In this document: piece after piece, positions 1 to 32,000 of the stretch
Numbering within the stretch: the first letter of the stretch is position 1
How the letters are laid out: each line of letters opens with the position of its first letter
Origin: Trichlorobacter lovleyi SZ
Lineage (GTDB): Bacteria > Desulfobacterota > Desulfuromonadia > Geobacterales > Pseudopelobacteraceae
Length of the DNA: 32,000 nucleotides
Assembly: GCF_000020385.1 (NCBI RefSeq)
Contig: NC_010814.1
Coordinates: forward strand, 2,070,001 to 2,102,000
Direction: 5' to 3'
Translations under genes and position numbers: made by a program
Notes under the pieces: model-generated
The model's input: only the letters and a program-made list of their open reading frames with translations
Told to the model about the DNA's origin: nothing
Database searches by the model: none

Positions 1-205
1 GAGGATTGACTCAACCAGCGGCCCACGGGAAGAACGGTTTGAGCTGGAATCACTGGCCTTTCATCAACGGGTACGGGACGGTTATCTACAGCTTGCAGCT
101 GAAGAGCCGGGCCGCTTTGTGATTGTTGATGCCACTGTTCAGCCGGCGCAAGTTGCCTCGGCTATTTCCGATGCGGTTCTGTCCCGCCTTGCGGTGCCCG
201 TCTAG
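1..205 (+). CDS. tmk: thymidylate kinase, 3' end (5' part lies outside the window)
   Basis: The frame from position 2 to TAG 203-205 reads ...[55 protein letters not shown], typical of dTMP kinase C-termini. The stop abuts the holB ATG, which is the classic tmk-holB adjacency. Confidence 0.7.
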
Positions 206-1201
206 ATGTCTCTTTCTGTAATCAAGGGACAGGACCGGGTACTTGATGCCTTAAAACGCTCCATTGCCGCTAACCGGGTGGCTCACGCCTATCTTTTTGA
301 GGGGCCGGACGGCTGTGGACGACGCACAACCGCTCTGGCCCTGATGCAGGCGCTTTTCTGCAAGGAACCACTGGATGGTGGTGATGCCTGCGGAAACTGT
401 TCATCCTGCCGCAAACTGGCTTCCGGCAACCACCCGGACCTGCATCTGCTTTCGCCCCTGCCGGACAAGCGTGATATCAGCATTGAGCAGATTCGGGAGC
501 TGCAGCAACAGCTGTCTCTGCGTCCCTTTGAGGCAAAGCGCAAGGCATGCCTGATTGAACCGGCTGAGCGGATGAATGAAAAATCGGCCAATGCACTCTT
601 AAAGACCCTTGAGGAGCCACCAGGTCATGCGATCATTGTTTTGCTGTCAACCCAGGCTGATCTACTGCTCTCAACCATCCGCTCCCGTTGTCAACACCTG
701 CGCTTCAGCCCGCTGGATGACGGCGTTGTAGCAGATTTGTTGATTCAACAGGGGATGGACCCTGACAAGGCGCGGGAACTTGCACCGCTGGCAGAGGGAA
801 GTATGGAGCGGGCCAGCACCCTGGAAGAGGAATCAGATGCCGTACGACGCCAGGAGTTACTGACTGTGCTGTCAAAGGCATCATCCAGACAGGTTGCCAC
901 TATTTTTGATGCTGCTGAGTCTGTTGCCGGTGGACGCGAGGAAACGCTGTCAACCTTCAACCTGTTGCTGTCTCTGTTACGTGACCTGCTACTGATCCGT
1001 TCCTGCGGACAGATCGGTATAGCAAACGGTTTCCTTAACAATGAACTTACTGTAGAGGCCTCCCGCTTTACCCCTGCCGGCATGATGGAGGCCCTTGAGC
1101 GTTGTCTTGAAACCAGGCGCGCGATTCAGGGTAATGCCAACCCCAAGCTGGCACTGGAACGCTTCCTGCTGGCCTATGATCGTTTACGAAAAGGAGTCTG
1201 A
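206..1201 (+). CDS. holB: DNA polymerase III subunit delta' (clamp-loader)
   Basis: 331-aa ORF with the AHAYLFEGPDGCGRRTTALALMQALFC P-loop-like region and the CGNCSSCRKLASGNHPDLH zinc module, followed by SANALLKTLEEPP and the SRC motif (STIRSRCQ). Confidence 0.9.
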   Translation: MSLSVIKGQDRVLDALKRSIAANRVAHAYLFEGPDGCGRRTTALALMQALFCKEPLDGGDACGNCSSCRKLASGNHPDLHLLSPLPDKRDISIEQIRELQQQLSLRPFEAKRKACLIEPAERMNEKSANALLKTLEEPPGHAIIVLLSTQADLLLSTIRSRCQHLRFSPLDDGVVADLLIQQGMDPDKARELAPLAEGSMERASTLEEESDAVRRQELLTVLSKASSRQVATIFDAAESVAGGREETLSTFNLLLSLLRDLLLIRSCGQIGIANGFLNNELTVEASRFTPAGMMEALERCLETRRAIQGNANPKLALERFLLAYDRLRKGV

Positions 1202-1204
1202 TAC

Positions 1205-2299
1205 GTGATACGTGTTGTTTCCATACAGTTTAACCCGGCAGGCAAGATGTATGATTTTAATGCCGGTGCCCTTGATCTGAAGCCGGGAGACCGGGTAGTT
1301 GTTGAAACCGAGCGGGGCATCAGTCTCGGTACCATCGTCACCGGACCGCAAGAAAAAGACGAAACCGCTTTCAGCCATCCCTTGGCCCCCGTACAGCGTC
1401 TACTGGGGCCGGAAGATGAAAAAACCCTGGCCCATCACCAACGAAGAGAAAAAGAGGCCTATGACTTCTGCCTGCGCCGGATCAAGGAGCGGGGCATGGA
1501 TATGAAACTGGTCCGGGTTGAACATCTCTTTGATGGCAGCAAGGCGATTTTTTACTTTACCGCCGACGGCAGGGTCGATTTTCGAGAACTGGTCAAGGAT
1601 CTGGCCCATACCTTCCATACCAGGATCGAGATGCGCCAGATCGGGGTGCGGGATGAGGCCAAAATGGTCGGCGGTCTGGGGATCTGTGGACGCGAGCTGT
1701 GCTGCGCCTCGTTTCTGCGTGACTTCCAGCCGGTATCGGTCAAGATGGCCAAGGAGCAGAATCTGGCCCTGAATCCCTCCAAGATATCAGGCCAGTGCGG
1801 CAGACTACTCTGTTGTCTGGATTACGAATATGAGACCTACTGTGACCTGCGGAAAAATTTTCCCAAGTGCGGCAAACGTGCTCGGACGGCCCAGTACAAC
1901 GGCACGGTAGAAAAAATGAACCTCCTGACCGGAGAGTTGATCCTGCGCCTTGAAGACGGCAAGCAGGTCAGTGTCAAGGTCAAGGAACTGGTTGATGAGA
2001 ACAGCCCATCGTCCCCCCAGCCAGAGGCAATCAAGGAACAGGAAACGGTGGTTCAGCAGCCTCAGCGGCGGCCACGGGAACAGCAGCCGCAGCGGCGGCC
2101 ACGTCCTGCACCGGCAGCAGCAGGTGCTGTTTCAGCACCCGTTGATACGTCCAGCACCCGACCAGTAGCTGCGGAAGCCGGAGAAACCGGCACTCAGCAA
2201 CCCAAGAGTGATGAGAAGCAGAAACGTAAAAAGCGTAACCGTCGTCATGGACATCGTAAACCATCTGATCAGAAACCAGATAGACCAAGCCAGGAGTAA
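1205..2299 (+). CDS. PSP1 domain protein (YaaT/RicT-like) with a long basic, low-complexity C-terminal tail
   Basis: GTG start 8 nt after an AGGAG. The N-terminus VVSIQFNPAGKMYDF and the Cys-rich GICGRELCCASFL...GQCGRLLCCLDYE are typical of PSP1/RicT proteins. The holB-ricT synteny is conserved. The tail is rich in Q/P/R/K. Confidence 0.85.
   Translation: MIRVVSIQFNPAGKMYDFNAGALDLKPGDRVVVETERGISLGTIVTGPQEKDETAFSHPLAPVQRLLGPEDEKTLAHHQRREKEAYDFCLRRIKERGMDMKLVRVEHLFDGSKAIFYFTADGRVDFRELVKDLAHTFHTRIEMRQIGVRDEAKMVGGLGICGRELCCASFLRDFQPVSVKMAKEQNLALNPSKISGQCGRLLCCLDYEYETYCDLRKNFPKCGKRARTAQYNGTVEKMNLLTGELILRLEDGKQVSVKVKELVDENSPSSPQPEAIKEQETVVQQPQRRPREQQPQRRPRPAPAAAGAVSAPVDTSSTRPVAAEAGETGTQQPKSDEKQKRKKRNRRHGHRKPSDQKPDRPSQE
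2054..2107 (+). repeat. tandem 27-bp direct repeat inside the PSP1 tail (QQPQRRPRE / QQPQRRPRP)
   Basis: cagcagcctcagcggcggccacgggaa is followed directly by cagcagccgcagcggcggccacgtcct. The two units are in frame and nearly identical. Confidence 0.8.
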
Positions 2300-2305
2300 T
2301 CAGCA

Positions 2306-3832
2306 ATGAAACCATCTTTTTACGTCACCACCCCGATCTATTACGTTAATGACGTGCCCCATATCGGCCATGCCTATACCACTGTTGCGGCCGATGTACT
2401 GGCCCGCTATAAGCGGATGAAGGGATTTGATGTCTTTTTTCTGACCGGCAGCGACGAGCATGGCCAGAAGGTTGAAAAGGCAGCCCAGACAAACGGCGAG
2501 ACCCCGCTTGAACTTGCCGACCGGGTGGTTAAACGCTTTCAGGCCCTGTGGGAAAAGCTGGGAATCTCCCACAACGACTTTATCCGTACCACCCAGGAAC
2601 GTCACAAGCAGGGTGTCACCCATATCTTTAAACAGTTGATGGAGCAAGGTGATATCTATCTGGGGGAATACGAGGACTGGTACTGCACCCCCTGCGAGAC
2701 CTTCTGGACAGAAACCCAGGTGGAAGATGGCAAATGTCCTGACTGTAACCGCCCGGTCGAAAAGTTAAAGGAAGAATCCTACTTCTTCAAGATGAGCGCC
2801 TATGGTGAAAAACTGCTGGCGCATATTGAAGCCAACCCTGACTTCATCCAACCCAAAACCAGGCGCAATGAGATCATCTCCTTTGTCAAAGAAGGGTTGC
2901 GGGACCTGTCGGTATCCCGCACCTCGTTCTCCTGGGGAATCCCGGTGCCAGGCAATGAACGCCACGTCATCTATGTCTGGTTTGATGCCCTGACCAATTA
3001 CATCAGTGCGCTCGGATATCCAAATGCAGATGGCAATTATGGCCGTTACTGGCCTGCTGATGCCCACCTGATCGGCAAGGATATCCTGCGTTTCCATACG
3101 GTCTACTGGCCGACCTTTCTGATGGCAGCCGGCCTGCCGATTCCCCAGAAGGTCTTTGCCCATGGTTGGTGGACGGTGGAAGGTCAGAAGATGTCAAAAT
3201 CGCTGCAGAACGTTGTTGAGCCCAATATGCTGATCGACAAATACGGCGTGGATGTGGTGCGCTACTTCCTGCTGCGGGAAGTGCCCTTTGGCCTGGACGG
3301 TGATTTCTCACACGGGTCACTGATCAACCGGATCAACTCTGACCTGGCCAACGACCTGGGCAACCTGCTATCCCGCTCAACAGCCATGCTGGTTAAATAT
3401 TTTGACGGTATCCTGCCCGCGCCAGGCCCACTTTCTGAGCTTGATGCCACTTTGAAGACCAAGGCTGAAGCGATGCTTGCGGCAGTAGACAACTGCATGG
3501 ATGAACTGGCCTTCAGCAAGGCCCTGCAATCAATCTGGGATGTTATTTCAGCCGGCAATAAATATATTGACGAAACCGCTCCCTGGGGTCTTGCCAAAGA
3601 TCCTGCCAAACGTGAGCAACTGGCAACGGTCATGTATTGTCTGCTTGAGGCTCAGCGGCTGGTTCACTCGCTGGTGGCCCCTTTTATGCCTCAGACCGCC
3701 CGTAAGGCATTGGCCTGTCTTGGCTGGCAGAAGGAAGCAACTGAAGAAGATCTGGTCTGGGGCAAACTTGCTCCAGGCACGATCATTGAAAAAGCAGCAG
3801 CATTGTTCCCGCGGATTGAGACAAAAGAATAG
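2306..3832 (+). CDS. metG: methionine--tRNA ligase (short form, no C-terminal tRNA-binding appendix)
   Basis: 508 aa. Has the class I HIGH motif (PHIGHAYT), the KMSKS motif (QKMSKSL) and a zinc knuckle, CTPCE...CPDCN. AGGAG lies upstream. Confidence 0.95.
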   Translation: MKPSFYVTTPIYYVNDVPHIGHAYTTVAADVLARYKRMKGFDVFFLTGSDEHGQKVEKAAQTNGETPLELADRVVKRFQALWEKLGISHNDFIRTTQERHKQGVTHIFKQLMEQGDIYLGEYEDWYCTPCETFWTETQVEDGKCPDCNRPVEKLKEESYFFKMSAYGEKLLAHIEANPDFIQPKTRRNEIISFVKEGLRDLSVSRTSFSWGIPVPGNERHVIYVWFDALTNYISALGYPNADGNYGRYWPADAHLIGKDILRFHTVYWPTFLMAAGLPIPQKVFAHGWWTVEGQKMSKSLQNVVEPNMLIDKYGVDVVRYFLLREVPFGLDGDFSHGSLINRINSDLANDLGNLLSRSTAMLVKYFDGILPAPGPLSELDATLKTKAEAMLAAVDNCMDELAFSKALQSIWDVISAGNKYIDETAPWGLAKDPAKREQLATVMYCLLEAQRLVHSLVAPFMPQTARKALACLGWQKEATEEDLVWGKLAPGTIIEKAAALFPRIETKE

Positions 3833-3842
3833 TTCAAACAGA

Positions 3843-3871
3843 AATGGGGAGACCGATTCGGCCTCCCCATT
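3843..3871. terminator. strong hairpin between convergent metG and the HesB-like gene; probably a bidirectional terminator
   Basis: aatggggag / ctccccatt form a 9-bp GC-rich stem with an inner ccg/cgg extension. On the minus strand the hairpin is followed by TTCTGTTTG. There is no clear T-run on the plus side. Confidence 0.55.
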
Positions 3872-3898
3872 CTACATCATCTCGTATGTAAATGTTCT

Positions 3899-4186
3899 CT
3901 ATGAGCAGGAAGAACCAAACTCAGGAGAAATTACAAAACCTTCTCGCATGCCTGAATTAACAAAATCAATCACCTGACCATCCAGGAAAGAGTTCAGGCT
4001 TTTTTCTGCAAGCAGCTCAATGCCGTTCAAAGTCATCCTGGTATCATTTTCACCCGGCTCATCCAGAGCCAGCCCCAGACGGGGGCCACCTCAACCAAAA
4101 CCTTCAAACACCACCCGCAGCAGCTTGCCGGGGTTCTGGGCCAGAATCGGCTCCAGAGCTGTCTTTGCCGCATCTGTAATCTTCAT
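3899..4186 (-). CDS. HesB/IscA-like small protein with in-frame TGA (candidate selenocysteine) at codon 32
   Basis: ATG 4186 lies 7 nt after AGGAG. The translation is MKITDAAKTALEPILAQNPGKLLRVVFEGFG[TGA 4093..4091]GGPRLGLALDEPGENDTRMTLNGIELLAEKSLNSFLDGQVIDFVNSGMREGFVISPEFGSSCS, ending at TAG 3901..3899, 96 codons in one frame. The TGA sits where Cys-containing HesB-like homologues have GFGCGG. The gene is absent from the ORF track, which only shows the antisense shadow 4020..4220. Confidence 0.7.
4056..4087 (-). promoter_or_regulatory. candidate SECIS region: two adjacent hairpins just 3' of the in-frame UGA
   Basis: In the minus-strand RNA, GGCCCC-(C)GUCU-GGGGCU spans 4087..4071 and GGCUC-UGGAU-GAGCC spans 4070..4056. 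The second loop is G-containing and lies about 26-30 nt after the UGA, within the spacing range usual for bacterial SECIS elements. Confidence 0.45.
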
Positions 4187-4205
4187 GACGCCGCTCCTTT
4201 GTAAG

Positions 4206-4223
4206 TATTCATATATTTGAATA
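4206..4223. promoter_or_regulatory. palindrome TATTCA-N6-TGAATA immediately upstream of the HesB-like gene's RBS
   Basis: Read on the minus strand: TATTCAaatataTGAATActtACAAAGGAGcggcgtcATG. The same ATTCA-N6-TGAAT plus ACAAAGGAG arrangement recurs at 29460..29484. Confidence 0.5.
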
Positions 4224-4265
4224 TAGCAAGTGGTTCTGACAAAAGCCAGAAAATTTTAATGGCAA

Positions 4266-4580
4266 TTATGACAAAAAAGAACAGCAGTAGTCAGATACGG
4301 TCTGGACCTTCATGGTGAAGGAAGAATTAGCGGGGACCTCAAACGACTGACCGCCGCCAATACGTCTCCAGCCAGTCTCACCGGCCAATTGCAGATCCAG
4401 TTCACCGCTCAGTATCTCCATCAGCTCAGCCGCGCCGGTGCTAAAGGTATACTCACCCGGTTGCATGATCCCCAGGGTCTTTTTGGAACCGTCTGGAAAC
4501 AGCACCGTGTGGCTTGCAACAGCTCCGTTAAAATAGATATTGGCCTCTCGAACAACGGTGACACCTGAAAACTCTGACAT
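4266..4580 (-). CDS. ppnP: pyrimidine/purine nucleoside phosphorylase PpnP (DUF1255/YaiE family)
   Basis: 104 aa. ...ANIYFNGAVASHTVLFPDGSKKTLGIMQPGEYTFSTGAAELMEILSGEL... lines up with E. coli YaiE/PpnP (GEYTFST core). Confidence 0.85.
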   Translation of the reverse strand: MSEFSGVTVVREANIYFNGAVASHTVLFPDGSKKTLGIMQPGEYTFSTGAAELMEILSGELDLQLAGETGWRRIGGGQSFEVPANSSFTMKVQTVSDYCCSFLS

Positions 4581-4706
4581 GCGTACACTCCTTGGATATT
4601 TGGATATGTCTTAAAAGGGGTGAAAGTCACCCTGAAACAGCTATGGTATAACGAGGATGCTGGCCGCATAGCAATAAAATGTATTTATTTCAGCGTGTTA
4701 CAAATA

Positions 4707-4722
4707 TGGCACGTCTAATGCT
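4707..4722 (+). promoter_or_regulatory. sigma-54 (RpoN) type -24/-12 promoter
   Basis: The site reads TGGCACGtctaATGCT, against the consensus TGGCACG-N4-TTGCW. The GG/GC spacing is correct. It lies about 38 nt upstream of the ATG at 4760, which has an AAGGAGGA SD. Confidence 0.55.
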
Positions 4723-4759
4723 ATTTACTGGGTAACATCATCACACAAGGAGGAGTACC

Positions 4760-5053
4760 ATGAAACGGCTTATTTTCGCAATTACCGCATTACTGATCAG
4801 CCAAGCATCAGTGTCATTTGCAGAAGAACTTAAAATTGTCGGACCTGTTGTCAAGATTCAGGCCGAAGCCGGCAAGGCAACAGTCGTGATCAAAGACAAT
4901 GCAAGCGGAAAAGACGTTGCCATCATTGTCACTGACCAGTTGACGGTGGATAAACTTAACGACAAACGGATTACTACCGGCGATGAAGTACGGGTTAAAT
5001 ACGATAGCAAGGATAACGTCTCCAAACTGTTCAGAAAGACTGCAGGCTGCTGA
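4760..5053 (+). CDS. small exported protein of unknown function (signal peptide; ends ...TAGC)
   Basis: 97 aa. N-terminal signal peptide MKRLIFAITALLISQASVSFA|EE, strong SD, and a terminator downstream. I recognise no family. Confidence 0.7.
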   Translation: MKRLIFAITALLISQASVSFAEELKIVGPVVKIQAEAGKATVVIKDNASGKDVAIIVTDQLTVDKLNDKRITTGDEVRVKYDSKDNVSKLFRKTAGC

Positions 5054-5065
5054 TACATGCACAAC

Positions 5066-5101
5066 GGGCCGGCCGGAAACGGACCGGCCCTTCTCTTTTT
5101 T
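5066..5101 (+). terminator. rho-independent terminator
   Basis: gggccgg...ccggccc forms a 7-bp GC stem, followed by ttctctttttt. Confidence 0.75.
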
Positions 5102-5108
5102 AGAGCAG

Positions 5109-5576
5109 TTACTGAGTTGGTGGAGTCTGTGATCCTGGACCAATTCTGAGATTGGCCGTGGCAATATAGATTTCTCTTAAAAAGCAGACCAGCCCCAGCA
5201 CCATGGAGAGCATGGCGCAGATAAACAGGATTGCCACCGGCATCGAGGGGTCGAGTTCCAGAAACGCACCGATAAACATCAGCGCAATAACGCTACAGAC
5301 CAGGAAGGCAGTGGTGGTACAGAGATTGATGGCCTGACCGACTAGCTTGGCACGGCGTGCCAGTGTCGTAAGGTCAGCCCGGATAAGCTCCCTGTGGCCC
5401 TCTTGCGTGGCAGTTTCAAAACGGGCTTCAAGCAGGCGGGCTCGGTCAATGATCCGTCCCAGTCGGTTGGTCATGACCGAGAGCATCGCGCCGATACCAG
5501 TTAACAGGAAGACCGGAGCCACCGAGAGTTGAATGGCACGGGCGACAGTGCCCACATCAGAGACTGTCCGCAACAT
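5109..5576 (-). CDS. DUF2721 family membrane protein
   Basis: 155 aa. AIQLSVAPVFLLTGIGAMLSVMTNRLGRIIDRARLLE plus C-terminal TM helices is typical of DUF2721. A GGGGAGGTG SD is present. The gene starts 18 nt after the recG stop. Confidence 0.75.
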   Translation of the reverse strand: MLRTVSDVGTVARAIQLSVAPVFLLTGIGAMLSVMTNRLGRIIDRARLLEARFETATQEGHRELIRADLTTLARRAKLVGQAINLCTTTAFLVCSVIALMFIGAFLELDPSMPVAILFICAMLSMVLGLVCFLREIYIATANLRIGPGSQTPPTQ

Positions 5577-5594
5577 GGTTGCACCTCCCCTTTG

Positions 5595-7892
5595 TCATGC
5601 GATACCTGCCAGCTCCAGCCGTTTACCCCAGCGTTGTAACAGTTCCTGGAGTATCCGTTGTCCTTCAGATGAATGCAGCTGTTCATCCCGTTCAAGCAGT
5701 TTGGCTGCAGCAGACCTGGCCTGCTCCAATATGGCCCCATCCCTCAGAATACTTGCCACTCTGAAATCAGGCATACCAGATTGGCGCGTACCGAGAAAAT
5801 CGCCCGGACCACGGATCTCAAGATCGGCCTCGGCAATCCTGAAGCCATCGGTGGTGGCCTCCATCACCCTGAGCCTTTTTTCACCGTCTTCAGACAGCTT
5901 ACCCGCTGTTAACAGTATACAGCTGGAACGGTGACTTCCCCGCCCTACCCTGCCCCGTAACTGATGCAGTTGAGAAAGACCGAAACGCTCGGCATGTTCG
6001 ATTACCATCAGGGTGGCATTCGGCACATCGATCCCCACCTCAATCACGGTGGTGGCCACCAGGATATCCAGCTCCTGTTTTTTGAAGGAGGCCATCACCG
6101 CCTCCTTTTCCTCCGGCTTCATCCGGCCATGCAACAGACCCAGCCGGAGTCCAGGGAAAATGTCAGCTTGTAGATGTTCAGCCATCTGAGTTGCGGCCTT
6201 TAGATCAGACTTTTCAGACTCTTCAACCAGAGGATAGATAACGTATGCCTGACGACCCTGGCCAATCTCCTGGTGGATCATCTCGTACACCTGTTTACGG
6301 CGTGATTCAAAGTATATCTTTGTATTTATTGGAGTTCTACCCGGTGGCAGTTCATCAATGACTGAGAGAGCGAGATCACCAAACAAGGTCATGGCCAGGG
6401 TACGGGGAATCGGGGTGGCGGTCATCACCAGAATATCAGGATTAGCCCCCTTTTTCTTGAGAACGCCACGCTGCAGTACACCAAAGCGGTGCTGCTCATC
6501 CACAATCCCTAATCCCAGACGGTGGAACTCGACCTTGTCCTGAATCACGGCATGGGTGCCGATCACGATGGAAGCCCGGCCATCCGCAACCTGTTGCAGC
6601 GCCTCCTTCTTGACTTTGCCCCGCATGCCCGAGGTAAGTAACACGACGTTGACCCCTAACTGGTCACACCAGTGGTGAATATTATGCCAGTGCTGCTCAG
6701 CCAGGATCTCAGTGGGGGCCATAATTGCCACCTGGTAGTCGTTTTCAACTGCCACCAGGGCTGCCATCAGCGCCACCAGCGTCTTGCCGCTACCAACATC
6801 CCCCTGCACCAGACGATGCATCGGGTGGGAAGCCATCATATCGGCCTTGATCTCCGATAACACCCGCCGTTGGGCAGCAGTCAACTGGAATGGCAGCAAT
6901 TTTACCAGTTCTTTGGTGTAACGATGGGTAACCCGGAAGGAGATCCCTTCTTCCAGGGCTACCCCCCGTTTCTTTAATGCCAAACCAAGTTCCCAGAAAA
7001 AGAACTCATCAAAGGCCAAAGATCGGTGGGCCAACGTACGGCCTTCATTCAGATCAATCAGGGGCGCATCTGATGGCGGCAGGTGGACCTGGCCAAGTGC
7101 TTCCCGTAGCGGAAGATACTGATACGTTTCCAACAGGGATTGAGGCAGAATATTTTCCAGATTCGGAAGAAAGGTATCCACCACCTGGCGCATCACCCGC
7201 CGCATCCCCTTCTGGTGTAGCCCTTCCGTTAAGGGGTAAACTGGCACAATACGCCCAAAATTGACCGGGTCAGCAGTCATTACGGCATTAACATCGGTAC
7301 CTTTTTCCAGCCACTCTACATCGGGATGATGCACTTCAGGTTTCCATCCAAAACTGCTCAGCTCACCGGTAAAGACTCCTTGCCGCCCCACCTGCCAGGT
7401 CCGTTTCATCCAGACTCCATTGGCATGAAACCACTTCAGTACAATACTGCCACTTTCATCCTGCACCACAGCCTCAAAGACCTTGCGGCCTCCCCTTGTT
7501 TCCGTGCTTTCTGTAGAAATAACAGTGCCTTGAAAGACATGATTTGATCCCGGCTTTAGCTGTCTGATAGGGATGAGTTGCCGGCGGTCCTCATAACGGT
7601 GCGGCAGGCAGAACAGGGCATCTTCAACCGAACGAATGCCACGCTTGGCGAGCAGTTCAGCCAGTTTGGGGCCGACTCCTTTGATAAACTGGATACCGGT
7701 GGTCAGATTTTTACGTGCAATTGCCTGTTGAACGGGGTTTGCAGGAGGTGCAGCTGTAACCTGTTTACGCAACAGCACCCCTGTATCATTGGCTTCAATC
7801 CCCACACAATCGCCTGGCTGGAGGCCAAGCCGCATCAGCTCCTTGGCAGGAATTAGCAAGGCACCAGTATGATCAACCTGAAGTTTTGTCAT
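5595..7892 (-). CDS. recG: ATP-dependent DNA helicase RecG with an N-terminal AbrB/SpoVT-like extension
   Basis: 765 aa. Wedge region (IKGVGPKLAELLAKRGIRSVEDALFCLPHRYEDRR), helicase motifs GDVGSGKT and DEQHRFG, TATPIPRT, and the RecG C-terminal TRG region. About 45-60 extra N-terminal residues are present. Confidence 0.95.
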   Translation of the reverse strand: MTKLQVDHTGALLIPAKELMRLGLQPGDCVGIEANDTGVLLRKQVTAAPPANPVQQAIARKNLTTGIQFIKGVGPKLAELLAKRGIRSVEDALFCLPHRYEDRRQLIPIRQLKPGSNHVFQGTVISTESTETRGGRKVFEAVVQDESGSIVLKWFHANGVWMKRTWQVGRQGVFTGELSSFGWKPEVHHPDVEWLEKGTDVNAVMTADPVNFGRIVPVYPLTEGLHQKGMRRVMRQVVDTFLPNLENILPQSLLETYQYLPLREALGQVHLPPSDAPLIDLNEGRTLAHRSLAFDEFFFWELGLALKKRGVALEEGISFRVTHRYTKELVKLLPFQLTAAQRRVLSEIKADMMASHPMHRLVQGDVGSGKTLVALMAALVAVENDYQVAIMAPTEILAEQHWHNIHHWCDQLGVNVVLLTSGMRGKVKKEALQQVADGRASIVIGTHAVIQDKVEFHRLGLGIVDEQHRFGVLQRGVLKKKGANPDILVMTATPIPRTLAMTLFGDLALSVIDELPPGRTPINTKIYFESRRKQVYEMIHQEIGQGRQAYVIYPLVEESEKSDLKAATQMAEHLQADIFPGLRLGLLHGRMKPEEKEAVMASFKKQELDILVATTVIEVGIDVPNATLMVIEHAERFGLSQLHQLRGRVGRGSHRSSCILLTAGKLSEDGEKRLRVMEATTDGFRIAEADLEIRGPGDFLGTRQSGMPDFRVASILRDGAILEQARSAAAKLLERDEQLHSSEGQRILQELLQRWGKRLELAGIA

Positions 7893-7927
7893 GACAGTAG
7901 GAGATATACCTGAAAAAGACAGAGAAG

Positions 7928-9013
7928 TCAGCCAGCAGTATGTTCTAGATGTTCTACACAGTGATCAATCACCTCAGACACACTTATTTCCTGCATACAA
8001 CGGGCACTATGCGGGCATGGCGGGGTCGTGCCAAAGGTGGTACAGGGAGAACAGGAAAGGTTTTTATTGATAACAGTATGCAGCTTCCCATGCGGAGCCC
8101 ATTTAAGGGCGCGGCCTGGACCGAACAGGGAAACTGTCGGCACCCCCAATCCTACTGCAACATGCAGCAGACCAGAATCAGCGCTGATAAGCAGGGCAGA
8201 GCGGGAAATCACAGCAGCAGTCTCTGCAAGAGAGGTCCGTCCTGCCAGATCCAGTCCTGACTCACCTGCAATGGTTTGAGCATCTGTCTGGTCAACGGTT
8301 CCGCCCACCACGACCACCCCATATCCTTTTTGTACAAGCGCAGCTGCCACAGCCCTGAACCGATCAGCCCCCCAACGACGCTCCGGGATAGAGGCACCGG
8401 GGAATATAGTTACAAAAGGCTTATCACCCAAAGTTGCAAGCAGCTTTCGAGCAGATTCTTTTGAAGTTACAGGAATGGTCAGGAACGGAATCGTGGCTTC
8501 AGTCTGCTCTGACACGTCCGTAAGCGGTTCTAGCAGACGTTTAAAACTAGAGACTTCATACTCATCATGGGAGTACGGCAGCGCATGGGTAAACATCCGC
8601 CGTCGCTCATTGGTAGCAAAACCGATCTTGATGGGAGACCGTATCAGCCGGGCCACAACAGCCGAAAGACGGTGCCACTGTTCAGTATCAATGACAACAT
8701 CATATTTACCACGTACTGCATGCCAGAACTCAGCAGGTCTGTCGTAACAATAGAGTTGGTTTACATCAGGGATTAAAGAGAAGACACCTGCATTACGTCG
8801 TTCTGCCAGAATGGTAATATGAATAGTGGGATACTTTTTTTTGAGATGATGAAGTACAGGAACCAGAAGAGCCGCATCGCCAATGCCGCCGGGGCGGATG
8901 AGGATGAGGGATTGAGGTAGCACCTGAATTACTGAAGCGGCTGAGGGTGGCAGTAATGTAGTCAGTACACGCCCAAGTATACCATCTACCATTTTCATCA
9001 GCCTGATATTCAT
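7928..9013 (-). CDS. glycosyltransferase family 9 (LPS heptosyltransferase-like)
   Basis: 361 aa. ILIRPGGIGDAALLVPVLHHLKKKYP..., ...DSGLLHVAVGLGVPTVSLFGP is typical of GT9. The exact start is uncertain (M1, M6 or M8). Confidence 0.8.
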   Translation of the reverse strand: MNIRLMKMVDGILGRVLTTLLPPSAASVIQVLPQSLILIRPGGIGDAALLVPVLHHLKKKYPTIHITILAERRNAGVFSLIPDVNQLYCYDRPAEFWHAVRGKYDVVIDTEQWHRLSAVVARLIRSPIKIGFATNERRRMFTHALPYSHDEYEVSSFKRLLEPLTDVSEQTEATIPFLTIPVTSKESARKLLATLGDKPFVTIFPGASIPERRWGADRFRAVAAALVQKGYGVVVVGGTVDQTDAQTIAGESGLDLAGRTSLAETAAVISRSALLISADSGLLHVAVGLGVPTVSLFGPGRALKWAPHGKLHTVINKNLSCSPCTTFGTTPPCPHSARCMQEISVSEVIDHCVEHLEHTAG

Positions 9014-9110
9014 CCTGTACAGCCATGTAGGGTCACTTCCCCACCAGGTGATAGTGTCTGATCAAATACCCCTATTCCCCTCATAAAGCTGTAGTCCATA
9101 TTGATAACTT

Positions 9111-10259
9111 TCAAGCTGACTTTTGATAAACGGCCATTGTAGCTGCTGCAGTCTGTTCCCATGTAAAAGACTGTGCACGTAATAATCCTGCTTGTTTCAT
9201 TGCTAGAAGTTTCGGCTCATCATGCCATAATTTCCAGATGAGGTCAGACATATCCTCTATCGAAGTGGGATCAAACAATGCTCCAGCATTCGCAATGACC
9301 TCCGGTATTGCAGTACAATTTGAGGCTAGTACCGGGCAGCCACAGGCCATTGCTTCTACAAGCGGAATGCCAAACCCTTCAAATAAAGAAGGGAATACAA
9401 GCATACGAGCAAAGTTGTAGATATATGGAAGGTCGTTGTAAGGGAGATAACCTAGAACGGTTACATGGTTTTCAAGGCCAAGTGTTTTTATCCGTTTGAA
9501 AATCGTTGCATTCTGGTCTTTGCCAATACCGGTCAGTACCAGTTGCCCGTCAAAGCACTTTTGCTGAACAAGTAGCGCCAGCGCATCCAACAATCTAACA
9601 TGATTCTTATGAGGCCAACTGGCAGCAGGATAAAACATGAAAGGGCGCTTTAATTTATATTTTTCCCGTATCTTTTGCAGGGTTTCATTATCATCTATCA
9701 CGCGAAAATTCTGATTGCAGCCATTGTATACAACATCGATTTTTTCAGGTTGAATTCGGTACCTGTCTACTAGACATTGTTTCACATGCTGTGAGATAGC
9801 AATGATACGTGTCGCTCGTTGTGCAGAATTTCTGTAGGTTCTTGCCCTGTACAGGCGCTCTTTAAGTGAGAAAAAAGCAGGGTAAAACTCCTGCTGCATA
9901 TCATGGAAAGTGAGCACGGTCGGTTTATGCGACACAGGCGGAAAGAGCACTGTAAAGGGGTAATGCACGACATCAGCATCACACTGCTTCATTATCCTAG
10001 AATGGAAATCTGTATGTAATGCTGCGGTTAAGAGCAAATTAAGGTACCAGCGTGGATCTGGCTTGGTGAGTGTTTTCTGCTGTGAAACGTTAACTCTCTT
10101 TGGGAAGGTCATCTTGCCGTAACATTCACTACCAAGAAGAAGCGTAAATGCATCACCCGGGGCTACACTAGGCAGATGATGCAGAAGACCATTCAGATAG
10201 GTTTCAGCCCCCCCCATAACTCCTGGCATGAAATATAATCCGTTTATACAAATTCTCAT
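9111..10259 (-). CDS. glycosyltransferase family 4 (GT-B, Glycos_transf_1)
   Basis: 382 aa. Has the C-terminal EGFGIPLVEAMACGCPVLASN signature of retaining GT4 enzymes. Confidence 0.85.
   Translation of the reverse strand: MRICINGLYFMPGVMGGAETYLNGLLHHLPSVAPGDAFTLLLGSECYGKMTFPKRVNVSQQKTLTKPDPRWYLNLLLTAALHTDFHSRIMKQCDADVVHYPFTVLFPPVSHKPTVLTFHDMQQEFYPAFFSLKERLYRARTYRNSAQRATRIIAISQHVKQCLVDRYRIQPEKIDVVYNGCNQNFRVIDDNETLQKIREKYKLKRPFMFYPAASWPHKNHVRLLDALALLVQQKCFDGQLVLTGIGKDQNATIFKRIKTLGLENHVTVLGYLPYNDLPYIYNFARMLVFPSLFEGFGIPLVEAMACGCPVLASNCTAIPEVIANAGALFDPTSIEDMSDLIWKLWHDEPKLLAMKQAGLLRAQSFTWEQTAAATMAVYQKSA
10208..10215 (-). repeat. homopolymeric G8 tract (C8 on the plus strand) in codons 15-18 of the GT4 gene
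   Basis: The minus strand reads atGGGGGGGGct, encoding M-G-G-A. It is the longest G/C run I saw in the window. Confidence 0.9.
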
Positions 10260-11050
10260 TATGTAATGGTATTACCGGTGAGCTGATTAAAATCGGTATT
10301 GGCAAGGGACTTCCTGCGAAGCAGAAGTTCTCCAAGCAAGGCAAAGTAAGGATTGGTAGCTAAATAAAATCGAAATTTCAAAAGTAAAGGTTTACAACGT
10401 GTAAACAGGTGAAACCCTCCGGCATGATAATAGGTAAGGCCGAACTGTGCAGCGAGTTTTTCCAATGCCAATGGCATATAAAATGAGATATGCTGGCCGT
10501 GTTCGAACCCATAATACCACCACGTATCAGGCCGGGGTAATGGTGTGGGCAGGAGTTCGGTGGTGAAGATAACAGTATCTGTTTTTTGAAAAAGATACTC
10601 AAGCTCATGGGCAGGTGAAATCCAATGCTCAAAGAGTTCAAATGCCGTTATCAGGTCAAACCGGTCATTGTTACTTTCAGCAGTATCAAAGCCGTTGGCA
10701 AACAGGTTTGTACAGTATTTATCGTCCCGGTAAAAATTGAAACCTTTATCTCGCATCATGCGAACGAAGATTCCGTAGCCGCCACCATAATCGGCAAAGA
10801 TACCAGAAGGGGCAAAACAAAGTTTCAATAGTGCACCCATTATGCGAACGCAATGCAGGTTTCTAGTCAGGATGCCGGTGTCGGAACTGGTGATAGGCTG
10901 TTTATACGACTCTGCAAGCCAGTGCGGGTCATTTGCAAACAAGAAACCACATGCCGGGCATTGATAGTATAAGGCGTCATAGCGGTTTAATACCTTGGCG
11001 GTAAAGGCAAGTGACGTCGGAGCTTGGCATATTTTGCAGGGTATGGGCAT
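10259..11050 (-). CDS. class I SAM-dependent methyltransferase with an N-terminal zinc ribbon
   Basis: 263 aa. N-terminal CKIC...CPAC, then SAM motif I FADYGGGYG. The stop overlaps the downstream GT4 start (TAATG). Confidence 0.75.
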   Translation of the reverse strand: MPIPCKICQAPTSLAFTAKVLNRYDALYYQCPACGFLFANDPHWLAESYKQPITSSDTGILTRNLHCVRIMGALLKLCFAPSGIFADYGGGYGIFVRMMRDKGFNFYRDDKYCTNLFANGFDTAESNNDRFDLITAFELFEHWISPAHELEYLFQKTDTVIFTTELLPTPLPRPDTWWYYGFEHGQHISFYMPLALEKLAAQFGLTYYHAGGFHLFTRCKPLLLKFRFYLATNPYFALLGELLLRRKSLANTDFNQLTGNTIT

Positions 11051-11056
11051 AAGAAG

Positions 11057-11908
11057 TCAGTTGAGCAATGCTCGCAGTCTATTTGATAGCCTACTTGTAT
11101 AGGTTGTTAAATTAAGCCAAAATCCCATATCATTGTCACGTTTAGCCCAGACAGGATATGTCGCCAGCTTGCGCCAATCAGGTCGTGTTATATCTGTTGC
11201 TGATGGATACCAATATTCAAAGGCGGACAAGGTATGAACGTCATATTTTTTACAGAGGATACCGAAAATACTCTGGTCATGCCGATGCTCTTTAAAACCT
11301 GCGAAATTGGGAGAGCGGGATGGTGAATCATCAACCAGGGTAAAATCATCCTCAAACACCTGCAACCATTCGTGCAATAGAGCCAGAGATGTCTCGCATT
11401 TTCTAAAGAAAATTATGCCAGCGCCAATCTGCTCAGTATGGGTGATGTCTTTTTTCTCCCTTACGCCAAAATAGTCAAACAGGTCTCCTTTGGTCCATTG
11501 ATACTCAGGAAGCGAAAAACCATCAAGCAAAGGATCTTCGAAAGTATTTTTAACCTTGAAGGCCAGTACGCCGTTCGGTTCACTGGCAATGCGTTCAAAA
11601 TATTCATGCAATCGTTTTCTGCCTGCCGGATTAAGCCAGCACCCAACATCACTATACTGCAATAAATCTCCATCGCCCATCTTTTCAAATGTTTGTAGAA
11701 TAATTTGTGGCTTCCATGCCCAGTAACCAAATCCTCTAACCTTTGGTTGTAATTTATCAGCAAACCGGGTGCGAAAATCCTGATCAAAATCATGTTCCGT
11801 GGCAGTGATTATGGCGTCATAACACCCCATTGCCTCCGCCTGACGGGCAATGCGTTTCAGGCTGCGCTGCAACCGGGTATCTGCAAATGTGAGAAATATC
11901 TTTCTCAT
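11057..11908 (-). CDS. conserved-looking hypothetical protein in the glycan operon (family not recognised; possibly a sugar-modifying enzyme)
   Basis: 283-aa intact ORF, start/stop-coupled to the flippase gene (TGATG). It shows distinctive motifs, FLTFAD..., RGFGYWAWKPQII and HRHDQS, but I cannot assign a family. Confidence 0.6.
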   Translation of the reverse strand: MRKIFLTFADTRLQRSLKRIARQAEAMGCYDAIITATEHDFDQDFRTRFADKLQPKVRGFGYWAWKPQIILQTFEKMGDGDLLQYSDVGCWLNPAGRKRLHEYFERIASEPNGVLAFKVKNTFEDPLLDGFSLPEYQWTKGDLFDYFGVREKKDITHTEQIGAGIIFFRKCETSLALLHEWLQVFEDDFTLVDDSPSRSPNFAGFKEHRHDQSIFGILCKKYDVHTLSAFEYWYPSATDITRPDWRKLATYPVWAKRDNDMGFWLNLTTYTSRLSNRLRALLN

Positions 11909-13263
11909 CAGGCACGATTTCCCTGCTTGAATAGACTACCGCTCCATAGTGGCATCAGTAACAAGCTTTTGATCTGTAAACGAAAAATCGAACGTGTTGC
12001 TGGCGTAAAGGCATTCATTACAACATTGACTAGGCCATGGGCAACCAAACTAGCGATTGCGGCCCCCACCGGTCCGTAAGCAGGGATCAGGATAAGGTTC
12101 AAACTGATATTAACCAATGCACCACATATGGTCCGAAACAGTACGTAGCGTTGCAGATTTTCCGTCACAAACCACTGGTGGCTCGCCACACCGAGAAACA
12201 CAAACAAGGCGGACCAGATATGTAGTGCCAACACCATCCCCGCACCATGATATCGGTTACCGAACAGCAACGCAACAACCCAATCCGCACAAAACGTCAT
12301 GGGAATTGCCAAGGCAAGCGCCAGAATAACCATAATGGTATGGGTAAACTCCAATCGGGCAACATACTGGAGTTTACCGGCGTTTTTAGCTAAAACTACA
12401 CTGGGAAATAATGACGCCATAATCGCTATCGGGATAAAGTACCATGCTTCACTGAGCCGGAGAGCAGCAGAAAAAATACCAACTGCCTCTTCATTCAGCA
12501 GTTTACCCAGCATGATTTGATCCATCCGCATATATCCGGCCATGGCAAGTCCCGATACCATGAGTGGTGTACCGTCGTGAATCAGTCGATGCCACCGTTC
12601 TTTCTGGAACCGCCATCGAAACGAAGAACCGACATATCGAGAGTAAACCAACAGTAATGCGCCAGCAGTGAATAGGCCTTCAAACCACAACACCCAGATA
12701 AAAGCCATGAACGGTGCATGGGTAAGAATCAACCCTGCCTTGACCGTTGCTAAAACCAGAAATATCCCATTCTCTGCCCACACTGAATAACGTGATTGAA
12801 CCTGTGATTCAAACCAAAATTTAATAACTTCCGAGGCCTTAAATACGGAAACCGTGCCTAAAAGAGCAATCATGGCGACAAACCGCATGTCGTCACGTTG
12901 CACAATATATGCGGTTACTAGCGCACATAGCCAAGCGGCGACACCACCCATGACCTGGACAACGACAGCAGTTCCAAGAATGTGATATCGTTGTTCCGGC
13001 TCTTTAATCAGATCCCGTACAACAATGCTATTCATACCAAAGGTTGCGACCGCACTGAACAGAAAGGCAATAGCGACAACATAGTTTAATAAACCAAACT
13101 GTTCCGGCCCCAGATAGCGGGCCAGCCAGATGCTGATCACCATGCCGATCCCGCCTCTGATGAGGCTATCGGCACACATCCAGCCAATATTTGTGAATAC
13201 CTGTAATCGGTTTGATCTAGGAGAACCGGTGTGGTGGAAAATACTACGGAGAAAGGACCTCAC
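11908..13263 (-). CDS. Wzx-type polysaccharide flippase (MOP superfamily polysaccharide biosynthesis protein)
   Basis: 451 aa with about 12 predicted TM helices. The N-terminus ...IRGGIGMVISIWLARYLGPEQFGLLNYV is typical of O-unit flippases. GTG start overlapping the GT2 stop (GTGA). Confidence 0.8.
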   Translation of the reverse strand: MRSFLRSIFHHTGSPRSNRLQVFTNIGWMCADSLIRGGIGMVISIWLARYLGPEQFGLLNYVVAIAFLFSAVATFGMNSIVVRDLIKEPEQRYHILGTAVVVQVMGGVAAWLCALVTAYIVQRDDMRFVAMIALLGTVSVFKASEVIKFWFESQVQSRYSVWAENGIFLVLATVKAGLILTHAPFMAFIWVLWFEGLFTAGALLLVYSRYVGSSFRWRFQKERWHRLIHDGTPLMVSGLAMAGYMRMDQIMLGKLLNEEAVGIFSAALRLSEAWYFIPIAIMASLFPSVVLAKNAGKLQYVARLEFTHTIMVILALALAIPMTFCADWVVALLFGNRYHGAGMVLALHIWSALFVFLGVASHQWFVTENLQRYVLFRTICGALVNISLNLILIPAYGPVGAAIASLVAHGLVNVVMNAFTPATRSIFRLQIKSLLLMPLWSGSLFKQGNRA

Positions 13264-14042
13264 GTTCGTCGTCCAGCAGATAGTGGTACTACACCTGTTA
13301 CCAGCAGTACCGACCAGATCAGCATTTTGCCAAGATAATTAACCGTAGCCAATAGCGCAGAATAACCATGCTGCACAGCCGCCTTACGCACCTCCCGATA
13401 TCCTACGGTTGCCTGTTGACCACTCACCCCATCGGTTTCCATGATTGCCAAGACCTCCGGCAGGTAGCGTATAGTTACCCCGCGGGACATCCAGCGCAGG
13501 AACATCTCCGCATCCATAGCAATACGGTAGCCGGTATCGAACAGGCCATGTCGTTCATATACCACACGCCGGACAAAGGTGGCCGGATGGTTAAATAACA
13601 CGAGTCTCCATGGATACCACCAACGACCGGCTGGCTTCAGCCGTTTGATAGTTCGACCGTTTTTATGGAGCAGTACATCCCCATGCACTACATCCACCTC
13701 GGGGTGGTTGGCAAAATAAGAACGAACGATAGCTAACGTATTAAGAGCCAGTTGGTCATCAGCATTAAGTAAGGCAATAATGTCACCAGTAGCACGGCAA
13801 ATCCCTTTGTTAAATGCATCAGCAATACCTTGATCCGGCTCGCTAACAAGCAGATCAATACAGGGACATGCTTCTATCACTGTCAATGTGGTATCGGTAG
13901 ACCCCCCATCGATAATCAGATATTCAACCCCGTCATCCTTTTGGGCCTCTACACTGGTAATCGTGCGACCGATAGTTGCATCGCTGTTTTTACAGACCGT
14001 GATCAGTGATAGACTAGGAATATGGGCATGAGATACGGTCAT
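13260..14042 (-). CDS. glycosyltransferase family 2
   Basis: 260 aa. SLITVCKNSDATIGRTITSV..., YLIIDGGSTD and the LNADD (DxD-like) motif are typical of GT-A GT2 enzymes. Confidence 0.85.
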   Translation of the reverse strand: MTVSHAHIPSLSLITVCKNSDATIGRTITSVEAQKDDGVEYLIIDGGSTDTTLTVIEACPCIDLLVSEPDQGIADAFNKGICRATGDIIALLNADDQLALNTLAIVRSYFANHPEVDVVHGDVLLHKNGRTIKRLKPAGRWWYPWRLVLFNHPATFVRRVVYERHGLFDTGYRIAMDAEMFLRWMSRGVTIRYLPEVLAIMETDGVSGQQATVGYREVRKAAVQHGYSALLATVNYLGKMLIWSVLLVTGVVPLSAGRRT

Positions 14043-15094
14043 TATTGTTGAAACTCCGCCATTGACACTAATTTGCTGGCAAAGGAACTAAGCGTATGTT
14101 CTAAGGTATACCGCTGGGCAGTGGCAATACCACCGTTTATCAGTGACCTGATTATATGCTGATTCGTCAGCACAAGAATAGACTGATTCAGCAATGTGAC
14201 ATCATCATTAATCAGACTCACCATCGCGTTCTCACCGGAACGGGCATAGGGCACTGCTGAAGTAGTGATTACCGGACAGCCACACGCCATGGCCTCTAGA
14301 GGCATAAGCGGCAACCCCTCGTGACGAGATGGATAGAGAAACAGGTTCGCACTGCTCATGATCTGCCGCAGCCGGTGTTCATTGACGTAGCCTAAATCAC
14401 GATGATGCACTCCAGCAGGAAATATCCCCTGACAGGCTTCACCGACGGTCCATATTTCCAAAGTCTCTGTGCCTTTTCTGTTCAGCAGATTTGTAACAAT
14501 AGTTACCGCCACATCGAAGCCTTTACGCGCATCTGAGCGCGATAACAACAAAATTGCCTGACGATCCTCCTTATACCGAATCAGTTCCTGATCAGGGTCA
14601 GGATAAAAGCTTGCCGCATCAATGCCATTTTCAACGACCTCTGTTCGGACATGAAAACGACGCAGAAAGGTATCGGCAAGGTGCTGAGCTACTGCAATCG
14701 TTCTAATTCCCATGACTGTTAGTCCGATACTGTACAATAGCCTGATAAACAGTCGGGGAAATAGAGAGGAATAATATGATTCATCGTAATCCTGGGCATA
14801 ATAAATCGTGTGCTTCCGGTTGCGTACAGCTAACAGGCAGGCCAGTGGAATGATATCTGCAATGATTAGTTGGTGGGGGAAATGGGTGACAAGCGCACGT
14901 AACAAGGTTGATGCCGTGTTCGAGGATGGCAACCGTTGCAGAATCACACGACTATCAATGTGAAAAACCGAATTGATCTGAGCAGCCATTATCGTCACTT
15001 GATGCCCCTCGGCAACAAGGTGATTAGCGTGGGCGATAATCATCCGGTCTCCACCACGGCTCAAGAGCGTGTGACGGTAAAACAGGATATTCAC
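14042..15094 (-). CDS. glycosyltransferase family 4 (GT-B)
   Basis: 350 aa. Has the C-terminal signature HEGLPLMPLEAMACGCPVITT. Confidence 0.85.
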   Translation of the reverse strand: MNILFYRHTLLSRGGDRMIIAHANHLVAEGHQVTIMAAQINSVFHIDSRVILQRLPSSNTASTLLRALVTHFPHQLIIADIIPLACLLAVRNRKHTIYYAQDYDESYYSSLFPRLFIRLLYSIGLTVMGIRTIAVAQHLADTFLRRFHVRTEVVENGIDAASFYPDPDQELIRYKEDRQAILLLSRSDARKGFDVAVTIVTNLLNRKGTETLEIWTVGEACQGIFPAGVHHRDLGYVNEHRLRQIMSSANLFLYPSRHEGLPLMPLEAMACGCPVITTSAVPYARSGENAMVSLINDDVTLLNQSILVLTNQHIIRSLINGGIATAQRYTLEHTLSSFASKLVSMAEFQQ

Positions 15095-15097
15095 GTA

Positions 15098-15955
15098 CTA
15101 TCCTCCATATATCCCCCATCCCACCATAAGCCCCCACCCTGCCCCCACAACCAGCAACCAGGGATCACGCAATAAGGATTCTGTCGGATCACCACTTAGT
15201 CCCGACTTGACTCTCAATATATAGCGTAGCAGCCCAAAGCAACAGAGTGGGACAGTATACAGTAGAAAATTGTGGGATAAAGTGTACATGGTGTAGGTGA
15301 CCAGTACAGCACTGCCGGTCATAAACAGTACGCCGTCAAGAAAGCCGTCAGGATAATGCGTCAACACTTTACGATGGGATGCGGCACCAGTATCGCCGAG
15401 AGTCTGTTTTTCAGAGAGACGTTTTCCAGCACTCAAAAACAGTGAAAGCAAAAGTACAGACAAAAACAGCCATTCAGAAACACGGATGTTGAAGACAGCC
15501 CCTCCTGCCATGAGGCGGAACAAAAAACCGGTGGCAATACAAAACAGATCAACTACCGGTATATTTTTTAGACAGCATGAATAGGCAAAAGATACTGTCA
15601 GGTATGCCAGTACGAGTAAAGTAAAGGTTGTACCGACAAATACAGCTGAAATAACAGCACATGCTGTCAGTGAAACGGACAGTATCTGTGCAGTTTTGAC
15701 AGAGGCTGTGCCTGACACCAAGGGACGGGAGGACTTCCGTGGATGATTGGAGTCAGCTTCACGGTCCAATAAGTCGTTGACTAGATATCCTGCACTCGAA
15801 GCCAGAGAGAACAGAATAAAAGGGATGGTTCCCTTGACAACCATCCCTTGAGTTAGCAGGGTACCACCAAGAAACGGAGGAAAGAACAGCATCAGATTTT
15901 TCAACCACTGATGTGGTCGAAGTAGCTGAAGGATGGCGGCAACACGTTTCATCAA
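15098..15955 (-). CDS. UbiA-family prenyltransferase resembling decaprenyl-phosphate phosphoribosyltransferase (DPPR synthase)
   Basis: 285 aa, polytopic. The N-terminus LLRPHQWLKNLMLFFPPFLGG and NDLLDREADSNHPRKSSRPLVSG match the DPPR-synthase branch of the UbiA superfamily. First gene of the operon. Confidence 0.7.
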   Translation of the reverse strand: MMKRVAAILQLLRPHQWLKNLMLFFPPFLGGTLLTQGMVVKGTIPFILFSLASSAGYLVNDLLDREADSNHPRKSSRPLVSGTASVKTAQILSVSLTACAVISAVFVGTTFTLLVLAYLTVSFAYSCCLKNIPVVDLFCIATGFLFRLMAGGAVFNIRVSEWLFLSVLLLSLFLSAGKRLSEKQTLGDTGAASHRKVLTHYPDGFLDGVLFMTGSAVLVTYTMYTLSHNFLLYTVPLCCFGLLRYILRVKSGLSGDPTESLLRDPWLLVVGAGWGLMVGWGIYGG

Positions 15956-15989
15956 GGTTTGTTCAATGCCTCTCTAAACTGTCGGCAAA

Positions 15990-16313
15990 CTACCATTCAT
16001 CATCCTGCTCAGAGCGGTCTTCATCATCAAAGACGCTGTATCCATCATCGTCTTCATCAATCTCTTCAGGGTACAGCTCATCATCATCCTGTTCTTCAGC
16101 TCCACCTAAATGCCATTTAGGGCGGTCCTCCGGTTCTGCAGCCGCCTCAAAACGGGCCAACATTTCAGGATCAGTGCAAAACCGGTCATCTTTAAAGTGG
16201 CATTTTTCAAGTTCACAGAGATCGAACAGTTGGATCTCACTACAGAGCCTGAGAGGCAGTTCCTGAGGCTCTTCATTTTTATTAACCAACTCTTCTAAGC
16301 TACTCACGCACAT
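15990..16313 (-). CDS. small, highly acidic Cys-containing protein of unknown function
   Basis: The ORF reads (M)CVSSLEELVNKNEE...LCSEIQLFDLCELEKCHFKDDRFCTD...EEQDDDELYPEEIDEDDDGYSVFDDEDRSEQDDEW. The start is either ATG 16313 or GTG 16307. The GTG overlaps the fbp TGA as GTGA and lies 7 nt after GGAG. The track's 16358 start would overlap fbp by 55 nt. Confidence 0.6.
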   Translation of the reverse strand: MCVSSLEELVNKNEEPQELPLRLCSEIQLFDLCELEKCHFKDDRFCTDPEMLARFEAAAEPEDRPKWHLGGAEEQDDDELYPEEIDEDDDGYSVFDDEDRSEQDDEW

Positions 16314-17251
16314 GCTCCGTTCAAAAACTCTGTGGCCTTTGCCACGTCTTCTTTGCAACCAATATAAATTGGTGCCCGCTGGTCAAGCCCCTCTGGTTGC
16401 ATGTCAAGGATCGGCATGCAACCGTTGGTGGCAGCACCGCCAGCCTGTTCAATCAGATAGGCCATAGGATTCAGTTCAAACAGAAGCCGCAGTTTTCCGT
16501 TGGGGGAATCAGTAAGGGCCGGGTACATGAAGATGCCTTTGCCCTTCATCAAAATCTGGTTGATGTCAGGCACAAATCCGCCTGAATAGCGCAGTTTTGA
16601 GCCTTTATCTTCCAGGTAACGGATGTAGGCCTCATTCTCAGGGGTATATTTCTTACGCAGACCACCTGGCGAGTAGATGTCTCCCGAGGGGTTCATCTGA
16701 ACCTTTTCACGGGTCAGAGTAAATTCCATCAGATGGTTCATGGTGAATTCGTAGACCCCCTTGCCCACCGAGTAGACCATGGAGACCCGCGGACCGTACA
16801 GAATATACATGGCTCCGACCATGTTGCGTCCCGGCTGCAGCAGGTTATCGCCCTGATAAATGCCGACAATGGTCCCTACGGCCAGGTTTACATCCACCAG
16901 TGAAGAACCATCCAGCGGATCATAAGCTACGGAGAACATCCCCAGAGGATTACTGGTTACCTGAAAAATTTCATCCATCTCTTCTGAGGCTATATTACAG
17001 ACAACCCCTGAATACATCAGTCTTTTTCGTAAAATACGGTCAGACAGGACATCCAGAGCCAACTGTTCTTCACCGTACAGGTTGGAGGTACCGGCGACCC
17101 CGAGATCTCCGGTACGAACCGCGTTGATCACATATTTACTGGCCTCGGCAATTTCGCACAACAGATGTACCAAGTTACCACTGATATTCTGCTCACGCAG
17201 ATGGCGACGAAAGTCGGTTTGAAATTTGGTGCTTCCGGGCTCCTTGCCCAT
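16304..17251 (-). CDS. fbp: fructose-1,6-bisphosphatase, class 1
   Basis: 315 aa. Has the ...DPLDGSSLVDVN... metal site and GGLRKKYTPENEAYI...LRYSGGFVPD, typical of class 1 FBPase. Confidence 0.92.
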   Translation of the reverse strand: MGKEPGSTKFQTDFRRHLREQNISGNLVHLLCEIAEASKYVINAVRTGDLGVAGTSNLYGEEQLALDVLSDRILRKRLMYSGVVCNIASEEMDEIFQVTSNPLGMFSVAYDPLDGSSLVDVNLAVGTIVGIYQGDNLLQPGRNMVGAMYILYGPRVSMVYSVGKGVYEFTMNHLMEFTLTREKVQMNPSGDIYSPGGLRKKYTPENEAYIRYLEDKGSKLRYSGGFVPDINQILMKGKGIFMYPALTDSPNGKLRLLFELNPMAYLIEQAGGAATNGCMPILDMQPEGLDQRAPIYIGCKEDVAKATEFLNGACA

Positions 17252-17292
17252 AAGACAGTCCTCCTGAACAGGTAGTGTGCTAGATTAAAATA

Positions 17293-17321
17293 TAGATAGT
17301 ACAGGATATGTCTGATTTCAA
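17293..17321 (-). promoter_or_regulatory. candidate sigma-70 promoter for fbp
   Basis: On the minus strand: TTGAAA (17321..17316), 17-nt spacer, TATCTA (17298..17293). It lies about 40 nt upstream of the fbp ATG. Confidence 0.35.
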
Positions 17322-17327
17322 GGGGAA

Positions 17328-18140
17328 TCAGGCAACAGCCAGCAGAGAGGCAAGATATGTTATCACCCCATCAAGGACAAAAATTGAAAAGAGACTGGTA
17401 ATGACAGCCCTGGTTGCAGCCTGGGGTATTTCCGTGGCGCTGGTGCCGACAGACATTCCGGCATTACAGCAGATCAGCGGGATAATCAGGCCAAATGCAG
17501 CTGCTTTTGCCATCAAGACAACCACTTCTCGTATTCCAAGTGAGGCAACGATCCCCTGAATAAACTGATCGTACGATATATGGTGGCCAAACGAGACAAT
17601 CAGAAAGCCACCTACAAAAGAAGTCAGCACAAAATAAATGGTAAGGAGCATGACGGAGGTGGCAGCACCTATGACGCGAGGTAACAACAGATACCGTTCG
17701 GGATCGATTCCCAATCGTTCCAACGCAGCAATTTCACCATTGATTTTCATAGCCCCCAGTTCGGCTGCAATGGCAGTGCCACTGCGAGCAATAACAATCA
17801 TTGCAGTTAAAAGAGGACCTAACTCAAGAAACACAACCCAGACCAGCACTTTGCCGATTAATGAGCCGTTTCCACCGCCAACCAGGCCAATCACCTGACT
17901 GACAATAACGGTTCCGAGAATAACAGCAACCAGCACAATGATTTTTGCAGCCTCAAGGCCGGTAAAATAGAGCTGCTTCAGTAATACCATGCGAATGGCA
18001 GGATTCCCAAGGGAGGGAGGACTGATCAATGATACCAGTGACTGCAGGATGAGTCGTGTAATGGTGACAAAAAACTGCCCCCGACGGAGTACAAAGGCCC
18101 CGATGCGTTCCGGGAACAGTACATTCGTCTCAGATGTCAT
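17328..18140 (-). CDS. MlaE-family ABC transporter permease (orphan: no ATPase or MlaD partner nearby)
   Basis: The multi-TM protein with ...ITRLILQSLVS...LYFTGLEAAKIIVLVAVILGTV...GPLLTAMIVIARSGTAIAAELGAMKINGEIAALE... is typical of MlaE/Ttg2B. The start is ambiguous (ATG 18140, 18152 or 18197). I chose 18140, which has GGATGGA upstream and an 11-nt overlap with the preceding gene. Confidence 0.75.
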   Translation of the reverse strand: MTSETNVLFPERIGAFVLRRGQFFVTITRLILQSLVSLISPPSLGNPAIRMVLLKQLYFTGLEAAKIIVLVAVILGTVIVSQVIGLVGGGNGSLIGKVLVWVVFLELGPLLTAMIVIARSGTAIAAELGAMKINGEIAALERLGIDPERYLLLPRVIGAATSVMLLTIYFVLTSFVGGFLIVSFGHHISYDQFIQGIVASLGIREVVVLMAKAAAFGLIIPLICCNAGMSVGTSATEIPQAATRAVITSLFSIFVLDGVITYLASLLAVA

Positions 18141-18918
18141 AGATGGTTCCATCCCGCAGCAGTTCAACCTGGCGGATTCCCATCTGCGCAATTTCATCCC
18201 GGATCAGATCGTAATACTGTGGTTTGGGATGGGTAATCAGAATCCGTTTGGGGAGTTCTGCGATCTTGGCCAACTCCTTTTCAAGCAATGAACAGCACAG
18301 ATGCTGTGTCAAAAGCGCCAACGCTTCCTGATTGTTGGGGAATGACACCTCAACTATCAGGACATCGGCACCTGATGCATAGCGCCAGATTTCATCAGTC
18401 GGGCCGGTGTCACCGGTGTAGACCAGGCGGCGTCCGGCATGTTCAACGCAATAGCCAACTGCCGGAACCGTGTGATGCACCGGTACTGCGGTCAGTGAGT
18501 AGCCGTCAATAGTGCGGCGTTCAGGAGTCAAATTGCCAAGTACAACCGGTTCAGACGGTTGAATGACATTAAAGCGCAACACCGGTTCTTCCGGCGTGGG
18601 CAGACAGGTGAAATCAGGCCAGATCAACCCATTAAACAAATGGGTACGCAGGGCTTCGATAACTGATAACGGTGCATAGACATCAACCAGATGGCGCAGA
18701 TTTTTGACGATTATATTGTCAGCCAGTGCCGGGATACCGCGGATATGATCCAGGTGGGCATGGGTAATAAAGATATTTCTGATTGACCATTGTTCTTCTT
18801 CAGTCAAAACAGAACCGATAGTGCCCGCATCAAGCAACAGTGAGTCATCAATCAGAAAGGCCGGCGGCCTGAAATCAGGAAATTCTGCCCCGGCACTTCC
18901 CAGAATACGCAGCTTCAT
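18130..18918 (-). CDS. MBL-fold metallo-hydrolase resembling class II 3',5'-cyclic-nucleotide phosphodiesterase
   Basis: 262 aa. MKLRILGSAG...FLIDDSLLLDAGT...ITHAHLDHIRGIP. The HxHLDH core matches the class II PDE / beta-lactamase-fold signature. Confidence 0.65.
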   Translation of the reverse strand: MKLRILGSAGAEFPDFRPPAFLIDDSLLLDAGTIGSVLTEEEQWSIRNIFITHAHLDHIRGIPALADNIIVKNLRHLVDVYAPLSVIEALRTHLFNGLIWPDFTCLPTPEEPVLRFNVIQPSEPVVLGNLTPERRTIDGYSLTAVPVHHTVPAVGYCVEHAGRRLVYTGDTGPTDEIWRYASGADVLIVEVSFPNNQEALALLTQHLCCSLLEKELAKIAELPKRILITHPKPQYYDLIRDEIAQMGIRQVELLRDGTIYDI

Positions 18919-18951
18919 CGCTTCTCCTCCCTGTTCACAGCTGATTCCGCA

Positions 18952-19656
18952 CTACTGAAACTGTTCTTTTAATTGCCGGATGATTTCAACCTGACGGCCG
19001 TAAATATACTGTGAAATGACTTTGTCTGCATTCTTATCGGGCTCAAATCGAAAGGTATGCACAAACTCACCTTCCTTTTCTGCAGATTTCACCAGCGTTG
19101 AAGGCAAGATCAAGTCTGAACCGTTGACTGAGAGTTGCAGAATGCCGTTTTCCGGGATACCCGCCGGTGCTGACTGTTGGTTATGAATTGCAACCCCGGA
19201 AACAGAAATATCATCAGCTCGACCGGACAGCGTTTGAGTGTCAGCCGTGTAGGCGGCCGGAACAAAACCATCAATTTTTACGCGAACTGCACCACGTCTT
19301 TCGGCACGAATTGAGGCATAAGCAAAACGTCCCAGCACCGCAAAACTGTTCTTTACATTGACATATTCAACAAAACAATGGACTCCCAAGCCTTGTGGAA
19401 AAGACGAACTGGTCAGCAAAGCCTGTTTTTGCAGGCCGAGGACTACCGATTGCGCCTGGTGTGCCGTAACTTCGATACAGTCGGCGTCGATTGAATCGAT
19501 TTTTGCAGAATAGCTGATCGGAACCTCATGATAGTAGTTCAATAATTTTAGATCGTTTTTTAGACGTCCTGCTTTCATCTCGCGCAGGGTGTGCAGGATC
19601 GCCTCCAAATCCTGTTTACCGTCTTTTATGCTTACGATCTGGAACGTTTCTCGCAC
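18952..19656 (-). CDS. PilZ domain protein (putative c-di-GMP receptor) with an N-terminal YcgR-like domain
   Basis: 234 aa. Both canonical c-di-GMP contact motifs are present: RxxxR (RAERRGAVR) and DxSxxG (DISVSGVAI). Confidence 0.75.
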   Translation of the reverse strand: MRETFQIVSIKDGKQDLEAILHTLREMKAGRLKNDLKLLNYYHEVPISYSAKIDSIDADCIEVTAHQAQSVVLGLQKQALLTSSSFPQGLGVHCFVEYVNVKNSFAVLGRFAYASIRAERRGAVRVKIDGFVPAAYTADTQTLSGRADDISVSGVAIHNQQSAPAGIPENGILQLSVNGSDLILPSTLVKSAEKEGEFVHTFRFEPDKNADKVISQYIYGRQVEIIRQLKEQFQ

Positions 19657-19674
19657 AATCCCCCCATACCAAAA

Positions 19675-20490
19675 TTACCTGAACGGCTGACAAACAGGGC
19701 AAAAATGGGTTCCCCTCTGACCAAGCCGTTCTTTAACAATCAAAGTACCACAGACAATGCATGGCCTGCCCCCCCTGCCATATACCGCAACCGGAAATGA
19801 GCCGGCCTCAAAGACACCATCAATATTGGCACCTTTGGCAGCCACAGCCTGAACCAGCACCCCATGCAGGGCATGATAAAAACGCTCTGCCTCTGATGAT
19901 GTCAGGTCTGCAGATAGCCTGGCAGGATGTAATTGAGCCCGGAATAGCGTTTCGTCAGCATAGATATTACCGACTCCTGCCACAAACCCCTGATCCAACA
20001 GTAACGGTTTTAACTGCCTCCGTGCACCATGCAAGCGATCTAAAAATGTCTTTTGCTGAATCAAGAGCGCATCAGGCCCCAGCTTACTGGTAACTTCTGA
20101 CGGATCATCAACCAGCCAGACTCGCCCAAAGGCACGGGGGTCATCAAAGCGAAGCGCCAAACCATGATCAAGCAGCAAGGCAAACCTGGTATGACGTTCT
20201 GCAATCTCCTGTTCCGGCACCAGAAACAGGCGACCGGTCATACGCAGATGCAGGGCCAGCCAGACACGTTTTGAAGCAGAGTGGCCTTGAAATCCAAAGA
20301 ACAGATACTTACCATGCCGGTAAACATCGCAACAGGTTGATCCTGTGACTGTTTGTACAACAGCGGAGGCCTCTCCATCAATCACCGAGTTGCGTAGAAT
20401 ACGTACCTCACGGACCAGCCTTCCTATTAATGACGGGTTACTGGTGGTCAGGCATTGCAGAACGCTTTCAACTTCCGGCAATTCAGGCAT
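19675..20490 (-). CDS. mutM: formamidopyrimidine-DNA glycosylase
   Basis: 271 aa. N-terminal MPELPEVE catalytic motif, an H2TH region and a C-terminal zinc finger CIVCG...CPVCQ. Confidence 0.93.
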   Translation of the reverse strand: MPELPEVESVLQCLTTSNPSLIGRLVREVRILRNSVIDGEASAVVQTVTGSTCCDVYRHGKYLFFGFQGHSASKRVWLALHLRMTGRLFLVPEQEIAERHTRFALLLDHGLALRFDDPRAFGRVWLVDDPSEVTSKLGPDALLIQQKTFLDRLHGARRQLKPLLLDQGFVAGVGNIYADETLFRAQLHPARLSADLTSSEAERFYHALHGVLVQAVAAKGANIDGVFEAGSFPVAVYGRGGRPCIVCGTLIVKERLGQRGTHFCPVCQPFR

Positions 20491-22580
20491 TATTTACTCT
20501 TGGCCGTATACACACCATCCCAGTCTGCTGGAGGCGGCGTTTCAAGATACTCTGCGCAACGATTACTGTAGAGACGTGAAGGACCATCGGAATAGTCAGC
20601 AACTAACCGGTTAAAGATCTGCTGTGCCGTAACAAACTGCTTTGCACGGTATTTTTCAAGCCCTTCTTCAAAGTGTGGCAATAGTTCAAGATTTGTAATC
20701 ATCAGCTCATACATGACAATCGGTAAATGTTTGCCTTTGACCCGTACGCGGTCAACTTCGCGGAATATAAATCGTCCGTCTGGCACCTGATTACGGGTAT
20801 CCTCACTGACCAGAATATGGGAACCATAATATTTGTTCAGCCCCTCCAGGCGGGAGGCCAGGTTGACCGAATCTCCGATGGCGGTGTAGTCAAAACGGAT
20901 ATCTGCCCCCATGTTACCTACAACCGCTGGTCCTGTGTTGATGCCGACTCCAATATCCAGAGTATGCATGCCACGTTCTGCAAACCCCTCATTCAAACGT
21001 TTTAACTCTTCAAGCATTCGGACAGCAGCAGCGCAGGCATGTTCTGCATGACCGGGAACATCCAGTGGCGCATTAAAGATTGCCATAACCGCATCGCCGA
21101 TAAATTTATCCAGCGTCCCCCTCTCTTCCAGAACAATCCTGGTCATGGGTGAAAGATATTCATTTAAAAGCGTTACAAGTTCAGGAGGTGTCAGACTTTC
21201 TGAAACCGTTGTAAAGCCACGGATATCTGAAAATAAAATTGAAATTTCACGTTGTTCCCCCCCCAGCACCAGCTTGTCAGGGTTCTTTTCAATTTCTCGT
21301 ACCAGATCAGGTGAAACATAGTTGGAAAAGGCCTTCTTCAGCTGTCGCCCCTTCTTTTCAACTACCAGGTTCCGCCAGGACTCGCTGCCCAGATAGGTCA
21401 GGCCGATACCAAGCATCGGGTAAATGACCGTCATATCGCGTAATCCCTGGGTAAATGCCAGATAATTGATGAGCGAAAACAGACCGGCTGTTCCAATAAA
21501 GGCAGCCAGACCGGCAAATGTGCCGGGTACGAAAGCCAGCACAATCCCCAGCAGGATCGGTAACAGCAGGATACAGAGCATTTCCTGCATTTGCGTAATC
21601 CCATCGTACTTCAGGAAACGACGTTCAAGGGCATTGGCTGCGACTGTGGCATGCAGCTCAACACCTGGCTGGGTTGCGTCAAACGGTGTCGGACGGATGT
21701 CGTAGATACCGATCTCAGTAGCGCCTACAAAGGCAATGGCGCCTTTCAGCTCATCAGGTTTCAGTCGTTTTTTGAGTACATCAGCTGCAGATACGGTTCT
21801 GAAGGAGTGAGCCGGTCCGTAATAATTTAACGACATAGTGCCGTCTTCACGGGAGGGAATGCGCAGGGAGCCGATCTGCAGACCATCAATGCCGTAGGAC
21901 TTCACCTCCAGCATGATATCACTGTTCAGATAGTGACGCAGCGCCTTCATGGCCAGTGAAGGATAGATATCGCCATTGTAAAGCAACAGCAGGATTGAAC
22001 GCCGGTATAATCCGTCACCATCAGGTCTGGCATTAAAAAAGCCGAAATCCAGTGCCCCGGCACCCAGTTGCGGCAGATTAACATCCAGATTGGCATATTC
22101 AGTCAGCGGAATGGATTGCACCCCTTCAGCAACTCTCATCAGCTTGACAGTTGCCCGCTCCATCTGGGCGATGGCTGCCGGATCAGCAGACTGTTCCTCT
22201 TCACGAAAAAAATAGCCCATGACCACATTGCCTGCCTTAGCAATAGAACTGGCCAGGGCAGCATCTGCGGCCGGGTTTTGGGGCTCTGAAAAGACAATAT
22301 CAAGTGCAGTGACTTTGACACCGTAGCTTGCCAGATTTTGGATCAAACGTCCGGTTACTTCACGGGACCAGGGCCAGCGACCGATCTCCTTGATGCTGGC
22401 ATGATCAATCGCCACCACCACAACATCCTTGTCCGGCTTAATCGGCCCCCGGACACGAAAGCGGGCATCCTTCATCCGGTAATCAAGCTGCTGCAACGCC
22501 TGGGGGGCCTGCCGATAGGCCGCAAACGTAAGGAGAGCGGCAATCAAACCAAAGACAACGAAAGCAAGGCGTTTTTTCAT
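20490..22580 (-). CDS. CHASE2 sensor domain - class III adenylate/guanylate cyclase
   Basis: 696 aa. N-terminal TM helix, a large extracytoplasmic region (DVVVVAIDHASIKEIGRWPWSR...), a TM bundle, then the cyclase core ISILFSDIRGFTTVSE...KFIGDAVMAIFNAP...GINTGPAVVGNMG...DYTAIGDSVNLASRLE. Confidence 0.88.
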   Translation of the reverse strand: MKKRLAFVVFGLIAALLTFAAYRQAPQALQQLDYRMKDARFRVRGPIKPDKDVVVVAIDHASIKEIGRWPWSREVTGRLIQNLASYGVKVTALDIVFSEPQNPAADAALASSIAKAGNVVMGYFFREEEQSADPAAIAQMERATVKLMRVAEGVQSIPLTEYANLDVNLPQLGAGALDFGFFNARPDGDGLYRRSILLLLYNGDIYPSLAMKALRHYLNSDIMLEVKSYGIDGLQIGSLRIPSREDGTMSLNYYGPAHSFRTVSAADVLKKRLKPDELKGAIAFVGATEIGIYDIRPTPFDATQPGVELHATVAANALERRFLKYDGITQMQEMLCILLLPILLGIVLAFVPGTFAGLAAFIGTAGLFSLINYLAFTQGLRDMTVIYPMLGIGLTYLGSESWRNLVVEKKGRQLKKAFSNYVSPDLVREIEKNPDKLVLGGEQREISILFSDIRGFTTVSESLTPPELVTLLNEYLSPMTRIVLEERGTLDKFIGDAVMAIFNAPLDVPGHAEHACAAAVRMLEELKRLNEGFAERGMHTLDIGVGINTGPAVVGNMGADIRFDYTAIGDSVNLASRLEGLNKYYGSHILVSEDTRNQVPDGRFIFREVDRVRVKGKHLPIVMYELMITNLELLPHFEEGLEKYRAKQFVTAQQIFNRLVADYSDGPSRLYSNRCAEYLETPPPADWDGVYTAKSK

Positions 22581-22590
22581 ACCGTTATGC

Positions 22591-23637
22591 CTACTTACCG
22601 ATACCGTTCAACAGGGTTTCGGCATTGCTGCGTTGTTTTCCCTGGGGATACAGCCTGAGATACTGCTCGAAGCGGAGTTTGGCCTGATCGTTAAAGCCCA
22701 TTTCAGCAAGGGTCTGGGCAGCATTAAACAGGGCAAATTCCGCCTGGGGCAGATTGGGGTACTCTTCCAGCACCAACAGATATTCTGCCAGGGCAAGTTC
22801 CGGGTTGGACAGGAAGCGGGCATACACTGCGCCGCGTTCCATATGGGCATCAGCCCGCACAGACTCCACCTTGGTCAGGTCCAGCGCAATCTGGAACACA
22901 TTCAAGGCGTCCTGATACTTGCCGCTGTCTGCCAGATAGTGACCGTGATTGATGTTCCAGCGAGCACAAATATCAACAATTTTTCCTGAGTCAGTCCACT
23001 CTTTGGGGGGCTCGGCAGCGGTTACACCATCGAATATCCCTTTTGCCTCAGCCAGCGGTGTACCCTGATCAACCTTAACCGGTTCTGCCGGGGGCAAGCC
23101 GCGGGTGTTCTGAACATAGGTGGATGAAGTAAGCGGCTGTTGACCTGATTTTCCATCGCCTGAAACAGATACGGTCCCTTCATTGCCAAAAAATACGTTG
23201 GCCTGCCCCTGAGACAGCATGAGGAACTCGGTACCCTTGATTCCGGCAACTGCCGTGCCGCTCTTCACCGTCATACCACTCTGCTTACCGCCGAACTTTA
23301 CCACTGAAGCCCGCAACTTGCCTTCAGCCAGATTAAAGGTACCTTCCCGCTTGTTTTTGGTCAGAAGGAAGCCGGTTACTTCAAATTCGGTGTTATTGGC
23401 AAGGGTGAAGGTACTCTTGTCATTCAGGGTCAGTTCAACCCAGCCTTTGGGACCGGTTTTGATCCAGGTACCGGTAGCAACAGCTGTGCCCTTTGCTAAC
23501 GGAGTATAGGGTACGCCGGCCTTAACCCGCATGTAGGCCTGGCCTGTAAGCCCGGTGATCTTTCCCACCGGCGCGGCAAAAGCCAGTACCGGCATGAGAA
23601 CGATGCCAACAAGCAGGATAAACAATTGTTTTTTCAT
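22591..23637 (-). CDS. exported FecR-domain protein with C-terminal TPR repeats
   Basis: 348 aa. Signal peptide; FecR-like beta region (GKITGLTGQAYMRV...TGTWIKTGPKGWVELTLNDKSTFTLANNTEF); C-terminal TPR-like helices. It starts 10 nt before the cyclase gene. Confidence 0.75.
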   Translation of the reverse strand: MKKQLFILLVGIVLMPVLAFAAPVGKITGLTGQAYMRVKAGVPYTPLAKGTAVATGTWIKTGPKGWVELTLNDKSTFTLANNTEFEVTGFLLTKNKREGTFNLAEGKLRASVVKFGGKQSGMTVKSGTAVAGIKGTEFLMLSQGQANVFFGNEGTVSVSGDGKSGQQPLTSSTYVQNTRGLPPAEPVKVDQGTPLAEAKGIFDGVTAAEPPKEWTDSGKIVDICARWNINHGHYLADSGKYQDALNVFQIALDLTKVESVRADAHMERGAVYARFLSNPELALAEYLLVLEEYPNLPQAEFALFNAAQTLAEMGFNDQAKLRFEQYLRLYPQGKQRSNAETLLNGIGK

Positions 23638-23845
23638 GATACACCTCCAGAAAAGATATCAGGCGAAGTTGCATTGGATGGGAGTAATCAGGCTGTTTTC
23701 CGCCGATTGTACCAGTATTTCAGCATGAGTCAAACGTTGACGCAGAAAATAACCTGTATCATTTTCTTGAGTATCAGCCGGTATCTGGTATTCTTGCACC
23801 GTTAGTCAGTATCAGTAAGCCCCAATCCCGGTTTGGAGTACAATC

Positions 23846-26161
23846 ATGGACCAATCTCCAACGTCTGATATGAACCTGCTCAAACAACAGCTTGAGTACC
23901 GCAAACGGCTGATGGACAAGATTAACGAAATCCATTCAGCTGATAATCTCAACACTATCCTGCTTCATATTAAAGACAGTATTGCAGCCCTGTTTACTGC
24001 CCAGCGTATCACGATCTATCTGGCTGATGCAAAACGCAATCTTTTGATATCAAAGGTTTTGTCCGGCACGGAGGTCAAGCAGATCGTGGTACCGATCTCT
24101 GATGCCAGTCTTGCTGGATACTGTGCCCTGTCCGGGACGGTACTGAATATCAAAGACGCCTATAATGATCATGAACTGAAGATGATCAGCTCCAATCTCA
24201 AGTTTGACCACTCGTGGGATCAAAAAACCGGCTTTGTGACCAAACAGGTTCTCTGTGTGCCGATGAAGTTTCAGCGCACGCTGATCGGTGTGATTCAAAT
24301 CATCAATAAACAGAACGGTACCCCCTTTGACGACACAGATATCACCTATGCCCTGGAACTGGGGACATCCCTTTCAATTGCCATTCACAATATCTACCGC
24401 TTGCAGGTGACCACCAAGATCATTCGCCAGCGTAGCCGCTACAACTATCTGCTGGATCGAAATATTCTGGATGACAAATCAATTGAAAAGGCGTCCGTCC
24501 ACCCGGATGTTGCCAAATTCGGTCTCGATGCTGTCCTGATGCGCGAATACAAAGTTCCCAGGGAAGAGATGGCCAAAGCCCTGTCGCTTTTCTTTGGCAC
24601 CGAGTTCATTAAATACGAACCTGCAGCTCCCGCCATGGAAGAAGAACTGCTAAAGCGGATCAGGCCGGATCGTTTGATGAAAGAGTGGTGGGTACCGTAC
24701 AAGGTCGAGAACGGTGTACTGTATATCATCATGGATGACCCGACTGATCTGGGACGTCAGGACATGATCAAGTTTATCTACCCGGAATACAAACGGATCA
24801 GCTACGTGGGCGCCTTCCGGGATGATATTCAAAGCTACATCGGACTGTTCTATAACCGTGGAGCCTCTCTGGGGTCAGGAGGCAGCATAGATGAGTTGAT
24901 CAATAAGCTGGACGCAACTGATGAGCCGGAGATCGAGCAGGAATCATCAAAGGTCTCTGAACAGGACAGCGTGATTGTCCAACTGGTAAACAAGATCATC
25001 ATTGATGCAGTCCAGGGCAAAGTATCCGATATTCACATTGAACCGTATCCCGGTAAAGAGGATGTCATTGTACGTACCAGGATTGATGGGCGCTGCAAGG
25101 TTTACCAGCGCATACCATACAAATATAAATACGCCATCCCTTCGCGGATCAAGATCATGTGCGGCCTTGACATTTCGGAACGACGCAAACCTCAGGACGG
25201 CAAGATTGACTTCAAAAAGTTCGGACCGCTCGATGTTGAGTTGCGGGTAGCCACCGTACCTACAGCCGGTCAGCTTGAAGATGTGGTCATGCGGGTTTTG
25301 GCTTCAGGTGAGGCCGCCCTGCCCTATGACAAACTGGGGCTCACTGAGCGCAACAGCAAGGTCTTGATGGAATGCATCAACCAGCCCTATGGCCTGGTAT
25401 TGGTTGTCGGCCCCACCGGCTCCGGAAAGACCACCACCCTGCACTCCGCTATTTCCGTTATCAATACCCCTGAAACCAAGATCTGGACTGCAGAAGATCC
25501 GGTGGAGATCACGCAACGGGGCCTACGTCAGGTACAGGTACATCCCAAGATCGGTTTTACCTTTGCCGCGGCCCTGCGTTCCTTCCTGCGGGCCGACCCT
25601 GATGTAATCATGGTGGGTGAGATGCGGGATCAGGAAACCGCCGAGATCGGTATTGAATCATCCTTGACCGGCCACCTGGTCTTTTCCACCCTGCACACCA
25701 ACTCGGCACCGGAGACGGTTACCCGTCTGCTGGATATGGAACTGGATCCATTCTCGTTCTCGGACGCCATTCTCTGTATTCTTGCCCAGCGTCTCTGCCG
25801 CCGGCTCTGTGACTGCAAGCAGGAGTACCAGCCGGATCGCAAAGAACTTGAAGATATCATAATGGAATATGGGGTGGAGGCGTTCAAGAAGACAGGCATT
25901 AACCCTGCCGATATCAGGCTTTGCAAGGCAACCGGTTGCCCTAAATGCGGTGATTCAGGCTACAAAGGCCGTCTGGGAATCCATGAGCTGCTACAGGGTA
26001 CCGATGAGATGAAGACCCTGATCAAGCGTAAATCAGAAATTGAAGCAATCCGCCATCAGGCTATCAATGATGGCATGACCACCCTGAAACAGGATGGAAT
26101 TCTTAAATGTTTCAAAGGGCTGACTGATCTGAAAGAGGTCAGAAAAGTCTGCATCAAATAA
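23846..26161 (+). CDS. GspE/PilB-family secretion ATPase with N-terminal GAF-like and T2SSE_N domains
   Basis: 771 aa. Walker A GPTGSGKTT. The tetracysteine region is CRRLCDC...CPKCGDSGYKGR. The ATPase core is IRTRIDG...RKPQDGKI...DPDVIMVGEMRD...GHLVFSTLHTN. Residues about 20-185 look GAF-like (ITIYLAD...GYCALSGTVLNIKDAY...VLCVPM...LIGVIQIINK). Confidence 0.85.
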   Translation: MDQSPTSDMNLLKQQLEYRKRLMDKINEIHSADNLNTILLHIKDSIAALFTAQRITIYLADAKRNLLISKVLSGTEVKQIVVPISDASLAGYCALSGTVLNIKDAYNDHELKMISSNLKFDHSWDQKTGFVTKQVLCVPMKFQRTLIGVIQIINKQNGTPFDDTDITYALELGTSLSIAIHNIYRLQVTTKIIRQRSRYNYLLDRNILDDKSIEKASVHPDVAKFGLDAVLMREYKVPREEMAKALSLFFGTEFIKYEPAAPAMEEELLKRIRPDRLMKEWWVPYKVENGVLYIIMDDPTDLGRQDMIKFIYPEYKRISYVGAFRDDIQSYIGLFYNRGASLGSGGSIDELINKLDATDEPEIEQESSKVSEQDSVIVQLVNKIIIDAVQGKVSDIHIEPYPGKEDVIVRTRIDGRCKVYQRIPYKYKYAIPSRIKIMCGLDISERRKPQDGKIDFKKFGPLDVELRVATVPTAGQLEDVVMRVLASGEAALPYDKLGLTERNSKVLMECINQPYGLVLVVGPTGSGKTTTLHSAISVINTPETKIWTAEDPVEITQRGLRQVQVHPKIGFTFAAALRSFLRADPDVIMVGEMRDQETAEIGIESSLTGHLVFSTLHTNSAPETVTRLLDMELDPFSFSDAILCILAQRLCRRLCDCKQEYQPDRKELEDIIMEYGVEAFKKTGINPADIRLCKATGCPKCGDSGYKGRLGIHELLQGTDEMKTLIKRKSEIEAIRHQAINDGMTTLKQDGILKCFKGLTDLKEVRKVCIK

Positions 26162-26182
26162 CCCCGAGGAGGTGATCTGGCA

Positions 26183-26287
26183 ATGGCAACATGGAAATGT
26201 GACTGCGGCTTTAGCAAGGAAGGTCGCTGCAAACCGCAAAAATGTGAGAAGTGTGGGGAAAAGGGCAAGTTCTCTAAGGTTGAGTAA
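26183..26287 (+). CDS. unannotated 34-aa Cys/Lys-rich zinc-ribbon (rubredoxin-knuckle-like) protein
   Basis: ATG 26183 lies about 8 nt after GAGGAGG. The product is MATWKCDCGFSKEGRCKPQKCEKCGEKGKFSKVE, ending at TAA 26285-26287. The two Cys knuckles (CDCG, CEKCG) resemble the rubredoxin-like domain of rubrerythrins. The ORF is below the track's size cutoff. Confidence 0.6.
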   Translation: MATWKCDCGFSKEGRCKPQKCEKCGEKGKFSKVE

Positions 26288-26294
26288 AAACTTC

Positions 26295-26327
26295 AGGCGG
26301 GGTGCTTCAGACATGAAACGCCCCGCT
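26295..26327 (+). other. RNA hairpin between the small ORF and the ferritin-like gene (possible attenuator or processing site; not a canonical terminator)
   Basis: aggcggggtg ... cgccccgct form a stem of about 9 bp with one bulge and one G-U pair, closing a 14-nt loop. There is no T-run after it. Confidence 0.3.
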
Positions 26328-26347
26328 ATTCTGGTGGAGTAACACGC

Positions 26348-27385
26348 ATGGACAATCCAGGTAAAGCCCGGACCGGCATCTCATATACCGACCAGCTCCT
26401 GTTGGAAAAATGCAGGTCAATTGAGCTACTTAGCAGAGATCTCTACTACTGTTTCGCAGATACATATGCCGATTCCCCTGAGGCAGATTACCTATGGCGT
26501 AAAACTGCGCGCGAAGAACAAAACCATGCCGATCAGTTTAGCTTGGCCTTGAAATTACATAAAGGCCTTCGTCTCAGCACCGGTATCAGCCTTGAAAAAG
26601 CAGATCGACTGATTGAACAACTCACAACCGGTATTGAAAAGGTAACTAATACCCCCCTGCCTTTGATTGAGGCACTGGCCTTTGCTGTAAAGCTTGAGCA
26701 TTTTTTGACGGAACTCCACCTTTCCTGTATGGCTGAGTTCACTGACAAATCGTTTTCAGATCTGTTCAAGGCAATGATGTCGAGCGATCAGGATCATGTC
26801 GCCTCAATTGAAGCCCTTTATACAAAATTGACTACGGCTACCCGGACCGATTCTTTGATTACAACCAAAGAGCAAGTACAACCTGCGCCACCCACTCGCA
26901 ATACTCAATCAACACTTGAACCTTACCAGAACAAGATACTTGAATTATTCAAGGAACAGGAAATGTTAATGGCATCGATCTATCAGAAACTTGCCCAACT
27001 TTATCCTGAACATGCAGATAGTTACTTAAAACTTGTGGCTGAAGAGATGGAACATGCCGGTTGGATTGAACAGCTTCAGACAGCCTGTCAGGCAGGCATT
27101 GCCTGTTTTGGCGAAGGTAAAACACGAAGCTATACTATTAGTGGGATGATCTCATACATGCAGGATTTTTATAAACGGCTTGAAACCGGACAACTTACCG
27201 AATTACAGGCTCTAACCGCAGTGGTTGATTTTGAACAATCCTTGATTGAACGGAATATTTTTCAACGGTTTTGCGGAGATTCTCCTGACGTTGAAAAGAC
27301 GTTAAGAATGCTTGAAAAAACACAAAAGATACATTCCGGTAATATTTCAGCTTTATTTCAACACGTTCGGTCCCCTGCTGTCTGA
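26348..27385 (+). CDS. tandem ferritin-like (rubrerythrin/diiron four-helix-bundle-like) domain protein
   Basis: 345 aa. There are two repeats, each with an E...ExxH...E...(E/D/Q)xxH pattern: IELLSRDLY / EEQNH / KLEHF / DQDH, then EQEML / EEMEH / FEQSL / QKIH. Confidence 0.65.
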   Translation: MDNPGKARTGISYTDQLLLEKCRSIELLSRDLYYCFADTYADSPEADYLWRKTAREEQNHADQFSLALKLHKGLRLSTGISLEKADRLIEQLTTGIEKVTNTPLPLIEALAFAVKLEHFLTELHLSCMAEFTDKSFSDLFKAMMSSDQDHVASIEALYTKLTTATRTDSLITTKEQVQPAPPTRNTQSTLEPYQNKILELFKEQEMLMASIYQKLAQLYPEHADSYLKLVAEEMEHAGWIEQLQTACQAGIACFGEGKTRSYTISGMISYMQDFYKRLETGQLTELQALTAVVDFEQSLIERNIFQRFCGDSPDVEKTLRMLEKTQKIHSGNISALFQHVRSPAV

Positions 27386-27549
27386 CGACATGCCCAACTG
27401 TCCTGTTAAGTACGGCCATTGACCTGCATGATGATTTGCGGTGGTTTTGCCGGTACCGGTCTTGGTTGGCATACCATGGGGCTGCCCGACTCTGTAAAAC
27501 CATCCCTCACTGCTGTTGGTTTGTCCGGAAACACCTATACTTTTTGCCA

Positions 27550-27587
27550 AGCATATATCAGATAATATGCTGTTTTCATTGATCAAT
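27550..27587. promoter_or_regulatory. operator-like palindromes in the hemerythrin upstream region
   Basis: AGCATAT-N8-ATATGCT at 27550..27571 is a perfect 7-bp inverted repeat and overlaps a possible TTGCCA(27544)-16-TATGCT promoter. A perfect 10-bp palindrome ATTGATCAAT lies at 27578..27587. Confidence 0.35.
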
Positions 27588-27649
27588 ATAGCTAACACAA
27601 CATCGGGCACACTGTTTCTACCGACAATAAAGACAACGGAGTAGCGCAG

Positions 27650-28093
27650 ATGGGTATCTATTGGCGCAAGGAACTGGAAATAGGAGTTATTGAAATAGAC
27701 AAACAACACCAGAGTCTGGTGGAATCTTTCAATGCGTTCTTGCTGGCCTGCCGAAATGGCAAAGGCAGTTCAGAATTACTTGAACTACTCAAATTTCTTG
27801 ATGAGTATGCCCTCCACCACTTTCATACTGAAGAAGCAATCCAGAAAGCGGCGGCATATCCCGAGTACGAATCTCACCGACTTCAACACCTCGGTTTTAC
27901 TAAAAAAATTAAAGATCTAAAAGAGCAGCTAACCTTAAACGAACCTCCCCAGATCAATCACCTGATAGCCACCAATACTGTGCTGCTGGATTGGTTCATA
28001 AAGCATATCTCGGGCTCAGACAGTCATTTTGGCCGGCATCTGGTTGAAACCTGCTACTTTGCCGATTCAGGTTCACAGCAATCTGATCCCTAG
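27650..28093 (+). CDS. bacteriohemerythrin (hemerythrin-like metal-binding protein)
   Basis: 147 aa. W..ELEIGV.EIDKQHQSL, HHFHTEE, H..QH and DWFIKHISGSD match the hemerythrin His/Glu/Asp iron ligand pattern. Confidence 0.88.
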   Translation: MGIYWRKELEIGVIEIDKQHQSLVESFNAFLLACRNGKGSSELLELLKFLDEYALHHFHTEEAIQKAAAYPEYESHRLQHLGFTKKIKDLKEQLTLNEPPQINHLIATNTVLLDWFIKHISGSDSHFGRHLVETCYFADSGSQQSDP

Positions 28094-28122
28094 CAAAGAG
28101 CTGGTTCGATGCATGCCCCCTG

Positions 28123-28386
28123 CTATCTGTGTACTTCGGCCCCGCAGTATTTACAGGCATCCAGCTTCCAGGGGTACACTGCTCCACAGGAAGGGCATTT
28201 TCTGAAATGCCCCGGAATTTCCTGATCGGGTTTTTGAAACCAGATAATAAACACAAAGAACGGGAACGGTGCTGACAAGAGCCCCCATACCAGGGGGTTC
28301 CTGCCTCTGGAGTGAGCCAGCCAAGCCCCCAGTACCCCCGGTAATCCGAAAAAAGCTGCAATAAATATATATTCGGTAAGTCCCAT
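28123..28386 (-). CDS. small membrane protein with a C-terminal zinc ribbon
   Basis: 87 aa with two hydrophobic helices, then CPSCG...CKYCG. A GGGGAGGGG SD lies upstream. Confidence 0.55.
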   Translation of the reverse strand: MGLTEYIFIAAFFGLPGVLGAWLAHSRGRNPLVWGLLSAPFPFFVFIIWFQKPDQEIPGHFRKCPSCGAVYPWKLDACKYCGAEVHR

Positions 28387-28483
28387 AACATCCCCTCCCC
28401 TTGAAGTGCCGTTTTTCGTTTCACAGACAATAAAGTAATAAGTGGCTTGTTACTGCAGGCATTTTCGCAACAGCAAAGGGATT

Positions 28484-29368
28484 TTACCGGCTTCTCTTTA
28501 CCATTGCCATAAACTCCAGCGCAGCCGGTGACAGGCTCTTGCCACGACGCCAGGCCAGATAAAAACTGCGATTAATCGTAAGCCCGCTGACCGTCAACTC
28601 GATAAGCGTTCCATCCGCCAGTTCATGCCCCACGGCAAGGGTGGATACAAAAGCTGCTCCTGCCCCGCTTAATACCGCACGACGAACTGCCTCACTGCTG
28701 CCAAGCTGGGCAACCACCCGCAGCCGGCGCGGATCTATACCGTTTTTCTGAAGCGCGCTATCTACTGCCGTACGGGTGCCCGAACCAGCTTCACGAATTA
28801 CCAACGGCAGCTGCGCGAGCTGATTGTACTCAAGAATGCCAACGGGGCTCAGACCGGGTCTGGCAACCAGAACGATCCGTTCGGTCATTACCTCCTGCAT
28901 ATTGATGCTGTCATCATCAATATGACCACCCACCACAGCCAGCTCAACCCGTTCATCCTGCAACAGCCTTATCACCTCATGGGTGTCTCCCTGCTGTAGT
29001 TCAAGGCGGACACCGGGCCAGGCAGTGCTGAAATGGCCCAGCATATCAGGAATTAAAAAGGCAGCCGGAATGGTACTGGCCCCTACCCGCAAGGTTGCCT
29101 GCTCAAGTCCCTGAAAGCGCCTGACCGCCTCAACAGCCTCACTACAATGCCGGCAGATCCCGGCTGCATGGTCATAAAAGAGCCGCCCGACCTCAGTCAA
29201 CGCAACCTGGCTTGCCGAACGATCAAAGAGGCGCACATTCAATTCATCTTCCAATGCCCGAATGTGCTGGCTCGCAGTGGATTGGGCCAGGCTGACGGCT
29301 TCACCTCCTTTTGAAAAACTGCGCGTATCGGCTACGGCCAGAAATACTTCCAACTGTTTCAATGTCAT
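28484..29368 (-). CDS. LysR-family transcriptional regulator
   Basis: The N-terminal wHTH MTLKQLEVFLAVADTRSFSKGGEAVSLAQSTASQHIRALEDELNVRLFDR is followed by a LysR substrate-binding domain. ATG 29368 with a GGTGG SD is preferred over the track's upstream TTG at 29392. It is divergent from the rhodanese operon. Confidence 0.88.
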   Translation of the reverse strand: MTLKQLEVFLAVADTRSFSKGGEAVSLAQSTASQHIRALEDELNVRLFDRSASQVALTEVGRLFYDHAAGICRHCSEAVEAVRRFQGLEQATLRVGASTIPAAFLIPDMLGHFSTAWPGVRLELQQGDTHEVIRLLQDERVELAVVGGHIDDDSINMQEVMTERIVLVARPGLSPVGILEYNQLAQLPLVIREAGSGTRTAVDSALQKNGIDPRRLRVVAQLGSSEAVRRAVLSGAGAAFVSTLAVGHELADGTLIELTVSGLTINRSFYLAWRRGKSLSPAALEFMAMVKRSR

Positions 29369-29459
29369 AGGGCCACCTATCCAAATAATCAATTTATTCT
29401 AACGCTTTTCTACCAGATTATCTATTTGCCAGGCAAGCATACAAATTGGTATCAAATAC

Positions 29460-29475
29460 ATTCATTTTTTTGAAT
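29460..29475. promoter_or_regulatory. palindrome ATTCA-N6-TGAAT immediately upstream of the rhodanese RBS
   Basis: The sequence is cATTCAttttttTGAATACAAAGGAGaatcattcATG. This is the second of only two copies of this palindrome in the window; the other is at 4206..4223. Confidence 0.5.
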
Positions 29476-29492
29476 ACAAAGGAGAATCATTC

Positions 29493-29909
29493 ATGTTAAA
29501 AAAAATTGCCCTGTTTTTTGTTCTCAGCATTGCCTCTGCCACGGTTGCCCTGGCTGCCAATTATATTGAACCACAGGAGTTGAAAGAGCTTTTTGACAAG
29601 AAAAAGCCGGTTATTCTGGTGGATATCCAACCTGCAACTGATTTTGAGGTGCAGCACCTGCCCGGTTCAATTGAAACCAACGCCTTTCCGGCCAAGACAG
29701 ATGAAGATAAGGCACGTCTGGATAAGGCGTTGACCGTCATTAAGGCATCAAAAGACCCGGTTGTGGTGGTCTGCCCCCGTGGTAAATCAGGTGCCAAAAA
29801 CAGCTACCAGTACCTTGAATCAAAAGGCGTGCCTGAAGACCGGATGCAGATTCTGGAGGGTGGCATTGCAGAATGGCCCTTCAAAGAGCTGTTTGTAAAA
29901 GGCCGTTAA
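29493..29909 (+). CDS. exported single-domain rhodanese-like sulfurtransferase
   Basis: 138 aa. Signal peptide MLKKIALFFVLSIASATVALA. Rhodanese fold with the active-site loop VVVCPRGKSG. Confidence 0.8.
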   Translation: MLKKIALFFVLSIASATVALAANYIEPQELKELFDKKKPVILVDIQPATDFEVQHLPGSIETNAFPAKTDEDKARLDKALTVIKASKDPVVVVCPRGKSGAKNSYQYLESKGVPEDRMQILEGGIAEWPFKELFVKGR

Positions 29910-29944
29910 CCCTGAGCAAGCGACATCAAACTAATCGGGCGTCC

Positions 29945-30988
29945 ATGGCAGATATGGCTGCCAACTGCACCTCCTGCGGTGAATGTGTGCGCCCCTGCAG
30001 CTTTCTGCAGCACCAGGGCACTCCATTAACAATAGCGCAACAGGGGGCAACCGACCGCAACCTGCTTGCTGCCTATGGCTGTTCCTTATGCGGCCTGTGC
30101 GATGCTGTCTGCCCGGAGGGACTCTCACCTTCCGATATGCTGCTTGGCATGCGTCAGGAAGCGGCAACACGCGGCTTGACGGATCTGAAAAAATACGCAC
30201 CCTGGCTCAACTATGAGAAGCTGGGGGCATCCCTGTTCTTCCGGCGGGATCTGATCCCGACCGGTTGCACCACCGTTTTTTTCCCGGGCTGTTCTTTACC
30301 CGGCACCAGACCGGATGCAGTGCTAGAGCTGTTCAAGCGTCTGCGCCTGATGGAACCAACCGCCGGCCTGGTTCTGGATTGCTGTGGTAAGATATCCCAT
30401 GACCTGGGATTAACAGACCATTTCACCGCGCTCTTTGGACGGTTGTCAAAACGGTTACGGCACAAAGGTATCACCCGTATTCTCACCGCCTGCCCCGGCT
30501 GCAGCAAGATTCTGCGTAACCATGGAGAAGAGTTTGATGTTACCAGTATCTATGAGGTGCTTGCTGCATGCACCGCACCCTCACGTCCTGCTTCTCCACT
30601 CAAAGTCGTGACCATCCATGATCCCTGTCCGGCCCGGTTTGATCCGGCACAGCAAGCCGCTGTCCGGCAACTGGTACAATCTTGCGGGTACCGTATTGAA
30701 GAACTGCCCTCCCACGGAACAACCACCCGCTGTTGTGGCCAGGGAGGTATGGTGGAAGGCTGCGTGACCAGTACCATCAAGCAGGAATCCGGGGTTATTG
30801 CTGCCGAAGCTGCCGGTCGCCCGGTTATTTCCTCTTGTGCATCCTGCAGTGATAGCATTACAACAGCAACACCGGCAGGCCATGTTGTTGACCTGTTGTT
30901 CAGTAAGACCGATTTTTCTGCTAAACCGGTCTCATCGGCCAGACGCTGGTTGAACCGTCTTAAACTGAGATGTGCGAGACTGACATGA
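29945..30988 (+). CDS. (Fe-S)-binding oxidoreductase subunit: 2x[4Fe-4S] ferredoxin motifs plus two CCG domains (HdrD/GlcF/LutA-like)
   Basis: CTSCGECVRPC and CSLCGLCDAVCP are followed by FFPGCSLPG...LDCCGK and IHDPCPARF...RCCGQGG. I prefer ATG 29945 (MADMAAN...) to the track's 29873 start, which overlaps the rhodanese gene by 37 nt. Confidence 0.8.
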   Translation: MADMAANCTSCGECVRPCSFLQHQGTPLTIAQQGATDRNLLAAYGCSLCGLCDAVCPEGLSPSDMLLGMRQEAATRGLTDLKKYAPWLNYEKLGASLFFRRDLIPTGCTTVFFPGCSLPGTRPDAVLELFKRLRLMEPTAGLVLDCCGKISHDLGLTDHFTALFGRLSKRLRHKGITRILTACPGCSKILRNHGEEFDVTSIYEVLAACTAPSRPASPLKVVTIHDPCPARFDPAQQAAVRQLVQSCGYRIEELPSHGTTTRCCGQGGMVEGCVTSTIKQESGVIAAEAAGRPVISSCASCSDSITTATPAGHVVDLLFSKTDFSAKPVSSARRWLNRLKLRCARLT

Positions 30989-31716
30989 ACATTCAACCAT
31001 TTTCAAGACACTTCAGGCTTCAAAAACTGGTCTTATGTTTAGTCTGGGAATCCTTTCCTTCCTCTGTAGTTCTGCGGCTCTGTGTTGCAATTTTGTTTTG
31101 CTTTGCATTTTTTTGTGTGGAGCCGGCCTTGGCAGACGAAGTCGCCATATCCCGCTTTGCAACAGAAGGACTCAAGGGCTGGGAGTCCAAGAGTTTCAAA
31201 GGCAGCACTGACTACACACTGGTGCAGGAAAACGGTCGCACCGTACTGAAGGCCCATGCCAAATCAGCTGCATCAGGCCTGTCAAAAAAGATTGCATTTC
31301 AACCTGCTACCTACCGCTATCTCAAGTGGAGCTGGAAAATATCCAATACCATTGCTCAGGGCAATGAAAAGAGCAAACAGGGTGATGACTATGCTGCCCG
31401 GGTCTATGTCGTCTTTCCAGGCCGGTTCTTCTGGCAGATGCGAGCCTTAAACTACATCTGGGCCAACAAACTGCCCAAAGGCGAATTTGTCCCCAACGCC
31501 TTTACCTCCAATGCCATGCTGATTGCAGTCGAATCCGGGCCGTCAAAAGCAGGACAGTGGGTTGCTGAAGAACGTGATATCCTGGCTGATTTTCGCCGTG
31601 TGTTTGGCGAAGAGCCGCACGAAGCAGGCGCCATTGCAATCATGACTGATACCGACAATACCGGTGCAGAGGCCACTGCCTGGTACGGAGATATCATCCT
31701 CTCGACAAACCGCTGA
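30985..31716 (+). CDS. DUF3047 domain protein with an N-terminal signal/anchor
   Basis: [16 protein letters not shown]...[17 protein letters not shown]...LKWSWKI...[14 protein letters not shown] matches the DUF3047 pattern. ATG 30985 overlaps the upstream TGA (ATGA). Confidence 0.75.
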
Positions 31717-31723
31717 TGTTCTG

Positions 31724-31732
31724 TGCTATAAT
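31724..31732 (+). promoter_or_regulatory. candidate extended -10 promoter element for msrA
   Basis: TGCTATAAT is a perfect TGnTATAAT. It lies 38 nt upstream of GTG 31770. A possible -35 TCGACA at 31702..31707 has a rather long 19-nt spacing. Confidence 0.4.
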
Positions 31733-31769
31733 GTCTACCTGTCTGATCAACATATGCAGGAGGCCTGTC

Positions 31770-32000
31770 GTGTGGAAGATCATCTACCGCTGCATGCTTG
31801 TCTGTCTGATCCTTATCAGCTGTTTGCGCAGTACCGATGCAATTGCAGCGACAACTGAAAGGGCGATCTTTGCCGGTGGCTGCTTCTGGTGCATGGAACA
31901 GCCTTTTGATACATTACCGGGCGTTCTGTCGGTCATGCCCGGCTACACCGGCGGCACCAAACCAAATCCAACCTATCAGGATGTCTCTGCCGGTGGTACA
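31770..32000 (+). CDS. msrA: peptide-methionine (S)-S-oxide reductase, exported or lipoprotein form, 5' part (runs off the window)
   Basis: GTG 31770 lies 5 nt after GCAGGAGG. The translation is (M)[76 protein letters not shown]. It has the GCFWC catalytic motif, and the hydrophobic leader carries a possible LISC lipobox. This frame is not listed in the ORF track. Confidence 0.85.

Follow-up and report, generated by a model that had tools for sequence, protein, structure and literature searches.

By sequence comparison, a frame on the minus strand of the 32,000-nt stretch of Trichlorobacter lovleyi SZ DNA analysed here (the window), although split by a TGA, is one real gene, conserved across Trichlorobacter, Geobacter and Desulfuromonas-type genomes, and it belongs to the HesB-like family as the orthologue of the published HesB-like selenoprotein of Geobacter sulfurreducens. 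We put at about 0.9 the probability that 4186..3899 is a single functional gene for a 95-residue HesB-like selenoprotein of the IscA/HesB fold, in which the UGA would be decoded by means of a short stem-loop located just downstream (hairpin 2); on the same comparative grounds, selenocysteine is most likely what the TGA at codon 32 encodes. The HesB-like family and its Geobacter orthologue were already published in 2004-2006, and the main value of the present analysis lies in annotation, both NCBIfam selenoprotein HesB models missing a subgroup that includes published founding members. What is mildly novel is this annotation gap, together with a tandem-hairpin architecture and an amino-acid covariation that appears to be driven by the RNA.

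Direct reading of the minus strand gives 96 codons, namely 95 sense codons, when the halves split by the TGA are counted as one frame, and a terminal TAG (Table 1). The single in-frame TGA stands at codon 32 in the context ...VVFEGFG-(TGA)-GGPRLGLALDEP..., and with U at this position the conceptual product reads MKITDAAKTALEPILAQNPGKLLRVVFEGFG-U-GGPRLGLALDEPGENDTRMTLNGIELLAEKSLNSFLDGQVIDFVNSGMREGFVISPEFGSSCS. A first-pass annotation, made from the letters of this DNA and a list of its open reading frames, had described the 96 in-frame codons, the lone TGA and a strong Shine-Dalgarno sequence, all of which are found where it had placed them. It had also remarked that the ORF track displays only an antisense ORF at this locus, which holds at the default ORF length (4020..4220, plus strand); the two halves of the split frame figure in the ORF list as fragments of 31 aa (ORF 4091..4186) and 45 aa.

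Table 1. Features of the TGA-split gene and its surroundings, in window coordinates
Feature	Position	Strand	Basis or remark
Start codon ATG	4186..4184	minus	Read off the sequence
Shine-Dalgarno AAAGGAG	4194..4200	minus	Read off the sequence; 7-nt spacer to ATG
CDS part 1, codons 1-31, MKITDAAKTALEPILAQNPGKLLRVVFEGFG	4094..4186	minus	ORF reading; pN/pS 0.10, 19 species-level orthologues
In-frame UGA, codon 32, proposed Sec codon, motif U-G-G-P	4091..4093	minus	TGA in 48/49; aligns with E. coli IscA Cys35
CDS part 2, codons 33-95, GGPRLGLALDEP...GSSCS	3902..4090	minus	One frame with part 1 in all orthologues
C94, sole invariant Cys	3907..3905	minus	Orthologue alignment
True stop TAG	3899..3901	minus	ORF reading
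Hairpin 1, GGCCCC-CGUCU-GGGGCU, +4..+20 after UGA	4071..4087	minus	-10.0 kcal/mol; conserved spacer or auxiliary helix
Hairpin 2, GGCUC-UGGAU-GAGCC, +21..+35 after UGA; apical loop 4065..4061	4056..4070	minus	Proposed SelB-binding bSECIS
Imperfect GC-rich hairpin, GGGGAGGCCGAATCGGTCTCCCC then AUUUCUGUUU	3846..3868	minus	Read off the sequence; likely terminator between the gene and convergent metG

Orthologues, family and fold

The orthologue set (n=49) comprises the window, 18 loci taken from one genome per GTDB species and 30 metagenome loci. All 18 species-level loci are from Geobacteraceae, including Trichlorobacter thiogenes ATCC BAA-34 (contig NZ_FUWR01000014) as well as Trichlorobacter/Geobacter MAGs, and the 30 others, with 46-98% identity, were added by a metagenome scan that used an alignment of four closer sequences as query. 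Codon 32 is TGA, with both halves in frame, in 48/49 sequences of Trichlorobacter, Geobacter or Desulfuromonas type (46-100% amino-acid identity), that is to say in 18/18 GTDB species representatives and 29/30 metagenome relatives besides the window itself. The lone exception, L043, has TGT (Cys) at codon 32 in an otherwise typical sequence (...AGFG-C-GGPSLGLTLDES) and reads AGFGCGGPS, as anticipated by the first-pass claim that Cys members of the family carry GFGCGG. Another Cys form, the distant homologue P0028 (...PGG-C-GGPRLGLALDEP), has its Cys at the codon aligned with U32; both Cys forms are uninterrupted single ORFs, and the gene hence has the Cys homologues at the aligned position expected of a Sec/Cys pair. 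Neither a frame disruption nor an unrelated residue at codon 32, which had been named in advance as outcomes that would speak against the gene, was present in any of the 49 orthologues.

HesB-like proteins form an established family of bacterial selenoproteins, for which Zhang et al. 2006 (PMC1794560, Genome Biol 7:R94) gave 11 members and the supplement of Peng et al. 2016 (PMC5029168) 90 proteins from 86 organisms, and their signature has been given as UxGP (2026 review, PMC13188914). In the window gene, the TGA of codon 32 is followed by G-G-P, which corresponds to this signature. The assignment to a reported family, and the alignment with Sec and Cys homologues that had been suggested as its check, were borne out: the G. 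sulfurreducens HesB-like selenoprotein (PMC1794560 suppl. file 4) shows 57% identity to the window product across 94 aa (E 3e-41), and the two Cys forms have Cys at codon 32. This published member is likewise 95 aa long, with an identical core (LRVVFEGFG-U-GGPRLGL.LDEP), Sec at the same codon and a C-terminal Cys, but its C-terminal half has diverged (…EGLVFRRESGDVCC vs …EGFVISPEFGSSCS). The Desulfuromonas acetoxidans HesB-like selenoprotein is 49% identical over 79 aa (E 5e-27). With the Desulfovibrio-type IscA/HesB selenoproteins, described by NF038090 (IscA_HesB_Se) and TIGR01911 (HesB_rel_seleno), the window protein has in common the fold family, the Sec position and UxGP; these proteins, however, have U-S-G-P and a long Cys/Gly-rich tail, whereas ours has U-G-G-P and no such tail. 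It scores below both NCBIfam cut-offs (65.1 vs 85 for NF038090; 37 vs 66.35 for TIGR01911) and thus falls outside the subfamilies that these models define.

Selenium incorporation has been verified, by mutagenesis and 75Se labelling (cited in PMC11097638), for MMJJ_08070, a HesB-like selenoprotein of Methanococcus maripaludis, which is the sole experimentally verified member in the literature considered here. The likeness with our protein is one of family name, MMJJ_08070 being archaeal and having an archaeal-type SECIS. Such archaeal elements generally lie in a UTR and not in the coding region.

Regarding the fold, the protein (with U read as C) passes Pfam PF01521 (Fe-S_biosyn) marginally, at 28.5 bits vs a gathering threshold of 26.3, and a sequence comparison against the PDB aligns it with E. 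coli IscA at an E of about 1e-6; residue 32 then falls on Cys35 of TSG-C-SG, and C94 on the C-terminal Cys region. The AlphaFold2 model of P0001, which is 97% identical and has W at position 32, served as fold model (pLDDT 82); by Foldseek it matches IscA 1r94 with a TM of 0.81 (E 4.6e-7) and also SufA, [2Fe-2S]-IscA and DsrR. At the C-terminus, C94 alone is invariant in the orthologue set (GSSC, then S, A, C or stop), and it sits in the flexible tail, which is modelled with low confidence. IscA, SufA and ErpA (PDB 1r94, 1s98, 2d2a, 1x0g) thus share the fold, with TM values of 0.78-0.81 at 25-28% identity, but the window protein would have Sec in place of their first ligand Cys and has a single Cys (GSSC-x) in place of their C-terminal C-G-C pair.

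We take the invariant ligand cysteines of E. coli IscA to be C35 and the pair C99-x-C101. The three ligand cysteines of an A-type carrier are not found in the window protein, the first being presumably Sec and the C-x-C pair being reduced to C94, and it is because this canonical C-x-C motif is absent that an Fe-S carrier function is uncertain. The protein is hence no canonical A-type carrier, although, as a dimer, it may behave as one. Sec32 would occupy the first cluster-ligand Cys position of A-type Fe-S carriers (IscA Cys35) and would form, with Cys94, the active site, probably across the homodimer. Most likely, the protein acts as a homodimer, with Sec32 and Cys94 serving to bind Fe or an Fe-S cluster and pass it on, or to cycle via a selenenylsulfide; selenocysteine in the place of an Fe-S ligand would be chemically interesting.

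A putative SECIS element within the coding sequence

Two hairpins had been proposed to follow the UGA directly, and both are present as described (Table 1), with energies of -10.0 and -7.6 kcal/mol; together they constitute the MFE fold of the segment from the UGA to +40 (-19.9 kcal/mol). The check for a SECIS that had been called for gave a positive result. Indeed, hairpin 2 falls within all four bSECIS criteria (PMC13188914 Fig. 2A), that is a loop of 3-9 nt with a G among its first two positions, mostly followed by G or U, an upper stem of 4-16 bp, an MFE <= -7.5 kcal/mol and a UGA-to-loop distance of 16-37 nt. It has a 5-nt loop and a 5-bp stem, its energy barely passes when it is taken alone and reaches -18.3 to -19.9 kcal/mol with hairpin 1, and its loop, U-G-G-A-U, starts at +26, which corresponds to a spacing of 25 nt from the UGA, with G-G at loop positions 2-3. 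Hairpin 2 resembles the bSECIS consensus and the SECIS of E. coli fdhF in being situated within the coding region 3' of the UGA, with G-G in its loop and a spacing within 16-37; these known elements, in contrast, form one long bulged stem from the UGA, whereas the window gene has two adjacent short hairpins. The folding energy of the region does not exceed that of dinucleotide shuffles (z = -0.41; 61/200 shuffles fold equally well), and the support for the hairpins is therefore comparative, not thermodynamic.

For the pairing, this comparative support comes from the 44 distinct sequences of the orthologue set. The loop of hairpin 2 is UGGAY in 44/44, 99.5% of its cells are paired, and the two-hairpin model as a whole has 96.7% of cells paired vs 24-52% for slid controls, with 13 compensatory cells; 0/500 shuffles match the observed pairing or covariation. 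Synonymous sites are invariant as well: codons 40-43 (GCU CUG GAU GAG) use one codon each wherever the amino acid is present, such single-codon usage being seen at 4/4 of these positions vs 4/64 of the codons outside 33-44 (Fisher p = 8.6e-5), and Leu41 is never UUG while Leu37 and Leu39 switch between CUG and UUG. At the second pair of hairpin 2, 32 sequences have G:C and 12 have A:U, no intermediate being seen, and this switch is visible in the protein as Ala40/Pro44 vs Thr40/Ser44. On a tree built with codons 32-45 masked, at least two independent G:C<->A:U events are needed, the A:U state occurring in two lineages, namely the Desulfuromonas-type clade and L018, which branches within G:C sequences. 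In the G. sulfurreducens protein, residue 40 is Val and not Ala; read from the protein, this would turn a C:G pair of hairpin 2 into U:G, as in L036 and L037. Regarding hairpin 1, its core CCC/GGG pairs are invariant and its loop is free to vary at synonymous sites, while its pair +6:+18 is U-G in 13 sequences, U-A in 12, C-G in 4, G-C in 1 and unpaired in 14 of the 44.

From these data we propose that hairpin 2 is a SelB-binding bSECIS. It would recruit SelB-GTP-Sec-tRNA(Sec) to a ribosome paused at the UGA, which would thereby be decoded as selenocysteine, and hairpin 1 would fill the spacer between the UGA and hairpin 2. As this SECIS would lie inside the coding region, the codons for L-A-L-D-E-P would be frozen, and the pairing would force the paired changes between Ala40/Pro44 and Thr40/Ser44. 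Such a coding-region SECIS would constitute a clean example of frozen synonymous sites combined with forced paired amino-acid replacements. The covariation is, however, limited to two pairs and goes along with changes of amino acid, and it may for this reason stem from co-evolution at the protein level. Moreover, P0028 keeps the core of hairpin 2 (4/5 bp), its hairpin 1 being eroded, despite having Cys at the site, so that some of the conservation at the nucleotide level may be fossil or otherwise caused. In Zhang et al. 2006 (PMC1794560), the legend of a figure mentions SECIS-like structures for Cys homologues that evolved from Sec-containing ones, and the remnant in P0028 may, by analogy, be such a fossil SECIS.

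A more elaborate version, which we consider speculative and rather unlikely, would make the two hairpins a bipartite recoding element, with hairpin 1 as a required second helix stacking on hairpin 2, and a distinct SECIS class common to Geobacter- and Desulfuromonas-type HesB-like genes; the RNA would then dictate the Ala40/Pro44 to Thr40/Ser44 switch. As a separate point of this reading, Sec in an Fe-S ligand position together with the single tail Cys could mean a Se-ligated cluster or Se-relay chemistry and not a carrier function. RNAalifold proposed long-range stems that enclose the UGA; these have 0 compensatory changes and do no better than shuffles, and the two-hairpin model was preferred. 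Rfam scans, at gathering threshold for the window and permissive for the gene, returned only a chance lncRNA match (E 4.6).

Selenocysteine insertion at the UGA has to be weighed against read-through that inserts another residue, by near-cognate Trp or Cys decoding or by another recoding signal, the hairpins merely stimulating it. In favor of this possibility, the inserted residue is not identifiable from sequence alone, and the window does not contain any Sec machinery: selA, selB, selC, selD and tRNA-Sec were found neither in the 32 kb nor in the examined flanks, and ARAGORN predicts no tRNA-Sec in the window or in the 18 species-level loci. We nevertheless give it little credence, since the site, which alternates between Sec and Cys among homologues, corresponds to the ligand Cys of the fold, the hairpins agree with the SelB-type bSECIS model in geometry and in the G-G loop, and the window encodes a LysR family regulator associated with selenium metabolism (28484..29392, minus strand; NF040786, 269 vs a cut-off of 250 bits), around which no further TGA-interrupted genes were found. 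The species formerly named Geobacter lovleyi is now placed in Trichlorobacter, to which the closest named relative also belongs. Under the former name, the supplement of Peng et al. 2016 (PMC5029168) counts 12 selenoproteins for strain SZ, and an orthologue of the window gene is listed as a Geobacter selenoprotein (PMC1794560), which also argues for insertion of selenocysteine.

Selection, reading frame and genetic code

In the 19 species-level sequences, codons 1-31 have a pN/pS of 0.10, codons 33-45 of 0.17 and codons 46-93 of 0.25, and pS is 0.30 in codons 33-45 vs 0.48 and 0.61 elsewhere. As the frame is kept and pN/pS is low 3' of the TGA, the downstream part is translated and under selection. 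The view of the first-pass annotation that the two halves share one frame and are not a decayed pseudogene is thus sustained by an intact frame and by purifying selection on both halves. A decayed gene or a genuine premature stop, with only a 31-aa N-terminal peptide being made and the remainder being an untranslated remnant, is what gene callers suggest with their 31-aa calls (on six Logan contigs, and as ORF 4091..4186 here); it is very unlikely, since 49/49 sequences, the most divergent being 46% identical, keep the 63 downstream codons in frame, with pN/pS of 0.17-0.25, and since both halves jointly form one IscA fold.

Databases also contain 57-59-aa 'proteins' that start with TTG, CTG or ATG right past the TGA (P0005-P0025), as would be expected if the locus held two small genes, one for the 31-aa peptide and another for an independently started ORF of about 45-59 aa. 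The start sites in these entries differ among orthologues, however, and the first ATG past the TGA in the window is codon 51, whereas codons 33-50, where the protein is most conserved, have no Shine-Dalgarno sequence; with the Cys forms L043 and P0028 being continuous single ORFs, two genes are just as improbable as decay, and a single gene with a decoded UGA is the reading we retain. An alternative code with TGA as Trp or Gly (table 4 or 25), although the public ENA protein calls P0001-P0004 do read ...GFGWGGPR..., has a negligible probability, given that TGA ends 13/28 other well-supported genes of the window, including holB, recG and fbp, where it is an ordinary stop, and that the orthologues come from Geobacteraceae, which use the standard genetic code, so that the W calls are a gene-caller artefact on short contigs.

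A terminal TGA located past the last Cys in L036, L039 and L041 was considered as a second Sec codon and rejected, these TGAs being ordinary stops with terminator hairpins downstream.

Annotation gap and neighbourhood

In public data, the gene is called as a 31-aa stub, as fragments of 57-59 aa or as a protein with Trp at the proposed Sec site. Logan contigs identical to the window have the 31-aa stub as their only gene call for it, and one NCBI-sourced cluster contains a 57-aa fragment (P0019). The subgroup lies below both NCBIfam cut-offs, and this is probably why pipelines still miss it. Indeed, with NF038090 (cut-off 85), the published HesB-like selenoproteins of G. sulfurreducens (36.5), Desulfuromonas acetoxidans (68), Desulfitobacterium hafniense (59.8) and Alkaliphilus metalliredigenes (65.5) all fail, while Desulfovibrio vulgaris passes with 113.9, the Desulfovibrio type being hence the only one to pass among the published members scored. 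The missed subgroup would be recovered by a model whose cut-offs are adjusted, or by a new one built for this subfamily.

The gene is preceded by ppnP and faces the convergent metG; more widely, holB-ricT-metG lie on one side, and recG and an LPS/EPS cluster on the other. Conserved partners were limited to ppnP and the convergent metG, and to the close clade, and the neighbourhood offers no functional clue. The likely terminator located between the gene and metG (Table 1) was not called by a simple terminator scan because of one mismatch in its stem, and comparable hairpins are present 3' of the stop codons of orthologues. The window comes from a distinct Trichlorobacter-like species: at the nucleotide level, the closest named genome, that of T. 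thiogenes, is 84.5% identical to the window over 7.7 kb, and the best metagenome contig reaches 91%.

Cys-containing relatives and their hairpins

At codon 32, where the T. lovleyi gene carries the in-frame TGA, a metagenomic orthologue (L043:1501-1800, contig Ga0182239_1005621) has TGT, encoding Cys, and this natural Cys form falls inside the Desulfuromonas-type clade. Its two hairpins are nearly complete, with CCU for CCC in hairpin 1 and hairpin 2 (the proposed SECIS) unchanged. That both have remained almost intact despite the TGT suggests, at the sequence level, a recent Sec-to-Cys conversion. A more distant Cys form (P0028; L055:324-650, on an ENA scaffold), with 37% identity, also encodes the peptide C-GGPRLGLALDEP. 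Its DNA retains GCUC-UGGAU-GAGC, that is, 4 of the 5 base pairs of hairpin 2; hairpin 1 is eroded. The retained stem-loop could be the relic of a former SECIS; alternatively, something else may account for some of the nucleotide conservation.

Gene ends and probable terminators

Three orthologues (L036, L039 and L041) end in Cys-TGA, others in Cys-Cys/Ser/Ala-stop. A second Sec codon was considered at these terminal TGAs and rejected: they look like ordinary stops, since the hairpins downstream carry terminator-typical U-tracts and another orthologue, L017, ends in Cys-TAA. In L039, a TAG directly follows the terminal TGA. In T. lovleyi, the hairpin between the selenoprotein gene and metG (see table) received no call in a simple terminator scan and, judged from its sequence, is likely a terminator.

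Annotation in public protein sets and family models

The public protein collection (P0001-P0004, P0005-P0027) contains the selenoprotein gene in three wrong forms: full-length ENA predictions with Trp at the Sec site, for which gene calling seems to have used code 4; C-terminal fragments of 57-59 aa starting at TTG, CTG or ATG, some bearing the JGI name 'Fe-S cluster assembly iron-binding protein IscA'; and N-terminal stubs with FEGFG as last residues. Five HesB-like selenoproteins from the literature were scored against the two NCBIfam models specific to selenoprotein HesB, NF038090 and TIGR01911. Four of them, those of G. sulfurreducens, D. acetoxidans, D. hafniense and A. metalliredigenes, fall short of the curated cut-off of each model; the one sequence to pass NF038090 is of the D. 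vulgaris type.

A selenium-associated regulator and its divergent genes

In the same window, none of the genes from 28484 to the end (see table) contains an in-frame TGA. The dicluster protein has a sub-threshold 'diclust_near_Sec' match (208 bits vs 530). The LysR regulator scores 269 bits, against a cut-off of 250, with NF040786, the NCBIfam model 'selenium metabolism-associated LysR family transcriptional regulator'.

Features located in the window
Feature	Position	Strand	Remarks
Imperfect GC-rich hairpin	3846..3868	-	one mismatch, U-rich tail; between convergent metG and selenoprotein gene
LysR regulator	28484..29392	-	NCBIfam NF040786 match above cut-off
Secreted rhodanese-domain protein	29493..29909	+	CPRGKSG; divergent from LysR regulator
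CCG-type dicluster Fe-S protein	~29950..30988	+	divergent from LysR regulator
Secreted protein	30970..31716	+	divergent from LysR regulator
Cys-form MsrA, start of gene	31.75 kb to window end	+	GGCFWC; divergent from LysR regulator

Follow-up and report, generated by a model that had tools for sequence, protein, structure and literature searches.

SqrR, an ArsR-family persulfide sensor of Rhodobacter capsulatus, represses its target genes from sites that lie over promoters, and its published operator has the core 5′-ATTCxxxxxxxxGAAT, as in ATTCACAACTCGGAAT; the imperfect site ATTCATATTCTCATAT is bound too. Reduced repressor binds the box and persulfide releases it, and the regulator gene is often a neighbour that controls itself. 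The Escherichia coli homologue of SqrR, YgaV, binds over the ygaVP promoter, where ygaP encodes a rhodanese. We found no description of a SqrR system in Geobacterales in the literature. A LysR subfamily linked to selenium, LysR_Se, was proposed by Lin et al. from gene neighbourhoods; in bacteria it is known from comparative genomics alone, and no operator was given for it (PMC5322559). Here we compare with these systems a palindrome, ATTCA-N6-TGAAT, that the original prediction had placed in front of two genes in a 32-kb stretch of Trichlorobacter lovleyi SZ DNA (hereafter, the window), one gene encoding a HesB/IscA-like selenoprotein and the other a rhodanese at the head of an operon divergent from a lysR gene. 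The protein encoded by this lysR gene matches NF040786, the NCBIfam equivalog 'selenium metabolism-associated LysR', which we equate with the LysR_Se subfamily (PMC5322559). The features discussed below are collected in Table 1.

Scanning all 32 kb of the window revealed two exact copies of ATTCA-N6-TGAAT, one before the HesB-like gene (site 1) and one before the rhodanese gene (site 2), just as the original prediction had it. Dinucleotide shuffling of the window (n = 100) gave a mean of 0.05 copies, in agreement with the earlier estimate of well under one copy per 32 kb, and two copies arose in 0 of the 100 shuffles. Matches with 1–2 mismatches were found at the level of chance (18 in the window versus 17.8 expected), with G+C-rich spacers and at positions outside the HesB-like and rhodanese upstream regions. 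Copy 1 grows to a 6+6 repeat, TATTCA-N6-TGAATA, at 4206–4223. The similar placement that had been noted for the two copies was borne out, as the dyad ends 20 nt before the ATG at site 1 and 17 nt before it at site 2; the two transcription units that carry them lie 25 kb apart and are both selenium/sulfur-related. Because the pattern had been spotted post hoc, we ran a family-wise test in which the 80-nt regions upstream of 31 genes were subjected to 1,500 mononucleotide shuffles and any common 5+5 inverted repeat with an equal spacer of 2–10 nt was scored. Such a repeat appeared in 2.5% of the 1,500 shuffles, and in 0 of 1,500 when the spacer was restricted to 6 nt. The coincidence of the two copies is unusual, not overwhelming.

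The same motif was followed into related DNA. Within 896 kb of fetched loci, mostly from Geobacterales, the exact motif was confined to orthologues of both sites and one unrelated match (L023), and the relaxed form ATTC-N8-GAAT occurred 13 times in the intergenic DNA of these loci, 12 of them at orthologues of the two sites. A search of 342 kb of Trichlorobacter-clade DNA with the relaxed pattern yielded no third site beyond the two orthologous groups and a few isolated matches. One isolated relaxed match, in Oryzomonas (L035, 14753), lies upstream of an unannotated 196-aa open reading frame (ORF) and does not recur. The sets of relatives used for site 1 and site 2 had no contig in common.

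Table 1. Positions in the window of the two dyads and of the genes and signals around them.
Feature	Position	Strand	Basis or remark
HesB/IscA-like selenoprotein gene, 95 codons, in-frame UGA at 4091–4093	3899–4186	−	Translation, Pfam PF01521
ACAAAGGAG, Shine-Dalgarno context of HesB-like gene	4194–4202	−	(A)AAGGAG alone kept in orthologues
Dyad copy 1, ATTCA-N6-TGAAT (= ATTC-N8-GAAT)	4207–4222	.	Exact match
Inferred extended −10, TGCTATATT, HesB-like promoter	4220–4228	−	Conservation in alignment A1; overlaps upstream arm of dyad 1
lysR_Se gene, divergent from rhodanese operon	28484–29368	−	NF040786, 269 bits versus cutoff 250
Candidate LysR_Se box TATCCAAATAATCAAT, T-N11-A dyad	29378–29393	.	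Distinct from the ATTCA-N6-TGAAT palindrome
−35-like TTGCCA within near-palindrome TTGCCAGGCAA	29426–29431	+	TTTGC...CAA block in ~25 loci; invariant in alignment A2
Inferred extended −10, TGGTATCAA, rhodanese promoter	29447–29455	+	Conservation; ends 4 nt ahead of dyad 2
Dyad copy 2, ATTCA-N6-TGAAT	29460–29475	.	Exact match
ACAAAGGAG, Shine-Dalgarno context of rhodanese gene	29476–29484	+	Orthologues vary outside AAGGAG
Rhodanese operon as a whole	29493–31716	+	Three genes
Rhodanese gene	29493–29909	+	Pfam/NCBIfam; hydrophobic N-terminus, signal-peptide-like
CCG/4Fe-4S HdrD-like protein gene	29873–30988	+	Pfam/NCBIfam
DUF3047 protein gene	30970–31716	+	Pfam/NCBIfam

At site 1, the HesB-like gene is flanked by a Ppnp gene (4266–4580) and a convergent metG. 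The encoded protein matches the NCBIfam models IscA_HesB_Se and TIGR01911, each under its cutoff; the in-frame TGA is kept in every orthologue read, with conserved protein sequence beyond it, and a G+C-rich hairpin, GGCCCC...GGGGCU, lies closely 3′ of the UGA. In place of this gene, gene callers report two shorter ORFs, one of 31 aa and one of about 60 aa. Relatives were collected by anchoring on Ppnp homologues and by a metagenome scan with the HesB-like protein, which together gave 13 distinct lineages (alignment A1). In A1, the sequence TATAT is invariant in 13 of 13 lineages and preceded by TGn in most of them, and both the AAT of the gene-proximal arm and the GGAG of the Shine-Dalgarno sequence are invariant as well. 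A consensus promoter scan did not call the extended −10 promoter that this conservation suggests, because its −35 element is poor. From such a promoter, transcription would start near 4213 (−), with dyad 1 spanning about −9 to +7.

Dyad 1 itself is intact in 6 of the 13 lineages, which between them carry four spacers (AATATA, ATAATA, GATATA and AAAACA), and degraded or absent in 7: one mismatch is seen in L070/L071 and two in L060/L074, and the dyad is entirely gone from L077, L052, L054 and L104, that is, from L077 and from lineages with a TudS gene between Ppnp and the HesB-like gene. By a hand count over the 10 best-aligned rows of A1, about 12% of spacer cells and 5% of arm cells were changed. 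With arms and spacer so close in conservation, the constraint may extend over the A+T-rich promoter segment as a whole. The intervening TudS-like gene (PF04463, with or without DUF1722) is found in L052, L054–L056 and L104–L106 and is truncated in L054–L056; in these lineages different A+T-rich palindromes stand in place of the dyad, AAATTATATATATAATTT in L052 and GAATATATTC in L104. In L068, a TudS-like gene follows Ppnp, and there is no HesB-like gene at that place.

At site 2, we compared the divergent regions of lysR_Se genes. A genome scan with the LysR protein returned 51 loci, and 43 divergent regions, those of 42 loci and of the window, entered the comparison. A dyad of the form AT[CT][GC]-N7-[CG][GA]AT was found in 28 of the 43, at a distance of 9–23 nt from the start of lysR, and the box in the window is the sole zero-mismatch match to this clade pattern anywhere in the window. 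Further from the lysR start, a TTTGC...CAA block follows at 55–61 nt in about 25 of 43 loci, and TGnTAT at 77–83 nt in 17 of 43 regions (the window and 16 loci). We read the order of these elements as an ancestral layout of LysR box, activation site/−35 and extended −10, in which the block around TTGCCA is the probable LysR activation-site region; the T-N11-A box, TTTGC...CAA and TGnTAT at their fixed offsets are thereby a candidate operator/promoter architecture for the LysR_Se family. The rhodanese promoter, too, went uncalled in a consensus promoter scan, because the scan demands T at position 6 of the −10. With the −10 hexamer at 29450–29455, the transcription start is expected near 29462 (+), which would place dyad 2 at about −2 to +14; the registers of the two dyads relative to the −10 differ by ~7 nt.

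Dyad 2 has a narrower distribution than this layout: ATTC-N8-KMAT at +90 to +92 is present in 11 of the 43 regions, namely the window and 10 loci, all of the Trichlorobacter clade. An alignment of 11 lineages reaching down to 60% LysR identity (alignment A2) showed that the ATTC of dyad 2 is invariant, conserved as strongly as the −10 and −35 blocks, and preceded by four variable bases; the TAT of the −10 is likewise invariant. The right half of the dyad reads GAAT in five lineages, GCAT in four and TCAT in two, and the spacer is variable save for its T-rich centre. The outcome of phylogenetic footprinting, which the original prediction had called for, is therefore divided: the motif is kept in several lineages at both loci, but in others the dyad is degraded or lost. 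The claim of an identical Shine-Dalgarno context is not supported: ACAAAGGAG does follow both dyads in the window but is unconserved in orthologues save for AAGGAG. The orthologues read ATAAAGGAG, GCAAAGGAG, TCAAAGGAG or TTAAAGGAG at this position, and the ACA ahead of AAGGAG is unconserved in A2; selection thus acts on the ordinary AAGGAG alone. On these alignments, the identity of ACAAAGGAG is demonstrably a coincidence laid over an ordinary AAGGAG; a third exact copy stands at 2878–2886.

The functional surroundings of site 2 bear on whether the two loci belong together. In T. thiogenes (L003 1260–9876, −), the genes for the rhodanese, the CCG/4Fe-4S protein and the DUF3047 protein are followed on the same strand by those for MsrA, MsrB, an FAD oxidoreductase, a fatty-acid hydroxylase, a DedA-type protein, YedF and SelD, the last two identified as yedF (TIGR03527) and selD (TIGR00476). 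Because this string reaches yedF and selD, and because the LysR protein is selenium-associated, a selenium/sulfur link between the loci is reasonable; together with the retained TGA of the HesB-like gene, this makes plausible the link that had been predicted. The window stops short of the stretch equivalent to yedF/selD; its rhodanese is 99% identical to a T. lovleyi protein. For SelD of T. thiogenes, gene calling gives two overlapping ORFs, perhaps through a frameshift. In the window, the longest CCG/4Fe-4S ORF overlaps the rhodanese gene by 37 nt (29873–29909), and in most related contigs its start is called 72 nt later, past the rhodanese stop (853 versus 781); the true start of the CCG/4Fe-4S gene is uncertain.

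The explanation that we tentatively prefer, while allowing that it may well prove wrong, is that the 16-bp ATTC-N8-GAAT dyad serves as the DNA operator of a dimeric repressor whose gene lies elsewhere in the genome and whose specificity is SqrR-like. Both copies match the core of the sqr box exactly, in letters as in geometry, and the published examples of this box also begin with ATTCA. Both dyads overlap or directly follow the conserved TGnTAT, and would thus lie across the start of a putative sigma-70 promoter with an extended −10, a placement that, on the predicted starts, would resemble that of SqrR and YgaV sites over the promoter or start of the genes they repress. A dimer sitting there would obstruct RNA polymerase or prevent its escape from the promoter. 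The known targets of these repressors include sulfur-trafficking genes, such as sqr for SqrR and, in E. coli, ygaVP with its rhodanese YgaP, and the rhodanese-CCG operon fits this persulfide-handling type. A repressor bound over the start would agree with the layout of both loci and, at site 2, with the function of the genes in sulfur transfer. The other target differs from those of the SqrR system, being a Sec-containing HesB/IscA-like protein, and no such selenoprotein is a described SqrR target. At the rhodanese operon, the repressor would add a second, Trichlorobacter-clade-specific layer of control over an older LysR_Se-dependent promoter. Among known operators the sqr box is the nearest, and the signal could accordingly be sulfane sulfur, or a selenium species if the analogy extends so far.

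In favour of an operator, each locus keeps one ATTC/GAAT half unchanged in all of the 11–13 lineages compared; against it, the right half of dyad 2 is GCAT or TCAT in 6 of 11 lineages, the two dyads differ in register relative to the −10, and searches brought to light neither a candidate regulator, be it in the window or within ~1 Mb from related loci, nor a third site in 342 kb. The difference from the SqrR system lies here: binding is a prediction, and no cognate ArsR-type regulator turned up nearby. No ArsR/SqrR/BigR-type gene is present in the window, and tblastn searches of ~1 Mb of fetched loci with YgaV and HlyU found no SqrR-type regulator, the sole match being a CadC in the unrelated L085. 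This CadC was set aside as a regulator, since its gene neighbours that of a HesB homologue of the Cys type among arsenic/cadmium resistance functions. Searching plasmids with YgaV returned no Geobacterales. The likeness to the sqr box also carries a look-elsewhere cost, as an 8-base consensus was matched out of many known motifs. Moreover, the blh-bigR promoter of A. tumefaciens pAt3 (L093 1050–1100) carries an A+T-rich palindrome, TTATATAATATATTATAA, instead of ATTC-N8-GAAT, so this core is not a hallmark of the SqrR/BigR family, within which operators seem to differ. A P. putida 'sqrR' described in a selenite paper was rejected as a parallel, being a sigma-54 regulator and not of the ArsR type.

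A more specific version of the repressor reading, which we regard as speculative and on balance unlikely, is that in Trichlorobacter a persulfide- or perselenide-sensing SqrR-like repressor has been recruited onto the HesB-like promoter and the LysR_Se-controlled rhodanese promoter, so that a single operon would combine a response to reactive sulfur or selenium status with selenophosphate sensing.

The foremost rival to a shared operator is a chance likeness between A+T-rich promoter/leader segments that are under separate constraints (from a −10 element, the region of the start site, a leader whose A/U richness favours translation, and the Shine-Dalgarno sequence), with no common factor binding both; we consider this possible, if rather doubtful. 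The family-wise frequency of 2.5% leaves room for it, as it covers just one of the classes of pattern that a reader might spot. At site 1, the upstream arm of the dyad overlaps the invariant TATAT, and its variable bases (T56 and C57) all lie outside TATAT, while the near-equal conservation of spacer and arms is what a constraint on the promoter segment as a whole would leave. At site 1, 5–7 of 13 lineages have lost the dyad, and at site 2 it is imperfect in 6 of 11; the missing third site, the missing regulator and the coincidental identity of ACAAAGGAG all lean the same way. Against chance, all 11 lineages keep the ATTC of site 2, although it is part of no known promoter element and its neighbours vary; several site-1 lineages have swapped the spacer and yet kept both arms; ~0.9 Mb of related DNA contains hardly any further copy of the motif; and the two genes are functionally related. 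Should the dyad be coincidental, the rhodanese locus would be an ordinary LysR-controlled operon, with no further consequence.

The original prediction had named the divergent LysR as the obvious candidate regulator. LysR_Se might bind the palindrome at both loci and so co-regulate both units, for example if its dimers slide and the palindrome is a distal subsite of low affinity, but this we hold to be improbable. The regulator is a bona fide selenium-associated LysR divergent from the rhodanese operon, and dyad 2 falls within the lysR–operon spacer, as a LysR_Se/HrsM-type site would. Some LysR-type regulators contact the −10 region, as at site 3 of BenM. Furthermore, the left half of the LysR box is ATTCA in the distant loci L021, L034 and L042 and ATCCA in the window, so half-sites resembling ATTCA do occur in this family. 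The geometry nevertheless differs, with ATTCA arms and a 6-nt spacer in the palindrome against ATTGA/ATCGT and a 5-nt spacer in the family box. The palindrome had been called loosely T-N11-A-like, whereas its spacings are T-N10-A and T-N12-A. Neither dyad lies in the region from about −80 to −20 of the promoter where LysR sites are placed, dyad 2 being downstream of the conserved −10; its centre is ~82 bp from that of the box, which exceeds the usual footprint of a LysR tetramer, and the conserved block between box and dyad already occupies the position of an activation site. Conservation separates the two elements as well, since the palindrome is confined to one clade (11 of 43 regions, versus 28 of 43 for the box) and is missing from 32 of 43 LysR_Se regions, which even so keep box and promoter. 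The role of LysR operator is instead probably filled by the separate T-N11-A box.

Site 1 gives this reading no help either. We saw no LysR-type box or activation-site-like block at the HesB-like promoter, and a scan for LysR boxes near the HesB gene found only a tandem ATATCCAA repeat with 3 mismatches (4591–4606, −), at the Ppnp ribosome-binding site; the similarity of this repeat to the left half of the LysR box in the window is probably due to chance. The notion of one regulator binding both sites thus survives in so far as the two motif copies are real and such a pair seldom arises by chance, but LysR is not supported as its binder, and a repressor encoded elsewhere is the better reading.

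The original prediction had offered a shared 5′-leader hairpin as the alternative to a protein-binding site, and a 5′-proximal stem-loop that stabilizes the transcript or tunes ribosome access is, of the explanations considered, the one to which we give very little credence. The whole of dyad 2 is probably transcribed, the innermost pair at site 2 is changed on both sides in L006 (A-U to G-C), and the isolated 18-mers fold better than their own shuffles (z = −2.2 and −6.2). Yet as RNA the stems amount to −2.2 to −2.8 kcal/mol, the z-score of the hairpin in its 44–46-nt context is +0.46 and +0.18 for the two sites, no better than shuffles, and the minimum-energy fold at site 2 is a structure other than the dyad hairpin. 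The L006 change is the one compensatory pair, set against several uncompensated breaks, as in the frequent variants GCAT, TCAT and ATTTA. An Rfam search gave no match, and at site 1 the arm farther from the gene falls on the −10, so that it would be mostly untranscribed.

Other motif classes could be dismissed. The ARG box of ArgR reads TGAAT-N4-ATTCA and usually occurs in tandem. The pentamers TGAAT and ATTCA are the same, but here their order is everted, the spacer is 6 and not 4, and none of the target genes has a link to arginine. Nor does the dyad work as the point where tandem ARG boxes would join, its flanks matching the missing half-sites at 0–2 of 5 positions. A sigma-54 promoter was rejected because the GG...GC spacings are wrong at both sites, and the Fur box and sites for Rex, CRP/FNR-type regulators, IscR and ModE because arm order and spacing misfit their consensus sequences; ModE-like TATAT repeats occur at site 1 only.

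To our knowledge, the transcriptional control of selenium utilization in bacteria is almost undescribed. If the dyad is a real operator, it would tie a HesB/IscA-like selenoprotein to a sulfur/selenium-transfer operon, point to a second sensor beside LysR_Se and provide a testable handle on the role of the HesB-like selenoprotein; were the recruitment of an SqrR-like repressor true, it would be the first defined cis-regulatory link of a bacterial selenium regulon. A more solid lead than the dyad may be the conserved T-N11-A box that, with its promoter architecture, adjoins 28 of 43 lysR_Se genes.

A further ORF in the vicinity of site 1 deserves mention. At 4760–5053 (+), the window encodes a protein of 97 aa with a hydrophobic N-terminus and a C-terminal Cys, and several relatives carry a 97-aa ORF in the equivalent position beside Ppnp. 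The protein has no Pfam match; its weak NCBIfam match (E = 5e-4, below cutoff) is to ExtJ, a selenite/tellurite-reduction operon protein.

Follow-up and report, generated by a model that had tools for sequence, protein, structure and literature searches.

A FecR-TPR, CHASE2 cyclase and MBL-fold phosphodiesterase module as the likely core of a mosaic gene cluster in Trichlorobacter lovleyi SZ

A cluster combining a CHASE2-cyclase, a cAMP phosphodiesterase, FecR and TPR has been described in Campylobacterota by comparative genomics only, and its spread between phyla was inferred in the same study (Mo et al. 2022, mBio; PMC9239204). FecR is also encoded with CHASE2 histidine kinases in operons of Burkholderiales and in P. 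aeruginosa PA4035-PA4036, termed “BiofilmReg”, where it occurs as a FecR/LysM protein (PMC5192318). In S. meliloti, the signal of CHASE2 cyclases is sensed via an accessory envelope protein and their action is exerted via a CRP-type regulator (PMC13001267), while B. subtilis YhfI is a class-II phosphodiesterase preferring cAMP and cGMP (PMC9117128). Here, a six-gene cluster from a 32,000-nucleotide stretch of the T. lovleyi SZ chromosome (hereafter the window) was analyzed to establish which genes it holds, the catalytic and ligand motifs and folds of their products, and which of the adjacencies are conserved and which are not. The combination of a FecR-TPR protein, a CHASE2 cyclase and a cAMP-type phosphodiesterase is a signaling module that occurs in several bacterial phyla and has literature precedent; the present cluster is a further case of it. 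The cluster as a whole is likely to be a mosaic, with this widespread envelope-sensing cAMP module as its core and mutM, a PilZ gene and mlaE as passengers.

The six genes lie on the minus strand at positions 17328–23637 of the window in the order FecR-TPR gene, CHASE2 cyclase gene, mutM/fpg, PilZ gene, MBL gene and mlaE, with junctions of +10, −1, +18, +33 and −11 nt, respectively. This agrees with an earlier note on this DNA, which had described six same-strand genes with tiny gaps or overlaps and whose six domain assignments were all recovered in Pfam/NCBIfam profile searches. Inter-gene spacing is identical across 13 related genomes, and gene order is conserved in the Trichlorobacter clade but, for mutM and PilZ, not outside it. 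A sigma70-like promoter candidate matching the consensus (23706–23733, minus strand; TTGACT-16-TACAAT with a TG extension) is located upstream of the FecR-TPR gene. A consensus scan of positions 15900–24100 gave no other minus-strand promoter-like site, hence none within the cluster, and all terminator-like matches were weak and fell within ORFs. The gene for a class 1 fructose-1,6-bisphosphatase (FBPase; 16304–17251, minus strand; NF006783, 644 bits) begins 76 nt past mlaE on the same strand with no terminator between, and the transcription unit may therefore comprise seven genes. In almost every Geobacterales locus, FBPase comes after the MBL gene or mlaE; it is a syntenic housekeeping neighbor that may be co-transcribed with the cluster. 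Probably, a single transcript starting upstream of the FecR-TPR gene carries all six genes, or seven with FBPase.

The FecR-TPR gene (22591–23637, minus strand; 348 aa) encodes a protein with a FecR domain (Pfam, 6.1e-12, residues 59–148), TPR_16/TPR_12 repeats (residues 231–331) whose region weakly matches Tol-Pal YbgF, and an N-terminal hydrophobic segment (residues 6–24) ending AFA|AP that appeared signal-peptide-like both in prediction and on direct reading. It is proposed to be an exported periplasmic co-sensor of the CHASE2 cyclase. Orthologues are encoded directly upstream of the cyclase in loci L001–L014 (apart from L012, which has neither gene) and in L085, L086, L090, L102 and L104. 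The extracytoplasmic FecR-CHASE2 pair suggested in the earlier note thus recurs with cyclases in these last five loci and in PMC9239204, and with histidine kinases in PMC5192318.

The cyclase gene (20490–22580, minus strand; 696 aa) encodes CHASE2 (Pfam, 6.7e-63) and Guanylate_cyc (2e-25) domains, with transmembrane segments on both sides of the CHASE2 region (residues 4–22, 334–352 and 358–376), giving a layout of one transmembrane segment, periplasmic CHASE2, further transmembrane segments and a cytoplasmic cyclase domain. In alignments with P. aeruginosa CyaB (3R5G), Spirulina CyaC (1WC1) and the guanylate cyclase Cya2 (2W01), the metal-binding Asp residues were found in FSDIRGFT and IGD, the substrate pair as Lys in DKFIGD and Thr in DYTAIGD, and the transition-state Asn/Arg in VNLASR, as judged against CyaB and CyaC; in Cya2, unlike this cyclase, the two substrate positions are occupied by Glu and Gly. 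Since the Lys/Thr pair and all catalytic residues are present, the protein is classed by its sequence as a class IIIb adenylate cyclase, and Lys/Thr indicates ATP as the predicted substrate and cAMP, not cGMP, as the product. Of the cAMP/cGMP alternatives left open earlier, the cAMP part is upheld and the cGMP part is not.

The MBL gene (18130–18918, minus strand; 262 aa) encodes a protein matching Lactamase_B_2 (Pfam, 4.5e-19) and, over the metal-motif region of residues 45–105 only, PDEase_II (4.9e-12). Its motif H53-x-H55-x-D57-H58, pointed out in the earlier note, is invariant in 27 homologues. The AF2 model (pLDDT 80) had B. subtilis YhfI (6KNS, E 4e-15) as best PDB fold match, with RNase Z, Apyc1 and yeast PDE1 next in rank. 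Equivalog models scored below cut-off both for RNase Z (78 bits vs 293) and for the NCBIfam “cyclic nucleotide-degrading phosphodiesterase” (44 bits vs 400). The protein belongs to the class-II/YhfI/Apyc1/RNase Z branch of MBL-fold phosphodiesterases and is proposed to be a cAMP phosphodiesterase, cAMP being its putative substrate.

The linkage of the cyclase and MBL genes was surveyed in 80 metagenome loci centered on MBL homologues (35–86% identity), in 28 of which a CHASE2 cyclase gene lay no more than 10 kb away. Among the 30 loci in which at least 2.5 kb was visible on each side of the MBL gene, a full-length CHASE2 cyclase was adjacent in nine and within 6.3 kb in seven more (16/30), whereas 66 same-size control windows of related genomes gave two cyclase matches and no MBL match. 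Both gene orders were seen, with MBL and cyclase identities as low as 37% and 30%, respectively; linked loci included Betaproteobacteria, Nitrospirae and Deltaproteobacteria MAGs, in line with the inter-phylum spread inferred in PMC9239204, and both cyclase domains were confirmed by Pfam in three loci (L107, L120 and L169). This bears out the pairing of a writer with an eraser across phyla. In several distant loci FecR was not found beside the cyclase, its place being taken by TPR, SH3, M48 or FadL-like genes, or by FHA and PP2C. The other 14 of the 30 loci showed no cyclase nearby, and in several Geobacterales (L081, L083, L088, L093 and L094) the MBL gene is kept with mutM and FBPase and no cyclase is present, so the MBL enzyme may have a broader housekeeping role.

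In an envelope-sensing module of this kind, the FecR-TPR protein and, on the periplasmic side of the cyclase, its CHASE2 domain would jointly perceive an extracytoplasmic or envelope cue, presumably in contact with each other, and would set how actively the cyclase dimer in the cytoplasm converts ATP to cAMP, and the MBL-fold class-II-type phosphodiesterase of the same unit would hydrolyze cAMP to 5'-AMP, thereby limiting and resetting the signal. The readers of cAMP would be encoded elsewhere in the genome: a domain search of the whole window found no cNMP-binding or CRP gene, and in relatives such genes were found beside the module in 11 loci (L085, L087, L107, L109, L110, L119, L153, L156, L163, L166 and L169). 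One lead to an output is the divergent GAF-MshEN-T2SSE (PilB/MshE-like) ATPase (23846–26161, plus strand; Pfam), which adjoins FecR, MutM or MBL in 18 loci (L001–L011, L083, L085, L086, L090, L095, L097 and L099). In L169, a Betaproteobacteria MAG, a full-length homologue with 46% identity follows the cyclase, MBL and cNMP_binding protein.

The mlaE gene (17328–18140, minus strand; 270 aa from the likely start ATG 18140, within a mechanical ORF of 17328–18197) overlaps the MBL stop by 11 nt from this start and covers nearly the whole Pfam MlaE model (6.5e-58, positions 2–211 of 212). It is an orphan ABC permease gene and a clade-limited neighbor of the phosphodiesterase gene. It could be given a role if the module were specifically a sensor of outer-membrane or lipid homeostasis, with the FecR-TPR protein and CHASE2 detecting envelope lipid or assembly defects and cAMP controlling the Mla-type transporter encoded beside the phosphodiesterase, a refinement of the mosaic reading that is unlikely on present evidence. 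The MBL-MlaE pair recurs in 15 loci, mlaE-mlaF-mlaD-TPR genes follow the phosphodiesterase in L102, mlaE is followed by mlaF and mlaD in L161 and by mlaF in L100, and mlaE-mlaF-mlaD-TPR genes precede the cyclase in L123; neighbors in distant loci also include envelope genes, namely those for LptD, LptF/G, an M48 peptidase and a FadL-like outer-membrane protein, and the weakly YbgF-like TPR region would fit such a sensor. However, the MlaE link holds only where MBL identity is roughly 50% or higher, no ABC ATPase (mlaF) or MlaD was found in a domain search of the whole window, and many neighbors represent plain housekeeping synteny (trpA, accD, folC, FBPase and mutM). On the mosaic reading, mlaE would be a remnant, left beside the phosphodiesterase gene, of an mlaEFD operon, which in deeper-branching relatives stands after that gene.

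The two genes between cyclase and phosphodiesterase bear on whether all six form one self-contained second-messenger circuit, as the earlier note proposed, with cAMP coupled to c-di-GMP via PilZ and with MutM and MlaE as outputs or co-regulated proteins. The mutM/fpg gene (19675–20490, minus strand; 271 aa) encodes Fapy_DNA_glyco, H2TH and zf-FPG domains (Pfam; TIGR00577, 221 bits, cut-off 203). The PilZ gene (18952–19656, minus strand; 234 aa, GTG start) encodes a protein just above the Pfam PilZ cut-off (7.5e-05; 23.4 bits vs 22.5; residues 119–219), in which the motifs R120-R121-x3-R125 and D149-x-S151-x2-G154 are intact, as had been noted, and show little or no variation across 25 homologues. 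With an AF2 model (pLDDT 88.5) giving MotI/DgrA, YcgR, MrkH and PP4397 as best folds, the protein is modeled as a two-barrel YcgR/MotI-type c-di-GMP receptor and would therefore not be a reader of the cyclase product. The intact binding motifs and the tight, conserved packing in Trichlorobacter-clade loci would suit a single circuit, and a GAF-HD_5 (HD-GYP-type) gene often precedes MBL in distant lineages, so that some cAMP/c-di-GMP coupling near the module is plausible in general. A single circuit is nonetheless decidedly improbable here. PilZ domains bind c-di-GMP, whereas the cyclase is specified for ATP, the apparent readers of the module elsewhere are cNMP_binding or CRP proteins, and no diguanylate cyclase or c-di-GMP phosphodiesterase was found in the window. 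Both genes occupy this position in the Trichlorobacter clade only and are missing from the module in every lineage beyond it: the cyclase directly abuts the phosphodiesterase in the outgroup loci L086, L090, L102 and L104, and mutM precedes the MBL gene with no cyclase at all in L081, L083, L088, L091, L093 and L094. Within the clade, mutM-PilZ-FBPase outlast the loss of FecR, cyclase, MBL and MlaE in L012, and mutM is absent from L013. PilZ homologues of other genera adjoin prfC, tatD and similar genes, unlinked to those of the cluster, in a family confined to Geobacterales and Desulfuromonadales in the searches made here. The proposals of a self-contained conserved unit and of PilZ as its reader are thus not sustained, and the suggested cross-talk comes down to adjacency in one genus-level clade. 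Judged from L012 and L013 and, among outgroup loci, from L081, L083, L086 and L088–L094, both genes are passengers inserted locally, mutM being a housekeeping gene and the PilZ gene an insertion of the Trichlorobacter lineage alone; a lineage-specific functional tie of either to the module is conceivable, since among 14 clade loci sampled the position of PilZ is stable in all and that of mutM in all except L013. In such a mosaic, co-transcription mirrors chromosomal history more than a common pathway.

On a further reading there is no functional module: the MBL protein would be a housekeeping hydrolase, RNase Z/BN-like or of another kind, that lies near the cyclase by inherited synteny. The JGI name “ribonuclease BN” of its homologues, the RNase Z structures among the top fold matches and the retention of MBL beside mutM and FBPase in loci lacking the cyclase would agree with this reading. 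It is nevertheless very improbable: the RNase Z equivalog scores are far under cut-off, YhfI, which prefers cAMP and cGMP, is the top fold match, the control windows yielded almost nothing, and CHASE2 cyclase/cNMP-binding adjacency recurs in varied order and orientation across three or more further taxonomic groups, which simple synteny fails to explain.

Among known systems, the Campylobacterota cluster (PMC9239204) groups the same four functions, the phosphodiesterase being likened by function as its type or fold is not stated in that paper; in T. lovleyi, a single 348-aa protein combines FecR and TPR, the cyclase gene is separated from the phosphodiesterase gene by mutM and the PilZ gene, and an orphan mlaE comes next. 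The “BiofilmReg” operons (PMC5192318) similarly place an exported FecR-domain protein immediately upstream (10-bp gap) of a CHASE2 membrane sensor, but have a histidine kinase and response regulator output, LysM in place of TPR and no phosphodiesterase. S. meliloti CyaD1/CyaD2/CyaK, with NsrA and Clr (PMC13001267, PMC5498481), are likewise CHASE2 class III cyclases that need an accessory envelope protein for perception and whose cAMP is read by the CRP-family Clr; NsrA is, however, a beta-barrel outer-membrane protein where the present cluster has FecR-TPR, the window holds no CRP gene, and no MBL phosphodiesterase is known to cluster with these cyclases. YhfI and phage Apyc1 (6KNS, 7U2R, 7T28; PMC9117128) share the MBL fold, the HxHxDH di-zinc motif and a length of ~250 aa with the MBL protein, which is only 16–20% identical to them and below the NCBIfam equivalog cut-off, and its genomic role would be chromosomal signaling on a putative substrate, not anti-defense. 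Finally, the PilZ protein shares two beta-barrels (PilZN-like and PilZ) and the RRxxxR and DxSxxG motifs with YcgR, MotI(DgrA), MrkH and PP4397, at 10–16% identity and with an N-terminal domain that Pfam does not detect.

ORF calls, Pfam/NCBIfam searches and a reading of the junctions in the DNA confirmed six tightly packed minus-strand ORFs with the domains cited in an earlier note, which had taken them for one cyclic-nucleotide operon. In presumed transcription order these are a FecR-TPR gene (22591-23637; 348 aa, FecR domain at residues 59-148 and C-terminal TPR repeats), a CHASE2 + Guanylate_cyc gene (20490-22580; 696 aa), mutM/fpg (19675-20490; 271 aa), a PilZ gene (18952-19656; 234 aa, GTG start, PilZ domain at 119-219), a metallo-beta-lactamase (MBL)-fold gene (18130-18918; 262 aa, with a PDEase_II match to the metal-motif region only) and mlaE (17328-18197 as a mechanical ORF, or 17328-18140 if the ATG at 18140 is the start), with an FBPase gene (16304-17251) 76 nt beyond mlaE on the same strand. 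The five junctions measured +10, -1 (TAATG), +18, +33 and -11 nt, the last if the mlaE start is taken to be the ATG at 18140, which overlaps the MBL stop, and purine runs resembling Shine-Dalgarno sequences lie ahead of the PilZ and MBL starts. A GAF-MshEN-T2SSE ATPase gene (23846-26161, plus strand; domains from Pfam) is divergent from the cluster, and the sole minus-strand promoter-like match in the region is a TG-extended, sigma70-like site at 23733-23706 (-). Searches for Rfam families and tRNAs gave no matches anywhere in the window, and thus no riboswitch in the 208-nt divergent promoter region. The 17 terminator-like matches, all short stems within ORFs, were treated as chance and not as internal terminators. 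One of them, a GC-rich hairpin of 7 bp with a T-run behind it at 18077-18098 (-), lies 32-53 nt past the MBL stop and within the 5' end of mlaE, whose start directly after MBL is kept in outgroups; it is most likely chance, but could attenuate read-through into mlaE.

Homologues of the PilZ protein, together with a scan of one genome per species, put the window in Trichlorobacter (Geobacterales), T. thiogenes ATCC BAA-34 (L001) being the closest isolate. Related loci were searched by tblastn with the window proteins. In the Trichlorobacter-clade loci (L001-L014; PilZ identity of at least 50%), the full order GAF-ATPase(-) / FecR-cyclase-MutM-PilZ-MBL-MlaE-FBPase was found wherever the contig was long enough, with almost identical intergenic spacing, except for two variants: mutM is absent from L013, and L012 keeps mutM-PilZ-FBPase and lacks FecR, cyclase, MBL and MlaE. 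Outgroup contexts, taken from MBL and cyclase orthologues at 65-77% identity, included MutM-MBL-(MlaE)-FBPase with no cyclase (L081, L083, L088), MBL-MlaE-ComEC (L089), GAF-ATPase(-) then FecR-cyclase-MBL-FBPase (L086), FecR-(ParE/RelB)-cyclase with an adjacent CRP gene (L085), MBL-MlaE-FBPase 35 kb from the latter on one contig (L084), and a cyclase with a CRP gene 2 kb off (L087). The six genes are therefore not a conserved unit, the pieces assorting separately in variants and outgroups, and the conserved gene order implied by the operon reading did not hold up, the whole order being confined to the Trichlorobacter clade.

The FecR-TPR protein has a signal-peptide-like N-terminus. In the cyclase, the CHASE2 domain (PF05226, 6.7e-63, residues 15-343) is flanked by hydrophobic segments at 4-22, 334-352 and 358-376, an architecture that fits CHASE2 membrane sensors, with an N-terminal TM, CHASE2, further TMs and a cytoplasmic output domain. 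The catalytic domain (PF00211, 2e-25) was aligned to two solved adenylate cyclases, CyaB from P. aeruginosa (3R5G) and CyaC from Spirulina (1WC1), showing that the metal-binding Asp pair is kept in FSD(IRGFT) and (I)GD, and the transition-state Asn and Arg are present in VNLASRLE (VNxASR pattern). Guanylate cyclases carry Glu plus Cys or Gly at the substrate positions, and Lys plus Thr specify adenine. The earlier note had proposed inspecting these residues; they proved to be the Lys of DKFIGD and the Thr of DYTAIGD, the same as in CyaB and CyaC, as against Glu and Gly, respectively, in the guanylate cyclase Cya2 (2W01), and by sequence the protein is a class IIIb adenylate cyclase. The FecR-cyclase junction tolerates insertions, as shown by a ParE/RelB toxin-antitoxin pair lying on the opposite strand between the two genes in L085 (6233-6701).

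The MBL protein is proposed to be a cAMP-degrading phosphodiesterase. Its HxHxDH di-metal motif (H53xH55xD57H58), already cited in the earlier note, was invariant in 27 homologues. Sequence-only PDB searches with the MBL and PilZ proteins returned weak, fragmentary matches only, so that a fold search was needed for both. The top PDB fold match of the MBL AF2 model (pLDDT 80) was B. subtilis YhfI (E 4e-15, TM 0.73-0.79), for which cAMP/cGMP are preferred (PMC9117128), followed by RNase Z/ELAC, Apyc1 and yeast PDE1. PF02112 matched at 46 bits (cut-off 23.7), over profile positions 82-143 of 340 only, NF041851 gave 44 bits against a cut-off of 400, and precomputed matches to PF23023 (Apyc1) were found on homologues. 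An RNase Z/BN identity, which would fit the RNase Z/ELAC fold matches and the JGI name of close homologues ("ribonuclease BN", against NCBI "3',5'-cyclic-nucleotide phosphodiesterase"), is improbable on scores of 78 bits for TIGR02651 (cut-off 293) and 32 bits for TIGR02649 (cut-off 564); the chain has 262 aa compared with about 305-320 aa for RNase Z, and RNase Z equivalog models take in the tRNA-binding exosite. A role as a lipid phosphodiesterase, an idea arising from the pairing with MlaE, is unlikely, with no NAPE-PLD-type match in the Foldseek top 50. A prophage anti-defence gene was dismissed, the gene being chromosomal and syntenic and a search of a viral fold library giving generic MBL hydrolases only, with no informative Apyc1-type top match.

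The linkage of cyclase and MBL phosphodiesterase was then followed in metagenome contigs scanned with an MBL alignment whose first sequence came from an outgroup, which yielded 80 loci with 35-86% MBL identity to the window. MBL is immediately preceded by a full-length CHASE2 cyclase gene in L090, L100, L102, L104, L137, L142, L150, L151, L154, L156, L157, L163, L167 and L169, and the cyclase lies directly downstream in L107-L109 and a few genes away in L095, L099, L110, L119, L120, L123, L141, L153, L160 and L166. In 30 loci, 2.5 kb or more was visible on each side; of these, a cyclase was adjacent in 9, within 6.3 kb in 7 and not found in 14, giving 16/30 with a cyclase within 6.3 kb; at equal thresholds, 66 control windows from related genomes (1.14 Mb) gave two cyclase matches and no MBL. 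CHASE2 and Guanylate_cyc were confirmed by Pfam in three distant examples, and exact-sequence look-up assigned MAG labels of Betaproteobacteria (L169), Nitrospirae (L107/L108) and Deltaproteobacteria (L119, L120). FecR was detected upstream of the cyclase in L102, L104 and the Geobacterales loci. The neighbours differ in more distant loci, with a TPR protein in L120 and L123 and FHA and PP2C genes in L169. Proteins with cNMP_binding domains, some with a CRP-type HTH, are encoded beside the pair in L107, L109, L110, L119, L153, L156, L163, L166 and L169.

Two further neighbourhoods recurred. A block encoding an SH3-domain protein, an M48 peptidase and a FadL/TodX-like outer-membrane protein directly follows the CHASE2 cyclase in Nitrospirae/Deltaproteobacteria MAG loci (L107 6107-8662; L108 13037-14881; L120 3324-5999; L123 7284-9959) and may be an envelope partner set alternative to FecR. 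GAF-HD_5 (HD-GYP-type) genes sit directly upstream of or near MBL in L103, L106, L107, L108, L109, L156 and L166, a placement common at 40-50% MBL identity and often accompanied by cNMP_binding genes, a hint that cAMP and c-di-GMP may be coupled without PilZ in other lineages.

The PilZ protein has both motifs attributed to it in the earlier note (RRxxxR and DxSxxG), and R120R121xxxR125 and D149xS151xxG154 were conserved in 25 homologues. Its AF2 model (pLDDT 88.5) and fold matches gave an N-terminal PilZN-type barrel and a C-terminal PilZ barrel, and the full-length fold matched the two-barrel c-di-GMP receptors MotI/DgrA, YcgR, MrkH and PP4397, with a global TM of only about 0.4 that would be consistent with a different inter-domain angle. 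The protein is thus classed, from its motifs and predicted fold, as a YcgR-like c-di-GMP receptor, with predicted binding of a messenger different from the cyclase product. PilZ was rejected as the anchor of a conserved context, since in 66 PilZ-family loci from other Geobacterales/Desulfuromonadales genera, beyond the Trichlorobacter clade, tblastn found none of the other five genes, the neighbours being prfC, tatD, rubrerythrin, SLT and others. The PilZ gene is a lineage-specific insertion. The window mutM is the housekeeping copy. MutM scored 221 bits with TIGR00577 (cut-off 203), has all three Pfam domains (N-terminal catalytic, H2TH and C-terminal zinc finger), starts with MPELPEVE (catalytic Pro-Glu) and ends with CIVCG...CPVCQ. 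The gene precedes MBL in several Geobacterales without a cyclase and is dispensable in L013.

MlaE matched PF02405 over its full length (6.5e-58) and TIGR00056 at 143 bits, under the cut-off of 212. No ABC_tran or MlaD protein was found within the 32-kb window, so that this mlaE is an orphan, probably the remnant of a split operon. The gene follows the phosphodiesterase in 15 loci, all at MBL identities of about 50% or more; a full mlaE-mlaF-mlaD-TPR set follows the phosphodiesterase in L102 (6659-9983), partial sets do so in L100 and L161, and Mla genes precede the cyclase in L123. In L093, mlaF, mlaD and TPR genes occur on the opposite strand, some kb upstream. The Mla genes, and the LptD, LptF/G, M48 and FadL genes nearby in distant loci, suggest an envelope/lipid theme, although a good part of the surroundings reflects plain synteny of housekeeping genes (trpA-accD-folC, FBPase, ComEC, HisS).

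In all Geobacterales loci with the cAMP module, the gene for the GAF-MshEN-T2SSE (PilB/MshE-like) ATPase lies divergently beside it, and the ATPase may be an output of the module. Homologues lie near the module or its genes in L083, L085, L086, L090 and L097, and in the Betaproteobacteria MAG locus L169 a full-length homologue with 46% identity (7584-9950) comes after cyclase, MBL and cNMP_binding/Rhodanese genes. In the GAF domain, orthologues share only the Asn of the NKFDE cNMP-binding signature, and a canonical MshEN c-di-GMP motif, read by eye only, was not convincing. A wider envelope-sensing circuit in Trichlorobacter can be imagined from the cAMP module, the ATPase, PilZ and MlaE, with cAMP perhaps read by the ATPase GAF domain and c-di-GMP by PilZ and perhaps MshEN, so that both messengers converge on a pilus or secretion ATPase and on lipid transport at the outer membrane; we regard this as improbable, its sole cross-phylum hint being the L169 homologue. 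Beside the ATPase gene, 26348-27385 (+) encodes a 345-aa protein with a weak partial rubrerythrin match that looks like a duplicated ferritin-like fold; the gene keeps this position in close relatives (63% identity in L002). On the other side of the cluster, a small, very acidic ORF after FBPase (15990-16358, minus strand; the mechanical ORF of 122 aa overlaps the FBPase end) had no Pfam match and has homologues of 92-99 aa at the same position across Geobacterales genera. Farther on, 7928-15955 (minus strand) carries a series of glycosyltransferase (GT9, GT4, GT2), methyltransferase, Polysacc_synt flippase and UbiA-family genes with a GC of 0.44-0.48 compared with about 0.52, which probably make up a variable LPS or exopolysaccharide island.

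Of the self-contained circuit described in the earlier note, the predicted sensor, writer and eraser core stands, locus linkage and the literature showing it to be real, conserved and already noted; mutM, PilZ and mlaE are not in the conserved core. In the mechanism we favor with fair confidence, an envelope or extracellular cue would be sensed by the exported FecR-TPR protein together with the CHASE2 domain in the periplasm, through a presumed contact of the two, and this would control the cytoplasmic cyclase dimer; the cAMP produced would be broken down by the co-encoded MBL phosphodiesterase and read by cNMP-binding/CRP proteins encoded elsewhere in the genome. The FecR/TPR-CHASE2 cyclase-MBL set reaches past Campylobacterota to Geobacterales and to MAGs labelled Betaproteobacteria, Nitrospirae and Deltaproteobacteria, making it a compact, widespread cAMP system for which Trichlorobacter and its Geobacter relatives are cultivable hosts. 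The locus also cautions against operon-based prediction of function, as tight co-directional packing here mixes a real module with housekeeping and lineage-specific genes unrelated to it.

Related arrangements are known from other bacteria. In S. meliloti, CHASE2 cyclases receive a plant signal via an accessory envelope protein, with output via the CRP-type regulator Clr (PMC13001267), and in Burkholderiales and P. aeruginosa the genes for FecR(-LysM) proteins immediately precede those for CHASE2 histidine kinases (PMC5192318). The closest parallel comes from Campylobacterota, in which all adenylate cyclases carry CHASE2 and most are encoded together with a FecR-domain protein, a TPR protein and a cAMP phosphodiesterase, in a cluster with signs of horizontal transfer, as described by comparative genomics only (Mo et al. 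2022, PMC9239204). The fold of the phosphodiesterase in that cluster was not named, and the MBL protein is set beside it by predicted function. All four components are present in the window within 5.5 kb on one strand, FecR and TPR being fused into a single partner; together with its passenger genes, the locus is a further case of this known kind of cAMP module.
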